From Puniceicoccales bacterium (lineage in GTDB: Bacteria > Verrucomicrobiota > Verrucomicrobiia > Opitutales > JAIRLM01), in the NCBI GenBank assembly GCA_031259325.1, contig JAIRLM010000025.1, positions 612 through 64,611 of the forward strand: a DNA stretch of 64,000 bases, read 5' to 3'. Both the position numbers and the translations under genes were made by a program. Numbering within the stretch: the first letter of the stretch is position 1; every line of letters begins with the position of its first letter. The notes under the pieces are model-generated. The model was not told the DNA's origin and ran no database searches. It saw only the letters and a program-made list of their open reading frames with translations. Below are positions 1-64,000 of this stretch, piece by piece.

Positions 1-1
1 A

Positions 2-391
2 TTAGTATCGATTATGAACAAAAAGATAGTACGTGCGGCGCCGCAGAGTGGTGATGCCTCGGCGAATTTTAATGCGTCTTTGTTGCCTGGCGATGAAAGC
101 AGTTGGCTTGGTGTCCCGACGCCGCCTGGCAAGCTGGGTGTCGCCCGGACGCTCCGTTGTAACAGTGGCTGGATACGATTGTGGAATGCACCTTATGCGT
201 TTCGCCCAATGGTGTTGATGGTATTGTCAGCTATCTTCAAGCGGAAGGCGGAAATTGAGGAAGAAAATGACAAAAACCGTTGGCCCGTTGACGAATTGCG
301 GCGTGAAGAAATTCCCGTTCAGGTACAGGACAGCGGTGGTTTGAATTTCATTTCGGTCAACATCGCGCTAAATATGCTGCGCAGGAAGTAA
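2..391 (+). CDS. hypothetical protein, possibly the 3' end of a gene starting left of the window (first ATG at 14)
   Basis: Track ORF 14..391 (125 aa). Codons 2..13 upstream are stop-free, so the frame is open to the window edge. No motif recognised; weak call. Confidence 0.25.
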   Translation, partial: LVSIMNKKIVRAAPQSGDASANFNASLLPGDESSWLGVPTPPGKLGVARTLRCNSGWIRLWNAPYAFRPMVLMVLSAIFKRKAEIEEENDKNRWPVDELRREEIPVQVQDSGGLNFISVNIALNMLRRK

Positions 392-449
392 GCGCTTCTG
401 AAAAGAACTTGCGGTATTTGCCGAGATTGTTTTCCACTGGGGTCTAGGT

Positions 450-524
450 GGCGCGATAGCCAAGTGGTAAGGCAGGAGTCTGCAAAACTTCTATTCGTCG
501 GTCCGATTCCGACTCGCGCCTCCA
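450..524 (+). tRNA. tRNA-Cys (anticodon GCA), CCA encoded
   Basis: Cloverleaf read by eye. Acceptor GGCGCGA/TCGCGCC; anticodon stem GGAGT/ACTTC with loop CTGCAAA; T-arm GTCGG-TCCGATT-CCGAC; discriminator T then CCA. Confidence 0.9.
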
Positions 525-569
525 TTTGATATTTGTTGATTTTGGCGTGTCTCGTGGTTAAATGAACAG

Positions 570-1442
570 ATGAAACGCTGGTTGGTGGTGGGTTTGGCGT
601 GGTTTGCTCCGTTCTACGTTTCTGCGGCGGTCATGAATGTGTCGCAGATGGCGGAGGTGAATAAGAAAGTGGTCGAAATTGCCCAAGCCGTTTCCCCGCA
701 GGACATTTGGGTTGTTTACGACATAGACATGACCCTGACGAAACCGGAACATCCAGCGGTTGAATTGGTCAATTTGCAACGCTATCATCAGGTATTGGGG
801 GAAGTTTTCGCGGATGCAACCCGTGATCAGAAGGAATTGGCCAAATATCTCGCGGTTGGGTTATATCCATGCAAAACGGCGGAGAAGAAAACGGCGAAAT
901 GCATCAAAAAACTGCAAAAACTTGGCGTGGTAACATTTGCTTTGACGTCGGCAAAGAGTGGAAACATTACGCTTCGGGATGTGCCGAAGCCCATCTATGA
1001 AATTCGCCCGCAGGAACTAAATACAGTGGGCATTCACTTTGAAAAGGCATTTCCATTTGAAACGCTATTTTTGAAGAAATTTTCCGCCGACGGCGGTAAT
1101 TTTCCAACCTATCATAGAGGTGTCATTTGCGCCAATGACAAACCCAAGGGGGCGGTACTTTGCGCATTCATGGACGAAATCAAAACCTCCCCCAAGGTAA
1201 TCGTCATGGTAGATGACCGGCGGCATAATTTGCAAGAAATGCGAAAAGCCCTCCGTGTTAGCTATCCGAAGGTCCGCTTCGTTGCCTTTGAATACACCGG
1301 GGCCATAACTTCGCCGGAAACGGTGAAAGAAATTTCCGCTGAAGAATTTCGCGCTTTCTGGGAACCAATCGCCGCCCAGGCTAAAAAAAATTGCCCGGCA
1401 CCGCAACCCCAGCGCCGCACGGGAAGAAACTTCGCCCATTAG
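570..1442 (+). CDS. secreted HAD-superfamily phosphatase-like protein
   Basis: ATG at 570. Signal-like N-terminus MKRWLVVGLAWFAPFYVSAAV. HAD motif I VVYDIDMTLT (DxDxT), motif II FALTSA, motif IV MVDDRRHN. Stop overlaps the convergent rluA-family stop by 4 nt. Confidence 0.6.
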   Translation: MKRWLVVGLAWFAPFYVSAAVMNVSQMAEVNKKVVEIAQAVSPQDIWVVYDIDMTLTKPEHPAVELVNLQRYHQVLGEVFADATRDQKELAKYLAVGLYPCKTAEKKTAKCIKKLQKLGVVTFALTSAKSGNITLRDVPKPIYEIRPQELNTVGIHFEKAFPFETLFLKKFSADGGNFPTYHRGVICANDKPKGAVLCAFMDEIKTSPKVIVMVDDRRHNLQEMRKALRVSYPKVRFVAFEYTGAITSPETVKEISAEEFRAFWEPIAAQAKKNCPAPQPQRRTGRNFAH

Positions 1443-2221
1443 GTAAGATTGTCGGCTCGTTTTTCGCGGCCGGATGGCGATAGAAATGCATCCGTTGATG
1501 GCGAGCGCGCGAAAAAATGGAAAACTTTCCCGGCCAACGTGTAATCAAATTCAATTTCCGCGGCGAGCAGCTGCAACCTATGACTTCCCGTGGCTCCGTG
1601 GAATGCCTTATTATACTTAAAATCTCCGTAAATTCGATCGCCGGCGATGGGGACGCCGTGCTTGGCACATTGAAAGCGCAACTGATGGGTGCGGCCCGTC
1701 AGCGGATGTAATTCGAGCAAAAAGCAGGACAAATCCCCAAACTGAATTTTTTCGACAACTTTCACATTAGTGCGCATTTCCATTTCTTTTCCGGGGGATA
1801 GGCGAACCGATTTCCCATCATTGCGTTCGACGGCAAAATCGTGCCATGACTTCGCAGGCACTGGACCAGCTTTTACAAAAGCATAGTATGTTTTTTGAAC
1901 GGCATGTTTACGAAAAGATTCGCGCACGGACTTTGCCACGCGTTCCGATTGCGCCAACAACACCAACCCTTCCGTTGGTTCATCCAGGCGATTGAGTAAA
2001 AAAACTTCTCCGCCAATTACCGCATAGGCACGCCGGCGTAGATTATATGGCGCCAGAAGCAAAGCACTTCGACTGGCAACACCAGTATTGGGATGGGAAA
2101 TCACCCCAACCGGCTTATTAACGGCTACGAGACCATTTTCACCTCGTGCGACAACTACAACCTTTTTGTGCAAAAACGCACCCAAGGCATCCGGAAAAAT
2201 GAACGCGCCATTTGCGGGCAT
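1439..2221 (-). CDS. RluA-family 23S/tRNA pseudouridine synthase
   Basis: Motifs VAVNKPVGVISHP, NRLDEPTEGLVLLA (catalytic Asp loop) and HQLRFQCAKHGVPIAGDRIYG. ATG at 2221 overlaps the TAA of the upstream small gene (TAATG). The track ORF is open to 2275. Confidence 0.85.
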   Translation of the reverse strand: MPANGAFIFPDALGAFLHKKVVVVARGENGLVAVNKPVGVISHPNTGVASRSALLLAPYNLRRRAYAVIGGEVFLLNRLDEPTEGLVLLAQSERVAKSVRESFRKHAVQKTYYAFVKAGPVPAKSWHDFAVERNDGKSVRLSPGKEMEMRTNVKVVEKIQFGDLSCFLLELHPLTGRTHQLRFQCAKHGVPIAGDRIYGDFKYNKAFHGATGSHRLQLLAAEIEFDYTLAGKVFHFFARSPSTDAFLSPSGREKRADNLT

Positions 2222-2379
2222 TACTCTTCTGGTTTCGTTTTGGGCAGTGCCGTAATGCGCCGGCCATCGCTCCATTGGCCCCGCTTCCTGAGAAGCTCAA
2301 TGCGCTCATAGCGTGTTAGAACCGTGCGTTTTTCCGTGGACCCGCCACCGATTTTTTTCAAACTGGAATGTCTCGTCAT
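2221..2379 (-). CDS. small basic protein (52 aa), PVC-type family
   Basis: Internal ATG of track ORF 2221..2571 gives MTRHSSLKKIGGGSTEKRTVLTRYERIELLRKRGQWSDGRRITALPKTKPEE. This matches my recollection of the 'small basic protein' family (MxxHxSLK...R.VL.R.ER...L.KRG...LPKTKP). The upstream 64 codons of the ORF look non-protein-like. Confidence 0.6.
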   Translation of the reverse strand: MTRHSSLKKIGGGSTEKRTVLTRYERIELLRKRGQWSDGRRITALPKTKPEE

Positions 2380-2527
2380 AAATCCCCCGGCCATGAAGGC
2401 TAATATGGATATCAAGTGTGAACGAGTCCCAGAAATTTTAGAAAAAATGCAACCCTTTTTTGCGCTGGCAAAAGTAGAATGCCTCATCTTTCTGTACATG
2501 ACGGCGGGGAAAACGGCTGCGTCATGG

Positions 2528-3682
2528 TCAGGACGATAAATGCAGCGATCCCAGGAAGCAGAGGGCATCATCCATTGAAATTCGGCCGTCTAAAAGCAAC
2601 CGGCGAGTGGAGTCGGCAAAGGTTATCAGCCGGAGGTTATTTATATGGTCTTGTAGCCGTTCCAGTTGGGTAGTGCCGTGAGTCACTGGCGCCCATTCGA
2701 AGTGTATCGTCCGGCCGTCATAGCCCGACTGGTGGCATTTTTCGCATCCGCTGGGTTGAAAAATTTGGACCGTTTCATCCAGTGCAAACCGTTTGGCCAT
2801 CGCCGGTGGTAGTCCACATCCGCGCCGGCAATGGGGGCATAGGCACCGGACGAGCCGTTGGGCCAAAATTCCGCGCAGGGTGGTACGGATGAGATGTTTC
2901 GAGATTTGTAAATTTTCCAAACGTCCAACGGCGCCGGCTACACCATCGGCGTGGAGCGTGCTAAAAACAAAATGTCCCGTCAGTGCCGCTTGAATGGCGA
3001 TTGCCGCCGTTTCCGGATCTCGAATTTCGCCAACGAACAACACATTGGGCGCCTGACGGAGGATGGCTCGTAGTGCACTGGCAAAGGAAAGCCCCTGACT
3101 GGCGACAACGTTGACCTGGCTGATCCCCCTGGCTGCGTATTCGACCGGATCCTCCACGGTGATTATTTTTCGGGAGCCATCATTCAACATTTGCAATAGA
3201 GTGTAGATGGTGGTCGATTTGCCGCAACCGGTCGGACCAACCACTAAAAACAGCCCGCTGCGCTCGGCAATGGTGCGGTGAATGGACTGGCAAATGGCAT
3301 CATCGCGGAATCCCAAGCTGTGCAAATCCGGTTGCGTTCCGAGTAGTTTCAAAATGCGCAACACCGCCCCTTCGCCGTATAAAAACGGGATGATCGAAAT
3401 GCGGATGTCGTAGGTTATTTGGTCGTCCGCTTGGAATAGCCATTTGCCCTCCACGGGCCGGCGGTGTTCATCTAGCGGAATTTGAGAAACGATTTTCAGC
3501 CGTGAAATTAACGGCGAAAGCAATTCTTTGGCAAACTCTTGCACAACGACCAATTTCCCGTCGATGCGAAAACGCACGCGCCAAATTTTTTCCTGGGGTT
3601 CCAAATGCACGTCCGACGCGCCACGTCCGATCGCAGCCCGCACTAGGTCATTGAGCAATTGGACAATGGGAGAGTCATCCAC
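2528..3682 (-). CDS. GspE/PilB-family secretion ATPase, short form without N-terminal domains (orphan)
   Basis: Walker A GPTGCGKSTT; Asp/Walker B VLFVGEIRD; His box TGHFVFSTLHA; tetracysteine CPHC...CEKC. GTG start at 3682, 17 nt after the plsY stop. Confidence 0.85.
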   Translation of the reverse strand: MDDSPIVQLLNDLVRAAIGRGASDVHLEPQEKIWRVRFRIDGKLVVVQEFAKELLSPLISRLKIVSQIPLDEHRRPVEGKWLFQADDQITYDIRISIIPFLYGEGAVLRILKLLGTQPDLHSLGFRDDAICQSIHRTIAERSGLFLVVGPTGCGKSTTIYTLLQMLNDGSRKIITVEDPVEYAARGISQVNVVASQGLSFASALRAILRQAPNVLFVGEIRDPETAAIAIQAALTGHFVFSTLHADGVAGAVGRLENLQISKHLIRTTLRGILAQRLVRCLCPHCRRGCGLPPAMAKRFALDETVQIFQPSGCEKCHQSGYDGRTIHFEWAPVTHGTTQLERLQDHINNLRLITFADSTRRLLLDGRISMDDALCFLGSLHLSS

Positions 3683-3698
3683 GGATTAGTGTTAATTA

Positions 3699-4304
3699 TT
3701 AGCGAATTTCCGGACGAGTAAAGCGGTATTCGGTTCCCGTGAGCAGACGGCGGATGTTTGGAACGTGCCGCGCGATAGCAAAGGTGCTCAAAAAAAGGAC
3801 GGTTGCGTTCGTGTGATTGTCGTAGCCGAAAACGTAGGAGCAGAGTGGGAGTATGGCGCAAAAGCAGATGGAGGCCAGGGAGACGTATCGGGTGAGGAAG
3901 AACACGATAATCCAAGTCAGCAGTCCGATAAGCAAAACATTGGCCATGGCCGCCGCCATTCCACCCACGAGCACGGCGATTCCCTTGCCGCCGCGGAATT
4001 TGATAAAAACGGAAAAGTTGTGTCCAAAAAATGCGCCCGTGAGTCCGGCCATCATGGCCAATTGCGGATTTTCACGGGCTAAGTAACTTGCTCCGTAAGT
4101 CGCCAGGAAGCCCTTCAGCGTATCGCAGAAGAAGACGATCCTTCCAGCCCGTTTTCCCGCTGTACGTCGCACATTTGTCGCACCCGGATTACAACTTCCG
4201 TGGGTTAAGACATTTACACCATAATGCCTGGCAACTATGACGGCAAATGGTATGGCGCCCAGGAGATAGCCCAGCAAAGCGATTGATACAGCGTTCCAGC
4301 TCAT
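3699..4304 (-). CDS. plsY: glycerol-3-phosphate acyltransferase PlsY
   Basis: LLGYLLGAIPFAVIVA and GSCNPGATNVRRTAGKRAG motifs with multiple TM segments. ATG at 4304; the track ORF opens at TTG 4334. Confidence 0.9.
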   Translation of the reverse strand: MSWNAVSIALLGYLLGAIPFAVIVARHYGVNVLTHGSCNPGATNVRRTAGKRAGRIVFFCDTLKGFLATYGASYLARENPQLAMMAGLTGAFFGHNFSVFIKFRGGKGIAVLVGGMAAAMANVLLIGLLTWIIVFFLTRYVSLASICFCAILPLCSYVFGYDNHTNATVLFLSTFAIARHVPNIRRLLTGTEYRFTRPEIR

Positions 4305-4355
4305 GGCGGCAATTTGACACAAATTTCGCACCAATCAAGCGCAAGCGGCGGAGTT

Positions 4356-5276
4356 TTAGGCCTGTTGTGGTTGGTTTGTCGGTGGAGAAAGCGGCACGGT
4401 GTGCTCGATCCGGGATGCGATGAAGAGAAGTATCGCTCCGACGGCGGTTAATCCAATGGCAATGGCGAGAAGTATTAGAAGAATCGGAGGGCATGCAAGG
4501 GTAAGAACGCCGGCGGCCATCGATGCCGCAATAATTTCTGTAATCAACGCCGCACCAATGGCACCGGAAGCGGCGAAAAGAATGGTGGAAAATTTTTCTA
4601 AAAATTTTCGAACAACAGGTTTGAATGTCTCATTACCGGGCGCGATTTTTCCCCTCGCCGTATAGATTTCAAACTCGCTCCCCGTATAATTTTCCCCGCG
4701 CATAAATTTTAAAAGTTTTCTGACGTCGCCCCCGTCACTCACCGCGCCACAATAGACCCCATTAGCAGGAAATACTATGGCGTCGATCTGGACGGAATTT
4801 TCATCGCTTTTCAATGCCGCTTCTAATTCCATCATGGTGAGATCTCGCAAGGATCCACTGCTATCGGAGACGAGAAAGCGTGTTTTTGCAAAATCCGAGG
4901 TGGACATTTTATCAGCGATATTTTGCGGAACACCAAAAATATCGGCGAACAAGTCTCTCAAATCGCGCCCCACGGGGGTGAAATTATTTGACTCATTTTC
5001 TGCGCTGGATCCTGCTGTTGTACTGGACTTTTTCCTTGTGATGCTGGCGGGATCGATTTCGAGCATCCGTATATCTTTTTCCTTGAAGTTCTCCGCCGCA
5101 GTGACTTTCCCCTTGTAGATCCTAAGCCCGGAGTCACTTCTCACAACATAAAGAAGATTCGTTCCACTTACGTATGTTCCTATGGATTTTTCTGCGCCGC
5201 GCCTATTAATCTCCGCCAGCGTAGCCGATGGAATTATGACCTGTGGGCGCGGCGGTGGTACCTGGAAAACACTCAT
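4356..5276 (-). CDS. hypothetical membrane-anchored protein with C-terminal bilobed hydrophobic domain
   Basis: 306-aa ORF. The soluble N-terminal part has no recognised motif. The C-terminus reads ILFAASGAIGAALITEIIAASMAAGVLTLA-CPP-ILLILLAIAIGLTAVGAILLFIA, then a Pro/Gln tail. An AT-rich 132-bp gap lies upstream and contains TTGCAA-17 nt-TAAACT (5309..5314 and 5286..5291 on the minus strand). Confidence 0.6.
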   Translation of the reverse strand: MSVFQVPPPRPQVIIPSATLAEINRRGAEKSIGTYVSGTNLLYVVRSDSGLRIYKGKVTAAENFKEKDIRMLEIDPASITRKKSSTTAGSSAENESNNFTPVGRDLRDLFADIFGVPQNIADKMSTSDFAKTRFLVSDSSGSLRDLTMMELEAALKSDENSVQIDAIVFPANGVYCGAVSDGGDVRKLLKFMRGENYTGSEFEIYTARGKIAPGNETFKPVVRKFLEKFSTILFAASGAIGAALITEIIAASMAAGVLTLACPPILLILLAIAIGLTAVGAILLFIASRIEHTVPLSPPTNQPQQA

Positions 5277-5408
5277 GGTGACATAAGTTTACAATTCGGC
5301 AACACGTATTGCAAGATTTTTAAGAAGATGTTTCACATTGTTAATCATTATTTATCGGATTCGGCATCCGCGTGGGCACTTGCGTATGTCCCATTGGCGC
5401 AGATTTTT

Positions 5409-5963
5409 TTACATTTTAGCTATTTGCCAGCACACGGCATCGATTTCAAAGGAATCAATGGCTCCGCTTAGGCCGGTGTAGGAGGTCGACAAATAGAGGG
5501 GAATAGTCCGCGAAAAGAGGTCGAAGGAGGACGTGGCAAGGATGGTGTGGCCGGAGGGGAGGCTGACGGAGAGAAGGATTTCGCCGTTGGGATAGGTGCC
5601 TTCTTGGAAGGCGAGATCGAGGGCATAGGCGTTCGTGCCCTGGTAGACCTGCGCCGGATTGAGTTGAAAAAAAGTGCCCATGGAGGTGGTTTCGTCGAAG
5701 GATTCATGGGTGAATTCCGGGTAATTGGCGAGGCGGCCCACCGGTTGGGTCTCGCAGGTGATGGTGTAGGCATTGGCGTAGGTGCCGAGTCCGTCGATGG
5801 TGTACGAATAGCTCACCGACAGGGACCGCAGCATCCAAAAGATGGTGGCGATTTCCTGGGGACTCATGCCCGCGAGGAGTTCATCGCCCGTGGCCGGTTG
5901 CGTGAGAATGGGGTGCGGCAACCCGGATGGATTGACGGCGACGAGGAAGGGATTGGCACTCAT
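5409..5963 (-). CDS. phage-like cluster protein, last gene (function unknown)
   Basis: 184-aa ORF. ATG at 5963 overlaps the upstream stop (ATGA). Beta-rich sequence with no recognised motif. Confidence 0.55.
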   Translation of the reverse strand: MSANPFLVAVNPSGLPHPILTQPATGDELLAGMSPQEIATIFWMLRSLSVSYSYTIDGLGTYANAYTITCETQPVGRLANYPEFTHESFDETTSMGTFFQLNPAQVYQGTNAYALDLAFQEGTYPNGEILLSVSLPSGHTILATSSFDLFSRTIPLYLSTSYTGLSGAIDSFEIDAVCWQIAKM

Positions 5964-7729
5964 GGCGTTGAAAGTTTGTTTTCATCGGGTGTGTAGGGTT
6001 GGGAAGCTAGGGTGAGGCGCTTTTTTAGGATTCCATTTTCGCAAACGTCCTCCTCCCGCGGCTGGAGAACCAGGCCGGTGAGACCGATTTGCCGCGTGTC
6101 CAAGGCAATCCGCCGTGTGTCGTCCGTCCCGTCGGCGAGGAGCAGGTGGCTGTAAGTTGTTGTCCCCGTGTGCGTATTTTCCTGGGGCATCTCCCGTGCT
6201 TGCTCGATATGGTCATCGGAACCCTCCCCATTGGTGCGGATGTACACGGATCGGGGTGCCTCCCGCCGCCGATTAACGCGACTGAGTTGGATTAAATCTT
6301 TCAAGCCCAGATGTTTTGGCGGACCAAAGCGCATGCGCACGGTGCCGGTGTCCAAATGTTCGGCGCATTCCTGAATTTGCGCGTCCATGGTTTCCCACAA
6401 AACATTTCCGCCGGTGAGATTTAGCCGCGCGCCCATGGGGATGGGGGAAATTTCCTCGCCCGAAATTTGCAGTGTTCCCTCGAAGGTCAAATCGCCGAAG
6501 CTCTCATAAATCGCTCGGGACAAACCGGTTGGGGTCGCTTCCGCATCGGCAAAGCTGGAAAGCCGCGCGTAGGTCTGGCTGACGGCATCGGTGGCTTTGA
6601 TTTTCACCGCCACTTCCTGCTGGGCCACACCCGTTGCGCCGTCATCATAGGCCAAAGTGGCGCGGACAATATCCGTTTCCGCGGAGACATCCATCCAGTC
6701 GGCAATGCCGCCATCGCGCAATTCCCGGGGCAGCGTGGAATCCCGGCCATAGGAAAGAATGGTTATGTCGTCGGGATCCAGCGAAGCCAGGGCGGGCAGA
6801 TGGTCCTGCCACCAAATGACGCTCGCGGGGTCAACTTCCTCGGTCGCAATGGATTGGGAGATATACTGGCTCTGAGTGCCGGCGAGTTCCACGGTAAGAA
6901 TGAGAATCCGCGGCTGCTGTTCGGAAATTTCCACCGGGTAACGGTCGGTTTCGAGGGTCCTCCAGGTGCGGCCGCCGGCGGAATGCACGCGCTCGTATTT
7001 TATGGCAACTCCCCGCAATAGAAGATCATAGCGTGGAGAAATGGAAAGGGAACTGAGCGAGGAACCCATCGCACGGGTAAGCGGCGGTAGTTCCATGCGG
7101 CGCGCTATGTGCAAAGTTGGTAAGGCGGTGCCGTAGTCGAACCACGTCATTGCATCGGGAACCCATCGTAAAACGCGCTGAATGGCCTCGGCGCAGCTCA
7201 AATCCTTGCATTCGTCAAAGGGCATGGTTTGGGATAAATTGATGCTTCCCAAGGAAATGGGAATGCCGCAGCTCAAGGCATAGTCTAAAATGTCCGCCAA
7301 CTGGGCGCCGATGGAAAGCACCTCGCCCTCCTCCGATTGGCCCAGGATGATATGGCTCTTGTGGGCGGTTGTAAGGGGCGAATCGGGGTCGTCGGGATCG
7401 GCGGCGATGGCCCAGGGCTGCTGGTAAATGGTCGTCTCCAGGTACCACCAGGGTCCGCTCACCTTGTAATATTTGGATTCATCGGAACCGTCGCCGTAGG
7501 ATGGAATTTCCGTCACCACGCCCAAGAACCATTGCGTTTCGTCGCAATTCACCCGGATCGGCGCGAGTGGGGCGAAAATGGGTCCATCGGTAAGCGCTTG
7601 GGCGGCAACGTGTCGGAAGGTTAGCACGTCCCGGCCCTGGTTGATTCGCTGGCGGCGGATGTCTCCGATTCCCCACTGTCCGAACGTTTGGGTCACACCG
7701 TCATAGGTCAGGGTCCAGTCCATGGTCAT
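5960..7729 (-). CDS. phage-like tail-end structural protein (hub/host-recognition module by position; function unassigned)
   Basis: Probable start MTMDWTLTYDGVTQTFGQWGIGD at ATG 7729 (or 7723), overlapping the stop of the small ORF 7726..7857. The 103 upstream codons of track ORF 5960..8038 overlap the fibre gene and look spurious. Confidence 0.6.
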   Translation of the reverse strand: MTMDWTLTYDGVTQTFGQWGIGDIRRQRINQGRDVLTFRHVAAQALTDGPIFAPLAPIRVNCDETQWFLGVVTEIPSYGDGSDESKYYKVSGPWWYLETTIYQQPWAIAADPDDPDSPLTTAHKSHIILGQSEEGEVLSIGAQLADILDYALSCGIPISLGSINLSQTMPFDECKDLSCAEAIQRVLRWVPDAMTWFDYGTALPTLHIARRMELPPLTRAMGSSLSSLSISPRYDLLLRGVAIKYERVHSAGGRTWRTLETDRYPVEISEQQPRILILTVELAGTQSQYISQSIATEEVDPASVIWWQDHLPALASLDPDDITILSYGRDSTLPRELRDGGIADWMDVSAETDIVRATLAYDDGATGVAQQEVAVKIKATDAVSQTYARLSSFADAEATPTGLSRAIYESFGDLTFEGTLQISGEEISPIPMGARLNLTGGNVLWETMDAQIQECAEHLDTGTVRMRFGPPKHLGLKDLIQLSRVNRRREAPRSVYIRTNGEGSDDHIEQAREMPQENTHTGTTTYSHLLLADGTDDTRRIALDTRQIGLTGLVLQPREEDVCENGILKKRLTLASQPYTPDENKLSTP

Positions 7730-7857
7730 GCCTCGCTGCGCAGGGATTGAATTTGTAGTTCCAACTCGACAACCTTCGCTTCTAATTCTTCCAGGCGTCG
7801 CAGGAGTTCCGCCGATAATTCCGGCTGTGACGCTGAAGGGGAAACGGTTGCATCCAT
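7726..7857 (-). CDS. small coiled-coil protein (43 aa), not in the ORF track
   Basis: Translated by hand: MDATVSPSASQPELSAELLRRLEELEAKVVELELQIQSLRSEA. AAGGAG lies 6 nt upstream of the ATG. The TGA overlaps the ATG of the next gene (ATGA). Confidence 0.45.
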   Translation of the reverse strand: MDATVSPSASQPELSAELLRRLEELEAKVVELELQIQSLRSEA

Positions 7858-7866
7858 AAAAACTCC

Positions 7867-9540
7867 TTACCAGAGGGGAACGGTGAATCCGTAAAACACG
7901 CGGAAAAAGGCCGAGGCGGAATCGGCGGTTGCCGTGCGCGTGAGCTTTGCGCAATAAACGGTGGGGCCGGAGGTGTCCGCCGGGAGTGGAAGCGCGGAAA
8001 ATGCCGTCGGCGCGGATTCGTTGGCCGCGTAGGTGCATGAGGGTACCGCCATGAATTGCTCCGGGAAAACGACATCCTGGACCACCGGCTGGCCCTGCGT
8101 GACCGAACCTCGAAACGCCGTCAAAATGCGCTGGTAGCGGGCGCAGAGGGCTTTTTGATCCGCTTCCGGTGTTATGATAGGAAATGGTTGCTCCGTGTTT
8201 CCCATGCCAACGGCCGGCCGATAAATGCGGAATCCATAGTCCGCCGCGACGCTCGAACCTGTTCCGTAGGGCGTATGAGTGAATCTTAAACAGATTTGGA
8301 CGACGTTCGCGGGGATATTAAACGTAAATGAATAGCGGGCGTAGGAATCCGTTGGAATGGCATAAACGCTCTCAACGGCATGAAGTACAACGTTTTGGGA
8401 TACAAACTCTCCCTTGTTGTTTATTTTGGTAAAGTTTGCGGTGTTTGTGGTCCCCGTGGCGGAGAAATTAATGCCGTTGCTCGCCGTGTTTGGAAATCCG
8501 GTATCGGCCAGCAGGTCCACGGAGAATGTCACCTGTTTCCCGCGCAGGGGAAAGGTTTTGATGGGCGTAAACGGTCGAAAAATGCGCATTTCCTGGGTAG
8601 AGGTGTTCCCGACGGGCCGGGTGATGTGCATGCAGTTCAGTTGCAGGGCGGCATCCACGGTTTCAATGGAACTCGTTGCCTGATAGGAGGAACCGGCGAT
8701 TTGCTGATAGCCCATCCAGCCGTCGGAAAGCGCGACCATGGCGATATTTGCCAAAGTCGCCGATGTGCCGTTGGTGTTCAATCGGAACGCCCCGTTGCTC
8801 AGGTGATTCGGCGAACCTCCACTGCCCGAAATGGCGGTGATGGAATCATCCACGTAGGTTTTCACACTCCACTGGGTGGGGACATCGATGGTGGAGGCCG
8901 ATGCCATATCCCCCTCATTGAGAGCATCATAAAGCGCAGCCGTTCCCAATTGCAGGTTATCGCGGGCCGCGGCCACATTTGACAAATCTTGCAGATTTTG
9001 ATTGCGCCGGGCAAAGAGGGCATCGCACTGGTCGCGATTATAGAAGCGATCCTCCGGTTCCGGCGGCGTGAGGTCGATGCCTCCGGAGGACTCCCGGATT
9101 GAAATCCTTCCCGCGCAAATGGTTATAATTTTCACCGGATCGTCCACGGTTTCCGCCCAAATGACCAACCACGCATCCCGGGCGACGACGGATGACTCAT
9201 CGGCGGTAAATGTAATAACCGCCTGCTGTTTGGTTCCGTTTTCCCAGGTTTCTTCGGTGACGGTGCCATCGAAAGTGGCCGCGACCGCTTCCCCGCGCAT
9301 GAGGGGCAGAACGGAGACGTCCGGAGCCGTATCCTCCGGTCCCATGGGTTTGATGTCCAAGACGATGAGGCCAATGTTATCCAGCGGCTGGAGCATTCCC
9401 CGGTCGAAAACGGCCAGCTGAAACTGCAAATCGTTGCCCTTCCAGAAGATGGGCGTGCGGCCGGTGTGGATATCCCGCGGGGCGTCAAAGTTGCTGATGT
9501 CGCAGGCGATGCGGATGGTTGCGATTGCGGCCATGGTCAC
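7867..9540 (-). CDS. phage tail fibre-like protein
   Basis: 557 aa, beta-rich. Contains RRNQNLQDLSNVAAARDNLQLGTAALYD, which resembles the NLxDLxxxxxARxNLGLG collar motif common in phage fibre proteins. GTG at 9540 overlaps the upstream stop (GTGA); an alternative ATG is at 9534. Confidence 0.55.
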   Translation of the reverse strand: MTMAAIATIRIACDISNFDAPRDIHTGRTPIFWKGNDLQFQLAVFDRGMLQPLDNIGLIVLDIKPMGPEDTAPDVSVLPLMRGEAVAATFDGTVTEETWENGTKQQAVITFTADESSVVARDAWLVIWAETVDDPVKIITICAGRISIRESSGGIDLTPPEPEDRFYNRDQCDALFARRNQNLQDLSNVAAARDNLQLGTAALYDALNEGDMASASTIDVPTQWSVKTYVDDSITAISGSGGSPNHLSNGAFRLNTNGTSATLANIAMVALSDGWMGYQQIAGSSYQATSSIETVDAALQLNCMHITRPVGNTSTQEMRIFRPFTPIKTFPLRGKQVTFSVDLLADTGFPNTASNGINFSATGTTNTANFTKINNKGEFVSQNVVLHAVESVYAIPTDSYARYSFTFNIPANVVQICLRFTHTPYGTGSSVAADYGFRIYRPAVGMGNTEQPFPIITPEADQKALCARYQRILTAFRGSVTQGQPVVQDVVFPEQFMAVPSCTYAANESAPTAFSALPLPADTSGPTVYCAKLTRTATADSASAFFRVFYGFTVPLW

Positions 9541-9947
9541 TGGTCCTCCTGTGGTATGGCGATGAGCGCGCCGCCAACGATGTCGTAATGATGCACTGTA
9601 GCGATGCCCTCCTGCGTGCCACGAATGCGGCGGATGGTGCTATCCCCGAGGACGTAGGATGGCGGAGAATCTCCTTCGCCGACGATGCGAAAATTCCCCG
9701 CCGCACCGGTGAGAATGGCCGCGTGGGTGAGGAGAAATTCGGAGCTTTTTTCCACGGACGCGTGCTTCCGCCGCAGCGAAAATTGCAGATTCGTGGTTCG
9801 ATTTTTGCGGTCGATGGGTTTTGCCGCCGCCGCCCGCAGGGTCTTGACGATTTGAATGATTCCCGCCGTTTCCAAAACGAGGTCAAACGGTTCCTCATCC
9901 GCATCTTGTCCGCCGGCCAGGCAGTAATTACCGATGAAAAATTTCAT
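9537..9947 (-). CDS. phage-like cluster protein (136 aa, unassigned; neck/tail adaptor by position)
   Basis: The ORF starts 3 nt after the upstream stop. No recognised motif. Confidence 0.5.
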   Translation of the reverse strand: MKFFIGNYCLAGGQDADEEPFDLVLETAGIIQIVKTLRAAAAKPIDRKNRTTNLQFSLRRKHASVEKSSEFLLTHAAILTGAAGNFRIVGEGDSPPSYVLGDSTIRRIRGTQEGIATVHHYDIVGGALIAIPQEDQ

Positions 9948-9950
9948 AAA

Positions 9951-10427
9951 TTATTTCTCCTTTCCGTCGCTCCAGGGGAACGACATTTCAAATTCAAAGG
10001 TGAGTAAAATTTCCAACCGCATGTCCGTGGTGAAATTTTCATTTATCTTCCACGGCTCCTTAAGTTTAGGCATCAACGCGCCAAACGTTTGATCGCACTG
10101 AATCCGCCGGCCGGTGAGCATGGAATGGATAAATTCAGCGGCACCCAGGGCGCCACCCGTTGACACGTCGGTGAAAGCATTTTCCACCACGAGAATGCGC
10201 ACGGCCACCGTCGCATCGTAGGGCACCGGCCAATTGCGGCGGAATTCCACGGGTACGGGCGGAAGAACGATGACGCACAAATTGGTTTGTTTGTGCACGT
10301 CGATATCCAACATGCCCCCCATGTCACCGGGACGGTAAAGAAATACGCTCTTTCCGGATAATTCCCACCGGTCGCGTAATATTTCAAAAACGGCTTCTTG
10401 AAGAAGTTCTAAACGGCTGATAATCAT
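9951..10427 (-). CDS. phage-like cluster protein (158 aa, unassigned; head-tail joining by position)
   Basis: The ORF starts 14 nt after the upstream stop. No recognised motif. Confidence 0.5.
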   Translation of the reverse strand: MIISRLELLQEAVFEILRDRWELSGKSVFLYRPGDMGGMLDIDVHKQTNLCVIVLPPVPVEFRRNWPVPYDATVAVRILVVENAFTDVSTGGALGAAEFIHSMLTGRRIQCDQTFGALMPKLKEPWKINENFTTDMRLEILLTFEFEMSFPWSDGKEK

Positions 10428-10441
10428 AGTATTGTCCTATT

Positions 10442-10909
10442 TTACAGTCCGGAAAGGGCCGCCGCCGTTGTCTTCCGCCGCCGGGCATGGAGGCACACCA
10501 TGGATGCAGAACCGCCGTATTCACCCTCCTCCGCCGGATGGTAGGGGAGACTGACCCGAATTTCACCGTGGGCGACGGCGCGCAGCTGCTCCCGCGCCAC
10601 ATCCGCCGCCTTTTGCTGCTCCGGCAACAGTTGCAGCGGGGGAATCCGGCCCTGAAGTGCCTCCAATGCCAATGCGCAGGCGGTTGGCAGCAATTCAACG
10701 GGAATCAGACGTGGGTCATCGCTCAGTTGATTTTTCGCATGGCTTCCGACGGCTTGTCGCACCCGACGGGTCACATCGGAAATTAACGGGGGTAGCGGGT
10801 CATGTTCCCCGGCGCCCAGCACCACCGTTCGCAGCAGGCGAATTTGCCGCGCCATCAGATAAATCTCCAAATGGCTTGGTGCTAATAGTATCCAATCACT
10901 TACTCTCAT
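10442..10909 (-). CDS. putative head-tail connector (Mu gp36/DUF1320-like)
   Basis: ATG at 10909 (MRVSDWILLAPSHLEIYL...), 37 nt after the capsid stop. The helical pattern ...ACALALEALQGR...QQKAADVAREQLRAVAHGEIRVSL resembles DUF1320-type connectors. The track ORF extends to 11005 and would overlap the capsid gene. Confidence 0.45.
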   Translation of the reverse strand: MRVSDWILLAPSHLEIYLMARQIRLLRTVVLGAGEHDPLPPLISDVTRRVRQAVGSHAKNQLSDDPRLIPVELLPTACALALEALQGRIPPLQLLPEQQKAADVAREQLRAVAHGEIRVSLPYHPAEEGEYGGSASMVCLHARRRKTTAAALSGL

Positions 10910-10946
10910 ATTTTTAATTTGGTTATCTGCTATGGAATAAACGGCC

Positions 10947-11921
10947 CTATTCGCCGGAACCGGCGGTGACGGTAAGCCACTTGATGCCGCCCTCGGAGGT
11001 GACAATAATGTTGCTGTAATGCTCCACGGTGAGATCGGTGAACTTGGAGTGCTCTTCCAAATAGACGCGGAAGTTGCTGCCGTCGATGGGCGTTACGAAA
11101 CGTTTGATGTTCGCCGGCTCGTCCTTTACGATGTCATTCTGCGTGTAAAAAAGGTACACGTCATTGCCAACAATTCGCGCCTTGTTGGTTGGCGAGCTTT
11201 GATAGCGGGCGCTGAAAACGCGGATTTCGTCGACGAACAGCTTGTGGGCCAGGTCGCCCATGGAAAGTGTTGCCGCCCGCTGAGCCGCCGCCGTGGATTG
11301 GGTGTCGTAAACATCGGAACGCAGGTCCCAAACGCCTTCACCGTAAATGATACGATTTGGCCGAACGCCCGTGATATCCGCCGCATTGGATAGTTCCACG
11401 CGGATGTCCGAATCCGGATTATGGGACCCGGTCTCCCCTCCCCAAACCTTTGGAATTGGCGTGGTTGAGGAGTTAAGCGCGGCGATGGCCCGTCGCAATT
11501 CATTTCGATAGAGTCGGCGAAGCAGCAACTGCACATAGCGCTCCCGCCAGTCGTCGCCGGCAACGTCATCGTGGTCCACGCGGATGGTGAGACCCTTATT
11601 GAACGTCTTGGCCATGACGGACGTGCCCGTGAAATCCACGGTTTTGAACGCGGAACCGATGGCCCGCACGTCGTCGTTTTCCGACAAAAATGCCTGCGCA
11701 TTGTCCGCTTTTTTAAACTCGAAGCGCTTGCCCACGTGAATCACCGGTGCGATGAAGTTGAGCAAATCTTCGATATTTTCCGGATCCTTCCAGCCGACGG
11801 TAAAAGCCGTGAGCGGTTCCGAATAATTGGCGCTGGTAAACCGGGACTCGTTGGCCGCGCAAACAACGCCCTTTTCATTATTTTCCCCGTCCGATGGTAA
11901 AATTTCAATTAATTCTTTCAT
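10947..11921 (-). CDS. putative major capsid protein
   Basis: 324 aa. It sits directly after the protease/scaffold and decoration-like genes, the lambda-like order protease-decoration-capsid. Size and position only; no motif verified. Confidence 0.55.
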   Translation of the reverse strand: MKELIEILPSDGENNEKGVVCAANESRFTSANYSEPLTAFTVGWKDPENIEDLLNFIAPVIHVGKRFEFKKADNAQAFLSENDDVRAIGSAFKTVDFTGTSVMAKTFNKGLTIRVDHDDVAGDDWRERYVQLLLRRLYRNELRRAIAALNSSTTPIPKVWGGETGSHNPDSDIRVELSNAADITGVRPNRIIYGEGVWDLRSDVYDTQSTAAAQRAATLSMGDLAHKLFVDEIRVFSARYQSSPTNKARIVGNDVYLFYTQNDIVKDEPANIKRFVTPIDGSNFRVYLEEHSKFTDLTVEHYSNIIVTSEGGIKWLTVTAGSGE

Positions 11922-11978
11922 GATATTTCAATTCTAAATGGGAACGCCTTGGTGGGTTGCCGGCATGACCGTTACCCC

Positions 11979-12416
11979 TTAATCCGTGGAATCGGTTGTG
12001 ACGACAATGTTGAAGGGAAGCCCCGTGAGCACTTCCACCATCTCGCCTGCCATGGTTGCCGTGCTAAGTGCAATGCCAACGACGCGGTGGGTTCCGCTGG
12101 TGGATGGCAGGGGAATGATTTTTCCATTTGCCGTTCCAACGACGAAGGTCCCGGAACTGATGGGCCCAGCTGCGCTAATCAAGGTCGTGGATCCCCCGCC
12201 AAGTAATTGCACGTTAACCGGATCTTCCGCAGCCTCCGCCTCGTCGGTCACCACCCCGATGGGTAATTCCCCAGCCGCCGTTGGATGCACCGCATTTCCT
12301 TGCAACGCGACGAGCACATGAGCCGTTGAAATGGGTGCCGCCGCCAGGAATGTTATATTTCCCTCGTGCGTACCTTCGGCCACATTCGCAAAAATGATTT
12401 GTTTTTCTTTTTTCAT
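11979..12416 (-). CDS. putative head decoration protein (DUF2190-like)
   Basis: ATG at 12416 with AAGGAA 8 nt upstream. A 145-aa Gly/Ala/Val-rich beta protein (MKKEKQIIFANVAEGTHEGNITFLAAAP...) lying between protease and capsid. Confidence 0.45.
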   Translation of the reverse strand: MKKEKQIIFANVAEGTHEGNITFLAAAPISTAHVLVALQGNAVHPTAAGELPIGVVTDEAEAAEDPVNVQLLGGGSTTLISAAGPISSGTFVVGTANGKIIPLPSTSGTHRVVGIALSTATMAGEMVEVLTGLPFNIVVTTDSTD

Positions 12417-12465
12417 ATTCGTATTCCTTAAATGTAAATAAATCAATTCCCCACATGGGAGAAAG

Positions 12466-13383
12466 TTAGCCTTCGAACCAAAAGGGATGGGTCCGTTTCA
12501 CATTGCACCATGCGGCGGCAAAGGATTCGTGCTCCCGTTCCATGCGCTCGCGCACGAGCGTCAACACACGTTGTTTTCTCATTTCGTTCGAAAGACGGCA
12601 TCGCCGGTCCAGCGATTGGGTGATGGCTTGCCGGTTAATAATATTTTTCGGCAGTCGGGCGCAGTTGGCGATGACCGGCGCGCCCTGTTCCGGCATGCGC
12701 AATAATCCAACGGGCGGCAGATCGATGCCCGTGGGCATGGGTTCCCGGGGATCATCATTGGTGGAGATGTCGCCGGTAATTGCCTCCGCGGGGATATCTT
12801 CCGTTTGGACATCCTCCCCGGGAATATCTTCCGCGGGAGCACCCTCCGTTCGTGCCATTTCCGCCGTTTCTTCGCCGGCGCCCTCCTGGTTGGCAATGGC
12901 TTCCACGTCCATGTTGGGCGTATTTGTGAGCCCGATGGAAAGCAGCTGTTTTGGCGTAAAGCGTTCGTTGCCAAGCGGCACCATTTCCCAGCGCGGTGAA
13001 AGGAATTTGTAATAAGCATTTTCAAGAAGTTCCGCCCCCGCCCGGGACCATTTTGGACAAACCCAAAGGCCATCATCGCGCGCTTCGATGAATTTCACCC
13101 AACCGTAGGCGCGGGTGTCGTCGTGGCCCACCTGTCCGCGGAAGGCCGGATCATCCGGGTGGCCAATGTAAATGGGAACACCGCGAAATCGGCGTGCGAG
13201 CCGTTGGCGGAGGGATGAGAACCGCCGGGCCATTTGCTTGCATGCGGAGGCGTCCACAATTTGCATGCCGAGCCGGTGTTGGTATTCGCCGTAGTCCACC
13301 AGCTTCAGCCACCCGCCGCAATCGTCGTCCTTCACGGTATTTGCGCTCGTTAGAATCATCGTTTCCATGTCTTTTCCACTCAT
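12466..13383 (-). CDS. Mu gpI-type head maturation protease/scaffold
   Basis: ATG at 13383 with a GAGGA SD. YGWVKFIEARDDGLWVCPKWSRAGAELLENAYYKFLSPRW matches the Mu I-protein pattern (GW...dGLW...W...YryLSP.f). Acidic repetitive middle part: AEDIPGEDVQTEDIPAEAITGD. Confidence 0.7.
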   Translation of the reverse strand: MSGKDMETMILTSANTVKDDDCGGWLKLVDYGEYQHRLGMQIVDASACKQMARRFSSLRQRLARRFRGVPIYIGHPDDPAFRGQVGHDDTRAYGWVKFIEARDDGLWVCPKWSRAGAELLENAYYKFLSPRWEMVPLGNERFTPKQLLSIGLTNTPNMDVEAIANQEGAGEETAEMARTEGAPAEDIPGEDVQTEDIPAEAITGDISTNDDPREPMPTGIDLPPVGLLRMPEQGAPVIANCARLPKNIINRQAITQSLDRRCRLSNEMRKQRVLTLVRERMEREHESFAAAWCNVKRTHPFWFEG

Positions 13384-13403
13384 TGCATTATCCTCGTTGC
13401 CAT

Positions 13404-14600
13404 CTAAGATTTCAGAGAACCGCGCACGCCGAAGTGTTCGCACAGGTCATTTGCCGGAATTTGCACGCCCAACTTCGCCAGTCGCTCGTACAGCTCCAAG
13501 TCCCGCAAAAAATTATCACTTTGCGCGGATTGCAAAGACAGGTAGGCCTTAACGGGCGCGTCACCGAAAAGATAATTGAGCACGTAGCGGTCCACCTGCT
13601 CATTGAGGACCTCGGAGATCATCGCCGCATCATCCTGCTCCAGAATGCTTTGCCCCTCCGCCTGCATGGACGCGCCCACGCCATTGCCCCGGGACAGGGT
13701 TGACAAATCGGATCCACACCAAAGCGCCGCCATCGCCCGGTCCATGCGGTCCACCAGCGCCGGGTATGGAAGTGTTCCGCGGGATGTAAGGTCAATGGCC
13801 TGCAAGTCGCTCCCCGTGGACATGAGCGCGTTAAATTCCGCCCCAAAGGCTTCCACCGCCTGCTTGGCCATCTCCCACTGCGGCGTCCCGGGAACGGCAT
13901 CGGTCACACCCTTCACACCGGGCATGCCGTTGCGGTCACAATAAACCAGCCAATCGCGGAGGGGCAAATGTTTGAACAAATAGGCAATGGAACAAGCTTC
14001 CATAAGGCCGTCGCCCACGGTCACGAGCCAGGCGCCCCCCTCCAGGGGAATCCCCTCCCGCATCACGTCGGTGGGCAAAAAGCGCAGCAGTCCCGTGTAA
14101 TTTTCAAAGTACCACAGGGGAACGAAGCGAAATTCCGCGGAAAGCAGCGGCCGCGCGCAATTATTAATAAAGCAGTGGTCGTGAATTTGATAAATAATTT
14201 CATGGACCGCGTACTTTTTCCCCACGGAGTCCATCATCTGCTTCACGAGCAGGGCAAAGGATCCGCGCTCGTTGTGATCAATGGCACCCGTGCAGCGGAG
14301 ATTGTTGTAGAAAAAATGCAGCGCTTCTTGTTGCTGCCGCGCCTCTTCGGAATCATCCGTTGTCAGCACGGTCCACCGCAGTCGCGCCACGGCTTTTTTG
14401 CGTTTTGCCGCCACGCCCTTTAGCACGTCATCCCGCCGCTCAATGGCATCCCAAAGCAGCGCCGCCGGCCATAATTCGCCCCGATGGAAGGCGTCCAATT
14501 GCCGGGTAAGCGACTCCGGCGTGAGGGCGCGAATGGGGTTAAACCCTTGCCGCGGACTATGTTTCGGGCACAGCGTTTGTATGTCTGATTTCGTTTTCAT
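13404..14600 (-). CDS. phage portal protein, Mu gp29/DUF935 type
   Basis: The N-terminal pattern LTRQLDAFHRGELWPAALLWDAIERRDDVLKGVAAKRKKAVARLRWTV parallels Mu gp29 as I recall it (...MLRDAERGDL...DMEEKDTHLFSELSKRRLAI..LEWRI). It lies between the terminase and the protease. Confidence 0.75.
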   Translation of the reverse strand: MKTKSDIQTLCPKHSPRQGFNPIRALTPESLTRQLDAFHRGELWPAALLWDAIERRDDVLKGVAAKRKKAVARLRWTVLTTDDSEEARQQQEALHFFYNNLRCTGAIDHNERGSFALLVKQMMDSVGKKYAVHEIIYQIHDHCFINNCARPLLSAEFRFVPLWYFENYTGLLRFLPTDVMREGIPLEGGAWLVTVGDGLMEACSIAYLFKHLPLRDWLVYCDRNGMPGVKGVTDAVPGTPQWEMAKQAVEAFGAEFNALMSTGSDLQAIDLTSRGTLPYPALVDRMDRAMAALWCGSDLSTLSRGNGVGASMQAEGQSILEQDDAAMISEVLNEQVDRYVLNYLFGDAPVKAYLSLQSAQSDNFLRDLELYERLAKLGVQIPANDLCEHFGVRGSLKS

Positions 14601-14642
14601 GGGTTATGCGGAAATAGGTGACATGGTGAATGGGTGAGATAC

Positions 14643-16055
14643 CTAGAGAAAAAAGGGGGATCGTTGCGGCCGTTGAATTACCTGGAACGCCCCGCCACCG
14701 GTCTTTGATCGCTGGGCTTCACCGCCATGGAAGGCATGAATGGCGAGGGCCAGTGCCCAAAAGCGATCGGCGTGTCCGTTTCTTCCCCGATCCGCTGCAA
14801 ATCGTAAATTCCCGGCGAGGGTTACCTCCCGGCGAATGGCGTGCAAGTCCGCGCGAATGTTGTCATCACCGGGAATCCGCACCCCGCGACGTTCGAAAAA
14901 AGTGCGCAGCAGGTATGCCAGAGATTCTTTTACCTCCGCCGTGAATGTCACGCCCTCCACCCGGCCGGCACCAAATTTTGCCACCGCCCGCTCCGTGAAC
15001 TGCCGACCCATGCCCGTTTGGTCGATGCACACCCGCCGCAGGTGGGGAATGCGCAGCAATTCGTGTAAAACGCCCTCCTGTGCCACAAATGTCTGTTGGG
15101 CAAGGCATTCCACCAACCGCGTGTGCATGACGTCACCCACCTGCTCCAGCAACCAGAAGACGGTCAAATCGTGCTCCCGGCCCAGGTCCACACCCAGATA
15201 GAACTCCCCGTGGGGCAGGGGTGCATCCGGGGGCGAATGGGGTAAAGTAATTTGCCATTGGGTATCGGCGGGGTATTCGCACGCGCGGATCATTTCCGAC
15301 GGTAAAAACGCCGTCCGGTCGTCCAGCGGCTGGCACATGTATTCCTGCTGAAAGGTGGCCTCATCTGGGCAGGTGGTGCGGATGAAATCAAAGTACTGCG
15401 CCGCGTCCATGAACTGGCGCGGGTCATTCGCCGGCAACTTGGCCTTTAATTTTTCTAAAAATCCCTGCTCCAGGGCATCCTGTAGTGTCACCCGGTGCAG
15501 GGAGAATTTTTTGGGATTTCCCTCGTAGCGCGCCTCCTGAATGAGCTGATTAAAAAAGTTAAACGAGCCCCGGTGCGTGGAGAGAATTTCCAGCTGTCCG
15601 CCCCAGGTAATTCCAGGTAAGGCGATGGAGTATAGGAGCTTTGGGTCACCGTGGAGGGCGAATTCGTCCAAAACCCGATTGCCCCGCTTCCCCGCCTGCG
15701 CGTCCGGGTTCGAGGAAAGGGAATGTACCGCCGTGTTATTGGCAAATGTAATGGCCATGGCCGACGCACGCGCCTTTGGAGTCAGCACCCGCCGCCGTAT
15801 TTTCGTGGCAGCGCCGTCGAACAGGGAGGCAAAGGTGCAACAGTCGGCGAGAAATAGCTTGGCCTGCATTTCGTCCCTGGAAGATACCCAGCTATCACGG
15901 GTATAATGTTTTGTAACATGTTGGCGCACGAGATGATACGCCGTGGCCCAGGACATGCCCACCTGCCGAGATTTTTCCATAATCTTCAGCCGGGCACCGT
16001 CCAGAATCCACCGGCGCTGGTAAGGGAGAAAAAAAGGCATGGCTTTCGGTTTCAT
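14643..16055 (-). CDS. phage terminase large subunit
   Basis: Walker-A-like KSRQVGMSW and Walker B NRVLDEFA. C-terminal RNase-H-type nuclease motifs YLGVDLGREHD and GHADRFWALALA. The ATG overlaps the upstream stop (ATGA). Confidence 0.9.
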   Translation of the reverse strand: MKPKAMPFFLPYQRRWILDGARLKIMEKSRQVGMSWATAYHLVRQHVTKHYTRDSWVSSRDEMQAKLFLADCCTFASLFDGAATKIRRRVLTPKARASAMAITFANNTAVHSLSSNPDAQAGKRGNRVLDEFALHGDPKLLYSIALPGITWGGQLEILSTHRGSFNFFNQLIQEARYEGNPKKFSLHRVTLQDALEQGFLEKLKAKLPANDPRQFMDAAQYFDFIRTTCPDEATFQQEYMCQPLDDRTAFLPSEMIRACEYPADTQWQITLPHSPPDAPLPHGEFYLGVDLGREHDLTVFWLLEQVGDVMHTRLVECLAQQTFVAQEGVLHELLRIPHLRRVCIDQTGMGRQFTERAVAKFGAGRVEGVTFTAEVKESLAYLLRTFFERRGVRIPGDDNIRADLHAIRREVTLAGNLRFAADRGRNGHADRFWALALAIHAFHGGEAQRSKTGGGAFQVIQRPQRSPFFL

Positions 16056-16429
16056 AGCAGCCTCAACTGCCTTTCCAATTGGCGCACGATGGGCATATCC
16101 AACCCCTCCCGCGCGCGACCGGCCATGCCTACACTGTCGTCAAGTTGGCTGCGCAGTGTAAGTACCTGCTGGCTGCTGACCAGGAGTCTTTGCAAAATGG
16201 TGGCGATCGTATTGAGCTCGGACAGATCTCGCGTGACAAAAATCCTGTCCAACAGGCCGCTTAGCATTTGGCCAATGGAGGCGTCCGCCAGATCGCTATG
16301 GGAGGTGTCCGAAGCTCTTTTCCTCTTGCGGGCACTTTTACGCGAACCCGCCGGGATTTCGCCACCGCTTTCACTGGTCAAGGAGGAGTCCATCTCCGGG
16401 TCGTCATTGCTAGGAGTTGAATGTTTCAT
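16052..16429 (-). CDS. putative terminase small subunit
   Basis: 125-aa ORF immediately upstream of, and ATGA-overlapping, the large terminase. Basic patch SRKSARKRKRA followed by a helical C-terminal half. Assigned by position only. Confidence 0.4.
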   Translation of the reverse strand: MKHSTPSNDDPEMDSSLTSESGGEIPAGSRKSARKRKRASDTSHSDLADASIGQMLSGLLDRIFVTRDLSELNTIATILQRLLVSSQQVLTLRSQLDDSVGMAGRAREGLDMPIVRQLERQLRLL

Positions 16430-16722
16430 CGACGTTCACCACCGGCTTTTTGTGAATAGGTAAGAAAATGAAGGGTATTTTCATAGGCGTCCACGCGGGC
16501 CAGCAACCCACTGGTACGCCTCTGCAGCAAAGCGATTTGCCGGCGCAGGGCACCAATTTCCAAACTCTGCCGATGGGCAACTTTCTGGCACTCCCGCAAA
16601 AACGAATTATGCAGTCCCAGGACCGTGAAATAAAATCCTGAAAATGTGATTCCAATGAGAGCCGCCCGACAAATAAAATCGCCGAACACCTTCGCCCGAA
16701 ACCACTTGCTGAGGATTTTCAT
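16426..16722 (-). CDS. phage-like cluster protein with one TM segment and a coiled coil
   Basis: 98 aa. TM-like segment ICRAALIGITFSGFYFTVLGL, then a helical stretch ...LEIGALRRQIALLQRRTSGLLARV. ATGA overlaps at both ends. Confidence 0.5.
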   Translation of the reverse strand: MKILSKWFRAKVFGDFICRAALIGITFSGFYFTVLGLHNSFLRECQKVAHRQSLEIGALRRQIALLQRRTSGLLARVDAYENTLHFLTYSQKAGGERR

Positions 16723-16961
16723 ACGGCACCTCCAAGGGAAGTGCCGCCCGCCGGATACGACCTTGTATCATTGGCATTGGAGTGAATCCCTAGGGTTGCA
16801 TCAGCGCTTCGGACGACGTACTCACTCGGAAGGGAACGTTTGGAGAGTGGGAAAAAGTCGTCACAGTAAGCGCTTGACAACGGGGGAAACAGCCAAGTAC
16901 CATCCCTCGTCGTGAGTGTTATTTCGCGTGTGGCAGTGTATCTGGCGGATTGATCGCTCAT
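16719..16961 (-). CDS. first ORF of the phage-like operon (80 aa, unknown)
   Basis: ATG at 16961. Its stop overlaps the next ATG (ATGA), which argues for translation. No motif recognised. Confidence 0.4.
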   Translation of the reverse strand: MSDQSARYTATREITLTTRDGTWLFPPLSSAYCDDFFPLSKRSLPSEYVVRSADATLGIHSNANDTRSYPAGGTSLGGAV

Positions 16962-17040
16962 GGTCCTGAGTTCCTCGGGTCTCCCCGATGGAAAACCCGC
17001 ATCTAGTCTACCACGGAATCGCCAAATGCAAAACGGCCGG

Positions 17041-17080
17041 TTGGTTCCATTGGTTTCGTTGGGACCGTTGGATCTGTTGG
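17041..17080. repeat. five TTGG tetramers at an exact 9-bp period (candidate operator/iteron array)
   Basis: TTGG starts at 17041, 17050, 17059, 17068 and 17077. The array lies in the 257-bp gap upstream of the phage-like operon. The palindrome TTGTACAA is at 17100..17107. Confidence 0.6.
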
Positions 17081-17218
17081 GCGAAAATAGGACGAAATTT
17101 TGTACAATGGCGCTATCGGCCAGACGAAAATGGGTGCCACCGATGGATGCTGAAAAAGAAAAACTTCCAAGGGAGTTGGATTTTTCAAATTTCTCTTCAG
17201 AAAGCGAGGATCAACCAG

Positions 17219-18718
17219 CTACGGCTTCGCCTTTCGCTTGAGTGCCAATTCTTCTTCGGCCAGCCAGGTTTTTCGCATTTCGAGAATTTCTGCGTCCGTG
17301 CGGCCAAGTGCAACGGCCAATTTCTCACGATATTCATGCGGCATTCGCGAAATGAATACCAATGTGTACGTTTGCGACCATTGAGAATCATTATCCGTGG
17401 TGTATGGGCACTTACAGATGAGTCGGATTAATCGCAACGCCACATCTTTCGGGGAATGACGCAAACAATTTCTTATCAATGCCTTAGCCGTCCTACTTGT
17501 GCCAGTATCAGTGAAATATGACGTGACAGCCACAGGACCATCCACATTATCAAATTGTTCTTCAAGCGCGGCAACTTCTTTCTCCATCGCATCTGGGTGC
17601 TCCGCAAATATATCATACCCAAACTCGTGGTGTAACACACATCCGTCCGGATAATGCGCACGTTCAAAGCATTCATCGAAATCCATTGAACGCGTGCTGT
17701 TTTTCAGTAGTATTTTTCTTGCGGAAGAGTTGAATCGCATTCGAAATTGGGTAGATGTTATCGTGCCGCCGGTAAGAAAAGAATGCAACGCATCTAACTT
17801 TTCGCCCACGTTTACATCGTTAAAATCTCGTATTTCGAAACATGTGCGTGCATCTTCTCTCATCCCAGGAGTGGAATTCAGCAATAGAAAATCAAACGCG
17901 GCGTTTGATCCTTGACTCGCATCGTCGCCGTAATGTGTTTCTTTGAAGAGTAAACTAAGCACCTGACCATGTATTTGTTTGGCATCCACCGGCGAACACT
18001 GCCTGCAAATGGATACGGCCGCAGCTAAAATTTTAGGAAACCCTATGCAACCCCTAGTCCAACAAAGATTTTTTTCCAGAAGGGGAAAAACATGCTTCCA
18101 GGCGGCGACTTTGTCGGGAGAACCAAGCAATATTTTTTGCAGCGCACCAGCGGCGGTCGCGCCAGCGATAGTATCATATTCATTTCGGCACGCTGCGTCT
18201 ATAACTGGATCAAACCGTGTCCACGTCAGGTCCGTATCCTTGTCCGCACGGACAAATGCGGGCCTCATATGTTCCAAGTCAGCGTCATTGATACCGTCAA
18301 AAACTGCCGAAGCTTCCCAAATGCTGTTTAGCTCATCGGCAACCGTCGCCATAAGCTCGGCGTGGTCGCGGGCGGCCTTGGCTGGATTGACCCACCACCA
18401 CAGGCCAACACAAACCGCCACGGTGCCTCCGGCGATGCAATCAAGTACAATCAGTGCTGGACCAAACGGGATTCCGAAGAAGCAGCTCCCCGCCAGAATC
18501 GCAAACGCCGCCACCGCGGCAACCGAGAGTAGTGCATCAATTACGGTGGCATTACCAAACACGGCTACTACAAACCTCGTTGCCTTCGTATGTACGGTCG
18601 GGAAACGTGACTCAATGCTCTTGAGCGCCCGTGAAGCACAGCTGGATAAACGAACTGCATACCAGGACAAATAGGCATCTGGAGAAACGGACAAAAGCGG
18701 AGGAGGCGCATCATTCAT
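17219..18718 (-). CDS. hypothetical membrane protein with N-proximal bilobed hydrophobic domain (Inc-like architecture)
   Basis: 499 aa. Residues ~62-110 read LLSVAAVAAFAILAGSCFFGI-PFGP-ALIVLDCIAGGTVAVCVGLWWWV. The large C-terminal part has no recognised motif. GC is lower than in the core genes. Confidence 0.65.
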   Translation of the reverse strand: MNDAPPPLLSVSPDAYLSWYAVRLSSCASRALKSIESRFPTVHTKATRFVVAVFGNATVIDALLSVAAVAAFAILAGSCFFGIPFGPALIVLDCIAGGTVAVCVGLWWWVNPAKAARDHAELMATVADELNSIWEASAVFDGINDADLEHMRPAFVRADKDTDLTWTRFDPVIDAACRNEYDTIAGATAAGALQKILLGSPDKVAAWKHVFPLLEKNLCWTRGCIGFPKILAAAVSICRQCSPVDAKQIHGQVLSLLFKETHYGDDASQGSNAAFDFLLLNSTPGMREDARTCFEIRDFNDVNVGEKLDALHSFLTGGTITSTQFRMRFNSSARKILLKNSTRSMDFDECFERAHYPDGCVLHHEFGYDIFAEHPDAMEKEVAALEEQFDNVDGPVAVTSYFTDTGTSRTAKALIRNCLRHSPKDVALRLIRLICKCPYTTDNDSQWSQTYTLVFISRMPHEYREKLAVALGRTDAEILEMRKTWLAEEELALKRKAKP

Positions 18719-18734
18719 AATTTGATCGTCAAAA

Positions 18735-20543
18735 ATGGGGCCAGCGACTAGATGTCAAACATTTTTTATGGTATTTTTGTTGACAATCGGAACCTCTTTT
18801 AGCATCCAATCGTCTATGAGTTCTATACGACAACAGGATCGTGGACGCCCGGAGCCGTTGCCGAGTTCACCCGCAGACAAATCGGACTTGGGTGAGGTTA
18901 CGTCAAAAAGATCGATGTTCCAAGTCCAAACTTCGCTTGTGTGGAGATTGTTGGCCAAATTTCAAGTTGTTATGCTCAGGGTTGCCCGGTTCTTGGTAGG
19001 ACCGTTTAGCATTCAGGCGGTCTTTTTTCTAACAGGAAGAATTGCGTGCAAGGAGACGGAGTTGTTGATACAATCGCGCCTGTTTCCTTTTCCTCCAGAG
19101 GAGCCATATCATTCGGAAGCAGGCCGTGAAAGTAATTCTTCTGGGAGAGTTCTAGATATTGTTTCGGGACATATGCCGATCTCGCCTAATCCAATGGCTA
19201 AAAAATCAGAGATTATACCGGATGTGTTACAAGCGACAGATAGCGAAGAAACAGATTTAGAAACGTCCGAGAACGAGGAGGGTTTTCGTTCCGGGCCCTT
19301 ACCCATTGGCAATTCGAGTACAGCCCCGGCAGAATGGCAAAAAAAAGCTCATTATACACTCCAAGATGCAATTTCGTACTATTTTAAGATGACTCTACGG
19401 AAAGTTAGCGACGCAGGTTTCGAGTACACTGTTCCGCCTGATATTGAGCAGGCGATGCGTGCTTCTGCGACATCTGAATACGTGGAAAGGGCTCTGGTCA
19501 AACCCGACGACACATGTTGTCACCCTTGCCCGACAGAAGCGGAATCGCTATATCCAGGGACGCAAAGAGACGCGGAAGCTTGGGTGGCGCATGCGCATAA
19601 AATTGACGTCCTATGCAGGCAACTAAAATGGCGCGCCAATAGGATTAGTGAGCTTCAGTGTGAATTGAAAATCTACGATAACCAAATGGACACATGGAGG
19701 GAATACCGCGCTCATTTGGTTAAATACGGCATGGAATGCCCCGAACTCTGCGTATGTCCGGCCATTGAGGTCGCGCGCGAGCGTTTGTACGGTATAAAAC
19801 CCTCCGATTCGCCCGAAAGAATAGGACAAAAACCCCTCATCCTCGCGCAAGATCAGGCAAGTTGGTTCAATGATGCGGAAGCGGCTGAGTTGAGTGACTT
19901 GTATCGGAAGATATGGCCCGCGAACAGAGCGAATGGTAAGATAATCCATGGAATGTGCGGGCAATGTCTTGAAGTGTTCAACCTGGAAAAGCGTTCCAGT
20001 GAGGTTCGCGTTGCGTATTTTATGACATATGAAGCGTACATTCAATTGCAGTCATTACTCGGCGAAGAAATTACCTGTGATGATTTTCCGTCCGTGTGTA
20101 TTCCCAAGGGAGTTCCGCAGACAATCGAGCAATTGAAACGGTGGGTTGATGAAGGCGAAGCCCTTTTTACACGCATGATCCATGGAATCACGCCGGCGGC
20201 CGTTTGGCTCGTTGGGCGGATATCAGAGCTTCCTACTCCAGAGCAACTTATGGATCAAATACCCGAGCCGCCGGCCAACGGGGATGAGGACGCGTTTGCC
20301 GGGATTCAGAGGCAATTGGATGATTTGGCGCATATACGCGGAGTGATATTTTACGATCGGTTCCCCTCTCCCCCCTCGTGTGGACGGCTGCCCAAGAGAA
20401 GTTCAGACGGCAATACGTCGGAAGCCGTTGTGACCAAACGGACTGCCGATAAGCATCATTTTCCATTTTGGCTTCGTATGGCCGTTGACTATTTACAAAA
20501 TATGATCCAATTGCAAGGAGATATGGCTAAGATTGCCAAGTAA
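18735..20543 (+). CDS. large orphan protein (candidate secreted effector); true start probably well downstream of 18735
   Basis: Track ORF of 602 aa. Its ATG is only 16 bp from the divergent ATG at 18718. In-frame ATGs at 19173 (MPISPNP...) and 19194 (MAKKSEIIPDVLQATDSEETDLETSENEEG...) precede a disordered acidic Ser/Thr/Pro-rich segment. Several Cys clusters are present (CCHPCP, CPELCVCP, MCGQC). No family recognised. Confidence 0.55.
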   Translation: MGPATRCQTFFMVFLLTIGTSFSIQSSMSSIRQQDRGRPEPLPSSPADKSDLGEVTSKRSMFQVQTSLVWRLLAKFQVVMLRVARFLVGPFSIQAVFFLTGRIACKETELLIQSRLFPFPPEEPYHSEAGRESNSSGRVLDIVSGHMPISPNPMAKKSEIIPDVLQATDSEETDLETSENEEGFRSGPLPIGNSSTAPAEWQKKAHYTLQDAISYYFKMTLRKVSDAGFEYTVPPDIEQAMRASATSEYVERALVKPDDTCCHPCPTEAESLYPGTQRDAEAWVAHAHKIDVLCRQLKWRANRISELQCELKIYDNQMDTWREYRAHLVKYGMECPELCVCPAIEVARERLYGIKPSDSPERIGQKPLILAQDQASWFNDAEAAELSDLYRKIWPANRANGKIIHGMCGQCLEVFNLEKRSSEVRVAYFMTYEAYIQLQSLLGEEITCDDFPSVCIPKGVPQTIEQLKRWVDEGEALFTRMIHGITPAAVWLVGRISELPTPEQLMDQIPEPPANGDEDAFAGIQRQLDDLAHIRGVIFYDRFPSPPSCGRLPKRSSDGNTSEAVVTKRTADKHHFPFWLRMAVDYLQNMIQLQGDMAKIAK

Positions 20544-20722
20544 CCCCCTCGCGGCGTATTCGCGTTTTTTTGCGCCTTGTTTGTGGGACTTCGGCAGCAA
20601 ATTGGCTGATTGTGGCAAAGCAGGGTGCTCGGCGGTTTTTTATTGGGCAGTATTTCCCTAGCTTTATTCCGCGCGGTGTTTTTCTATTTGCATTTGAAAA
20701 GCACGGACCATAAACTCCGTCC

Positions 20723-21217
20723 ATGGATTTGGATACGCTCATGGCGGGTGTGAGTCGGCGCATGAACCTCCCGCTCAAACTCGACCCGGAGACGCGGCGC
20801 TGTGTGTTGCAAGACAAGGAATCACACCTGGAAATTCTCATTGAATTCCCCCAGCGAAACACGGCGTTGTTCATTTACTCACCGCTCATGCAGCTTCCCA
20901 AGGAGATCGACCAGGCAAAATTCCTGGAATCACTCCTCGAGCTCAACCTCTTCGGCCTGCAAACCAACGGGACCACCATCGGCTTTGACCGCAAGCACGG
21001 GCACATCGTCCTCCACCACTCCGTCCCGCTGGAATTCGTCGATGAGCAGATTTTTGTAAACGTGCTAACCAATTTCATCGCAACGGCACGAAAAATTTCG
21101 TCGCGGATAAGCGACCTGCAGCTGGTCAATCAAAAGCGAGCCAAAATCGCCAATACCCACTATACCCCGGCGGAAAATGCCAAGCCGCGCCAGTCCATGA
21201 GGATCGTCCGCATATGA
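20723..21217 (+). CDS. CesT/SycE-family type III secretion chaperone-like protein
   Basis: 164 aa. The pattern MDLDTLMAGVSRRMNLPLKLDPETRRCVLQDKESHLEILIEFPQRNTALFIYSPLMQLP...KFLESLLELNLFGLQTNGTTIGFDRKHGHIVLHHSVPLEFVDEQIFVNVLTNFI follows the CesT-family layout. The related YbjN-like fold cannot be excluded. Confidence 0.65.
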   Translation: MDLDTLMAGVSRRMNLPLKLDPETRRCVLQDKESHLEILIEFPQRNTALFIYSPLMQLPKEIDQAKFLESLLELNLFGLQTNGTTIGFDRKHGHIVLHHSVPLEFVDEQIFVNVLTNFIATARKISSRISDLQLVNQKRAKIANTHYTPAENAKPRQSMRIVRI

Positions 21218-21266
21218 AGGGATTTTGACCGGATCACGCGGGAACAAGGAAGAAAAAAGGACGAAA

Positions 21267-22658
21267 ATGACGGAGGTTTCACCGGGAAAAAATGACCTCC
21301 TCCGCATTTGCCGATTTTATCACATCCTACCCGGCGGTACTTCGCATTTTTTCGTCCAAGAAGGCCGCGATTTTCAATTATTTTCCGAGGAATTGTCCGC
21401 GCTTCTGGGGTTCCATCCGGAGTTTGAAATCTTAGCTGGACAGGATTTCAAAAAACGCTGGCAGCAATTTGAAACCGCCGATGTGCATTGTGAAACATCC
21501 GGCAGAGAGGGCGATGCCGAAGCCAATGAAGACCTACCCCATCAAATCCAGCGGTGGTTGCACTACGGCGTGGAATTTGGCGCGGCGGATATCCACTTCG
21601 AAAGCGACGCGGACGAAATTTTCCTGCGCATGCGCATTGATGGAACCCTGCGAACGGTGCACAAATTTCCGCCGGAATTACGCCAAGAACTTTCCGCCTG
21701 CCTGCGCGCCATGGCGAATTTGGACATCTCGGAGCATTTTCGCCCACAGGACGGCCGGCTGAAGTGTTTTGTGAACGGTAAGGACGTGGAATGTCGCATC
21801 TCCGTCCTGCCCACGAAGGCCGGTGAAAGCGTGGTCCTGCGGGTTTTGGACAAAAATCGACGATTTCCCCGCTTGGACAACCTGCAAATGCCGCCGGAAA
21901 TCATGGACGCCACGCGACATATCATGCGATTGACCAATGGGTTGTTCCTGGTCATCGGCCCCACCGGCAGCGGAAAAACCACGTCCATTTACGCCGCCCT
22001 GCAGGAAATTAACACCGACGCCGTGAAACTGCTGACCATTGAAGATCCCATTGAATACGAATTGGATGGCATTTTGCAGGTGGCCGTGGACCTGGCCGCC
22101 GACCGGACATTTTCTTCCATTTTGCGATCCTTTCTCCGCCACGACCCGGACAAGATTCTTGTGGGGGAAATTCGCGACCGGGAAACGGCGCAAACTGCCC
22201 TACAGGCGGCGCTTACCGGACATCTGGTTCTCACAACGCTGCACACGGCGACGGTGGAAGAGGCACTCCTCCGCCTACAAGAGATGGGCGTGGATCCGTT
22301 TTTGCTCAGCTGCTGCCTGCGCGGCGTTCTTTCCCAGCGGCTGCTGCGGCTTAACTGTCCCCATTGCGCTGAAACATGCCCGGAAGAAGCAATCGACAAA
22401 CTTCCAGAAATCCTCCGCCAAACCCCTCCCGTTCATTTGAAATTTGGAAAGGGTTGTGACCAATGCGGCCACACGGGGCACCGTGGACAGCGGGCGGTTT
22501 TTGAGCTTTTTTCCATGGACGACTCCGCGCGGGAAAATGTGGCCATGGGAAATTTTTCGCGGCTAAAATCCACCGAGTCACTGGCGGATCAGGCGGCAAC
22601 GTGGGTGGCGGAGGGTATTTTGTGCCCAGCGGAATTTTTGGAGCAAATACCATGCTGA
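21267..22658 (+). CDS. GspE/PilB-family secretion ATPase with N-terminal T2SSE_N-like domain
   Basis: Walker A GPTGSGKTTS; ILVGEIRD; His box TGHLVLTTLHT; tetracysteine CPHC...CDQC. ATG at 21267 has AAGGA 5 nt upstream. The frame opens at TTG 21225, 7 nt after the chaperone stop. Confidence 0.9.
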   Translation: MTEVSPGKNDLLRICRFYHILPGGTSHFFVQEGRDFQLFSEELSALLGFHPEFEILAGQDFKKRWQQFETADVHCETSGREGDAEANEDLPHQIQRWLHYGVEFGAADIHFESDADEIFLRMRIDGTLRTVHKFPPELRQELSACLRAMANLDISEHFRPQDGRLKCFVNGKDVECRISVLPTKAGESVVLRVLDKNRRFPRLDNLQMPPEIMDATRHIMRLTNGLFLVIGPTGSGKTTSIYAALQEINTDAVKLLTIEDPIEYELDGILQVAVDLAADRTFSSILRSFLRHDPDKILVGEIRDRETAQTALQAALTGHLVLTTLHTATVEEALLRLQEMGVDPFLLSCCLRGVLSQRLLRLNCPHCAETCPEEAIDKLPEILRQTPPVHLKFGKGCDQCGHTGHRGQRAVFELFSMDDSARENVAMGNFSRLKSTESLADQAATWVAEGILCPAEFLEQIPC

Positions 22659-23725
22659 GAATATTTCACTTTCTCCGGCCAAAGGTGGATGAGGCGCAGC
22701 TTTTAGCGTTCACACGCCAGCTAGCGGTGCTCATCCGGAGCGGCGTTGGCCTGCTGAAGGCCCTGCAAATTTTGGAACGGCAGGAGAAAAATTCCACGCT
22801 GCGGATGGTTCTCACAACGGCCATTCAGGGACTTACCCTTGGACAACCGCTGCATGTGATCCTGGAGTCATTTCCGCAAATCTTCGATGTGACCTATTGC
22901 CAAATGGTGAAGGCTGGGGAATCCTCCGGTGACCTGGGGGCAACGCTGGAACACATTTCCGGCTTTCGCATGCGCATTTTACGCACGAAGCACCGCACCG
23001 TTTCCGCGCTCTTTTACCCAATCACCGTCCTGGTCGTCGCCCTAATCGCCGTGCTATTTCTGACAACATATGTGGTTCCGCGCTTTGAGAGTCTCCTCCA
23101 AGCGAGCCATTCATCCACGCCCCTGCCCGCACTGACGCGAACTTTGATCGGCTTTGGGGCATTTCTGCGCGCCCACGCCCATTCCATATTACTGGCGGCG
23201 GTATTGGCTATTTTGGGCCTATGTATCGGCGGACAAACGCAACGCGGTCGACTCTTGCGAGGTAAAATTGCCCTCCGCCTGCCATTTTTCGGCCAATTGT
23301 TTTTGATGCAAAACCTGGTCATTTTCCTGCGCACCTTTGGCCTGTTACTGGAGCACGCCGTTCCGACCACCGAGGCATTGGCACTTGCGGCAAATGGTTT
23401 ACCAAACGCTGCGATGAAATCATACCTGCTCCAACTCGTGGAGCGGGTGCGCGTGGGGGAGTCCCTGATCGACCTCTTGGCCCCGTCTCCGTTCATGCTG
23501 CCGTTTGTCCACGGGCTTTTGGTTGTCGGCGAGGAAAGCGGGCGCCTGGCTGACATGCTCCTTCACGCGGGGGAGGCAACCGCCGAAGAATTGGATCGCC
23601 ACTTGGAGCGCGCCGCCGCGGTACTGCAGCCGGTTGTGGTTCTCATTTTGGCCGGTGTTGTGGCCCTCATCGCCGCCGCCATGCTCCTGCCTATGGCGCA
23701 AATGCTACAATTGTCCGACATCTAA
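22652..23725 (+). CDS. GspF/PilC-family inner-membrane platform protein
   Basis: Duplicated T2SSF-type repeat (FTRQLAVLIRSGVGLLKALQIL... and LVIFLRTFGLLLEHAVPTTEAL...) with three hydrophobic segments. ATG at 22652 overlaps the end of the ATPase gene. Confidence 0.85.
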   Translation: MLRIFHFLRPKVDEAQLLAFTRQLAVLIRSGVGLLKALQILERQEKNSTLRMVLTTAIQGLTLGQPLHVILESFPQIFDVTYCQMVKAGESSGDLGATLEHISGFRMRILRTKHRTVSALFYPITVLVVALIAVLFLTTYVVPRFESLLQASHSSTPLPALTRTLIGFGAFLRAHAHSILLAAVLAILGLCIGGQTQRGRLLRGKIALRLPFFGQLFLMQNLVIFLRTFGLLLEHAVPTTEALALAANGLPNAAMKSYLLQLVERVRVGESLIDLLAPSPFMLPFVHGLLVVGEESGRLADMLLHAGEATAEELDRHLERAAAVLQPVVVLILAGVVALIAAAMLLPMAQMLQLSDI

Positions 23726-23827
23726 AATTTGAAATGATTTAATTCAATATCGCGAATTTTTGATCCAGGCATAATTTTGCCACAAAAATGCTCGCATCTC
23801 GTTCATAATTTCCTTACTCGCAGCGGA

Positions 23828-24979
23828 ATGGGTGCGAGAGCGCTGGCGAGGATGGCGGATGGCGGCGGTGTATTTCCCGATATGCCCGCGGTGACATCCG
23901 GTGAACCCGACACGATGGGCGAAAAGAAGGCTGCACCGCTACCACCACCGTCGGGCAAGATCTTGATTTCTAGAGGTGCACCTGTCAGCAATGACAGCGC
24001 GCAAGAAAGAAATGTAATACTCAAAATTTTGCGCGTGCATTTTCCGCGTTTTCTAGATGGGGAAGCCGCAAAACTGTGTGCAATGCTATGTATTGACGAA
24101 TCTGCGATAACGCAGATGTTAACTGATCCACGTGCGGTCATTTCCCGCATAAATTCGATGAATGAATCCGAATTTGTGGAAGCAACCCACGTCGTCAACG
24201 CTTGGCTTGGGTTCGTACACGCATTCCACCAATTACACAGATGGCAACTTGCCATCCACTCATGGCTTGCTTGTGTGTATTTTGCGTGCGATACTGGATG
24301 GGAAGGTTCTGCTAATTCCTTAAATGAGCCGCTTGTTCGGCTATTGATAGCCGGCGCTTATATGTCCGATCAGGAGGGGCCCGATTATCTCTACCAAAGA
24401 GTCGATGGCATGACGGAATTTGGAAAATATGTAATCGAAGCGTTTAGTGGCGAAATTCCAATGCGCCAATCCATGATCCTCTCCATTTTGTGTGACAGGA
24501 TTCCAGGTTACGGAAAAATGTCTAAAACAGACGGAATGTATTGGCTTATGAGCAATATTCCTCAAATTTTTGATACTTCATCGCGGGAGATCCCAATATG
24601 GCATAATGACGCTCCTAATGTGCGGGTGGCACTTAAGGAGATTATACTAGACGGGGAGCTTTTATCTCAATGGGTCAGCAAGCACGCCACAAGCATGCGT
24701 TTTTATGTAAAAATTACTGAGTTTGTTGGGTTTGATTTTCGCGGAGATTATTCGCATGTATTTATTTATGTGCTTTGTGCCTACATTCGATTGGCATGTG
24801 ATTTTAGATTGTTCCCGTATGAAATAAATATTCTTACTGCCTTATTTGATATTGCCAATGCTAAAAGTTTATCTGATATTGACCGCGCGTGGGAGACGAT
24901 TCCAAAACAGTTTGAAAATAGCGCAATACATAAGGCTTTTACTTGCATTAGAGCGTCAATGCTTTGCGATTTTGCATGA
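23828..24979 (+). CDS. orphan hypothetical protein (low GC); start uncertain
   Basis: The track ORF 23777..24979 opens with TTG. In-frame ATGs are at 23828, 23852 and 23915. No motif recognised. A spot count in a single 60-nt line gives about 38% GC. Confidence 0.5.
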   Translation: MGARALARMADGGGVFPDMPAVTSGEPDTMGEKKAAPLPPPSGKILISRGAPVSNDSAQERNVILKILRVHFPRFLDGEAAKLCAMLCIDESAITQMLTDPRAVISRINSMNESEFVEATHVVNAWLGFVHAFHQLHRWQLAIHSWLACVYFACDTGWEGSANSLNEPLVRLLIAGAYMSDQEGPDYLYQRVDGMTEFGKYVIEAFSGEIPMRQSMILSILCDRIPGYGKMSKTDGMYWLMSNIPQIFDTSSREIPIWHNDAPNVRVALKEIILDGELLSQWVSKHATSMRFYVKITEFVGFDFRGDYSHVFIYVLCAYIRLACDFRLFPYEINILTALFDIANAKSLSDIDRAWETIPKQFENSAIHKAFTCIRASMLCDFA

Positions 24980-25229
24980 TGCCGTGTCTTCCGGATGGGC
25001 TGTGCCTGGAGCGGGCCAGGGAAACCAGGTCGGTTGAATTTGATGGGAGAGATGTGATTCCGTTTGACTCGCAGGATTTTAGGGGGTTTTGTAATGTCAT
25101 GCGCATCCTTGGGGATATGGGGGTTATTTGTGGTTACGTTCCTTGTCTGCTGAATGGAAAGGTAGAAAACGTGTTAGATGGTCGCGATGAATAGGATCGG
25201 ACGGCGATTGATGTGTGAAATTGCAGTAA

Positions 25230-26141
25230 TTAGGCGCGGACCAGGCGAGGGCGGGCGAGGGCGATGAAGGCGCTTTCACCTAGGACTTCGCATAGGTATT
25301 CAATGAGCGGTTTGACGTCGTAGTCTTCCTTGAGTAAGATAAAGCAAGCGCTTCCGGTGCCTGTGAGGTGGGCGAAAAGCTTGAAATACACTGGCAAATC
25401 TTTGAAAATCAAGCCGAGTTCCGTGTATTTGCTGCCCACGACTGACTCAAAGGTGTTTAGGTAGCACTGCGAGTCGAAGGTCCCAGATTCGTAGGTGCTC
25501 AGTAAGCTTTGGATGAAATTTGTTGCTACGTTTGGGTTCGCGTAGTTCCAACTCCCGGGAATGTCTAAAATGTCGTATACCTGCTGCGTGTTTATGGAGA
25601 ATATTGGCTTAAAGATCAGGATTTTAACTTTTCGCAGGCCTTCTAATCGTTCTGGATTAAGGGATGCAATGGAGTCTCCCCGGCCTTTGACGATGCACGG
25701 GGATGAGGACAGGAAAAGCGGCGCATCGGAGCCGACTTTTGCTGCCATGAGTCTCAAATCCGTATCAGAAATGGGAAATGCGAGCATCTCGTTGAGCGTT
25801 TTAAGGAAAAATGCCGCGTCACTGCAGCTTCCGCCAAGGCCGGAACCGGTGGGGATATTTTTTTCCAGTACCACGGAAACCCGATGGGGAAATTCGTACA
25901 TTTTTCGGAAAAAACCAAGAGCCTTCATCACGGTGTTGGTGTGATCCGTCGGGATTTCGGGGACGTCGCAAACCATGGTGTCATCTCCCGGAATGTCCGA
26001 GAGGCGGATTTCCAAGTGGTCAAAAAGATTCAACTGCACCACAAGGGAGGCGATATCGTGATAATCATCATCACGTTTTCCCGTGACGCCGAGGTACAAA
26101 TTCAACTTGGCAGGACAAACAACCCTGCGAAAAAGATTCAC
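25230..26141 (-). CDS. ispE: 4-diphosphocytidyl-2-C-methyl-D-erythritol kinase
   Basis: PAKLNLYLGVTGKRDDDYHDIASLV and the GHMP kinase motif IPTGSGLGGSCSDAAFFL. GTG start at 26141. Confidence 0.9.
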   Translation of the reverse strand: MNLFRRVVCPAKLNLYLGVTGKRDDDYHDIASLVVQLNLFDHLEIRLSDIPGDDTMVCDVPEIPTDHTNTVMKALGFFRKMYEFPHRVSVVLEKNIPTGSGLGGSCSDAAFFLKTLNEMLAFPISDTDLRLMAAKVGSDAPLFLSSSPCIVKGRGDSIASLNPERLEGLRKVKILIFKPIFSINTQQVYDILDIPGSWNYANPNVATNFIQSLLSTYESGTFDSQCYLNTFESVVGSKYTELGLIFKDLPVYFKLFAHLTGTGSACFILLKEDYDVKPLIEYLCEVLGESAFIALARPRLVRA

Positions 26142-26218
26142 GGTGTCAGACTAACACCCAGCTGGCCGCGTGCAAGCTAACACGCTCGCCGCACGGCTTT
26201 TTCAGTGCGTCCCCAAAA

Positions 26219-26497
26219 TTAAACGGACCGGCTCAGCTCGGTCCCGGGCCTAAACTTGACCACGCTCTTCTTGGGAATGGAAATCTTCTTTTTGGTTTGC
26301 GGATTGATCCCCGTCCGCGCCGCACGCTCGACGACGCTAAACGTCCCGAACCCAACGAGTTGGACCGTCTCATGCTTGGACACGGAACCCTTAATGGCCG
26401 CCAATATGGCATTCAAAACCCGTTCCACCGCTGCCTTTGACAAGGAACCATCGTCAAGAATGCTGTGAGCCTCGTCAACTAACTCAGACTTATTCAT
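26219..26497 (-). CDS. hup: DNA-binding protein HU
   Basis: ATG at 26497 with an AGGAGAG SD. MNKSELVDEA...VQLVGFGTFSVVERAARTGINPQTKKKISIPKKSVVKFRPG is a canonical HU/IHF fold sequence. Confidence 0.92.
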   Translation of the reverse strand: MNKSELVDEAHSILDDGSLSKAAVERVLNAILAAIKGSVSKHETVQLVGFGTFSVVERAARTGINPQTKKKISIPKKSVVKFRPGTELSRSV

Positions 26498-26603
26498 ATA
26501 CTCTCCTTTTGGCAAAACAACAGCCCCACAGGCCGCTTGCTTTCGGGCATCCTGCACCAACACTTTGGGCCGTCAACGGCAAAAGAATAAAAAATCCAAC
26601 AAA

Positions 26604-27098
26604 TTAAGCATTTACGATATTTTCACTCGCCGGGACCACCACCGGTTTTGTCGCCTGTTTCCCGGCGGACTTCGTCACAGGACGGCGGCGGTGGCCACCC
26701 CTCCGGTATCCCCTGTCATCGGCTTTGATAATCTCGATGAGTGCCATTTTCGCTGCATCTCCCTGGCGCGGAACGAGTTTGTAGATGCGCGTGTAACCTC
26801 CGGACCTGGACAAAAATTCCTCCGCCTGTTCATCGAAGAGCTTTTTTACCGCCGCGTGATCGCGCATGCGGGACACGGCCAAGCGCCGATAATGCAGTTT
26901 TTGGGCGGCGTCCTCGGCGCGCATGGCTTTGCAGGATAGTGTCACCAATTTTTCCGCGAAGGGGCGCAACGCCTTCGCCTTCGTCAAAGTGGTTCTGATT
27001 CGCTCGTGGCGGAATAGAGCCGCAGCCAAGCCTGCCAACACGGCCTCCCGGTGCTCCTTCTTCATCCCCAATTGAAATTTGTGCTTTTTGTGACGCAT
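26604..27098 (-). CDS. rplQ: 50S ribosomal protein L17
   Basis: MRHKKHKFQLGMKKEHREAVLAGLA... Last gene of the alpha operon, after rpoA. Confidence 0.95.
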   Translation of the reverse strand: MRHKKHKFQLGMKKEHREAVLAGLAAALFRHERIRTTLTKAKALRPFAEKLVTLSCKAMRAEDAAQKLHYRRLAVSRMRDHAAVKKLFDEQAEEFLSRSGGYTRIYKLVPRQGDAAKMALIEIIKADDRGYRRGGHRRRPVTKSAGKQATKPVVVPASENIVNA

Positions 27099-27147
27099 GG
27101 CGGTAACTCCTCATTTTCTACTTTTTAGCCCAGGTGTGCTCCACAGC

Positions 27148-28128
27148 TCACATGTAATCGTCCACCTTCATCCCGAGGGATAAACCCAACTCTTCCAGGC
27201 GATTGCGGATCTCCGTGAGCGATTTCTTGCCGAAATTGCGGTAATGCAACATCTCCGATTCCGTTTTGACCGCCAATTCACCCACGGTTAAGATATTGGC
27301 GTTGTTCAGACAGTTTGCCGCGCGCACGGAAAGCTCGATTTCATTCACACTCATGCGCAACAGCTTCTGCAGCCGATTGTGTTCCGAGCCGTCTTTCCGC
27401 TCAATTTGCCGAAATTCAACGGCTTCGGCTGAAAGATGATCGAAAACCTTGAGATGGAGCCGCAAAATGGCAACTGCCTCAGCCAGAGCATCCTCCGGTA
27501 AAATCCGTCCATCCGTGGTAACTTCAAGGACCAACTTCTCAAACTCCGTCGCCTGTCCCACGCGCGTGCTTTCCACGGAGTATTTGACGAGGCGGACGGG
27601 GCTAAACGCCGAATCCAGCGGAATACCACCATCAACGTTGTCCAAGACCTTATTCTCATCGGCAAGACGGTATCCACGCCCTCGATTCAGGCGCATTTCC
27701 GCCCAAAAATTTTTGGTTTCATCCAAGTGGCAGATGACGTGGTCCGGATTCAGGATTTTAACACCCGCGGGAACCACAATGTCGCGCGCCAGAACCACGG
27801 GCTTACCAGACACGTTGACGGACAGAACTTGGCTTTCGCGAATGTCCGATTTGAAAAGAACCCGCTTCAAATTAATGATGATCTCAACCACGTCCTCGAC
27901 AATTCCGGGGATGGCCTGAAACTCATGCTGAGCATCGCAAACTTTAACATTTGTCAATGTGGCACCCTCGATGGCGCCTAAGAGAATCCGCCGCAGGGCA
28001 TTGCCAATACTATGGCAGAAACCCGGCTCAAACGGTTCGGCGACGAACATCGCGTACGTGTCCGTTTCCGTATGCTCCACCTTTGTTAGTTTGGTCGGTA
28101 ACTCAAAACTTCCCAATTTCCGTGCCAT
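27148..28128 (-). CDS. rpoA: DNA-directed RNA polymerase subunit alpha
   Basis: ATG at 28128 with a GGAGGG SD (the track ORF opens at TTG 28140). N-terminal domain FVAEPFEPGFCHSIGNALRRILL. C-terminal domain IELSVRAANCLNNANILTVGEL. Confidence 0.96.
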   Translation of the reverse strand: MARKLGSFELPTKLTKVEHTETDTYAMFVAEPFEPGFCHSIGNALRRILLGAIEGATLTNVKVCDAQHEFQAIPGIVEDVVEIIINLKRVLFKSDIRESQVLSVNVSGKPVVLARDIVVPAGVKILNPDHVICHLDETKNFWAEMRLNRGRGYRLADENKVLDNVDGGIPLDSAFSPVRLVKYSVESTRVGQATEFEKLVLEVTTDGRILPEDALAEAVAILRLHLKVFDHLSAEAVEFRQIERKDGSEHNRLQKLLRMSVNEIELSVRAANCLNNANILTVGELAVKTESEMLHYRNFGKKSLTEIRNRLEELGLSLGMKVDDYM

Positions 28129-28140
28129 TTTTCCCTCCAA

Positions 28141-28749
28141 CTAGCGACTATAGAACTCGACGACGATTTGTTCGTTGAAACCATGCGTGATTTCATCCCG
28201 TCCCGGCACGCGGTTAATCCGGCACTGTAACTCGTTCGCATCCACCTGCATCCAAGCGGGAACGGTTCGATAGCGGGTATCTTCCAAATTGCGCATCACC
28301 AGGTGTCGGGACGCATCCGCCTGGTAGACGTCAATTTGGTCACTCGCCCGACAACTGTAGCTGGCAATGTCCACCTTGTGCCCGTTCACGCGAACGTGCC
28401 CGTGGTTAACCATCTGCCGCGCGGCCCGCCGAGTTTTTGCGAAACCGGATAGGTATACAACGCTATCCAAGCGCATTTCAAGGAGCTGGAGAAATATTTC
28501 ACCGGTTACCCCTTTCTGCCGCTTGGCCTTGTCAAAAAGCAAATGGAACTGCTTTTCCGTAAGACCATACAAGAGCCGCAATTTCTGTTTCTCGTTGAGG
28601 CCAAGGGAATAATCCGTTACCTTGCGACGGAGTTTGGGGCCGTGGATGCCGGGGAGGTAGGCGCGCCGTTCAAAGGCTTTGTTGGCGGGAAAGATAGCCG
28701 TTCCAAAGCGTCGGTTGATGCGCGTTTTAGGACCTGTGTAGCGTGACAT
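28141..28749 (-). CDS. rpsD: 30S ribosomal protein S4
   Basis: MSRYTGPKTRINRRFGTAIF... and an S4 RNA-binding domain (LDSVVYLSGFAKTRRAARQMVNHGHVRVNG). Confidence 0.96.
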   Translation of the reverse strand: MSRYTGPKTRINRRFGTAIFPANKAFERRAYLPGIHGPKLRRKVTDYSLGLNEKQKLRLLYGLTEKQFHLLFDKAKRQKGVTGEIFLQLLEMRLDSVVYLSGFAKTRRAARQMVNHGHVRVNGHKVDIASYSCRASDQIDVYQADASRHLVMRNLEDTRYRTVPAWMQVDANELQCRINRVPGRDEITHGFNEQIVVEFYSR

Positions 28750-28776
28750 TTTTTTATCTCCAATTCAGTCCAATTC

Positions 28777-29304
28777 TCATGCCCGCCGCGGCTTCTTCGG
28801 CCGGCAGCCGTTGTGGGGCAGTGGGGTAACGTCCGTGATGCTATTTACCTGCAGCCCAATGGTTTGCAATGCTCGCACCGCCGCATCCCGACCGAGTCCG
28901 GGACCCTTGATGCGCACGTCTATTTCCTTTAATCCATGGGACATGGCCGTCCGCGCCGCGTCCTGCACGGCAACCTGCGCCGCATAGGCGGTTGATTTGC
29001 GTGAACCGCGGAAGTTATTTTTCCCGGCACTGGACCAGGAAATTACCGCACCGGCCTTATCGGAAAAGGAAACCTTGGTATTATTAAAAGTCGCCAAAAT
29101 ATGGCAGATGCCATAGGCTACGTTCTTGCATTTCTTGGCGCGGCGGATTTTCACGTCGCCGTCCAATTCGCTGCGCAGCAAATCCGCAGCCGTCAACTGC
29201 CCCGGCCGGGACTCCCTCGTGGTCGCTTCGCCCGTGTCGTTCGAGACCTGCTCGATAGCTACGTCATTTTCCTCCGCAGCCGAAGTCTTATTACCATTGA
29301 TCAT
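28777..29304 (-). CDS. rpsK: 30S ribosomal protein S11 with ~50-aa acidic N-terminal extension
   Basis: Core [26 protein letters not shown]...[17 protein letters not shown] at 29304 with an AGGAAA SD, 23 nt after rpsM. An alternative GTG at 29154 would give a canonical-length protein. Confidence 0.93.
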
Positions 29305-29327
29305 ATAAATTCTTTCCTGCGAAATGC

Positions 29328-29705
29328 TTATTCCTTGCTCTTGACCACACCGACCGTCTTCCGCGCACCCTTCCGCGTCCGCGCGTTGGTGGAAGTTCGC
29401 TGCCCACGCACGGGAAGTCCCCGATAATGGCGTAGCCCGCGGTAACAGCGAATACTCTGCAAGCGTTTAATGTTAGCAACCACGTCCCGGCGCAGGTCAC
29501 CCTCCACCTTGTAGCCCTTGTCCACGCAGATGGCCATGATCCTGTTGATATCCTGTTCCGTCAGCGCATCCGAACGCATGGCCGGATCAAACCCAGCTTC
29601 CGCAACAATCGCATCCGCGCGCGTCGGCCCAATGCCATAGATATACCGCAGGGCAAAGGCCACCTTCTTTTTATTCGGAATGTCCACACCAAATATTCGC
29701 ACCAT
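29328..29705 (-). CDS. rpsM: 30S ribosomal protein S13
   Basis: [30 protein letters not shown]... Confidence 0.97.
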
Positions 29706-29752
29706 AATTCAATCCCACCAAATTACTCTCAGTCGTTTCCGCTTCCCGCCAC

Positions 29753-30526
29753 TCAAGGAGCAACCCCATACCTTGTCAAGATTTCAGGCGCATCTTTTGT
29801 TACCAAAACCGTGTGCTCAAAATGAGCCGCGTATTTTCCGTCCGCGGTCCGTATGGTCCACCCGTCCCCGTCGATGGCAATCTCTTCTCTCCCAAGCATA
29901 AACATCGGCTCAATGGCAAACGTCATTCCCGCCTTGAGCACCGGCCCGGTTCCCTTTTTGCCATAGTTGGGAATCCTCGGCGCCTCGTGCATTTCCTTGC
30001 CAATGCCATGGCCGACCAATTCCCGCACGATGCCAAGCCCAGCTTCTTCAGCGCAACACTGTATGGCAAAGGAAATATCACCCAGACGATTGCCTTCGAC
30101 CGCCTGATCAATGCCCGCGTAAAGGGCCCGCTCGGTCACATCCAGGAGTTTTTTCACGTCATCTGGTACCTCACCAACGGCCACCGTACGCGTGGAATCA
30201 CCCATAAATCCTTCATATTCAGCAACAAAGTCCAAGCTAACAATATCTCCGGATTGAATCTTCCGCGTCTTGCTGGGGATGCCGTGGACAACCTCGTCGT
30301 TGACGGATGTGCACACGTACGCGGGAAATGGTTTCAGCCGGCCGGGATAATTGTAACACGCGCCGATGGCATTGCGGGCCTTTGTGGCTCTGACGGCAAT
30401 TTGATCCAGGTCCCAGGTGCTCACGCCAACCTCAACGGCGGCACAGATTTCCGCAAGAATGTCCGCGGTGATGCGACCAACCCTTCGCATGGCTCCGATT
30501 TCCTCACTGTTCTTTATCTTAATCAT
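29753..30526 (-). CDS. map: type I methionine aminopeptidase
   Basis: MIKIKNSEEIGAMRRVGRITADIL...; metal-ligand motifs VCTSVNDEVVHGIP, DIVSLDFVAEYEGFMGD, HGIGKEMHE. ATG at 30526 lies 12 nt after the secY stop; the track ORF is open to 30604. Confidence 0.93.
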   Translation of the reverse strand: MIKIKNSEEIGAMRRVGRITADILAEICAAVEVGVSTWDLDQIAVRATKARNAIGACYNYPGRLKPFPAYVCTSVNDEVVHGIPSKTRKIQSGDIVSLDFVAEYEGFMGDSTRTVAVGEVPDDVKKLLDVTERALYAGIDQAVEGNRLGDISFAIQCCAEEAGLGIVRELVGHGIGKEMHEAPRIPNYGKKGTGPVLKAGMTFAIEPMFMLGREEIAIDGDGWTIRTADGKYAAHFEHTVLVTKDAPEILTRYGVAP

Positions 30527-30537
30527 GATCGCACGCT

Positions 30538-32043
30538 CTAGCGGCATTGCCGAAAGATCCAGGATAAAATACCAATTGCCATGAGAACCGTCGGGGTCAA
30601 CCAAAGCAGCTGCAACGCCCGCGCATCCTTGTTATTCGTCCCCGACTGAGCCCTTTGCCGCCGGGACCCAGCGGGATGTTTGAGAAAACCATCGTAATTT
30701 TTTTGCACCAAATAGGTTTCGACCTGTTTCATCATTTCCAGGAGAACGCCGACGGTGATGAGCGTGCCCGTGCCGCCGAACAGTAGCGCCACGCCGTAGG
30801 GAATGTGCAGCGAAAAATAGAGAAAATCCGGAAACACCGCGACCAGCGTCAAAAATACCGCGCCGGCAAAGGTCAGCCGCGTCATGGTAAAGCCCAAGAA
30901 CTGCGCCGTCGCCGCCCCGGGCCGTATGCCAGGAATATACCCGCCGCTCTTTTTTAAATCGTCGGCCACCTGCACCGGGCGGAACATCATGGCCACCCAC
31001 AGATAGCTGAACGCGAAGATAAGCACGGCGTAAAGCGTGTAATAAACCATGGAACCCTGCGATAGATAGAACGATACGCCCTGGAAGAATTGGATTCCGG
31101 TGGCGCCGCCCAGGTAGGCGAAGATTTGCTGCGGAAAAAGCAACAGCGCGCTGGCAAAAATAATGGGCATGACCCCGGAATAATTGATTTTAAGCGGCAG
31201 AAACGAACTGGTTCCACGGTACATGCGGTTGCTAATCACCCGATTGGCGCGCTGCACGGGAATCTTCCGCTGCCCCTGGGTCATGGCAATCATGGCCAAA
31301 ATAACCGCGAGCAGGAGTGCCACCATGCCCGCGAAGGTCACCGCCGCGATTGTGAGATTATGCCGTGATTGGTAGGCGGTCGCAAAAAATTGCACCAATT
31401 GCGCCAAACTACGCGGAAAAGACGACAAAATACCCACGACGATCAACAGCGACATCCCGCTGCCAATGCCCCTTTGCGAGATCTGATCGCCGATCCACAC
31501 TAAAATCATCGTCCCGGAGGTTAGGAAAACCATGGAAGAAAGAATGAAGGCCCGTTTGCTGGCAATCACGACGCTGCCATAGTGCGCGGGGTCGAAGTTG
31601 GGAAACAGGCGCCCCGGATAATTTGCCAGCGCCGCCGCCAGCAAAACGCCCTGAACGATGCAGATGAGCAAAGTTAAGTAGCGGGTGTACATGGCAATGC
31701 GGTGCCGGCCGACTTCGCCCTCCTGTTGTAATTTCGCCAGCGACGGCATCACAATGCCCAAAATTTGCATGACAATCGACGCACTTATATAGGGCATGAT
31801 TCCCAGGCCAAAGATGGCACCCTTCAGTAAAGCGCCACCGGTGAACATGTTATAAAGACCAATGAGCCCGCTTCCCTTCGCCGCCGCCACCTGGTCTGCG
31901 AAAAAAGTCTGCAGCGGAAGGGGATCGACGCCGGGCAGAGGAATATTGGCTCCAATGCGGGCAATGAAGACCAGCACCAGCGTGAAAAAAATACGCTGCC
32001 GCAACTCCGAAATCCGTAGAAACTTTCTAACCGCCCCAAGCAT
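30538..32043 (-). CDS. secY: preprotein translocase subunit SecY (with C-terminal extension)
   Basis: ATG at 32043 gives MLGAVRKFLRISELRQRIFFTLVLVFIARIGANIPLPGV (the track ORF opens at TTG 32061). Ten typical TM segments plus about 46 extra C-terminal residues containing one more hydrophobic stretch. Confidence 0.95.
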   Translation of the reverse strand: MLGAVRKFLRISELRQRIFFTLVLVFIARIGANIPLPGVDPLPLQTFFADQVAAAKGSGLIGLYNMFTGGALLKGAIFGLGIMPYISASIVMQILGIVMPSLAKLQQEGEVGRHRIAMYTRYLTLLICIVQGVLLAAALANYPGRLFPNFDPAHYGSVVIASKRAFILSSMVFLTSGTMILVWIGDQISQRGIGSGMSLLIVVGILSSFPRSLAQLVQFFATAYQSRHNLTIAAVTFAGMVALLLAVILAMIAMTQGQRKIPVQRANRVISNRMYRGTSSFLPLKINYSGVMPIIFASALLLFPQQIFAYLGGATGIQFFQGVSFYLSQGSMVYYTLYAVLIFAFSYLWVAMMFRPVQVADDLKKSGGYIPGIRPGAATAQFLGFTMTRLTFAGAVFLTLVAVFPDFLYFSLHIPYGVALLFGGTGTLITVGVLLEMMKQVETYLVQKNYDGFLKHPAGSRRQRAQSGTNNKDARALQLLWLTPTVLMAIGILSWIFRQCR

Positions 32044-32047
32044 AACC

Positions 32048-32521
32048 TTACACCATACCAACTTCGGACACTTTCACGTTTTCTCCGATGAGAATCGTGT
32101 GTCCGCCCGCCCGGGAGATTGCTGCCGCCGCACCCTCGGAAAACTGTTCCGCAGTGATGGTTATAGCCGCCGGAAGTTCTTCATTGCCAATAATTTTGAT
32201 CTCCTTCGTGCCGCCGCGGACCACACCTTTCTCGATGAGAATCTCCAAATCGAACTCGGAAATTCCGCGCTCAATGAACGGCAGCAAGCGCTTCAAAGCC
32301 ACATGTGGTCGATTGCGCCGGAATCGAAAATTGGAAAACCCGCGAATGGGCAATTTGCGATACCAGGGAATTCCAGAAGTTACCGGTGACACGCGATATC
32401 CGGAACGCGCCTTCGCGCCCTTATTTCCCTTCCCGGCCGTCTTGCCCCATCCCGAACTTTCCCCGCGTCCAACGCGCTTCTTCCTTCGATTGGGCGATTT
32501 CGGCATTTCGTGCAGTTTCAT
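32048..32521 (-). CDS. rplO: 50S ribosomal protein L15
   Basis: MKLHEMPKSPNRRKKRVGRGESSGWGKTAGKGNKGAKARSG... Confidence 0.96.
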   Translation of the reverse strand: MKLHEMPKSPNRRKKRVGRGESSGWGKTAGKGNKGAKARSGYRVSPVTSGIPWYRKLPIRGFSNFRFRRNRPHVALKRLLPFIERGISEFDLEILIEKGVVRGGTKEIKIIGNEELPAAITITAEQFSEGAAAAISRAGGHTILIGENVKVSEVGMV

Positions 32522-32535
32522 GGTTCGTCTGTCCC

Positions 32536-33081
32536 CTAGGAATTTTTGTTATAGCTCTTGCCGCGCAGGGCGAGAATGGTCTCGTAGGTCCGCAGCTGCC
32601 CGAGTGCGTTCATGGTGGCGCGCACCGTTGCCAAAGAGTTGTTGGATCGCATGGATTTGGATAGAACATTTTTCGCACCAAATGCCTCCAAAACCGCGCG
32701 GATGCCACCGCCGGCGATGAGCCCGGTCCCCGGGGAGGCGGGCCGCAGCATCACTTCTCCGCCGTCCGCATGGCCAATAACTCCGTGCGGAATGGTGCCG
32801 TCTTGCAAAGCAAACGGTTGCATGCCACTGCGCGCGTGATCCGTCGCCTTGCGAACCGCCTCCGGCACACCGTTGGCCCGGCCGTATCCCACTCCGACGC
32901 TGCCGTTTCTGTTCCCAACGACGACGAGCGCGGAAAAACTAAACCGGCGACCGCCACTGACAACCTTCGAACAGCGGCCGATGTGGACGACCTTTTCAAA
33001 TAGCGAATCGTCAAAGGACCGCTCCCGCCTGTCCCTATTATCTCTATCTCGAAATTCCCTTCTGGGTCTTGTGTTGCTCAT
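32536..33081 (-). CDS. rpsE: 30S ribosomal protein S5
   Basis: ATG at 33081 (MSNTRPRREFRDRDN...), 2 nt after the rplR stop codon. Core VVHIGRCSKVVSGGRRFSFSALVVVGNRNGSVGVGYGRANGVPEAVRKA. Confidence 0.95.
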   Translation of the reverse strand: MSNTRPRREFRDRDNRDRRERSFDDSLFEKVVHIGRCSKVVSGGRRFSFSALVVVGNRNGSVGVGYGRANGVPEAVRKATDHARSGMQPFALQDGTIPHGVIGHADGGEVMLRPASPGTGLIAGGGIRAVLEAFGAKNVLSKSMRSNNSLATVRATMNALGQLRTYETILALRGKSYNKNS

Positions 33082-33083
33082 AA

Positions 33084-33446
33084 TTAAAATTCCAACCCCG
33101 CTTGCCGGGCCGCATCCGCAAATGCCTTTACGCAACCATGATACCGCCTTGGCCCCCGATCAAAGACAACGGAGGTGATCCCCTTGGAATGCGCCAATTG
33201 ACCAAACGCCGCGCCCAAAACCGACGCCCCGGCCATGTTCGCCTTCACACCGCCCGCCTCTATTCCCTTTGCCAGAGAGGACAGTGCAACCAAGGTCCGG
33301 CCAACGGTATCGTCGATACATTGGGCGTAGATATGCTTGTTTGAGAAATGCACACTCAATCTGGGCCGTTGTGGAACCCCGGCCACGCGAGTCCTCACCC
33401 GCCATCTCCTCCGCTGCGCCTGTTGAACTTTTTGCACAAGTTTCAT
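33084..33446 (-). CDS. rplR: 50S ribosomal protein L18
   Basis: ...RPRLSVHFSNKHIYAQCIDD...VVFDRGPRRYHGCVKAFADAARQAGLEF. Confidence 0.96.
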   Translation of the reverse strand: MKLVQKVQQAQRRRWRVRTRVAGVPQRPRLSVHFSNKHIYAQCIDDTVGRTLVALSSLAKGIEAGGVKANMAGASVLGAAFGQLAHSKGITSVVFDRGPRRYHGCVKAFADAARQAGLEF

Positions 33447-33448
33447 AA

Positions 33449-33988
33449 CTAAGCCGTTTTCTTACCTTCCTTGCGGCGCACAAACTCGCCAACGATGCGG
33501 ACACCCTTACCCTTGTATGGCTCAACGGGATAGAATCGCCGGATGTCCGCCGCCACCTGCCCAACCAGCTGCTTGTCCATGCCTTCCACGCGAACCTTCA
33601 CGCCATCTGCCACGATTACCTTGATTCCCTCGGGAATCGGGTATAAAATTGGATGGCTTTTCCCGAGGGCAAGATCCAAAGCGTTGCCCTTCAATGTGGC
33701 TTTAAATCCGACACCGGATATTTCCAAATCCTTCACAAAACCGCCCGTCACACCTTGGATCATGGCGTTTAAAATGGATTTGATCGTGCCCGTGGTCGCC
33801 CGTGCCCGTCGACTGCCGTCCGCCGGTTTCACCCACACGTCGTCCCCTTCGCCCCTTTGGACGAGCACACAGGGTGGAAAGTCCTTCTCCAGCTGACCCT
33901 TAGGCCCCTTAACGGTCATGTGAGGACTCGCGATCTCCACACTGACGCCAGATGGCACATGGATTGGTGTTTTTTCCGCCCTGCTCAT
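33449..33988 (-). CDS. rplF: 50S ribosomal protein L6
   Basis: ATG at 33988 with a GGAGGG SD (MSRAEKTPIHVPSGVSVEI...). Ends ...YPVEPYKGKGVRIVGEFVRRKEGKK. Confidence 0.96.
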   Translation of the reverse strand: MSRAEKTPIHVPSGVSVEIASPHMTVKGPKGQLEKDFPPCVLVQRGEGDDVWVKPADGSRRARATTGTIKSILNAMIQGVTGGFVKDLEISGVGFKATLKGNALDLALGKSHPILYPIPEGIKVIVADGVKVRVEGMDKQLVGQVAADIRRFYPVEPYKGKGVRIVGEFVRRKEGKKTA

Positions 33989-34004
33989 TTCGTGTCCCTC
34001 CAAA

Positions 34005-34397
34005 TTACCAGATTTTACAAATCAACTCGCCGCCGATGTTCTGCCGGCGCGCCTCCGAATCCCGCATGATTCCCCGGGAGGTGGACAAAACGCCGACGCC
34101 CATGCCATTGAGCACGCGCGGAATCTTCGCCGACTGGTAATAGAGCCGGCGGCCGGGTGTGCTGCAGCGTTCGATTTGAACGACTGGCGACCGACCCTCG
34201 GCGTCGTAGCGGAACATCACACGCAGATGGTGGAGGCCGCACTCGCACGTAAAGCTCTCAAAGTCAGCGATATGGCCCGTGTTCCGGAAGATGCGCAAAA
34301 TTCCCTCACGCATTTTCGAATGGGCTACCACGCAGGAATCCTTTTGCGCCTGGATGGCGTTTCGGAGGACCGTTAAAAAATCACCAATCGTGTCCAT
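34005..34397 (-). CDS. rpsH: 30S ribosomal protein S8
   Basis: ATG at 34397 with an AAGGGG SD (MDTIGDFLTVLRNAIQA...). Ends ...GVGVLSTSRGIMRDSEARRQNIGGELICKIW. Confidence 0.96.
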   Translation of the reverse strand: MDTIGDFLTVLRNAIQAQKDSCVVAHSKMREGILRIFRNTGHIADFESFTCECGLHHLRVMFRYDAEGRSPVVQIERCSTPGRRLYYQSAKIPRVLNGMGVGVLSTSRGIMRDSEARRQNIGGELICKIW

Positions 34398-34409
34398 GTG
34401 CAAATCCCC

Positions 34410-34715
34410 TTACCACGAAGCCTTTATAACGCCTGGAATGTACCCCCCGGCAACCATTTCACGCAAAACCAACCGGGAAACGCCGAAGCGCCGGTGAACC
34501 CCCCGGGAACGCCCGGTGATGGAACAGCGATTGCGCACGCGAACCTGACATGAATTCCGGGGGAGCTCCGCAAGTGCCCGCTGCGCCTGGAAAAATTCAC
34601 CGTCGCCGGTCGCCGGATCGGCTAGGACCTTTTTCAACTCCCTCCGCCGGGCTGCGTACTTCTCAACCATCCGCACCCGCTTCGCATTACGTTCCACTGA
34701 AGACTTCTTTGCCAT
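34410..34715 (-). CDS. rpsN: 30S ribosomal protein S14 (long form)
   Basis: ATG at 34715 ([29 protein letters not shown]...). Ends ...[26 protein letters not shown]. Confidence 0.95.
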
Positions 34716-34755
34716 ACAATTCCTACGACCCAAGTTTTATTTGAATTTTTTCAAC

Positions 34756-35340
34756 CTAAGTTTCATTTACCTCCGCCACTTGCCGACGTTTTTGAAACGG
34801 CATACCCAATGCTTCCAACAATTCGTGGCACTCTTTGTCGCAATCCGCACTGGTCACGAACGTTATATCCATGCCGACGCTTTTGCGCTCCCGATCCACA
34901 CCGACCTCGGGGAAAATGCTATCGTCCTGGATGCCAAGTGTATAGTTCCCACGCCCGTCAAATTTCGCCCGCAGGCCGCGGAAATCACGAATCCTCGGCA
35001 GGGCAACTGAGACAAGCCGGTAGACAAACTCATACATGGCGTCCCCGCGGAGGGTTACCTTGATACCATTGGGAACGCCCGCCCGCAGCTTGAAATTAGA
35101 AATACTTCTCTTGGACAGAACGGTAATCGGCTTTTGCCCGGCGATCAACCCTATCTCCTTCTGCACCTCCTCGATGCGGGACTTGTCGCTCTCGGCGCTG
35201 ATCGCGGAATTGATGATAACTTTAACCAACTTCGGCACGCGGTGTACATTTTTACACACCATACTGCCCAGAAAGTTCTTCGCAATAACGTCCACATAGT
35301 AGCGCTTAAGGGCCGGCATCCTTCGATCTATCGTGTCCAC
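34756..35340 (-). CDS. rplE: 50S ribosomal protein L5
   Basis: GTG at 35340 with GAGGAA 6 nt upstream; an alternative ATG is at 35319. Core ...VKVIINSAISAE...GMDITFVTSA. Confidence 0.95.
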   Translation of the reverse strand: MDTIDRRMPALKRYYVDVIAKNFLGSMVCKNVHRVPKLVKVIINSAISAESDKSRIEEVQKEIGLIAGQKPITVLSKRSISNFKLRAGVPNGIKVTLRGDAMYEFVYRLVSVALPRIRDFRGLRAKFDGRGNYTLGIQDDSIFPEVGVDRERKSVGMDITFVTSADCDKECHELLEALGMPFQKRRQVAEVNET

Positions 35341-35399
35341 GTCAATTCCTCGTCTTTTCGCTCAAACTCACAAACACAAACGCGCCTGTCAACCCGAAA

Positions 35400-35648
35400 T
35401 CATTCACCTTTTGCGGCTCCTTCGACCCTTCGCACATTGGAATAGTGGATGGGCATTTCCCGCTCCAAAATCGCGCCATCCGGGTGATCCGGACACTTGC
35501 GCATGCATTTCTTCCGCACGTTCACGCCGAGGATGGTAACGCGCATGTCTCCGTCTCCGTGCAAGATCTTCAACACCTCGCCGCGCCGGCCCTTGCTCTC
35601 GCCGGAAATCACATCGACCTGGTCGCCAACTTTGATTCTCTGCTTCAT
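35400..35648 (-). CDS. rplX: 50S ribosomal protein L24
   Basis: ATG at 35648 ([28 protein letters not shown]...) shares one nt with the rplN stop (TGATG). The track ORF extends spuriously to 35768. Confidence 0.95.
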   Translation of the reverse strand: MKQRIKVGDQVDVISGESKGRRGEVLKILHGDGDMRVTILGVNVRKKCMRKCPDHPDGAILEREMPIHYSNVRRVEGAAKGE

Positions 35649-36013
35649 CACAAAACCTCCGGTGCCAGTGAAATTATTTTTGTAAACTTTTTTTGGCGCA
35701 GTTCCCTGGCGATGGGGCCAAAAACGCGCGTCCCCTTTGGGTTGCCCTTTTCGTCGATGATGACGCACGCATTTGTGTCGAATCTCAGGTAACTTCCGTC
35801 CATGCGCCGGATGGGAAACTTGGTCCGGACGATAACCGCTTTGGCCACCGAACCCTTCTTAATCGCGGCATCCGGCGTGCTATCCTGAATGGCCACGACG
35901 ATAACATCGCCCACGTGCGCCGTCCGCTTATTTTGCCCGAGCCGGCGGATCATCTTCGCCGATTTTGCCCCGGTGTTATCGGCAACTTCTAAAACGCTCT
36001 CCTGCTGCAACAT
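35648..36013 (-). CDS. rplN: 50S ribosomal protein L14
   Basis: [26 protein letters not shown]... Confidence 0.97.
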
Positions 36014-36017
36014 GGCA

Positions 36018-36305
36018 TTATCCTCCCACCGAACCCGTCGCAGCCTTCCGCACGATGGACACCACGCGCCACCGCTTCATCTTGCTCAACGGACGAACTT
36101 CGGCGATTTCAACGCCATCGCCCACCTGGCACTCATTTTTTTCATCATGCGCGTGGACGACGGTCTTGCGCTTGACCTCTTTTAAATACTTGGGATGCGG
36201 AACTTTATAGAAATACACCACTTTGATACTCTTGTCCCCGGAGCGGCTAACCACTTCGCCCGTCAGCGACTTGCGCGCCTTCCTCTGCTGCACGTTCGTA
36301 CTCAT
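36018..36305 (-). CDS. rpsQ: 30S ribosomal protein S17
   Basis: ...[45 protein letters not shown]... Confidence 0.96.
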
Positions 36306-36514
36306 TTCTGGACCCCACTTTCCACGCCCTGGCGCCGCTGATTCACAACGGTTTGCATGCGCGCTACCGTCCGGCGCAACTGCTTAAACTGGTGCGTCTT
36401 ATCCACCTGCCCGGTTTTCCTCCTAATGCACAGGCGCAAAAGCTGCTGCTGCGTGGATAAAAGCTCCTTATCCAGCGCGCCATCCTCCAATGCCCTAATT
36501 TCCGAAATTTTCAC
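36302..36514 (-). CDS. rpmC: 50S ribosomal protein L29
   Basis: GTG at 36514 with GGAGG 9 nt upstream gives (M)KISEIRALEDGALDKELLSTQQQLLRL... There is no in-frame ATG before the conserved part; the track ORF is open to 36592. Confidence 0.9.
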   Translation of the reverse strand: MKISEIRALEDGALDKELLSTQQQLLRLCIRRKTGQVDKTHQFKQLRRTVARMQTVVNQRRQGVESGVQK

Positions 36515-36539
36515 CGCAAAGTTCCTCCACAAACGCCTC

Positions 36540-36962
36540 TTACGCGTACTCGTCCCGTACCACCAGCCGGCACCCGAATGGCACCTTCGCATCCGCCAAC
36601 CGCATGGCCTCGCGCGCGATGGTTAGCGAAACACCGGACACCTCAAAGAGAATATTCCCCGGGCGAATGACCGCGGCCCAAAATTCCACGCCGCCCTTCC
36701 CTTTGCCCATGCGCGTTTCCGCCGGCTTTTTCGTCACCGGCTTCTGCGGAAAAACCCGCGTCCACATCTTGCCCTTTCGCTTGAGATGCCGATTGATCGC
36801 CACGCGCGCCGCCTCCAACTGGGAAGCGGTCATCAACCCGCGCTCCAGGGCCTGGATGCCAAAATCACCGAAGGTTAACTCCGTGCCGCCCTTGGCATTA
36901 TGCCGGTTACGCCCCTTGTGCACCTTGCGATACTTTGTCTTTGCTGGTAATAATTTTGCCAT
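36540..36962 (-). CDS. rplP: 50S ribosomal protein L16
   Basis: [40 protein letters not shown]... Confidence 0.97.
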
Positions 36963-36996
36963 AATCGCTCCCCGGCAACCCTCTCACGCCCGATTT

Positions 36997-37638
36997 CTAG
37001 CGGCCTTGGGTCTCCTTTTCCTTTGGCCTGCAAATCCAACATTTTACGCCGATTTTTCCATAGACCGTATCCGCCTCCACCAACGCGTAATCGATGTCCT
37101 CGCGCAGCGTATGAAGCGGCACGCGCCCCACCCGTTGCACCTCCGTGCGCGCAATATCGGCACCGCCCAGACGCCCGGAGCACTGCAGTTTAACCCCTTG
37201 TGCTCCAGCACCCATGGTCACCTGGACCGCCTTCTTTGTGGCACGACGGAAGGAAATGCGCCGCTCCAATTGCTGGGCAACGTTTTCCGCCACCAACTTG
37301 GCCACGAGCTCCGGACGCTTAACCTCTTGAATGTCAATGATTACCGGATGCCCCGTCATCTTCTGCAGCTTCCCGCTGAGCGTGTCCAGGTCATGCCCCC
37401 GGCGGCCAACGACCAACCCGGGCCGGGGCGTGTAGATCTTAATGCGGATCCGACCACCCGCGCGCTCGATGAAAATCTTCGAGACGGATGCATACTTGAG
37501 CGCCTTTTTTAGAAATTGCCGGATGTCAAAATCCTCCTTGAGCCACAGGGGATAGTTCCGCTTGCTGCCGTACCAGCGCGAAACCCAGTCCCGGCGGACG
37601 GGCAATCGGAAGGCGATTGGATTAACTTTTTGTCCCAT
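36997..37638 (-). CDS. rpsC: 30S ribosomal protein S3
   Basis: MGQKVNPIAFRLPVRRDWVSRWY..., KH domain and C-terminal S3 domain. Confidence 0.97.
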   Translation of the reverse strand: MGQKVNPIAFRLPVRRDWVSRWYGSKRNYPLWLKEDFDIRQFLKKALKYASVSKIFIERAGGRIRIKIYTPRPGLVVGRRGHDLDTLSGKLQKMTGHPVIIDIQEVKRPELVAKLVAENVAQQLERRISFRRATKKAVQVTMGAGAQGVKLQCSGRLGGADIARTEVQRVGRVPLHTLREDIDYALVEADTVYGKIGVKCWICRPKEKETQGR

Positions 37639-37987
37639 ACAACTGATCCTCTAAAAATAGATTAACCCGTATGTTGCTCGTACGCTTGCGGATGGGATGG
37701 GCAGATCCACGCGCCGCGGGAATGTGGCGATGAAATGCCGGACCCTCCTCGATTATCACATTATCGATGACAAGCCGGTCTGCGGGAACGCTAAAATTAT
37801 TTTCCGCATTCGCGATCGCACTATCCAAGACTTTCCCGATGAGCCGAGCGGACTTCCGTGGGATAAATTTCAACTTCTGCCGGCCGATGGTGGCCGTCTG
37901 TCCTCTCAAAACACGCGCCACCTGCCGCAATTTAAGCGGTGACATTCGCGCGTGGCGGTGCACCGCCGTGTACATTTTTGATAGCAT
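37622..37987 (-). CDS. rplV: 50S ribosomal protein L22
   Basis: ...ARMSPLKLRQVARVLRGQ...IIEEGPAFHRHIPAARGSAHPIRKRTSNIRV. An alternative ATG is at 37975. Confidence 0.95.
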   Translation of the reverse strand: MLSKMYTAVHRHARMSPLKLRQVARVLRGQTATIGRQKLKFIPRKSARLIGKVLDSAIANAENNFSVPADRLVIDNVIIEEGPAFHRHIPAARGSAHPIRKRTSNIRVNLFLEDQLYGTKS

Positions 37988-38017
37988 AATACCGTGTTCC
38001 CCCTGCGTTTATTCCAT

Positions 38018-38287
38018 TTACTTCTGCGTGTGCGGGTTATGTGCCTTAAAGGTACGCGTCGGCGAAAACTCTCCCAGATGATGCCCCACCATATTTTCCG
38101 TAACGTGCACCGGCACAAATATCTTCCCGTTGTGAACTTCGAAATTTAACCCCACGAAATCGGGTGTGATAACCGACCGCCGGGACCAGGTGCGGATGGG
38201 CTTCCGCGAGGACGTACGCGCCGCCTCACTCACCTTATCCGCCAAACTTGGATCGACGAAAAAACCCTTCTTTGTTGACCGTCCCAT
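38018..38287 (-). CDS. rpsS: 30S ribosomal protein S19
   Basis: [19 protein letters not shown]...[32 protein letters not shown]. Confidence 0.97.
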
Positions 38288-38293
38288 CGCTGA

Positions 38294-39145
38294 CTAACCC
38301 TTCTTTACTTTTCTTCCGTTGCGACGAATTAGAATTGAGCTATTCGACGGCTTGGAACGCTTTCTCGTTATAAATCCCTTGGCCAGTTGGCCCCAGGGTG
38401 ATACCGGGTGTCCGCCGCCAGATGTGCGACCCTCGCCACCTCCCATTGGGTGATCCACCGGATTCATCGCCACGCCGCGCACCCTCGGCCGCCGCCCCAT
38501 CCAGCGTCTGCGCCCGGCCTTGCCAAGGGACTGCTGGTTGTGCACCGCGTTGCCAACGGAACCCAGCGTCGCCCGGCAGCGCGCATCCACGTAACGAACT
38601 TCGCCGCTCATCAGCCGCAATGTCGCCTTATTGCCTTCTACGGCAAGTAGTTGCACCGATGATCCAGCCGTCCGCGCAAGCTGCGCCCCACGCCCGGGAA
38701 GTAACTCCACGCAATGAATGGGAATGGACAGCGGAACGAGCGACAGCGGCAGGGACATTCCCGTGGCAAAGTCGCGTGGCGAAGCATTTAGGCTCTGCAC
38801 CGAATCCCCGACCTTTAGCCCATCGGGCGCGATGATGTAGCGCTTCTCGCCGTCCGCGTAGGCCAACAGGGCGATTTGAGCGGAACGGTTGGGATCGTAC
38901 TCGATGTGCTGCACCTTCGCCGGGATATCGAATTTATCCCGCTTAAAGTCCACGAAGCGCAATAGCTGCTTATGCCCACCGCCGCGCCGCCTGCTGGTGA
39001 TGCGCCCGTAGCAGTTGCGACCGGCACTCTTCGTCATGCCCCCGCGGGTCAGCGAGCGCTCCGGACGCTTTTTTGCGACATTCTGGCGATTCAACGCCGT
39101 GTAGCGCTGGCTCGGCGTCAGGGGTCTGGATCGAATGATTGTCAT
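38294..39145 (-). CDS. rplB: 50S ribosomal protein L2
   Basis: ...[15 protein letters not shown]...[30 protein letters not shown]. Confidence 0.97.
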
Positions 39146-39185
39146 GAAAAATTACCTTTTTTTTTGCCGTTGATTGCCCACATTT

Positions 39186-39482
39186 TTACAAAATTTCAAT
39201 CTTATCCCCATCCCGCAGAAGAACGATGGCCCGCTTGACCGCCGGTTTGCGCGTGATGCCCGTTTTCCGCCGGCCGGCTCGGACGCGTTTTAGTTTCCCT
39301 TGCTGGTTTAACAGATTTACGCGCAACGGTTTGTAGCCAAATTCCCTGGTGATCGCCCGTGCCACATCCACGGCGGAGGCATCTTTGTCCACCGCAAACG
39401 TGTACTGATTAAGATCAGCGGCCAGGCGACTGGCTTTCTCACTGATTTTAAAGTATTTCAAAACACCGTGCCGCGCGTTCAT
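39186..39482 (-). CDS. rplW: 50S ribosomal protein L23
   Basis: ...ISEKASRLAADLNQYTFAVDKDASAVDVARAI...KRAIVLLRDGDKIEIL. Confidence 0.95.
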   Translation of the reverse strand: MNARHGVLKYFKISEKASRLAADLNQYTFAVDKDASAVDVARAITREFGYKPLRVNLLNQQGKLKRVRAGRRKTGITRKPAVKRAIVLLRDGDKIEIL

Positions 39483-39508
39483 TTCTTCGTTCCCCTATTC
39501 CGCTTTGT

Positions 39509-40147
39509 TTAATTTTTGACGTTCACCCGCTCCGCAAGGGTTTCCACAGCCCGCAATGTCATGAATACCTTATTGCAATTAAGTGCGTGCCAAGCATTTA
39601 GCGCCCGCGCATCCACGGCGGCCACGTTCGGAAGATTGCGGAAGGACAGGGCGACATTTTCATCAAAGGACGAGTCCAGGAGCAGCACCGAACCAGAATC
39701 CCCGCCGGGAATTTTGCGCAGAAAATTAAAAAATTCCTTCGTATTTGGCTGGGCACTCGTGGGGAAATCTTCCAAAAGGCAAACGTCCCCGTTTTGCACA
39801 CGGTCAAAAAGTCCACGGGCAAGTGCGATTCTCCGCGCCTTTTTGTTAATTTTCACCGTGTAATCGCGCTTGCGCGGGCCAAAAGTCACACCACCGCCGC
39901 TGCAGATGGGACTACGCCGCTCACCCCGCCTGGCATTTCCAGAACCCTTCTGCCGATAAGGCTTCTTTCCCGTGCCAGCGACCTCCGCGCGAGTCTTGGT
40001 ATGCGCATCTCCTTGGCGGCAATTGTTTTGGTAAGCCAGAACCACGTCGCGCAGGACCACACGCCCCCGATCGCCCTCAAACGTCGGCAGGGAAATCTCC
40101 CGCTCCCCAAGCGGCTCACCGGTCGAGCTATAGCACATCGCCCTCAT
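39509..40147 (-). CDS. rplD: 50S ribosomal protein L4
   Basis: ...VVLAYQNNCRQGDAHTKTRAEVAGTGKKPYRQKGSGNARRGERRSPICSGGGVTFGP. ATG at 40147 overlaps the rplC stop (ATGA); an alternative ATG is at 40138. Confidence 0.95.
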   Translation of the reverse strand: MRAMCYSSTGEPLGEREISLPTFEGDRGRVVLRDVVLAYQNNCRQGDAHTKTRAEVAGTGKKPYRQKGSGNARRGERRSPICSGGGVTFGPRKRDYTVKINKKARRIALARGLFDRVQNGDVCLLEDFPTSAQPNTKEFFNFLRKIPGGDSGSVLLLDSSFDENVALSFRNLPNVAAVDARALNAWHALNCNKVFMTLRAVETLAERVNVKN

Positions 40148-40821
40148 CGCTTACCTTTCTTAGCCGTGCGAATGACGACGAGGCCACCGTTCGGACCCAT
40201 CACACTGCCCTTGACCAAACAAATCTTTTCTTCCAGGCACACCCGAATGACCCGCAGATTTTGCACCGTACGCGCCGCCGTTCCCATGTGACCGGGCATT
40301 TTGCGACCCTTGTAAATCTTCCCCGGTTCTTCGCGATTGCCGTAGGAGCCGCCGCGCCGGTGAAACATGGAGCCGTGGGCGCCAGGACCGCCATCAAAGT
40401 TATGTCGCTTGACCACGCCCTGGAATCCACGCCCCTTCGTAACCCCGCGAACATCAACCAGATCCCCCATTTGCAACTGGGATAAATCAAAAGACTCTCC
40501 CGGAGTATATACGGAAGAGTCATCCACGCGAAACTCTCGCAAGTATTTGTGCGTTGGGAGATTAACCTTGGCGTAGAAACCGCGTATGGGGTTGGTCGTC
40601 CGTTTTGGATTAGCCAATTCCTCGGCGGCAATCTGAACGGCCGAATAACCGTCATTGTCCCGCGTTCGCACGGCCACCACCGGACATGGACACACCTCAA
40701 CGGCGGTAACGGCGACACAGGCACCCGCATCGTCATATACCTGGGTCATGCCTAACTTGCGGCCCATTAAAAATATATCCCTCTTGTTTTCCATGGCTAA
40801 GCGGCAGGAACAACCCTGCAT
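40144..40821 (-). CDS. rplC: 50S ribosomal protein L3
   Basis: ...LMGRKLGMTQVYDD...GVTKGRGFQGVVKRHNFDGGPGAHGS. ATG at 40821 has GGAG 6 nt upstream; alternative ATGs are at 40794 and 40767. Confidence 0.95.
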   Translation of the reverse strand: MQGCSCRLAMENKRDIFLMGRKLGMTQVYDDAGACVAVTAVEVCPCPVVAVRTRDNDGYSAVQIAAEELANPKRTTNPIRGFYAKVNLPTHKYLREFRVDDSSVYTPGESFDLSQLQMGDLVDVRGVTKGRGFQGVVKRHNFDGGPGAHGSMFHRRGGSYGNREEPGKIYKGRKMPGHMGTAARTVQNLRVIRVCLEEKICLVKGSVMGPNGGLVVIRTAKKGKR

Positions 40822-40836
40822 TAGAACTCCCTGTCT

Positions 40837-41166
40837 TTACTGCTGTGATGCGATGACGATTTCAACCCCCGACGGTAAATTAATTTTCTTTAACGCCTCC
40901 ATTGTGTCGGCGCTCGGATCGACGATGTCAATCATCCTTTTGTGAGTTTTTAGCTCAAATTGTTCCGCGGATTTCTTATCCTTGTGCGGTGAACGATTTA
41001 CGGAAAAGCGCTCGATCTCCGTCGGCAGCGGAACCGGGCCCCTCGCATGCGTGCCGGAACGCTTCACCGCATCGACGATTTCCGCCGACGCCTGATCCGC
41101 CAGGCGATTATCAAAGCTGCGCAGCCGAACCCGCAGTATTTGTTCCTTTTTTTTTGCCTCTCCCAT
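40837..41166 (-). CDS. rpsJ: 30S ribosomal protein S10
   Basis: ...LRVRLRSFDNRLADQASAEIVDAVKRSGTHARGPVPLPTEIERFSVNRSPHKDKKS. Confidence 0.97.
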   Translation of the reverse strand: MGEAKKKEQILRVRLRSFDNRLADQASAEIVDAVKRSGTHARGPVPLPTEIERFSVNRSPHKDKKSAEQFELKTHKRMIDIVDPSADTMEALKKINLPSGVEIVIASQQ

Positions 41167-41185
41167 TTCCCTATCCCCGATTTGC

Positions 41186-43333
41186 CTAATTTCTCATCCG
41201 TTTGTTGTAATTTTCCGCTATCTGCGCCAATACATTCGCCGGAACCTGTTCAAAGTGAGAAGGTTCCATGGAGTAAGATGCCCGGCCCTTTGAAAGTGAG
41301 CGAACGTCCGTGGCATAGCCAAACATGGTTTCCAGAGGCACGTGGGCCTTAATCTCATAAAACCCGTGCTTTTCGCCCATGCTCTGAATCTGCCCGCGCC
41401 GGCGGCTCAAATCGCCCATGATATCCCCCTGGTATTCATCCGGCGTCTCCACCTCGACTTGCATAATTGGTTCCAACAGAATGGGTCCCGCCTTCCGCAT
41501 GGCCTCCTTGAATCCAAAGATGCCCGCCATTTTGAAGGCCATTTCCGAGGAATCCACCTCGTGAAAACTACCGTCCACGATGCGTGCGACAAAATCAATG
41601 ACCGGATAGCCCGCAATAACGCCACCCAAAGCGCCCTCGCGGATGCCATCCTCCGTCGGCTTGATGTACTCCTTGGGAATGACGCCGCCGACGATTTCGT
41701 TGATGACGGTGATTCCGCTTCCCCGCTCCGCCGGCTCAACCACCACAACCGCATGGCCATATTGTCCGCGACCACCGGACTGGCGGATAAATTTACCCTC
41801 GCCCTGCGCCTTTTGCGTAACCGTTTCCTTGTAGGCAATGCGCGGTTTCCCGGCCGTTGCGCCGACTTTGAATTCGCGAAACAGACGATCGCGGATAATT
41901 TCCAGGTGCAACTCGCCCATTCCGGCAATTAGAGTCTGCTGGGTTTCCGGATCGGATGTGATGCGAAAGGTCGGGTCTTCCTCGGCAAGGCGTTGCAGGG
42001 CAAGGGATAGCTTCTCCTGGTCCGCCTTGGAATTGGGCTCGATGGACATGTGAATCACCGGCTCCGGGAAGGTCGGCGGCTCCAGCTGCGCGTCCAAAGA
42101 CCGCTCACAGAGGGTATCTCCGGTTACAACGCCCTTAACCCCCACGATGGCGCAAATGTCCCCGGAATAGGCGGCGTCGATGTCCTCCCGCGAATCCGCT
42201 TTCATGATCATGAGACGGCTCACCCGCTCGGTCTTGCGCGTGCGCGGGTTATAAACGGTGTCACCCTTCTCCAGCTTCCCCGAGTAAACACGGCAAAAGA
42301 CGAGCTTTCCGACGTAGGGGTCATACATGAGTTTGAACGCCAGCATGGCCAGCTTGCTCCGGTCGTCGGCCGCGATGCCGATTTCCTCGCCCTCGTCCTT
42401 AAATGCAGTTGTTGGAGGAAGATCAACCGGACTCGGCAGGTAATCCACCACCGCGTCCACCACCATCTGCACGCCCTTATTTTTAAAGGCGCTTCCCGGG
42501 ATCACACCCACGAAATCCAGCGAAATCGTCGCCATGCGTATGGCATGGCGCAGCTCGCTTTCCCCAACGGGTTGCCCCTCAAGATACTTTGCCGCCACCG
42601 CATCGTCAAAGTCGGCCACGGCTTCTATGAGCTGTTGGCGGTATTTCTGCGCAGATTCCTGGTACTCCGTTGGAATTTCCACGTCGTCGAAGCGTAGGCC
42701 ATTTTCGTCGGTCTCGTCGTAAATATAGGCCCGCATGCGAACGAGATCGACCAAACCCTTGAGCTGGTCCTCGGCGCCCATGTTCAAGCAGAGCGGATGT
42801 GCGTTTCCACCGAGCTTTGTGCGGATATCCTCGACGGCACCGAAGAAATCGGCGCCCACCCGGTCCATTTTGTTGATAAAAGCAACCCGCGGCACACGAT
42901 ACTTATTCATCTGCCGCCAAACGGTTTCCGATTGCGGTTGGACTCCAGCCACGGCGCAAAAAACCGCCACGGCACCGTCCAAAACCCGCAGGGAGCGCTC
43001 CACCTCGGCGGTGAAGTCCACGTGCCCTGGGGTATCGATGATATTTATCCGGTGCGGGATGCCGCCGAATGCCCCATATTTGGTCGTCCACCCGCAGGAA
43101 ATTGCCGCGGACGTGATGGTGATTCCCCGTTCCCGCTCCTGCTCCATCCAGTCGGTAACCGCCGTACCCTCATGAACTTCGCCCATTTTATGCACCACGC
43201 CGGTATAAAAAAGAATGCGTTCCGTGGTCGTGGTCTTCCCCGCGTCAATATGAGCCGCAATGCCGATGTTGCGCGTGTGCTCCAACACGGTCTGCCGCTT
43301 GGGGTCATTTTTCTCCGAATTGCTCTGGCTCAT
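41186..43333 (-). CDS. fusA: translation elongation factor G
   Basis: G domain [36 protein letters not shown]; full five-domain length (715 aa). Confidence 0.98.
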
Positions 43334-43361
43334 TGTCGTCGTTCCCTTAAAAATACGTCAA

Positions 43362-43835
43362 TTACCAGTGCAAATGGGCAAAAGCGCGGTTGGCTTGGGC
43401 CATCTTGTGCATGTCTTCCCGCTTTTTAACGGCAGCTCCCGTATTATTGTAGGCGTCGATCACCTCCATTGCCAGCGCATCGCTCATGGCCAGACCCTTA
43501 CGACCGTTGGCGCAATTAATCAGCCAGCGAAAGGCGAGCGTCTGCTGCCGGTCGTATGGCACTTCCACGGGCACTTGATAGGTCGCCCCGCCCACACGCC
43601 GGCTCTTCACCTCCAGCTTTGGCTGCACGTTTTCCAAAGCTGCCAGAAGCAACTCCACTGGATCGCCCTTGCCAAGCTTCTCGCTCACACGCTCGATGGC
43701 GCCATACACGATGGTTCGAGCCACGGACTTTTTGCCACAGCGGGTCACCATATTTACCAGGCGGCCAATCAGCACGCTCTGGAACTTCGGATCGGGTACA
43801 ACGGTACGCTTCTCTGCTTTTCGACGGCGCGACAT
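43362..43835 (-). CDS. rpsG: 30S ribosomal protein S7
   Basis: MSRRRKAEKRTVVPDPKFQSVLIGRLVN...AHLHW. Confidence 0.97.
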   Translation of the reverse strand: MSRRRKAEKRTVVPDPKFQSVLIGRLVNMVTRCGKKSVARTIVYGAIERVSEKLGKGDPVELLLAALENVQPKLEVKSRRVGGATYQVPVEVPYDRQQTLAFRWLINCANGRKGLAMSDALAMEVIDAYNNTGAAVKKREDMHKMAQANRAFAHLHW

Positions 43836-43846
43836 AATTCTTTACC

Positions 43847-44227
43847 TCACTTCTTTTTCTTCGCCTGCTTAACACCATACTTGGAGCGACTCCGCCGGCG
43901 TTTTTCAACACCATTGCAATCCAGCGTGCCTCGGACGATGTGATAGCGCACACCGGGCAAGTCCTTCACGCGACCGCCGCGGATGAGAACAATGCTATGC
44001 TCCTGGAGACTATGCCCCTCGTCTGGGATATAGGCAATAATTTCATTCCCATTGGTAAGCCTCACTTTGGCCACCTTACGAATGGCCGAATTAGGCTTTT
44101 TGGGCGTACGCGTGGTTACCTGCACGCAGACACCCCGGCGGAACGGATTCCCACCCAATGCCGGAGCCTTCGACTTCTTCGCGAGCGTCCGGCGCGGACT
44201 TCTAATCAATTGGTTAATTGTCGGCAT
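43847..44227 (-). CDS. rpsL: 30S ribosomal protein S12
   Basis: [13 protein letters not shown]...[20 protein letters not shown]...[20 protein letters not shown]. Confidence 0.98.
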
Positions 44228-44329
44228 AAATTTTCTTCCACTTCCCCATCACCCGAGCGGAAACCCGCCCACAAATTCCCTGAATGACACCTTCGAAACG
44301 GTAAACTTCACTCTTTTCAATACCTTTTT

Positions 44330-47300
44330 CTAGATTTTGTCGATTTCTTCCTCTTGAAGCTGAATCTTCATTGGAATTTTTTCTTCTCTGTCAAACACGC
44401 CAATGGTCTCCACTTCCTCGCCAACGACGAGTGTGACCGGCCGCAGGCGATTGTACTTGGGAAGCCCCGTGCCCGCGGGAATAACGTGCCCGATGATGAC
44501 ATTTTCTTTAAACCCATTGAGCGGATCCTTACGTCCTAGAGTCGCAGCATCGGTGAGCACGCGCGTGGTTTCCTGGAAGGAAGCGGCGGAAATAAAGCTG
44601 TTGGTTTCCAGGGACGCCTTTGTAATTCCAAGCAGAACCGGGTCCGCATCCGCGGGCTGTCCACCGGCCTCTAGAATCTTTTCGTTGATATCCTGCAATA
44701 CAAACCGGTCCAGCTGATCCCCCCAAAGGAAATCCGTGTCCCCCGGCGCAGTGATGCACACCCGGCGTAACATGCGCGCCAGAATGACCTCTATGTGCTT
44801 GTCGTTGATGGTGATGCCCTGGGTGCGGTATACCTTTTGAATCTCCCGCAGCAGGTACTCGAAAACGGCGAACATGCCCATCACCTCCAAAACTTCGTGG
44901 GGATCCGCCATGCCTCCGGATAAAAATTGCCCCTTGGTGACGAAATCTCCCTCTTGCACGATAATCTGCTTAGTGAGCGGAACCAGATGCTCCTCCTTCT
45001 GCTCCGTTTCCGGGTCGGTCACGATGACCCGCCGCTTATTCCGAACAGTACCACCAAAAGACACATAGCCGCTGAGTCGAACGAGCTCGGCAACGTCCTT
45101 GGGTCGACGGGCTTCGAAGAGTTCCGCCACGCGCGGGAGTCCGCCGGTGATGTCCTGCGTGCGTGATGCGGCCCGGGTCATTTTGGCCAGGAGCGTTCCG
45201 GCATCGATGATATCCCCGTCCTCCACGGAAAGTTGGGCGTTTGTCGGGATGTGATATACGGCGACCACGTGCCCCTCCTGGGCCGCGTAACGGTTACCCT
45301 CCAGGGCACAGACTTCGATGGACGGGTTAAAATCGTCCTTGTGCTCGATGATCATGGTGACGCCGCCGCCGCCGCTTACCTCGTCCCGCTTGATGGTGAC
45401 GCCGGGAATCATGTCTTTAAAGCGCACGCGCCCAGCTTTTTTCGACAAAATCGGCATGTGATGGGCGTCCCAGGCGGCGAGAATTTGGTCCTTCTTCACG
45501 GCTTCCCCGTCTCGAACAAACAGCACGGAGCCAATGACGATGTTGAAAGATTCCAATTCCCGGCCGTTGCCGTCGACAATGCTCAGCACGCCCGTTTTGT
45601 TAAGGACGATGATGGTTCCGTTGGCCGTTTCCACGTGGCCGATGTCCTTCCACCGGACGGTTCCCTCGGATTTCGCGCGATATTGGGGATTCTTGAGCAT
45701 CTGGCTGGCCACACCACCCATTTGGAAGTTTTTCATGGTCAGCTGCGTTCCCGGTTCGCCGATGGATTGCGCCGCAATGATGCCGATGGCCGTACCCTCT
45801 TCGACCATCTTGTTGGTGGACAGATCGATTCCGTAGGCCTTGGCGGGGATCCCATCGCGGGTCATGTGTGTCAACGGGGACATCACCTTAACGCGCTCTA
45901 TGCCAATTTCTTGTATGCGCTTCGCCACGTCGTTGGTGATGAGATTGCCCGCGGCGACCAAAACCTCATCCGGACGATTGGGATTAACCACATCCTCGCT
46001 GCTGCACCGGCCGGCAATGCGCTCCTCCAACGACATGATTTCCTGGTCCCCCTCCATCAGTGCCTGTTTCCAAACGCCGTTCCGATTGCCGTCGTCATGC
46101 TCGGTGATCACGCAGTCCATGGCCACGTCACAGAGTTTACGGGTCATGTACCCGGCGTCGGCGGTTTTAAGTGCCACATCGGCAAGACCCTTGCGAGCGC
46201 CATGGGTGGATATGAAGTAGTCTAGCGAAGAAAGCCCCTCCCGGAAAGACGCCAGAACCGGCCGTTCGATGATTTCCCCGGACGGTTTGGCCATGAGCCC
46301 GCGCATGCCGCAGAGCTGCCGGACCTGCTGCCGATTACCCCGGGCACCGGAATCGATCATGAGAAAAATGGGGTTAATTTCGTCGTCGTTTTTACTTCCG
46401 CTGAGGTCGGCGTAAACGGTGTTTGCAATTTCGTCGGTGGCGCTTGTCCAAATGTCGATGATTTTGTTATAGCGCTCGCCGCTGGTGATAACGCCGCTGG
46501 AGTACTGCTTGTCGACCTCATCCACCCGCTTTTTGGCGACTTCTATGAGCCGCTCCTTGTTTTCCGGAACAACCATATCCTCGACGCCCACGGACGCACC
46601 AGATTCCATGGCCATGCGGAATCCCAAATCCTTAAGCTTGTCCAACAACTCCACAAGTGCGTGTCGGCCAACGGTTTTGTGTGCGGCCATGATTACTTCG
46701 CCCAATTTCGCCTTGGCCACGGGACAATTGACAAAACCCATGCGATCGGGGAAAATGGAATTGAAAATGACCCGGCCGGCGGTCGTGGTGATAACTCGGC
46801 TCTTGGAATCACCGTAACGTGTTTCCTGGTCATAGTCTGGGTTAATTATGTGGATCCAGTCGTGCTTCCGCAAACGTCCTTCGGCAAGCGCTAAAAACAC
46901 CTCGTCCTTGTTCGCTATGAGCGGGATATGGGCGCCGTTTTGTCCCGGCGCATGCGATGGCTCAACGGTCAAATAGTACGCGCCCAACACGATGTCCTGC
47001 GACGGTGTCATAATTGGCTTACCACTCGAGGGCGAAAGAATGTTAAGCGTGCTCATCATGAGCAACTTGCACTCCATGGTGGCCTCAATGGATAGGGGTA
47101 CGTGCACGGCCATCTGGTCACCATCGAAGTCCGCGTTGAACGCCGTGCAAACCAGGGGATGCAGACGAATGGCCTCGCCTTCAATGAGAATAGGGTCAAA
47201 GGCCTGAATGGACAGGCGGTGCAGGGTTGGCGCACGATTGAGCAGAACCGGATGGCCGCGCATGACTTCGTCAAGGATATCCCACACCTCCGGAGATTGT

Positions 47301-48526
47301 CGCTCGATGAACTTGCGAGCACTGCGTACGGTGTGAACGAAGCCCAGCTCCTTCAGCCGGCGGATAATAAAGGGTTCAAATAAAACCAGAGCCATTTTTT
47401 GGGGAAGGCCACACTGGTTAAGTTTCAGCGTGGGACCGATGACGATGACCGAGCGGCCGCTGTAATCCACGCGCTTTCCCAAAAGATTCTGCCGGAAGCG
47501 CCCTTGCTTGCCCTTAAGCATATCGCTGATGGATTTTAGCGGCCGATTGCCCGTACCCTGTACCGGTCGCGACTGGCGACTGTTGTCGAAAAGGGCATCC
47601 ACCGCTTCCTGCAACATGCGCATTTCGTTGTGAATGATCACATCCGGCGTTTTGAGCTGCATCAAATTTTTCAAGCGATTGTTACGGTTAATCACCCGTC
47701 TGTAAAGGTCATTCAGGTCGCTTGTGGCAAATCGTCCGCCATCCAGCGGGACCAAAGGACGCAAATCCGGTGGAATCACGGCAAGCACCTCCAAGATCAT
47801 CCACCCCGGTGACGTTCCGGTTTGTAAAAATGAAGTGATTAACTTCAGCCGTTTGGTCAGTTTCTTTTTAAGCTGTACGGATCTGGTGGCTTTAATCAGC
47901 TTTTCCAGTTCGTCCGCCGATTGTGCCATGTCCATGGAATTCAAAATTTCCCTAAGCGCTCCGGCTCCCATCTCGGCAACAAAAGCGTCCTCGCCATACT
48001 GGTCCTGCGCCTTGGCGAATTCCGCTTCCGAAAGCAATTGACGCGGATTCAGCGGCGTTGTTCCCGGGTCAATGACAATATAGCACTCGTAATAAACAAC
48101 GCGTTCCAAGTCCTTCAGCGTCATATCAAGGAAAAGGGCGAGGCGGCTGGGCAGGTTTTTAAAAAACCAAATATGGGCAACGGGAACGGCCAATTCGATG
48201 TGTCCCATGCGCTCCCGGCGGACCTTTGACTGGGTCACCTCAACGCCGCAACGCTCACAGATTACGTCCTTGTATTTCATGCGCTTATACTTGCCGCAGG
48301 CGCACTCGTAGTCGTGGACGGGTCCAAAGATGCGCTGACAAAAAAGCCCCCCCGGCTCCGGCCGAAAGGTGCGATAGTTGATGGTTTCTGGGCTTTTAAT
48401 TTCTCCGCTTGACCAGGACCGGATCACATCCGGAGATGCAATTGAAAGGCTAACACTATCGAAAATGTGCTCCCGATCGAAACCCACTGCCGCCATCGCT
48501 TCTTGATTATTGTGATTGTATTGCAT
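44330..48526 (-). CDS. rpoC: DNA-directed RNA polymerase subunit beta'
   Basis: 1398 aa. Zn-binding [23 protein letters not shown]; catalytic [12 protein letters not shown]; trigger-loop and bridge-helix regions. Confidence 0.98.
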
Positions 48527-48571
48527 AGAGCCCCCGTCGATGTAAATTATTTGTCGCGAAACATTTGATCA

Positions 48572-51500
48572 TCACCGCGCATTTGGATTGTAGTCGTCGA
48601 TAATTTCCTCGTGTAACTTCATATCCAATCCCAATCCTTGGATTTCCTTAACCAGCACGTTGAACGACTGCGGTATCCCCGCGCGCAGGGTCCTATCTCC
48701 TTTGACAATCGCCTCATAGGTTGCCGTCCGTCCCTGCACGTCGTCGGATTTCACTGTGAGTAACTCCTGCAAGCAATAGGCGGCGCCATAGGCTTCCAGC
48801 GCCCAGACTTCCATTTCCCCGAAGCGCTGCCCGCCGTACTGCGCTTTTCCACCGAGTGGCTGCTGGGTAATGAGACTGTAGGGCCCAACCGCGCGCGCGT
48901 GCATCTTGTCCGCCACCAAGTGGTTGAGCTTCATCATGTACATGGAGCCCACACAAACCCGTTGGTCAAAACGTTCCCCCGTGCGACCATCGTAGAGATG
49001 GACCTTTCCCGATTGGGGCAGTCCTGCCTGGGAAACGATTTCGGCAATTTGCTCCTCCGTGGCCCCGTCGAAAACGGGCGTGGCCACTTTAATGCCAAGT
49101 TTTTGACACGCCCATCCCAATTGTGCCTCCAGGACCTGTCCGACATTCATGCGCGCCGGCACCCCAAGGGGGTTTAATACCACATCCACCGGAGTTCCAT
49201 CCTCCAAAAACGGCATATCCTCCGCGGCAACGATGCGGGAAACGATGCCCTTATTTCCGTGCCGGCCGGCCATTTTGTCACCGACCTGGATCCTTCTTTT
49301 GGCGGCGATGTAAATTTTGGCATTGTTGACCGTATCGCCCATGTTGAACTCGCCGCTTTCAACGGCCTTCAACTGCGCGTTACATTCCCGAGTCATCTGG
49401 TCGAATTTACGTTGAAAGGTTTGAACTATTTCACCAATGCGAACCTTCACCGGAGACTCGTCGATGGAAATTTTGCTCGAGACATTGGCGATTTTGCGCA
49501 ACAGCGTCTTGGTAATTTTGCGATTGGCCCCGATGAGAATTTCGCCGGTTTCGCCATTGCGGATGTCCAACGGAATTTTTTCGCCCAGAAGCACGTTGGA
49601 CAGTGCCTCGGTCAGACTCTCGCGCACCTCATCCATTTGCTTGCGGAAGTCCTCATTTACTTTTTTTGTCTGCCGGCGGATCTCTGTTGCGCTGAGTAAC
49701 TCCCGATCCCGCGCGCTACGTCCGGAGACCTTCACGTCCATAACGATACCGTAGCACCCGGAAGGCGCGATTAGGGAGGTGTCCTTGACGTCCGCCGCTT
49801 TTTCGCCAAAAATGGCTCGCAGTAACTTTTCCTCCGGCGCCAGGTCCGTTTCGCTTTTCGGCGTAACCTTTCCCACGAGAATATCCCCGGGCCGCACCTC
49901 GGATCCAATGCGAATGATGCCGTCGCGATTTAGATTCCGCAGCGCCTCGTCCCCCACATTTGGAATATCCCGCGTAATTTCCTCCTGGCCCAGCTTCGTA
50001 TCCTGCGCGGTGACCTCAAAGACCTCAATGTGGACAGAAGTAAAAACATCGTCCTTTAGCATCCGCTCGTTGAGGAGAATGGCGTCCTCATAGGTATATC
50101 CGTTCCATGGCATAAAGGCCACTAGTACATTGCGACCGAGTGCCAATTCGCCATCTTCCGTTGACGCCCCATCGGCGAGGAGATCCCCCTCTTTAACTTG
50201 TTGTCCGACAATCACCCGTGGATGCTGGTTAAAGCAGGTCGCCGCGTTGGAGCGCAAAAACTTACGCAAACGGTAGTAATCAACGCCGGGGAAAGCTGAT
50301 GCGTCACGTTCCTCAAAGTCTTTCGGAAGCTTCCCGTCCCTTGTGATAATAATCCTTTGAGCATCGACGGAGGCGACAATCCCCGGCCGTTTGGCCAAAA
50401 TCACAACCTTGGAGTCATGGGCGACCTTTTTTTCAATGCCCGTGCCCACCACCGGTGCCTCGGAAACGAGCAGTGGCACCGCCTGCCGTTGCATGTTAGA
50501 ACCCATGAGCGCGCGGCTGGTATCGTCGTGTTCCAAAAATGGAATTAGGCTGGTTGCGACGGAAACCAGCTGTCTGGACGATACGTCCATGTGCGTCACC
50601 TCCGCGGCATTCACCTCTAAAATTTGATCGCGAAAACGAACGGTCACCCGGCCTTTGAGTTTTCCCTTTTCGTCAACGGTCGCGTTGGCCTGAGCAATTT
50701 TAAAATTTTCCTCCTGATCCGCGTTAAGATAAACGATTTCTTCGGTTACCACGCCTTTTTTAACCACACAATAGGGGGATTCAATGAACCCGAATTCATT
50801 TATCCGCGCGTAGGTACTCATGGAATTGATAAGACCAATATTGGGCCCTTCCGGGGACTCAATCGGACAAATGCGGCCGTAGTGCGAGGTATGTACGTCG
50901 CGTACATCCAATCCGGCGCGCTCCCGGCTCAATCCACCAGGACCGAGGGCAGAAATGCGCCGCTTGTGGGCCACTTCGGAAAGCGGGTTGATTTGATCCA
51001 TCAGCTGTGACAGCTGACTGCGGGCAAAAAAATCGCGGATGGATGCCATCATCAACTTGGGGTTGAGCAATTTTTGCGGCGTAATGGAGTCCACGCTCTG
51101 GTCGCAAAGGCCCATGCACTCCTTTGTATGCCGCTCCATGCGCGATAGGCCCGAGTGGCACTGGTTTGCGACCAATTCCCCCACGCTTCGGATGCGCCGA
51201 TTGCCCAGATGGTCAATGTCATCCACACGGCATTCGCCGAGGCGAATTTTGAAAAGATATTTCAGCGCGGCAACGACGTCTTCCGAAGAAACCAAACGGT
51301 CATCCACCGGGCGATTTAATCCCAATTTTTGATTGAGTTTATAGCGGCCGACCCGGTCCAAATCATAGCGGCGCGGGTCTCTAAACAACCTTTTGAGAAG
51401 GCCCTGAGCATTGGCCAGCGTGGGTGGCTCCCCCGGGCGCAGGCGCATGTAAAATTCTATGAGCGCTTCCTCGGTGTTTTTCGTGGTGTCCTTTTTAAGC

Positions 51501-52354
51501 GTACGGATGAAAAGGCCATTGTCCGAAGAAATATCGACTACGGTGACCGTTGAAATCTCCGCTTGAACAAAACTGCGTAAACCCGTGACGGTCAACGATT
51601 CGTATATACGCGCCAGGACAATCCCCTGGTTCGCGTCAACCACGTCATCGCCGAGGATGAGATTGGAAAGGTCCTCCTGTGCCAATAAATCCGCAACGGA
51701 CCGGGATTCCACCGGATAAAAAAGATTTAAAATGTCCATGTCCGAACTGTGGCCCAGTGCGCGCAAAAAAGTTGAGGCCAAGAATTTACGCCTCCTCCGG
51801 CGCCGGTCCAGGTAGACGTAAATGAGATCATAGGGATCGAATTGCATTTCGATCCAGGTGCCGCGGTTGGGGATGATGCGCGCGGCAAAAAGTTGTTTCC
51901 CGCTCACGTGCTCCTCCTCTTCGAAGCTAACCCCCGCCGTGCGATGGAGTTGGCTTACGACCACCCGCTCGGCGCCATTGATGACAAATGAGCCACGGTC
52001 GGTCATCAGCGGCAAATCGCCAAATGATACCTCCTCCGTGCGATCAATGCCCTCCTCGGTCAAGCGGAGGGTAACATAAAGTCCTCCAGCGTAGGTAGTC
52101 CCCTCGCGAAGACAGAAAGTCTCGGAAAATTTCGGCGGGGCTATGCGATAAGAAATATACTCCAAACGACACCGGGTGTCATAGCTTTCGATGGGGAAGG
52201 ACTCGCGGAAAACAGCCTCAAGGCCTTGAACTGCACGCTTTTCCGGCGCAACATCCAATTGCAAAAAACTACTGTAAGAATCAATCTGAACCTTAATATA
52301 GTTGGGTATCTCAATTACCTCTTGCAGCTTTCCAAGATTCTTGCGCTCGGACAT
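48572..52354 (-). CDS. rpoB: DNA-directed RNA polymerase subunit beta
   Basis: 1260 aa. Motifs ...FFARSQLSQLMDQINPLSEVAHKRRISALGPGGL..., GDKMAGRHGNKGIVS, QRFGEMEVWALEAYGAAY. Confidence 0.98.
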   Translation of the reverse strand: MSERKNLGKLQEVIEIPNYIKVQIDSYSSFLQLDVAPEKRAVQGLEAVFRESFPIESYDTRCRLEYISYRIAPPKFSETFCLREGTTYAGGLYVTLRLTEEGIDRTEEVSFGDLPLMTDRGSFVINGAERVVVSQLHRTAGVSFEEEEHVSGKQLFAARIIPNRGTWIEMQFDPYDLIYVYLDRRRRRRKFLASTFLRALGHSSDMDILNLFYPVESRSVADLLAQEDLSNLILGDDVVDANQGIVLARIYESLTVTGLRSFVQAEISTVTVVDISSDNGLFIRTLKKDTTKNTEEALIEFYMRLRPGEPPTLANAQGLLKRLFRDPRRYDLDRVGRYKLNQKLGLNRPVDDRLVSSEDVVAALKYLFKIRLGECRVDDIDHLGNRRIRSVGELVANQCHSGLSRMERHTKECMGLCDQSVDSITPQKLLNPKLMMASIRDFFARSQLSQLMDQINPLSEVAHKRRISALGPGGLSRERAGLDVRDVHTSHYGRICPIESPEGPNIGLINSMSTYARINEFGFIESPYCVVKKGVVTEEIVYLNADQEENFKIAQANATVDEKGKLKGRVTVRFRDQILEVNAAEVTHMDVSSRQLVSVATSLIPFLEHDDTSRALMGSNMQRQAVPLLVSEAPVVGTGIEKKVAHDSKVVILAKRPGIVASVDAQRIIITRDGKLPKDFEERDASAFPGVDYYRLRKFLRSNAATCFNQHPRVIVGQQVKEGDLLADGASTEDGELALGRNVLVAFMPWNGYTYEDAILLNERMLKDDVFTSVHIEVFEVTAQDTKLGQEEITRDIPNVGDEALRNLNRDGIIRIGSEVRPGDILVGKVTPKSETDLAPEEKLLRAIFGEKAADVKDTSLIAPSGCYGIVMDVKVSGRSARDRELLSATEIRRQTKKVNEDFRKQMDEVRESLTEALSNVLLGEKIPLDIRNGETGEILIGANRKITKTLLRKIANVSSKISIDESPVKVRIGEIVQTFQRKFDQMTRECNAQLKAVESGEFNMGDTVNNAKIYIAAKRRIQVGDKMAGRHGNKGIVSRIVAAEDMPFLEDGTPVDVVLNPLGVPARMNVGQVLEAQLGWACQKLGIKVATPVFDGATEEQIAEIVSQAGLPQSGKVHLYDGRTGERFDQRVCVGSMYMMKLNHLVADKMHARAVGPYSLITQQPLGGKAQYGGQRFGEMEVWALEAYGAAYCLQELLTVKSDDVQGRTATYEAIVKGDRTLRAGIPQSFNVLVKEIQGLGLDMKLHEEIIDDYNPNAR

Positions 52355-52472
52355 ATAACCCTTCTCTCTTTGCCTCGAAATTTAGAAAAACAACTACATT
52401 TTTATGTGGATAAAGCACCGCCGCCGGGCAGCGCATTCGGCCACCCCATACAATTAAACCCCTGTGACGGAT

Positions 52473-52856
52473 TTACTTGAGTTCGACCTTCGCGCCAACC
52501 GCTTCCAGTCTTTTCTTTATTTCCTCCGCGTCGGCCTTTGAAATGCCTTCCTTGACCGGCTTTGGGGCGCTTTCTACGAGATTCTTGCCCTCAACCAGTC
52601 CTATGCCAGTGATCGCGCGAATTTCCTTAATCACGTTGAGTTTGCTGGCGCCCGCATCCGTGAGAACAACGGTAAATTCCGACTGTTCCTCCGCCTGAGC
52701 CGCCGCCGCCGCTGGAGCCGCCGCCGCAACCGCAACCGGAGCCGCAGCACTCACCCCCCATTTTTCTTCCAATTCGTGTACCAGCGCGGCAATCTCAATC
52801 ACCGATTGTTCGCTCAGCCACTCGATAACCTGTTCTTTTGTAAGTTGACTTGTCAT
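52473..52856 (-). CDS. rplL: 50S ribosomal protein L7/L12
   Basis: Ala-rich hinge [17 protein letters not shown] and C-terminal domain [36 protein letters not shown]. Confidence 0.97.
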
Positions 52857-52971
52857 TGTTTCCTCCTGGGCCCGGCTAGCGACTTATTCGTCATTTAAGA
52901 AAAATTCCTACCCGAGCTCATTATAGTTTTTTGTTTTAGTTTCAATTCCCACCATCTCCGGTGAAAGTCTA

Positions 52972-53502
52972 TTAGCCAGCTTGCCGCTTTTCCCCGTAGG
53001 CATTTAGCAGCTGCACAAAACTTTGCGCCGCCGCGTTGCAAACCGCCAAAAATTGCTGGAGCGCCGTCTGCAGCAAGGAAAGCATTTGTGCGCGGAGTAC
53101 GTCCAGGGACGGCAACTTGGACAGGGCCAGGATGTCATTCGGATGGAGAACGCGCGCACCCAAGCGCCCCCATTTGATGGATAATTTGCCCTCCTTCTCC
53201 GAATCGGACATGAAGGCATCCAACACCTTCGCCACACCCGATGGATTCTTCCCGCCGCTGACGATAGCCGTCGTGCCCTTGAGCACTCCCAGGTCTATTT
53301 CTGGAAGCTGGGCCTCCTTTGCCGCCAGCTGCAAAGTGGAATTTTTTACCACGTGGTATTCCGCCGCCTCGTTGCGCAACGCCTTCCGCAACTCGGCCAC
53401 GTCACCGACGGTTAGCCGGTCGAAACCGGTCACGTAGAGATAATCCGATTTTTCGATGTGTTCGCGGACTTCCTCCGTCAAAAATTTCTTTTCCTCGCGC
53501 AT
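52972..53502 (-). CDS. rplJ: 50S ribosomal protein L10
   Basis: ATG at 53502 with an AGGAGG SD, just after the rplA stop (MREEKKFLTEEVREHIEKSDYLYVTGFDRLTVGDVAELRKAL...). Confidence 0.95.
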   Translation of the reverse strand: MREEKKFLTEEVREHIEKSDYLYVTGFDRLTVGDVAELRKALRNEAAEYHVVKNSTLQLAAKEAQLPEIDLGVLKGTTAIVSGGKNPSGVAKVLDAFMSDSEKEGKLSIKWGRLGARVLHPNDILALSKLPSLDVLRAQMLSLLQTALQQFLAVCNAAAQSFVQLLNAYGEKRQAG

Positions 53503-53518
53503 GATTCCATTCCTCCTT

Positions 53519-54211
53519 TTATGCGGCAAACAGAGCCCGCGTTTCCAATGCGATGGAAGGGCTCATAGTGGATGAAAGCGCCGCAGATTTGACGAACACC
53601 CCCTTCGCCGCCGCCGGGCGTGCCCGTGCCAACGCGGCGAGTGCCTCGTTGATGTTAGTTTCCAGCGCCTCCTTCGCAAAGGAACGCTTGCCAACAGTGA
53701 TGGCCACATTGGCCGTCTTGTCCATTTTGAATTCGCAACGGCCCGCCAGCACGTCCTTGATAATACTCACGATATCATCGCCCACCGTCCCTGATTTTGG
53801 ACTCGGCATCAAACCCTTGGGTCCGAGAATCTTCGCCACCGAACGCACCTCCTTCATGGCGGCCGTGGTCGCAACGGCCACGTCAAAATCACACCAACCG
53901 CCTTCGATTCGTGCAATCAAATCATTCAGCCCCGCGTGGGCCGCGCCGGCCTCCAAAGCCACTTCGGGACTTCCCGTAAACGCCACGACCCTAAGCGTTT
54001 TGCCGTTCCCGTGGGGCAACTTCACGATGCCGCGCACCATCTGATCGCCCTGTTTTGGATCCACATCTAAATGGAAAGACAGCTCCACCGTTTCGTCAAA
54101 TTTGGCCCTTGGCATGCGCAGTAGACGATCAACCGCCGCACCAATGCCATGGGCCACCTGCAATTCCTTTTCATCGCCACTCGCCCGGTAACGTTTACTT
54201 CGCTTCTTCAT
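53519..54211 (-). CDS. rplA: 50S ribosomal protein L1
   Basis: ATG at 54211 with a GGGAGG SD (MKKRSKRYRASGDEK...ETVELSFHLDVDPKQGDQMVRG...). Confidence 0.96.
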   Translation of the reverse strand: MKKRSKRYRASGDEKELQVAHGIGAAVDRLLRMPRAKFDETVELSFHLDVDPKQGDQMVRGIVKLPHGNGKTLRVVAFTGSPEVALEAGAAHAGLNDLIARIEGGWCDFDVAVATTAAMKEVRSVAKILGPKGLMPSPKSGTVGDDIVSIIKDVLAGRCEFKMDKTANVAITVGKRSFAKEALETNINEALAALARARPAAAKGVFVKSAALSSTMSPSIALETRALFAA

Positions 54212-54226
54212 TTTGCCTCCCAAAAC

Positions 54227-54655
54227 TCACTCGGTTACCGTAATTCCCATGTTACGCGCCGTGCCAGCGATCATCCGCATGGCGGCCTCCTCATCGCCCG
54301 TGTTCAAATCTGCCTTCTTAATGCGGGCAATTTCGCGCACCTGCTTGCTCGTCACGGACCCCACCTTGTTCTTATTGGATGCCCCGGAGCCTTTGCTCAC
54401 GTTGGCCATCTTCTTAAGGAGAACGGACGCCGGCGGGGACTTGAGCTCAAAGGTGAAGGACTTATCCGCGTAAACCGATATGACCACGGGAAGAATAATA
54501 CCCCCCTGATCGCTGGTTTTTGCGTTAAATTCCTTGCAGAAGCCCATGATGTTCACGCCCGCCGCACCCAGCGCCGGACCCACCGGTGGAGCGGGATTGG
54601 CAGCACCGGCCGGCAACTGCAACTTGACCACCTTAACTACCTTCTTCTTAGCCAT
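54227..54655 (-). CDS. rplK: 50S ribosomal protein L11
   Basis: [47 protein letters not shown]... Confidence 0.97.
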
Positions 54656-54661
54656 TTTCGC

Positions 54662-55210
54662 TTACACTTCCTTTTTTACAATCTGCCAAAATTCCAAATC
54701 CACTGGCGTCAGACGCCCAAAAAGCCCAACCAGCACGCACACATTCCCCGCCTGCTCGTCCATAGTGCTAATCTCGCCCTCGGATCCCGCGAACGGACCA
54801 TCGGTGACCTTCACTAGCATGCCAACGGAATAATTATTTTTAAACTTCTCCGACTTCTCCCCGACCTCCGTTTGATGGACGATCAGGTCGATGTCCTTTT
54901 GCTTCATTGTCAATGGCTTTTCGCCGCCCAAAAATCCGAGCACGCCCGTGGTCGACCGGATAAATTGCCAGAGCCCGTGGCGCAGTTCGCCGCTTTCATC
55001 ATAGAGATCCAACTCGACGAACAGGTAACCCGGGTATAATTTCTTGATGCGCGTGCATTTACGCCCGTTGCGGATTTCGCTGATTTTTTCAATGGGGAAC
55101 AAAATTTGCCCGACCAAGGACGCCATGCCGAGGCGCACCACCCCTTTGCCGATAGATTCCCGCACGCGCGCCTCGTATCCAGCCGTGACCTGGAGCGTAT
55201 ACCAATGCAT
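54662..55210 (-). CDS. nusG: transcription termination/antitermination factor NusG
   Basis: MHWYTLQVTAGYEARVRESI... (NGN domain) and a KOW motif (VKVTDGPFAGSEGEIS). The start is uncertain: ATG 55210 is chosen, ATG 55273 or GTG 55297 are possible. Confidence 0.9.
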   Translation of the reverse strand: MHWYTLQVTAGYEARVRESIGKGVVRLGMASLVGQILFPIEKISEIRNGRKCTRIKKLYPGYLFVELDLYDESGELRHGLWQFIRSTTGVLGFLGGEKPLTMKQKDIDLIVHQTEVGEKSEKFKNNYSVGMLVKVTDGPFAGSEGEISTMDEQAGNVCVLVGLFGRLTPVDLEFWQIVKKEV

Positions 55211-55338
55211 GGGGCTACCACCCGAAGCATTTGCTACGGTGCCACCCTCCTCGCACTGACACGCCTCATCCATTTTACACCACTCTCCACCCGGCACATC
55301 CCCAGGGGGAATAGGCCGAGAACCCTTTAATCATCAAC

Positions 55339-55530
55339 TTAACGCACCATATCCAACAGCAAACTTACTACCTGAAACAGGGAAAAATCCACCACCGCCA
55401 CATACACGCCGATGAACACCGTCCCAGCAAGTACAACCAAAGACGACCGGACCAAATCCTCCCTGGTCGGCCAGCTCGTTTTTTTTAACTCCCTCGCCGT
55501 TTCCGCAAAAAAACTGATCACTTTCCCCAT
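55339..55530 (-). CDS. secE: preprotein translocase subunit SecE
   Basis: 63 aa: ...FFAETARELKKTSWPTREDLVRSSLVVLAGTVFIGVYVAVVD. It lies between tRNA-Trp and nusG. Confidence 0.93.
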   Translation of the reverse strand: MGKVISFFAETARELKKTSWPTREDLVRSSLVVLAGTVFIGVYVAVVDFSLFQVVSLLLDMVR

Positions 55531-55564
55531 CGCCTATGACATTCCCGTGACAAAACCCACAAAC

Positions 55565-55640
55565 TGGCAGGGGAAGAGGGTCTCGAACCCCCAACCTGCG
55601 GTTTTGGAGACCGCTGCTCTACCAATTGAGCTATTCCCCT
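55565..55640 (-). tRNA. tRNA-Trp (anticodon CCA), CCA encoded
   Basis: The reverse complement reads AGGGGAATAGCTCAATTGGTAGAGCAGCGGTCTCCAAAACCGCAGGTTGGGGGTTCGAGACCCTCTTCCCCTGCCA. Acceptor AGGGGAA/TTCCCCT; anticodon loop CTCCAAA. Confidence 0.93.
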
Positions 55641-55753
55641 AGCGGCTTATCGACATCTCTTCAAGTTTGGATTTGAGAAGAGAGCAAGGAAATTTTACAG
55701 AAAGTTTCAAAAATTCGCCAAATACACAAAAGACCCACCTCAACCAATTGATG

Positions 55754-56944
55754 TTAGGCGGTCACCTCAGTTACCCGTCCGGCGCCGACCGTACGACCGC
55801 CCTCGCGAATGGCAAAGCGCTGGCCCTTTTCCATGGCAATTGCCTTCTGTAGCTCAACGGTGACGCTCAAATTGTCACCGGGCATCACCATCTCCGCGCC
55901 TTCGGGAAGAGTTAAAATGCCGGTCACATCCGTCGTTCGGAAATAAAACTGTGGCCGATAGCCGTTAAAAAATGGCGTGTGCCGTCCGCCTTCATCCTTG
56001 GTGAGCACGTAAATTTCCGCCTTGAACTTCGTATGCGGCAGGATGCTCCCAGCCTTTGCTAACACCTGGCCGCGCTCCACCTGGTCCTTTTCGACGCCGC
56101 GCAACAGCAAGCCCACGTTATCCCCGGCCTGGCCCTGGTCGAGCAGCTTGCGGAACATTTCCACGCCCGTCACCACGGTTTCGCGCGTCTCGTTCAAGCC
56201 GACAATTTGCACGCCATCGCCCACCTTAATAATGCCGCGCTCGATGCGCCCGGTGGCCACGGTTCCGCGCCCGGTAATGGAGAAAACGTCTTCCACGGAC
56301 ATGAGGAATGGCTTATCGATTTCCCGCACCGGCTCCGGAATGTCCTTGTCAATGGCATCCAAAAGTGCGCCGATGGCGGCGATTCCCTCCGGCTTTCCTT
56401 CCAAAGCGGCGAGGGCGGATCCGCGGATGATGCTGATGTTGTCCCCGTCGAATTCGTACTTACTCAAAAGGTCCCGAACCTCCATCTCCACCAGATCTAG
56501 CAGCTCCGGGTCGTCCAATAGGTCCACCTTATTCAAGAACACCACGATCTTCGGCACGCCCACCTGCCGAGCGAGGAGGATGTGCTCCCGCGTCTGAGGC
56601 ATGGGACCATCCGCGGCGCTGACCACCAAAATGGCACCATCCATTTGTGCGGCACCAGTAATCATGTTCTTAACAAAATCCGCGTGCCCCGGGCAGTCCA
56701 CGTGCGCGTAATGCCGCTTGTCACTCTCATACTCCACGTGCGAGACGGCAATGGTCACCGTCTTCGTTTCGTCGCGGACGGTTCCGCCCTTTGTAATATC
56801 CGCGTAGGACTTAAATTGGGCCAAACCTTTGTCAGACTGCACTTTGAGCAGCGCAGTGGTGAGCGTCGACTTACCATGGTCAACGTGCCCAATGGTCCCG
56901 ACGTTCACGTGGGGCTTCGTCCTCTGAAAGTTTTCCTTAGCCAT
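55754..56944 (-). CDS. tuf: translation elongation factor Tu
   Basis: [25 protein letters not shown]; 396 aa. Confidence 0.98.
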
Positions 56945-56973
56945 GATGCTTTTCCTTGAGTTTTCCTTTTACC

Positions 56974-57049
<76 letters not shown>

Positions 57050-57443
57050 CCTAAGGGCGCCTTCCGCACCCCACTTGAAGGGCAAGGTGTCCTTGTGAAA
57101 AAAACACGTCAAGTCTTTATTCGAGGATCACCGTCAAAAATTTTTAACCTTTCGTCGAAAAAATCTAAAAATCGGCTCCAACCTCGACGCGTTCAAAGAG
57201 GTGAAGCGATTCAACGCGACCACGCACGCAACTGATATACATATTTATCGCTGAAAATCGCCTTCGCGATTGTTGGAGAAAATCGAGGTGTTATCAATCA
57301 AATGCAGATAGCAAAGGGCAAAAACGAAATTGCCGCCATCATAAGACTTTTACAGGCAACGGATTATCCGAGTATGGTAAATTAGAGCTTTTGAGGACGT
57401 CAAAATCGTGGTCCTGTGAATCCCGCAATTCATACGGCGAAAA

Positions 57444-58715
57444 ATGACCAAAAACAGACCTTCGCAAGAGGTCCATTTTCAAGAAAGGCAATCAAGTCAG
57501 TGGTGCAAAATTAACGGGCCCTGGGCGTTGGAAGCAAATCTTGATTACTTGCTTGACAAAAGTAATCTCACGACAGAATATGCGCGAATGTTTTCAGGAG
57601 TTAGTGTACGGCAGAATGCTGGCGGTGTCGTTGGCGAACATGTCCCATGCGTTTCTTCGCCGCAGTTAACCTCTCCGGTTTTTACAGGGAACGGTGATGC
57701 GGTTCATCTGTGCATACCAATGCGCATCTGGCTCCAAATTCAACGTTTGTTGCAATTTATTTTTCCACGCCTTCTTTTTAGGTCGTTCTCGGCATCGGCA
57801 TGTTGTGCCACTGTTGCGCAAGGTCCACAGTGTGCTGGAGATGGGTTGGCCGCTGGTGGCGGTGAACCCGCCAGAGGAACTTTGATTGATTGTCCATCGT
57901 CGATTCCATGCGAAGAACGCGATGAGCCAAATGAAAATCCTGCTAAAGTCGTGTTGGCCAGCTCGAAGATGGAGCCAGAGATCGACCACGACAACGGAAT
58001 TTACGACAAATTTCAATATCCACTAAAATGCGTTTCTTCTGTGCCACTCCCGTGTGATGAATGCGGAGAAGTGCCAAAAAGCGCTGCCAGGGAAGCGGAT
58101 AGGTTTTTCGTCGTTCCTTATTTTGGGCTAGGAGGACATATGAGCGTTGGGTTAGTGTCGCATATCATGCCGGGGACTGATGGTTCCATAGTGGTGACGC
58201 ATGAAGGTTGTATGAAGGTGCACGAGTTCGTTGGGGGTCTTCATGGTGCTCCTACCTCGGTCGTTAATATGGCGTATGAGTCTGTTACTCAAATGGTGGT
58301 CGGTATGGGGGACACTGCGAAGCGGCAATGGATTTTGCTACTTGTGGTGGCCTTGTGTAATGCGAAAGGTAAGTATGGGAGCGATCTTGAAAAGGAGCGG
58401 CAACTCCAGAATGGGATCGGTGAGCTGCTTTCCTTGTCGCAAACGTATAAGACTCCAACTGAAGCAAGAAATGACGCAGAAGTCGCAAGAGCAATGGCTG
58501 ATAAGGAAGAAGCGGATGCCAGGTGTGCTGCGGCGCACAAGGTGTTTGTCGAGGCTAGCAGCGGAGTACAAGTATGTGCCGCGGAAAGCGACGCGGAAGT
58601 GGCGCGCATCAGACGTGAACAGAGAGAGGCCGATGCGGAATTGAGGAAAAGGCTCGAAAAATTGAATGACGGTTTTTTTGTTATGCTTGGCAAACGACTT
58701 TTTAGAAGTAGCTGA
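57444..58715 (+). CDS. orphan hypothetical protein (low GC) with C-terminal helical repeat region
   Basis: 423-aa ORF with ATG at 57444. No family recognised. The C-terminal part has two related units, NDAEVARAMADKEEADARC and SDAEVARIRREQREADAELRK. It is the only plus-strand gene between the tuf cluster and the suf operon. Confidence 0.55.
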   Translation: MTKNRPSQEVHFQERQSSQWCKINGPWALEANLDYLLDKSNLTTEYARMFSGVSVRQNAGGVVGEHVPCVSSPQLTSPVFTGNGDAVHLCIPMRIWLQIQRLLQFIFPRLLFRSFSASACCATVAQGPQCAGDGLAAGGGEPARGTLIDCPSSIPCEERDEPNENPAKVVLASSKMEPEIDHDNGIYDKFQYPLKCVSSVPLPCDECGEVPKSAAREADRFFVVPYFGLGGHMSVGLVSHIMPGTDGSIVVTHEGCMKVHEFVGGLHGAPTSVVNMAYESVTQMVVGMGDTAKRQWILLLVVALCNAKGKYGSDLEKERQLQNGIGELLSLSQTYKTPTEARNDAEVARAMADKEEADARCAAAHKVFVEASSGVQVCAAESDAEVARIRREQREADAELRKRLEKLNDGFFVMLGKRLFRSS

Positions 58716-58854
58716 TTCGTGGGCAGGGTGGCATGATTTGTACTTTTTTTGGTGTCTGCGAATGTTTCTCCGTGGATGAGGTGCAGGTACTGGGTGTGCG
58801 CCTTTGCCGTTGACTTTGCGGCGTGGCCCGTGAGTTAGTCGTGGTCGGATATCC

Positions 58855-59589
58855 ATGCGTGACGTGTTGGCTATTAGGGATTTGTATTTAAATGTTGCTG
58901 GAAAGGCCGTCCTGTACGGGTTGTCGTTGGCCATTCCCGCTGGCGAAATTCATGTGATCATGGGGCGAAATGGATCCGGGAAGAGCTCCCTCTTGCACGC
59001 GCTTGTGGGACAAATTCCGGTTGCGTCGGGGGCGGTCACCCTCGATGGGGAATCTTTGTTGGAATTGCCGCAGGAGGTTATCGCGCGGAAGGGCCTTTTC
59101 CTCGCATTTCAAATGCCAGTGGCGCTGCCGGGAGTTACCGTCACTCAACTACTCCGGGCAGCGTTGCAGGCACGCCAGGAAAAGGGAAAACTCTTCAACC
59201 ACATGCAATTTCATGACGACCTCGAAGCGGCCATGGAGCTCATGGGAATGGACCCCAGCTGGGCCAATCGCCACGTGAACGATGGTTTTTCCGGGGGCGA
59301 GCGGAAGCGTTGCGAAATGTTGCAGGCGATCATGTTGAAACCCAAATATGTGCTGCTGGATGAGATTGACAGCGGGTTGGACGTGGACGCGACTGGAATC
59401 ATGGTGAATGCCATTCGCCTTCTGCAACGGCGCGGAACGGGGATACTAATTGTGACGCACCACAGTCGATGGCTGGAGGCGCTCAATCCCAACGGCGTGC
59501 ATCTTTTGTCGGACGGGGTCATTCTCCGCTCGGGGGATATGGAATTGGCGCGGACAATAGAGCTCGAGGGATTTCAGGCGGTGCAATGA
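58855..59589 (+). CDS. sufC: Fe-S cluster assembly ATPase SufC
   Basis: Walker [11 protein letters not shown]; ABC signature [13 protein letters not shown]; Walker [13 protein letters not shown]. Confidence 0.95.
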
Positions 59590-60977
59590 GCGAAAATTTA
59601 GAGGAATTTGCCACACCAGGTAATTTTTCCTACGCGACGGAATATGCCCACGATGCCGGCCGGGGACTCCGCGAGGAAACGGTGCGCTACATTTCCAAGG
59701 TCAAGAACGAGCCGCGCTGGCTGTTGAATTTTCGCCTGCGGGCGCTGAAGATTTTTGAGGCAATGCCCATCCCTCCGTGGATTCCCGTCGACCTCGCGCC
59801 GTTGCAATTTGACCAAATTCGCTACTATTTGGCCAAGGATCAGGAGCCCAAGCGCCGCTGGGAGGATGTGCCGGATGAGGTTAAGGCCACCTTTGACCGG
59901 TTGGGCGTGCCGGAAAACGAACGGAAATTTTTAGCCGGCGTGGAAGCGCAATTTGACAGCGAAATGGCCTATGCCAGCTTGCGCCAGTCACTTGCCGAAA
60001 AGGGCGTAATTTTTGTCAATTCCACCGAGGGTCTACTGCAGCATGAATCCATTTTCCGTCCGCATTTTGGAAAAGTCGTACCACCGGCGGATAATAAGTT
60101 CAGCGCCCTTAATAGCGCGGTTTTTAGCGGAGGCAGTTTCATTTATATTCCCAAGGGCGCAAAGCTTGAACAACCGCTTCAGGCCTATTTCCGCATCAAT
60201 GCGGAACAATTTGGGCAATTTGAACGCACGCTCATCATTGTAGATGAGGACGCGGAAGTTACTTATTTGGAGGGATGCACGGCGCCGCGCTTCGAATCGT
60301 CCACCTTGCATGCGGCGGTGGTGGAACTGATTGCCATGCCGCGGGCAAAGGTCCAATACATCACCGTGCAAAATTGGTCCAGCAACGTCTATAACCTGGT
60401 TACCAAGCGCGGCACCGCCCGTGAATCCGCGGAAATTCGCTGGATCGACTGCAACATCGGCTCCCGTCTAACTATGAAATATCCCTGCGTCGTGCTCGCC
60501 GGGACCCGTGCCAGGGGCGAAATGGTCTCCATCTCCGTCGCCCACCATGGCCAATATCAGGATACGGGCGCCAAAATGATTCACAATGCGAGTCACACAA
60601 GCTCCCACATCATGGCCAAGTCTATTTCCATTCAAGACGGTGTCGCCGCCTACCGGGGGACTACCCGGGTGGCAAAAAGTGCGAAAAACTGCAAAAATTA
60701 CACCCGCTGCGACGCGCTAATGATTCACCCGGAAAGCGTCTCCAAAACAAGCCCGACCCTCGACGTCAACGGCAACCTGGCTCAGGTGCAACACGAGGCA
60801 ACCGTATCCCGCGTTTCCGACGAACAAATACGTTATTTGCGCCAGCGGGGCCTCGGCGAATCCCAGGCCATGGGTTTGCTTGTGAACGGATTTCTCAACG
60901 AATTGCTGAGGGAGTTTCCCATGGAATATGGCGTGGAACTTAAGCGGCTCATGGAGATGGAGATGGAGCAACGGTGA
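59586..60977 (+). CDS. sufB: Fe-S cluster assembly scaffold SufB
   Basis: ATG at 59586 overlaps the sufC stop (ATGA) and gives [16 protein letters not shown]... Conserved [26 protein letters not shown] and ...[16 protein letters not shown]... The track ORF opens upstream at 59469. Confidence 0.95.
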
Positions 60978-61615
60978 TGGAGTGTGAAAAACTTAGCACG
61001 GTGTTGCCCGCCGATGGTATTTTGAATGCGCCAGACGGATTTTGCTTCATCGATGACCTTCCCGCGGAAGCGAGTTACGAATTGCGGTTGGATACCCATA
61101 CGCACTGCAAATTCGTCCTCCACCTGGGTCCGCAGGGGCAACACATTCGAAGGCGGACAATTTTTTCCCTTTGCGGCGAAAATGCCAAGTTGGACGCCCA
61201 TGTGCTCATTCAAGCGGCTGGGAATCAGTGCATCGAATGGCTGGGAATTCAGCGGCATTTGGTCAAAAATACGGAATCAAATCTGCTCATTAAATCCACT
61301 GCCGAAAATGGGGCAAAAATTTCCATCATTTCTAAAATTATCATTGATGCCCCCGCCACGGAATCGTGCGCACATTTTCAAAATAAAAATCTAGTCCTTT
61401 CCAGTCGCGCGCGGGTAATTGCCCGGCCGGAATTGGAAATTCATGCCAACGATGTGCACTGTTCCCACGGCGCGACAATTGGCGGAATAGACCCAACGGA
61501 GGAATTTTATTTGCGATCCCGTGGGATTTCCCAACGAGCCGCAAAGACCATCCTTCAACGCGCATTTGCCGAAGAAATTTTATGCCAAATGCCGAATGAT
61601 GCGCCTTACAATTAA
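60974..61615 (+). CDS. sufD: SufD-like Fe-S assembly protein, short form (~212 aa)
   Basis: C-terminal SufBD motif [51 protein letters not shown] 60974 or ATG 60977 overlaps the sufB stop. Confidence 0.85.
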
Positions 61616-61633
61616 GTCCAGCAAGTCTTCATG

Positions 61634-62263
61634 TTAAACATTTTCGGCTAGAAAGGTTTTAAACTTTTCCTGATCTTCAACTGAATCACAGTAGGCGATT
61701 TGGCAATATTCGTGGGATGCGATGTACTTCGCAAGGTCGTTATTGGGAATGGGGAACGGGTCGGATTGGTACGAATCCAATACAATCCATTGGCCGGTTG
61801 TCAGCCGGCGGAGACATGCAAAATGTCCGTTGCTGCCAATAATGGCGCGATCTGCACCATTGGGTAAATTGTTCTCCTTGAGCGCAACGGCAAGGGGCCC
61901 GTTGCCATCGCACATATCCGGATCGTTTCTCCCTAAAACCTCGGCCAATTGGACGATAGTCGGAAGTTTTTTAAGTTTATTTATCAGGAACAGCCTAACT
62001 GTTTGGTCCTACAAACTCAAGGAGCGGACTTCCCAGGAACCTAACCGGTTCCTTTGCGAACTCTGCTCCTTGAGTTTGCGGGACCGAACAACTAAATCGC
62101 TCAATTTAATTCCAGGAGAAAAAGGGACGAAACAATTAATTGTCCCGCTTGCCACGTGCGCATATATTTCATCGGTGTTAATTTTCTTGCCACTAGCCAC
62201 TTTTAGTGCGATGTTACGCAAGGTATCACACCAATATCCTATATTAACTCTCGACAAGACCAC
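61634..62263 (-). pseudogene. papain-fold cysteine-peptidase-like frame interrupted by one in-frame TAG (or a shorter intact CDS ending at 61634)
   Basis: Track ORFs 62009..62263 and 61634..61948 share one frame. The only interruption is TAG at 62009..62011. The downstream part carries GHFACLRRLTTGQWIVLDS (His, then Asp 16 residues later). The downstream 'M' is a TTG codon. Confidence 0.35.
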
Positions 62264-62296
62264 AACACCAAATATTATTGCATAACGATGATGGCG

Positions 62297-63637
62297 TCAA
62301 GTAGTAAAATTTCCTAACCGAATTCTTGAAAAGAATTTCTTAAACATCCGCTGTATACGATATAAAATTTCCATGGAAATGTGCTCATTGGGACTGTGAA
62401 TTTGTGCATCCGGCGGGACGGCACCGACTAAAATGGAATCCGCTCCGCAAATGGATTTGAATGCATCCACGATTCCGATACTTCCACCCTCACGCAGGTG
62501 AAGCGGCGCTTTTCCATACGCCGTTTCAATTGAATGTTCCATGCGGTAAAATAATTCCAGAAATGTTGATGACACATTAGCAAAATCAATGGCATAGGGT
62601 GCACCAAAACACTTCACAGCCAACGTTAAATCGGCGTATTTTGGTGCATGCCTTCGAATAAACTGCTCCACCAATTGGGCGATTTTTTGTGGATTTTGCC
62701 CATTAGCCACGCGGGCGGTGATGTTTGCGGAGGCTTCCGCGGGAATGATGGTTTTTGCCGACCCTCCGCGAATGCCATTGATTTCCAGTGACGGCATAAA
62801 CGCATGGATGCTACGCGGCAGGTACAGTGGGAAAAAATTCGCAACGGCGCGGGTCCCCATGGCTTCCGGGAAAGGAACTTCAAAGTCCTCCAAAAACTGA
62901 AATGTTAGGTGTTCCTGCTTGGTCGGGGGAGTAACGTCCTCATAAAATCCATTCACGGCCACGCGCCCGCATTTGTTGTGCAACTTGGCGCAGAGACGGG
63001 TCAATTCGTGGATTGCATTTGGAAGCGCGCCGCCAAAGCCCGAGTGCAAATCCCGAAGTCCCGTGCGGAGGGTCAGCTCAAATGATACGATGCTTCGAAG
63101 TCCCGTGGTCAACGCCGGTATGTCATCGGAGATGCTTCCCGTATCTGCAATGAGGACGGCATCGGCGCAAATTTGTTTGTCTTTTAAAAACTCTTCGACG
63201 TGCGGACTTCCTATTTCCTCCTCGCCCTCGATGACGACGGTAATGTCAATGGCATCATCCATTCCGGCGTCTGCCAATCCGTAAAGCATGGCCGCCATGG
63301 GGCCCTTATCATCGGCGACTCCCCGGCCATGGGCGATTCCGTCCTCCACCGTTAGCTGAAAGGGATCCGTTTCCCATTTTTCCAACGGATCCGCCGGTTG
63401 CACGTCGTAGTGGCCATAGAGCAGGAGCCTTATCCGAGGAGATGCCGCGCGTCGGTGGGCAAAAACGATTGGATGACCATCTGGGATTGGCACAATTTCC
63501 GCAAAAAAATTCATGGCCTGCAGGTGATTCACCAGGAATTGCGCAGTTTTTTCCATGGCTCCTGGTCGAGGCGCCAGGGAAACGCTTTCCAGCGCGATGT
63601 ATTTGGCCAAAAAATCTTCTAATGATGGCAGGGTCAT
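62297..63637 (-). CDS. M20-family metallopeptidase (dipeptidase/ArgE-DapE-like)
   Basis: LLLYGHYDVQPADPLEKWETDPFQLTVEDGIAHGRGVADDKGPMAAML and VVIEGEEEIGSP metal-ligand motifs; 446 aa. Confidence 0.9.
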   Translation of the reverse strand: MTLPSLEDFLAKYIALESVSLAPRPGAMEKTAQFLVNHLQAMNFFAEIVPIPDGHPIVFAHRRAASPRIRLLLYGHYDVQPADPLEKWETDPFQLTVEDGIAHGRGVADDKGPMAAMLYGLADAGMDDAIDITVVIEGEEEIGSPHVEEFLKDKQICADAVLIADTGSISDDIPALTTGLRSIVSFELTLRTGLRDLHSGFGGALPNAIHELTRLCAKLHNKCGRVAVNGFYEDVTPPTKQEHLTFQFLEDFEVPFPEAMGTRAVANFFPLYLPRSIHAFMPSLEINGIRGGSAKTIIPAEASANITARVANGQNPQKIAQLVEQFIRRHAPKYADLTLAVKCFGAPYAIDFANVSSTFLELFYRMEHSIETAYGKAPLHLREGGSIGIVDAFKSICGADSILVGAVPPDAQIHSPNEHISMEILYRIQRMFKKFFSRIRLGNFTT

Positions 63638-63736
63638 AGCATTGAAACTATATTCGTGAAATGATTCCCGCTTGATTTCGCAAGACGGACTTTACAAGTG
63701 GGGATTTTTATTTTCGAGTCCTCGCACGTGGTGGCG

Positions 63737-64000
63737 ATGGATGGGATTAGTCTAACCGATGAGCATCAGCGGGCGATTGACCTAATTGTCGCGCGGCAAA
63801 ATGTGGAAATCTGTGGGAAGGCGGGTTGCGGGAAGAGTACGTTCACCAATGTGATCCTTCGGGACCTCCTCCGCGGGCAGCAGTTATCCTTTGCCTACGT
63901 GGCCCCAACTGGTATGGCGGCGATTAATGTTGGCGGCAGCACCATTCATTCATTTTTTGGATTCAAGATTGTTGATGTATTTCACCCGGAGATCACCGGA
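63737..64000 (+). CDS. RecD/Pif1-like superfamily-1 helicase, 5' partial (runs off the window)
   Basis: ATG at 63737. MDGISLTDEHQRAIDLIVARQNVEICGKAGCGKST (Walker A) and YVAPTGMAAINVGGSTIHSFFG (motif Ia). The frame is open to position 64000. Confidence 0.75.
   Translation, partial: MDGISLTDEHQRAIDLIVARQNVEICGKAGCGKSTFTNVILRDLLRGQQLSFAYVAPTGMAAINVGGSTIHSFFGFKIVDVFHPEITG

Follow-up and report, generated by a model that had tools for sequence, protein, structure and literature searches.

What is a compact set of phage head genes doing on a bacterial chromosome without any recognisable means to integrate, replicate or lyse the cell? We addressed this question for an 11.6-kb gene cluster at positions 5409-16961 (minus strand) of a 64,000-nt stretch of DNA from a Puniceicoccales (Verrucomicrobiota) MAG (GCA_031259325.1, contig JAIRLM010000025.1, positions 612 to 64,611), in the following referred to as the window. 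A first-pass annotation, made from the sequence alone, had described 15 consecutive, tightly overlapping minus-strand ORFs as a Mu-type module of head and fibre genes only, without integrase, replication, lysis or tube genes, and had offered three models, namely a GTA-like or otherwise domesticated particle, a capsid-forming satellite, or a short-tailed defective prophage. We find that this block of virus-derived genes, predicted to specify a DNA-filled head with a very short tail, has relatives in at least 148 species of one verrucomicrobial order and co-diverges with the neighbouring chromosome, which makes it a strong candidate, on sequence evidence alone, for a new gene-transfer-agent-like system.

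Gene content of the cluster

The observation itself was confirmed. All 15 minus-strand ORFs are present, and the 4-nt start/stop overlaps at 16722/16719, 16429/16426, 16055/16052, 7729/7726 and 5963/5960, together with the GTGA overlap at 9540/9537, follow from their coordinates, the overlap at 7729/7726 involving a 43-aa ORF at 7726-7857. The cluster has a GC content of 56.6% compared to 53.6% for the rest of the window, while its low-GC neighbours (17107-20642) are at 49.0%. Profile searches detected no integrase, transposase, replication or lysis family in the cluster or its flanks, where several ORFs (u306, u499 and p602) gave no family hit, and no sheath, regulator gene or normal tape measure was identified in the cluster. 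However, the annotation as head and fibre only, without a tube, is wrong at the level of predicted folds, since a tube-fold protein, a baseplate hub and a coiled-coil micro-ORF are present.

The operon is preceded by a conserved non-coding leader or regulatory region (16962-17107, minus strand), carrying CCAAC/CCAAT direct boxes and a TTGCAT..TAGACT promoter-like pair. It retains about 85-90% nucleotide identity among the window and two related loci, L001 and L002, although synonymous sites are near saturation (dS about 1), and homology to L002 stops at about 17107. The first ORF, A80 (16719-16961), is a doubtful gene which may be part of the leader: its dN/dS is 0.97 against L001 and 0.51 against L002, it is found only in these two loci and it has no family hit. 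B98 (16426-16722) is a small protein with a hydrophobic segment and a dN/dS of 0.15-0.19. It gave no Pfam or NCBIfam hit and occupies the position of a small ORF family (f10) of other loci, without showing an HMM match to it. C125 (16052-16429) is assigned as the small terminase subunit (Mu gp27-like), since it matches the HMM of the ORF family located immediately upstream of TerL in 42 loci (E=1e-12), members of which in turn hit Phage_Mu_Gp27 PF11985 (3e-6). Its dN/dS is 0.24-0.36, and it is ATGA-coupled to the large terminase.

The large terminase (14643-16055), with ATPase and nuclease parts, matches Terminase_6N/6C (4e-10 and 3e-16) and phrog_5909 (2e-40). Its KSRQxGxS Walker A-like motif, VLDEFA Walker B motif and nuclease Asp motifs are conserved in 54 species, and dN/dS is 0.03-0.11. 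The portal (13404-14600) belongs to the Mu-type DUF935 family (Portal_Mu PF06074, 1e-56) with a dN/dS of 0.05; of 935 homologues, every named one among the best 120 is from Puniceicoccales, Opitutales or Verrucomicrobia. It is followed by a Mu gpI-type prohead protease (12466-13443; Mu-like_Pro PF10123, 3e-12; phrog_328, 1.5e-16; dN/dS 0.12-0.16), whose true start may be the ATG at 13383 and whose acidic linker and C-terminal part we infer to be scaffold. The cement or decoration protein (11979-12416) matches Phage_cement_2 PF09956 (2e-5) and phrog_673 (9e-16) and has a dN/dS of 0.07-0.08. The major capsid protein (10947-11921) matches the major head protein family phrog_1005 (2.4e-10), is 41-92% identical in 70 loci and has a dN/dS of 0.04-0.06, while no match was found in cultured phages or PDB sequences.

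Predicted neck and tail components

The connector I (10442-10909), for which the alignment consensus extends upstream of the first-guess start so that the start is corrected to MRVSDW, is assigned as a head-tail adaptor of Mu gp36/DUF1320, Ad1 type. This assignment, already made in the first-pass annotation, is only weakly supported, resting on family members, two of which hit PF07030 and one the Ad1 adaptor family phrog_477, with a hit to PF05135 in addition, and on a homologue in the viral contig L092 which hits PF07030. J158 (9951-10427) is a neck protein conserved in position, homologous to a protein termed J2 of the gut/rumen loci (HMM 5e-7) and with a dN/dS of 0.12-0.15. It gave no Pfam, PDB or NCBIfam hit, and only from its position do we infer a stopper or terminator.

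K136 (9537-9947), found in 50 loci, is predicted to be a ring protein of the tail-tube/Dit/Hcp fold. Its AF2 model (pLDDT 85) gave Foldseek PDB hits including a phage 80alpha baseplate chain, eCIS and pyocin tubes, and RcGTA neck/virion chains 6toa_G and 6tba, at a probability of about 1, yet the match is moderate, with E about 1e-3 and TM 0.4-0.5. L557 (7867-9540) is a fibre or receptor-binding protein with weak PHROG tail-fibre hits (1e-4), in which the N-terminal third is conserved in 36 loci and the rest is variable. It is homologous to the long fibres of the marine loci (HMM 5e-49) and evolves faster than the head genes (70-74% identity against about 90%). The 43-aa micro-ORF x43 (7726-7857) encodes a coiled coil and overlaps the hub gene by ATGA. 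Similar short leucine-zipper peptides lie directly upstream of the hub gene in at least 15 loci of both cluster types, and we propose that x43 is a minimal tape-measure-like plug or an assembly factor. M589 (5960-7729) is predicted to be a baseplate hub or central spike of the gp27/Mu gp44/VgrG/Tal-N fold. Its AF2 model (pLDDT 87) matches eCIS, PVC, diffocin, Mu gp44, the MuSo2 43-kDa tail protein, T4 gp27 and VgrG structures (Foldseek PDB, E 3e-13 to 1e-9) as well as BFVD tail proteins (up to 3.5e-27), and its dN/dS is 0.10. The conserved last gene, N184 (5409-5963), is taken to encode a distal tail protein without a recognised fold; it is homologous to the last gene of the gut/rumen loci (HMM 1e-17), has a dN/dS of 0.16-0.17, and synteny with L001 and L002 ends at its stop codon.

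Distribution, selection and inheritance

Comparison of the locus across related genomes, which had been suggested beforehand as the means to separate domestication from a prophage, favours domestication. A portal scan of one genome per species found 148 relatives, and we regard the cluster as syntenic in at least 148 Opitutales/Puniceicoccales species. All 80 loci kept are from Opitutales, Puniceicoccales or Verrucomicrobia, one per genome, and the order TerL-portal-protease-cement-MCP-I-J-K-(fibre)-hub-N is conserved, although some lineages have partial clusters or clusters with no adjacent TerL. Clustering of all ORFs in the 80 loci found no conserved family beyond the small ORFs upstream of TerL and the last gene. 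The flanks of 14 diverse loci are housekeeping genes such as aaRS, EF, NrdD, AccA, ThyA and PyrG, with no recurrent integrase or att-type boundary. Relatives continuing into integrase, lysis or long-tail modules, of which the copy in the window would be a truncated version, were not found.

The genes are under strong purifying selection, with dN/dS of 0.03-0.17 for all 13 ORFs tested other than the small upstream ORFs (x43 was not included), and no internal stop codons. The dS of the cluster against L002 (0.76-1.65) brackets the dS of the shared host flank genes (1.21-1.31). Identity of portal, TerL, MCP and hub correlates with identity of the flanking host genes over 54 genome pairs (r=0.96; flank identity 43-98%), cluster GC tracks flank GC from 37 to 68% (r=0.95, n=27), and head and tail genes co-diverge with each other (r=0.73-0.93). 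It should be noted that co-divergence was measured against neighbouring genes instead of a species tree, that the genome pairs are not independent, and that flanks are not conserved across the whole order, so that ancient relocations or transfers are not excluded.

Among viruses, IMG/VR contigs with Mu-like heads (L086-L113) share the portal-protease-cement-MCP module at 33-62% identity. J, K, fibre, hub and N are absent from nearly all of these phage contigs, the only matches being weak K hits at 28% in L108 and L111 and a J hit at 29% in L114. Cultured phages matched the portal at about 20-29% identity, with no more than about 25% in the comparison that also gave no capsid match.

Discussion

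We propose, with moderate confidence only, that the cluster is a virus-derived, endogenized operon of the order Opitutales/Puniceicoccales that still builds a DNA-packaging particle. In this model, TerS (C125) and TerL cut DNA and pump it through a Mu-type portal into a head made of MCP, protease/scaffold and cement protein, which is closed by the gp36-type adaptor I and the neck protein J. A very short non-contractile tail would follow, consisting of the tube-fold ring K, a trimeric gp27-like hub (M589) with the 43-aa coiled coil, the distal protein N184 and the fibres L557. While the composition is supported by homology or predicted fold, the architecture is inferred, in the case of the tail from two predicted folds and gene order. 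What our analysis establishes is the lack of detectable integration, replication, transposition and lysis genes, and vertical inheritance in co-divergence with the host chromosome, within the limits given above. That particles are produced at all, that the host keeps the cluster for its own use, most likely as a gene-transfer-agent-like particle (viriform) packaging cellular DNA by headful and delivering it to related cells, that lysis and regulation would be supplied from elsewhere in the genome, and that the system arose independently of all known GTA families from a Mu-like-head phage lineage, are inferences. The interpretation given in the first-pass annotation is therefore supported in part: of its three models domestication is favoured, but the module is not restricted to head and fibre, and GTA function remains a hypothesis.

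Measured against the definition of gene transfer agents by Kogay et al. 2022 (PMC9662315), the cluster uses proteins derived from a caudoviricete ancestor, as seen from significant matches to terminase, portal, protease, cement, capsid and adaptor families and to tube and hub folds, from which caudovirion-like particles are predicted. It is fully endogenized, being flanked by cellular genes in the window and in the 14 diverse loci, and, judged against neighbouring genes, it is mostly vertically inherited and co-diversifying with its hosts. The definition also calls for a head too small to package the whole GTA genome and for delivery of the encapsidated DNA to other cells, properties which are only hypothetical for the present cluster. 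RcGTA-type agents of Alphaproteobacteria (Rhodogtaviriformidae) are likewise compact head-tail clusters of about 12-15 kb without integrase, replication or lysis genes, endogenized, inherited vertically across an order-level clade, under purifying selection and host-like in composition, and share the module order terminase-portal-protease-capsid-adaptor-neck-tube-hub. RcGTA has a head of the HK97-type lineage. Here, portal, protease and TerS fall into Mu families (PF06074, PF10123, PF11985) accompanied by a cement protein, no hit to HK97-type families was obtained, and the only link is the shared tube fold of K136, so that the cluster does not belong to the RcGTA-like family. The host phylum differs, and there is no recognisable tape measure, Dit or megatron set, only a tube-fold ring, a 43-aa coiled coil and a hub.

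A domesticated particle used for something other than gene transfer, such as a PBSX-like killer particle or bacteriocin that packages DNA incidentally, or a vehicle delivering DNA or protein in a symbiotic setting, remains possible but is less likely. The same evidence of domestication applies, the faster evolution of the fibre is as expected for a targeting protein, and the hub belongs to the fold family used by injection systems. PBSX of Bacillus provides a precedent (discussed in bioRxiv 10.1101/2024.11.15.623857), being a chromosomally fixed phage-derived cluster whose particles package DNA but cannot propagate. PBSX has a full contractile tail and lysis genes within a cluster of about 28 kb, neither of which was detected here. 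Without a sheath or a long tube, a contractile or pore-forming killing mechanism is not evident. TerS, TerL and portal are counted among the most constrained genes, TerS with the higher dN/dS given above, which argues that DNA packaging itself matters. The presence of constrained capsid, portal and terminase genes and the lack of a detected sheath likewise speak against a tailocin or contractile injection system, which has sheath, tube and baseplate without a capsid.

A mobile capsid-forming satellite, or a very small temperate phage relying on a helper for the missing functions and spreading horizontally among Opitutales, is unlikely. The size of about 11-12 kb and the presence of terminase, portal, protease, capsid and connector genes resemble capsid-forming satellites of cf-PICI type, the chromosomal position differs between distant lineages, and IMG/VR lists some copies as viral contigs (L081-L085, L114). 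However, such satellites carry integrase, regulation and replication modules, are mobile and depend on helper tails, while no integrase, primase/replication gene or excisionase appears in the window or recurs in the 80 loci. There is one copy per genome, no direct-repeat boundaries were reported, and dS, identity and GC all follow the host flanks.

A decaying defective prophage remnant with no current function, retained by chance, is largely refuted. The missing integration, replication and lysis modules would fit, as would lineages holding only fragments, with the head half only in locus L003, portal plus protease in L004 and portal only in L007. Yet twelve to fourteen genes are intact and in order across at least 80 species, at divergences where synonymous sites are saturated, with low dN/dS and retained catalytic motifs, and neutral remnants do not persist like this.

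The structural half of an active Mu-like transposable prophage with its early and transposition region elsewhere or beyond the region examined is very unlikely, since, despite the Mu-type head module (gp27 TerS, gp28 TerL, gp29 portal, gpI protease and gp36 adaptor, with gp27 and gp36 matches that are weak or come only from family members) and a distant viral contig (L095) carrying a TniB/MuB-like ATPase next to a 685-aa ORF upstream of a related head module, both flanks in the window and in other loci are cellular genes within 0.1-3.5 kb of the operon, no DDE transposase, MuB-type ATPase or complete tail and lysis set was found in the window flanks or the 80 loci, and co-divergence with the flanks is incompatible with replicative transposition. 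Mu-like phages with flexible tails, such as Pseudomonas phage B3 and Pelagibaca phage vB_PeaS-P1, share the portal family, gpI-type protease, gp27-like TerS and gp36-like adaptor, but in the cluster there is no transposase/MuB, no Mu gpF-like gene between portal and protease, no Pfam gpT capsid match, no tape measure and no lysis gene.

Conclusions

The Mu-lineage head, the inferred stub tail and the verrucomicrobial host set the present cluster apart from RcGTA. In its furthest-reaching form, which we consider tentative and somewhat less likely than not, this would be an independently exapted gene-transfer-agent-type viriform family native to the order Opitutales/Puniceicoccales, the first in Verrucomicrobiota, covering termite-gut, rumen, human-gut and marine members. 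It would be built from a Mu-lineage head and a minimal tail lacking a tape measure, with one tube-fold ring, a 43-aa coiled coil and a gp27-like hub, a virion architecture which to our knowledge has not been described for any phage or GTA.

Gene content and organization

In this analysis, we observed an uninterrupted run of minus-strand ORFs from position 16961 down to 5409, which, with inclusion of a 43-aa ORF at 7726-7857, amounts to 15 ORFs, the number given by the first-pass annotation. The 4-nt start/stop overlaps at 16722/16719, 16429/16426, 16055/16052, 7729/7726 and 5963/5960, as well as the GTGA overlap at 9540/9537, follow directly from the ORF coordinates, while the other gaps measure 3-57 nt and the GTG start of the protease ORF overlaps the portal stop by 40 nt. 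The observation made in the first-pass annotation is therefore real, and profile searches confirmed the family calls it had made from motifs alone. The large terminase (TerL) matched Terminase_6N/6C and phrog_5909 (2e-40), the portal matched Portal_Mu PF06074 (1e-56), the protease matched Mu-like_Pro PF10123 (3e-12) and phrog_328, the cement protein matched Phage_cement_2 PF09956 (2e-5) and the capsid protein (MCP) matched phrog_1005 (2e-10), while the fibre gave only weak PHROG tail-fibre hits (1e-4). The cluster has a GC content of 56.6%, compared to 53.6% for the rest of the window and 49.0% for its low-GC neighbours.

The cluster resides in a Puniceicoccales (Verrucomicrobiota) MAG, and its portal is identical to an NCBI protein of such a MAG on a 64.7-kb contig. 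Downstream of it lie an orphan ORF (4356-5276), plsY, a PilT-like ATPase and a pseudouridine synthase, while upstream two orphan ORFs (17219-18718, minus strand, and 18735-20543, plus strand) are followed by a CesT-like chaperone, a T2SSE ATPase and a T2SSF protein. The cluster thus sits between type IV pilus/T2SS-type genes, with the PilT-like ATPase on one side and the CesT-like, T2SSE and T2SSF genes on the other (2528-3682 and 20723-23725), the upstream set being shared with L002, one of its two closest relatives. The two upstream orphan ORFs, for which no Pfam or PHROG hit was obtained, occupy about 3.5 kb of lower-GC (49%) sequence at 17107-20642, which is absent from the otherwise syntenic L002 and is therefore an insertion between the cluster leader and the host CesT-like gene. 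No tRNA was found at either border, and no integrase, transposase, repressor, replication or lysis family was detected.

A non-coding stretch directly upstream of the operon (16962-17107, minus strand) is about 85-90% identical among the window, L002 and the other closest locus, L001, while synonymous sites are saturated. It holds 4-5 CCAAC/CCAAT direct boxes, a TTGCAT..TAGACT promoter-like pair and a GGGTTTCCCATCGGGGAGCCC hairpin-like element. However, CCAAC-box enrichment upstream of the cluster is not a general regulatory signature across the order, since it is clear only in the window/L002 lineage and a few others, and a scan for sigma-70 promoters and terminators was not above shuffled expectation in any useful way.

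Predicted functions of the remaining ORFs

Taking predicted structures into account, two of the ORFs without family assignment could be placed in the tail. M589 (5960-7729) folds with high confidence (pLDDT 87) and matches baseplate hub and central-spike proteins at a Foldseek probability of 1.0 and E 3e-13 to 1e-9, namely eCIS/PVC/AFP spikes, diffocin, Mu gp44, the MuSo2 43-kDa tail protein, T4 gp27 and VgrG, and additionally matches viral tail proteins in BFVD with E up to 3.5e-27. K136 (9537-9947) is predicted to fold as a beta-sandwich with one helix and a long hairpin (pLDDT 85), and its best matches are all tube-family proteins, comprising a phage 80alpha baseplate chain, eCIS and pyocin tubes, Hcp, tail terminators and RcGTA neck/virion chains, with a probability of about 1 but E of only about 1e-3 and TM 0.4-0.5. 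In a search with the K family profile, the only named non-verrucomicrobial hit was protein P0242 from a Lentisphaerota MAG (E 1.8e-9), so that a related cluster may exist elsewhere in the PVC group.

C125 belongs to the family found directly upstream of TerL in 42 loci (HMM E 1e-12), members of which hit Mu gp27 (PF11985, 3e-6), the small terminase. The family of ORF I, the start of which was revised to 10909, gives weak hits to Mu gp36/DUF1320, the gp6-like connector and the Ad1 adaptor phrog. N184 is homologous to the last gene (family f14) of the gut/rumen versions of the cluster (1e-17), J158 is homologous to their J2 and the fibre is homologous to the long fibres of the marine versions. 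J158, N184 and the small ORF B98 remain without a fold or family. Pfam and PHROG searches with these three and with the small ORF A80 returned no hit or families of unknown function only. A80 shows a dN/dS of 0.5-1.0 and is probably not a gene. Searches of NCBIfam with ten cluster proteins gave no hit, and PDB sequence searches with profiles of M589, K, J and I and with the single MCP gave no useful hit.

The 43-aa micro-ORF x43 (7726-7857, minus strand) encodes a coiled coil and is ATGA-coupled to the hub gene. Similar leucine-zipper peptides of 25-45 aa lie directly upstream of the hub gene in many loci of both cluster types (L009, L033, L037, L046, L052-L054, L056, L060, L072, L075, L078 and L080). 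In the fibre-less type the order is tube-fold protein, coiled coil, hub, which is the canonical order of tube, tape measure and hub. We therefore propose that x43 may be a vestigial or minimal tape measure or plug, although this is inference only. The module is consequently not restricted to head and fibre, as the first-pass annotation had claimed, but encodes a head, a neck and a minimal tail consisting of a predicted tube-fold ring, hub and fibre, with no sheath and no normal tape measure.

Distribution, selection and descent

A pattern scan of one genome per species (GTDB) with a portal alignment found 148 relatives. The 80 loci kept are all Opitutales, Puniceicoccales or Verrucomicrobia, with one locus per genome, and come from termite gut, rumen, human gut, soil and marine sources, including the cultured Cerasicoccus arenae KCTC 12870 (locus L076). 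A further search for contigs encoding the portal added only a short duplicate contig, and a megablast search of E. coli genomes gave no match. Maps obtained by tblastn show the same order wherever enough sequence is present, TerL-portal-protease-cement-MCP-I-J-K-(fibre)-hub-N, with three sub-variants: a termite type with fibre and N, a gut/rumen type without the fibre gene and a marine type with long fibres. Clustering of all ORFs of the 80 loci revealed no conserved family outside this set, apart from small ORFs upstream of TerL, and the flank ORFs of 14 diverse loci are housekeeping genes with no recurrent integrase or transposase. A chromosomal site conserved across the whole order can be rejected, since plsY and the flank ORFs u306 and u499 are found next to the cluster in 0 of 80 loci and synteny of the flanks holds only within genus-level groups.

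Against the two closest loci, L001 and L002 (portal 91% and 89%), dN/dS is 0.03-0.17 for the 13 ORFs tested from B98 to N184 (a set not including x43), other than C125 (0.24-0.36), and there are no internal stops. The Walker A-like, Walker B and nuclease Asp motifs of TerL are conserved in 54 species. L002 shares the upstream host genes (CesT-like, T2SSE, T2SSF) with the window, and dS of those genes (1.21-1.31) lies within the range of dS for the cluster genes (0.76-1.65). Over 54 genome pairs that share flank genes, the mean identity of portal, TerL, MCP and hub correlates with the mean identity of the flank genes (Pearson r 0.96, flank identity 43-98%, core identity 53-98%), and cluster GC follows flank GC from 37% to 68% (r=0.95, n=27), being on average 2.7 points higher. 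Head and tail genes additionally co-diverge with one another (r 0.73-0.93), unlike mosaic phage genomes.

Some lineages, however, show decay or splitting of the cluster. L003 has the head half only, L004 has portal plus protease and L007 has portal only, while L009, L058 and L066 have no TerL beside the portal. Large ORFs upstream of the portal in loci that lack TerL were considered as alternative terminases, but are cellular (OEP, ABC-transporter auxiliary, Chlamydia-PMP repeats) or without assignment, with OEP and ABC-transporter auxiliary genes occupying this position in L058 and L066 and only unassigned ORFs in L009, so that TerL is either unlinked or lost in these lineages. This fits vertical inheritance with occasional loss rather than excision.

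Phage relatives

IMG/VR holds contigs of 30-58 kb that share the portal-protease-cement-MCP(-adaptor) module at 33-62% identity, but lack the fibre, hub and N, with only weak K or J hits (28-29%) in three of them. One of these, the 38-kb contig L095, carries at 831-4052 a TniB/MuB-like AAA ATPase next to a 685-aa ORF upstream of the related head module, which suggests that the free-living relatives are Mu-like transposable phages. Cultured phages match only at 20-29% on the portal, these being B3, vB_PeaS-P1 and similar phages, which are Mu-like siphoviruses, and a search of INPHARED phages with the capsid protein gave no match. The ancestor was therefore probably a Mu-like-head phage. The scenario that would have spoken against domestication according to the first-pass annotation was not found, since close homologues do not continue into integrase, lysis or long-tail genes. 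Besides these phages, IMG/VR lists short contigs as viral that carry the Opitutales-type cluster (L081-L085 and L114, portal 48-65% identical), most completely in L082, which runs from TerL to N184. These are probably host-genome fragments miscalled as viruses, and such clusters would thereby inflate provirus counts.

Discussion

The data show that the operon encodes a complete packaging motor, head, neck, predicted tube-fold ring, hub and fibre, and that it is endogenized, under purifying selection and vertically inherited. From this we infer a mechanism in which the operon would produce DNA-filled particles with a stub tail, where DNA would be cut and packaged by TerS/TerL, the particle would bind cells through the fibre L557, or through the hub or N in the fibre-less types, and the hub and coiled coil would open to release DNA. 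Lysis and regulation would in this view be encoded elsewhere, and the cargo would be cellular DNA, as in GTAs. While we consider domestication and vertical inheritance of the cluster highly likely, the whole statement, including a GTA-like role, is held with only moderate confidence, as little more likely than not.

Of the six defining GTA features listed by Kogay et al. 2022 (PMC9662315), three are borne out by the sequence data, namely caudoviricete-derived proteins, endogenization, and vertical inheritance with co-diversification, while random host DNA, a head too small for the locus and delivery are experimental features, so that a GTA-like function is at present assigned by analogy only. 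The cluster is not a member of the RcGTA family, because its head genes fall in Mu families, and it is not a Mu-like phage, because it has no transposition, lysis or full tail set. It is also not a cf-PICI-type satellite, because it has no integrase or replication genes and is not mobile, nor a tailocin, because capsid genes are present and no sheath is. The lead interpretation of the first-pass annotation, a domesticated, GTA-like particle, is the best supported one but is only partly supported, since a minimal tail is encoded and the function remains putative.

Only a handful of independently domesticated GTAs are known, nearly all of them in Proteobacteria, Spirochaetes and one archaeon, and a 2024 preprint (bioRxiv 10.1101/2024.11.15.623857) lists the known GTA hosts as Rhodobacterales, Desulfovibrio, Brachyspira, Bartonella, Caulobacter and Methanococcus, plus new Faecalibacterium candidates. 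Our literature searches found no report of a GTA or GTA-like element in Verrucomicrobia or Opitutales. Phage-derived particle systems exapted by their hosts are known, and the cluster described here would be an independently exapted, clade-wide system of this kind in a new phylum. A selectively maintained particle cluster across Opitutales would add a new phylum and a new ancestral phage lineage to this short list, and a cultured carrier exists in which the hypothesis is directly testable. It would also offer an unusually small tail, with a predicted tube-fold ring plus hub and no normal tape measure, as a model for minimal DNA-delivery machines, and would suggest capsid-mediated DNA exchange in gut, rumen, termite and marine Verrucomicrobiota.
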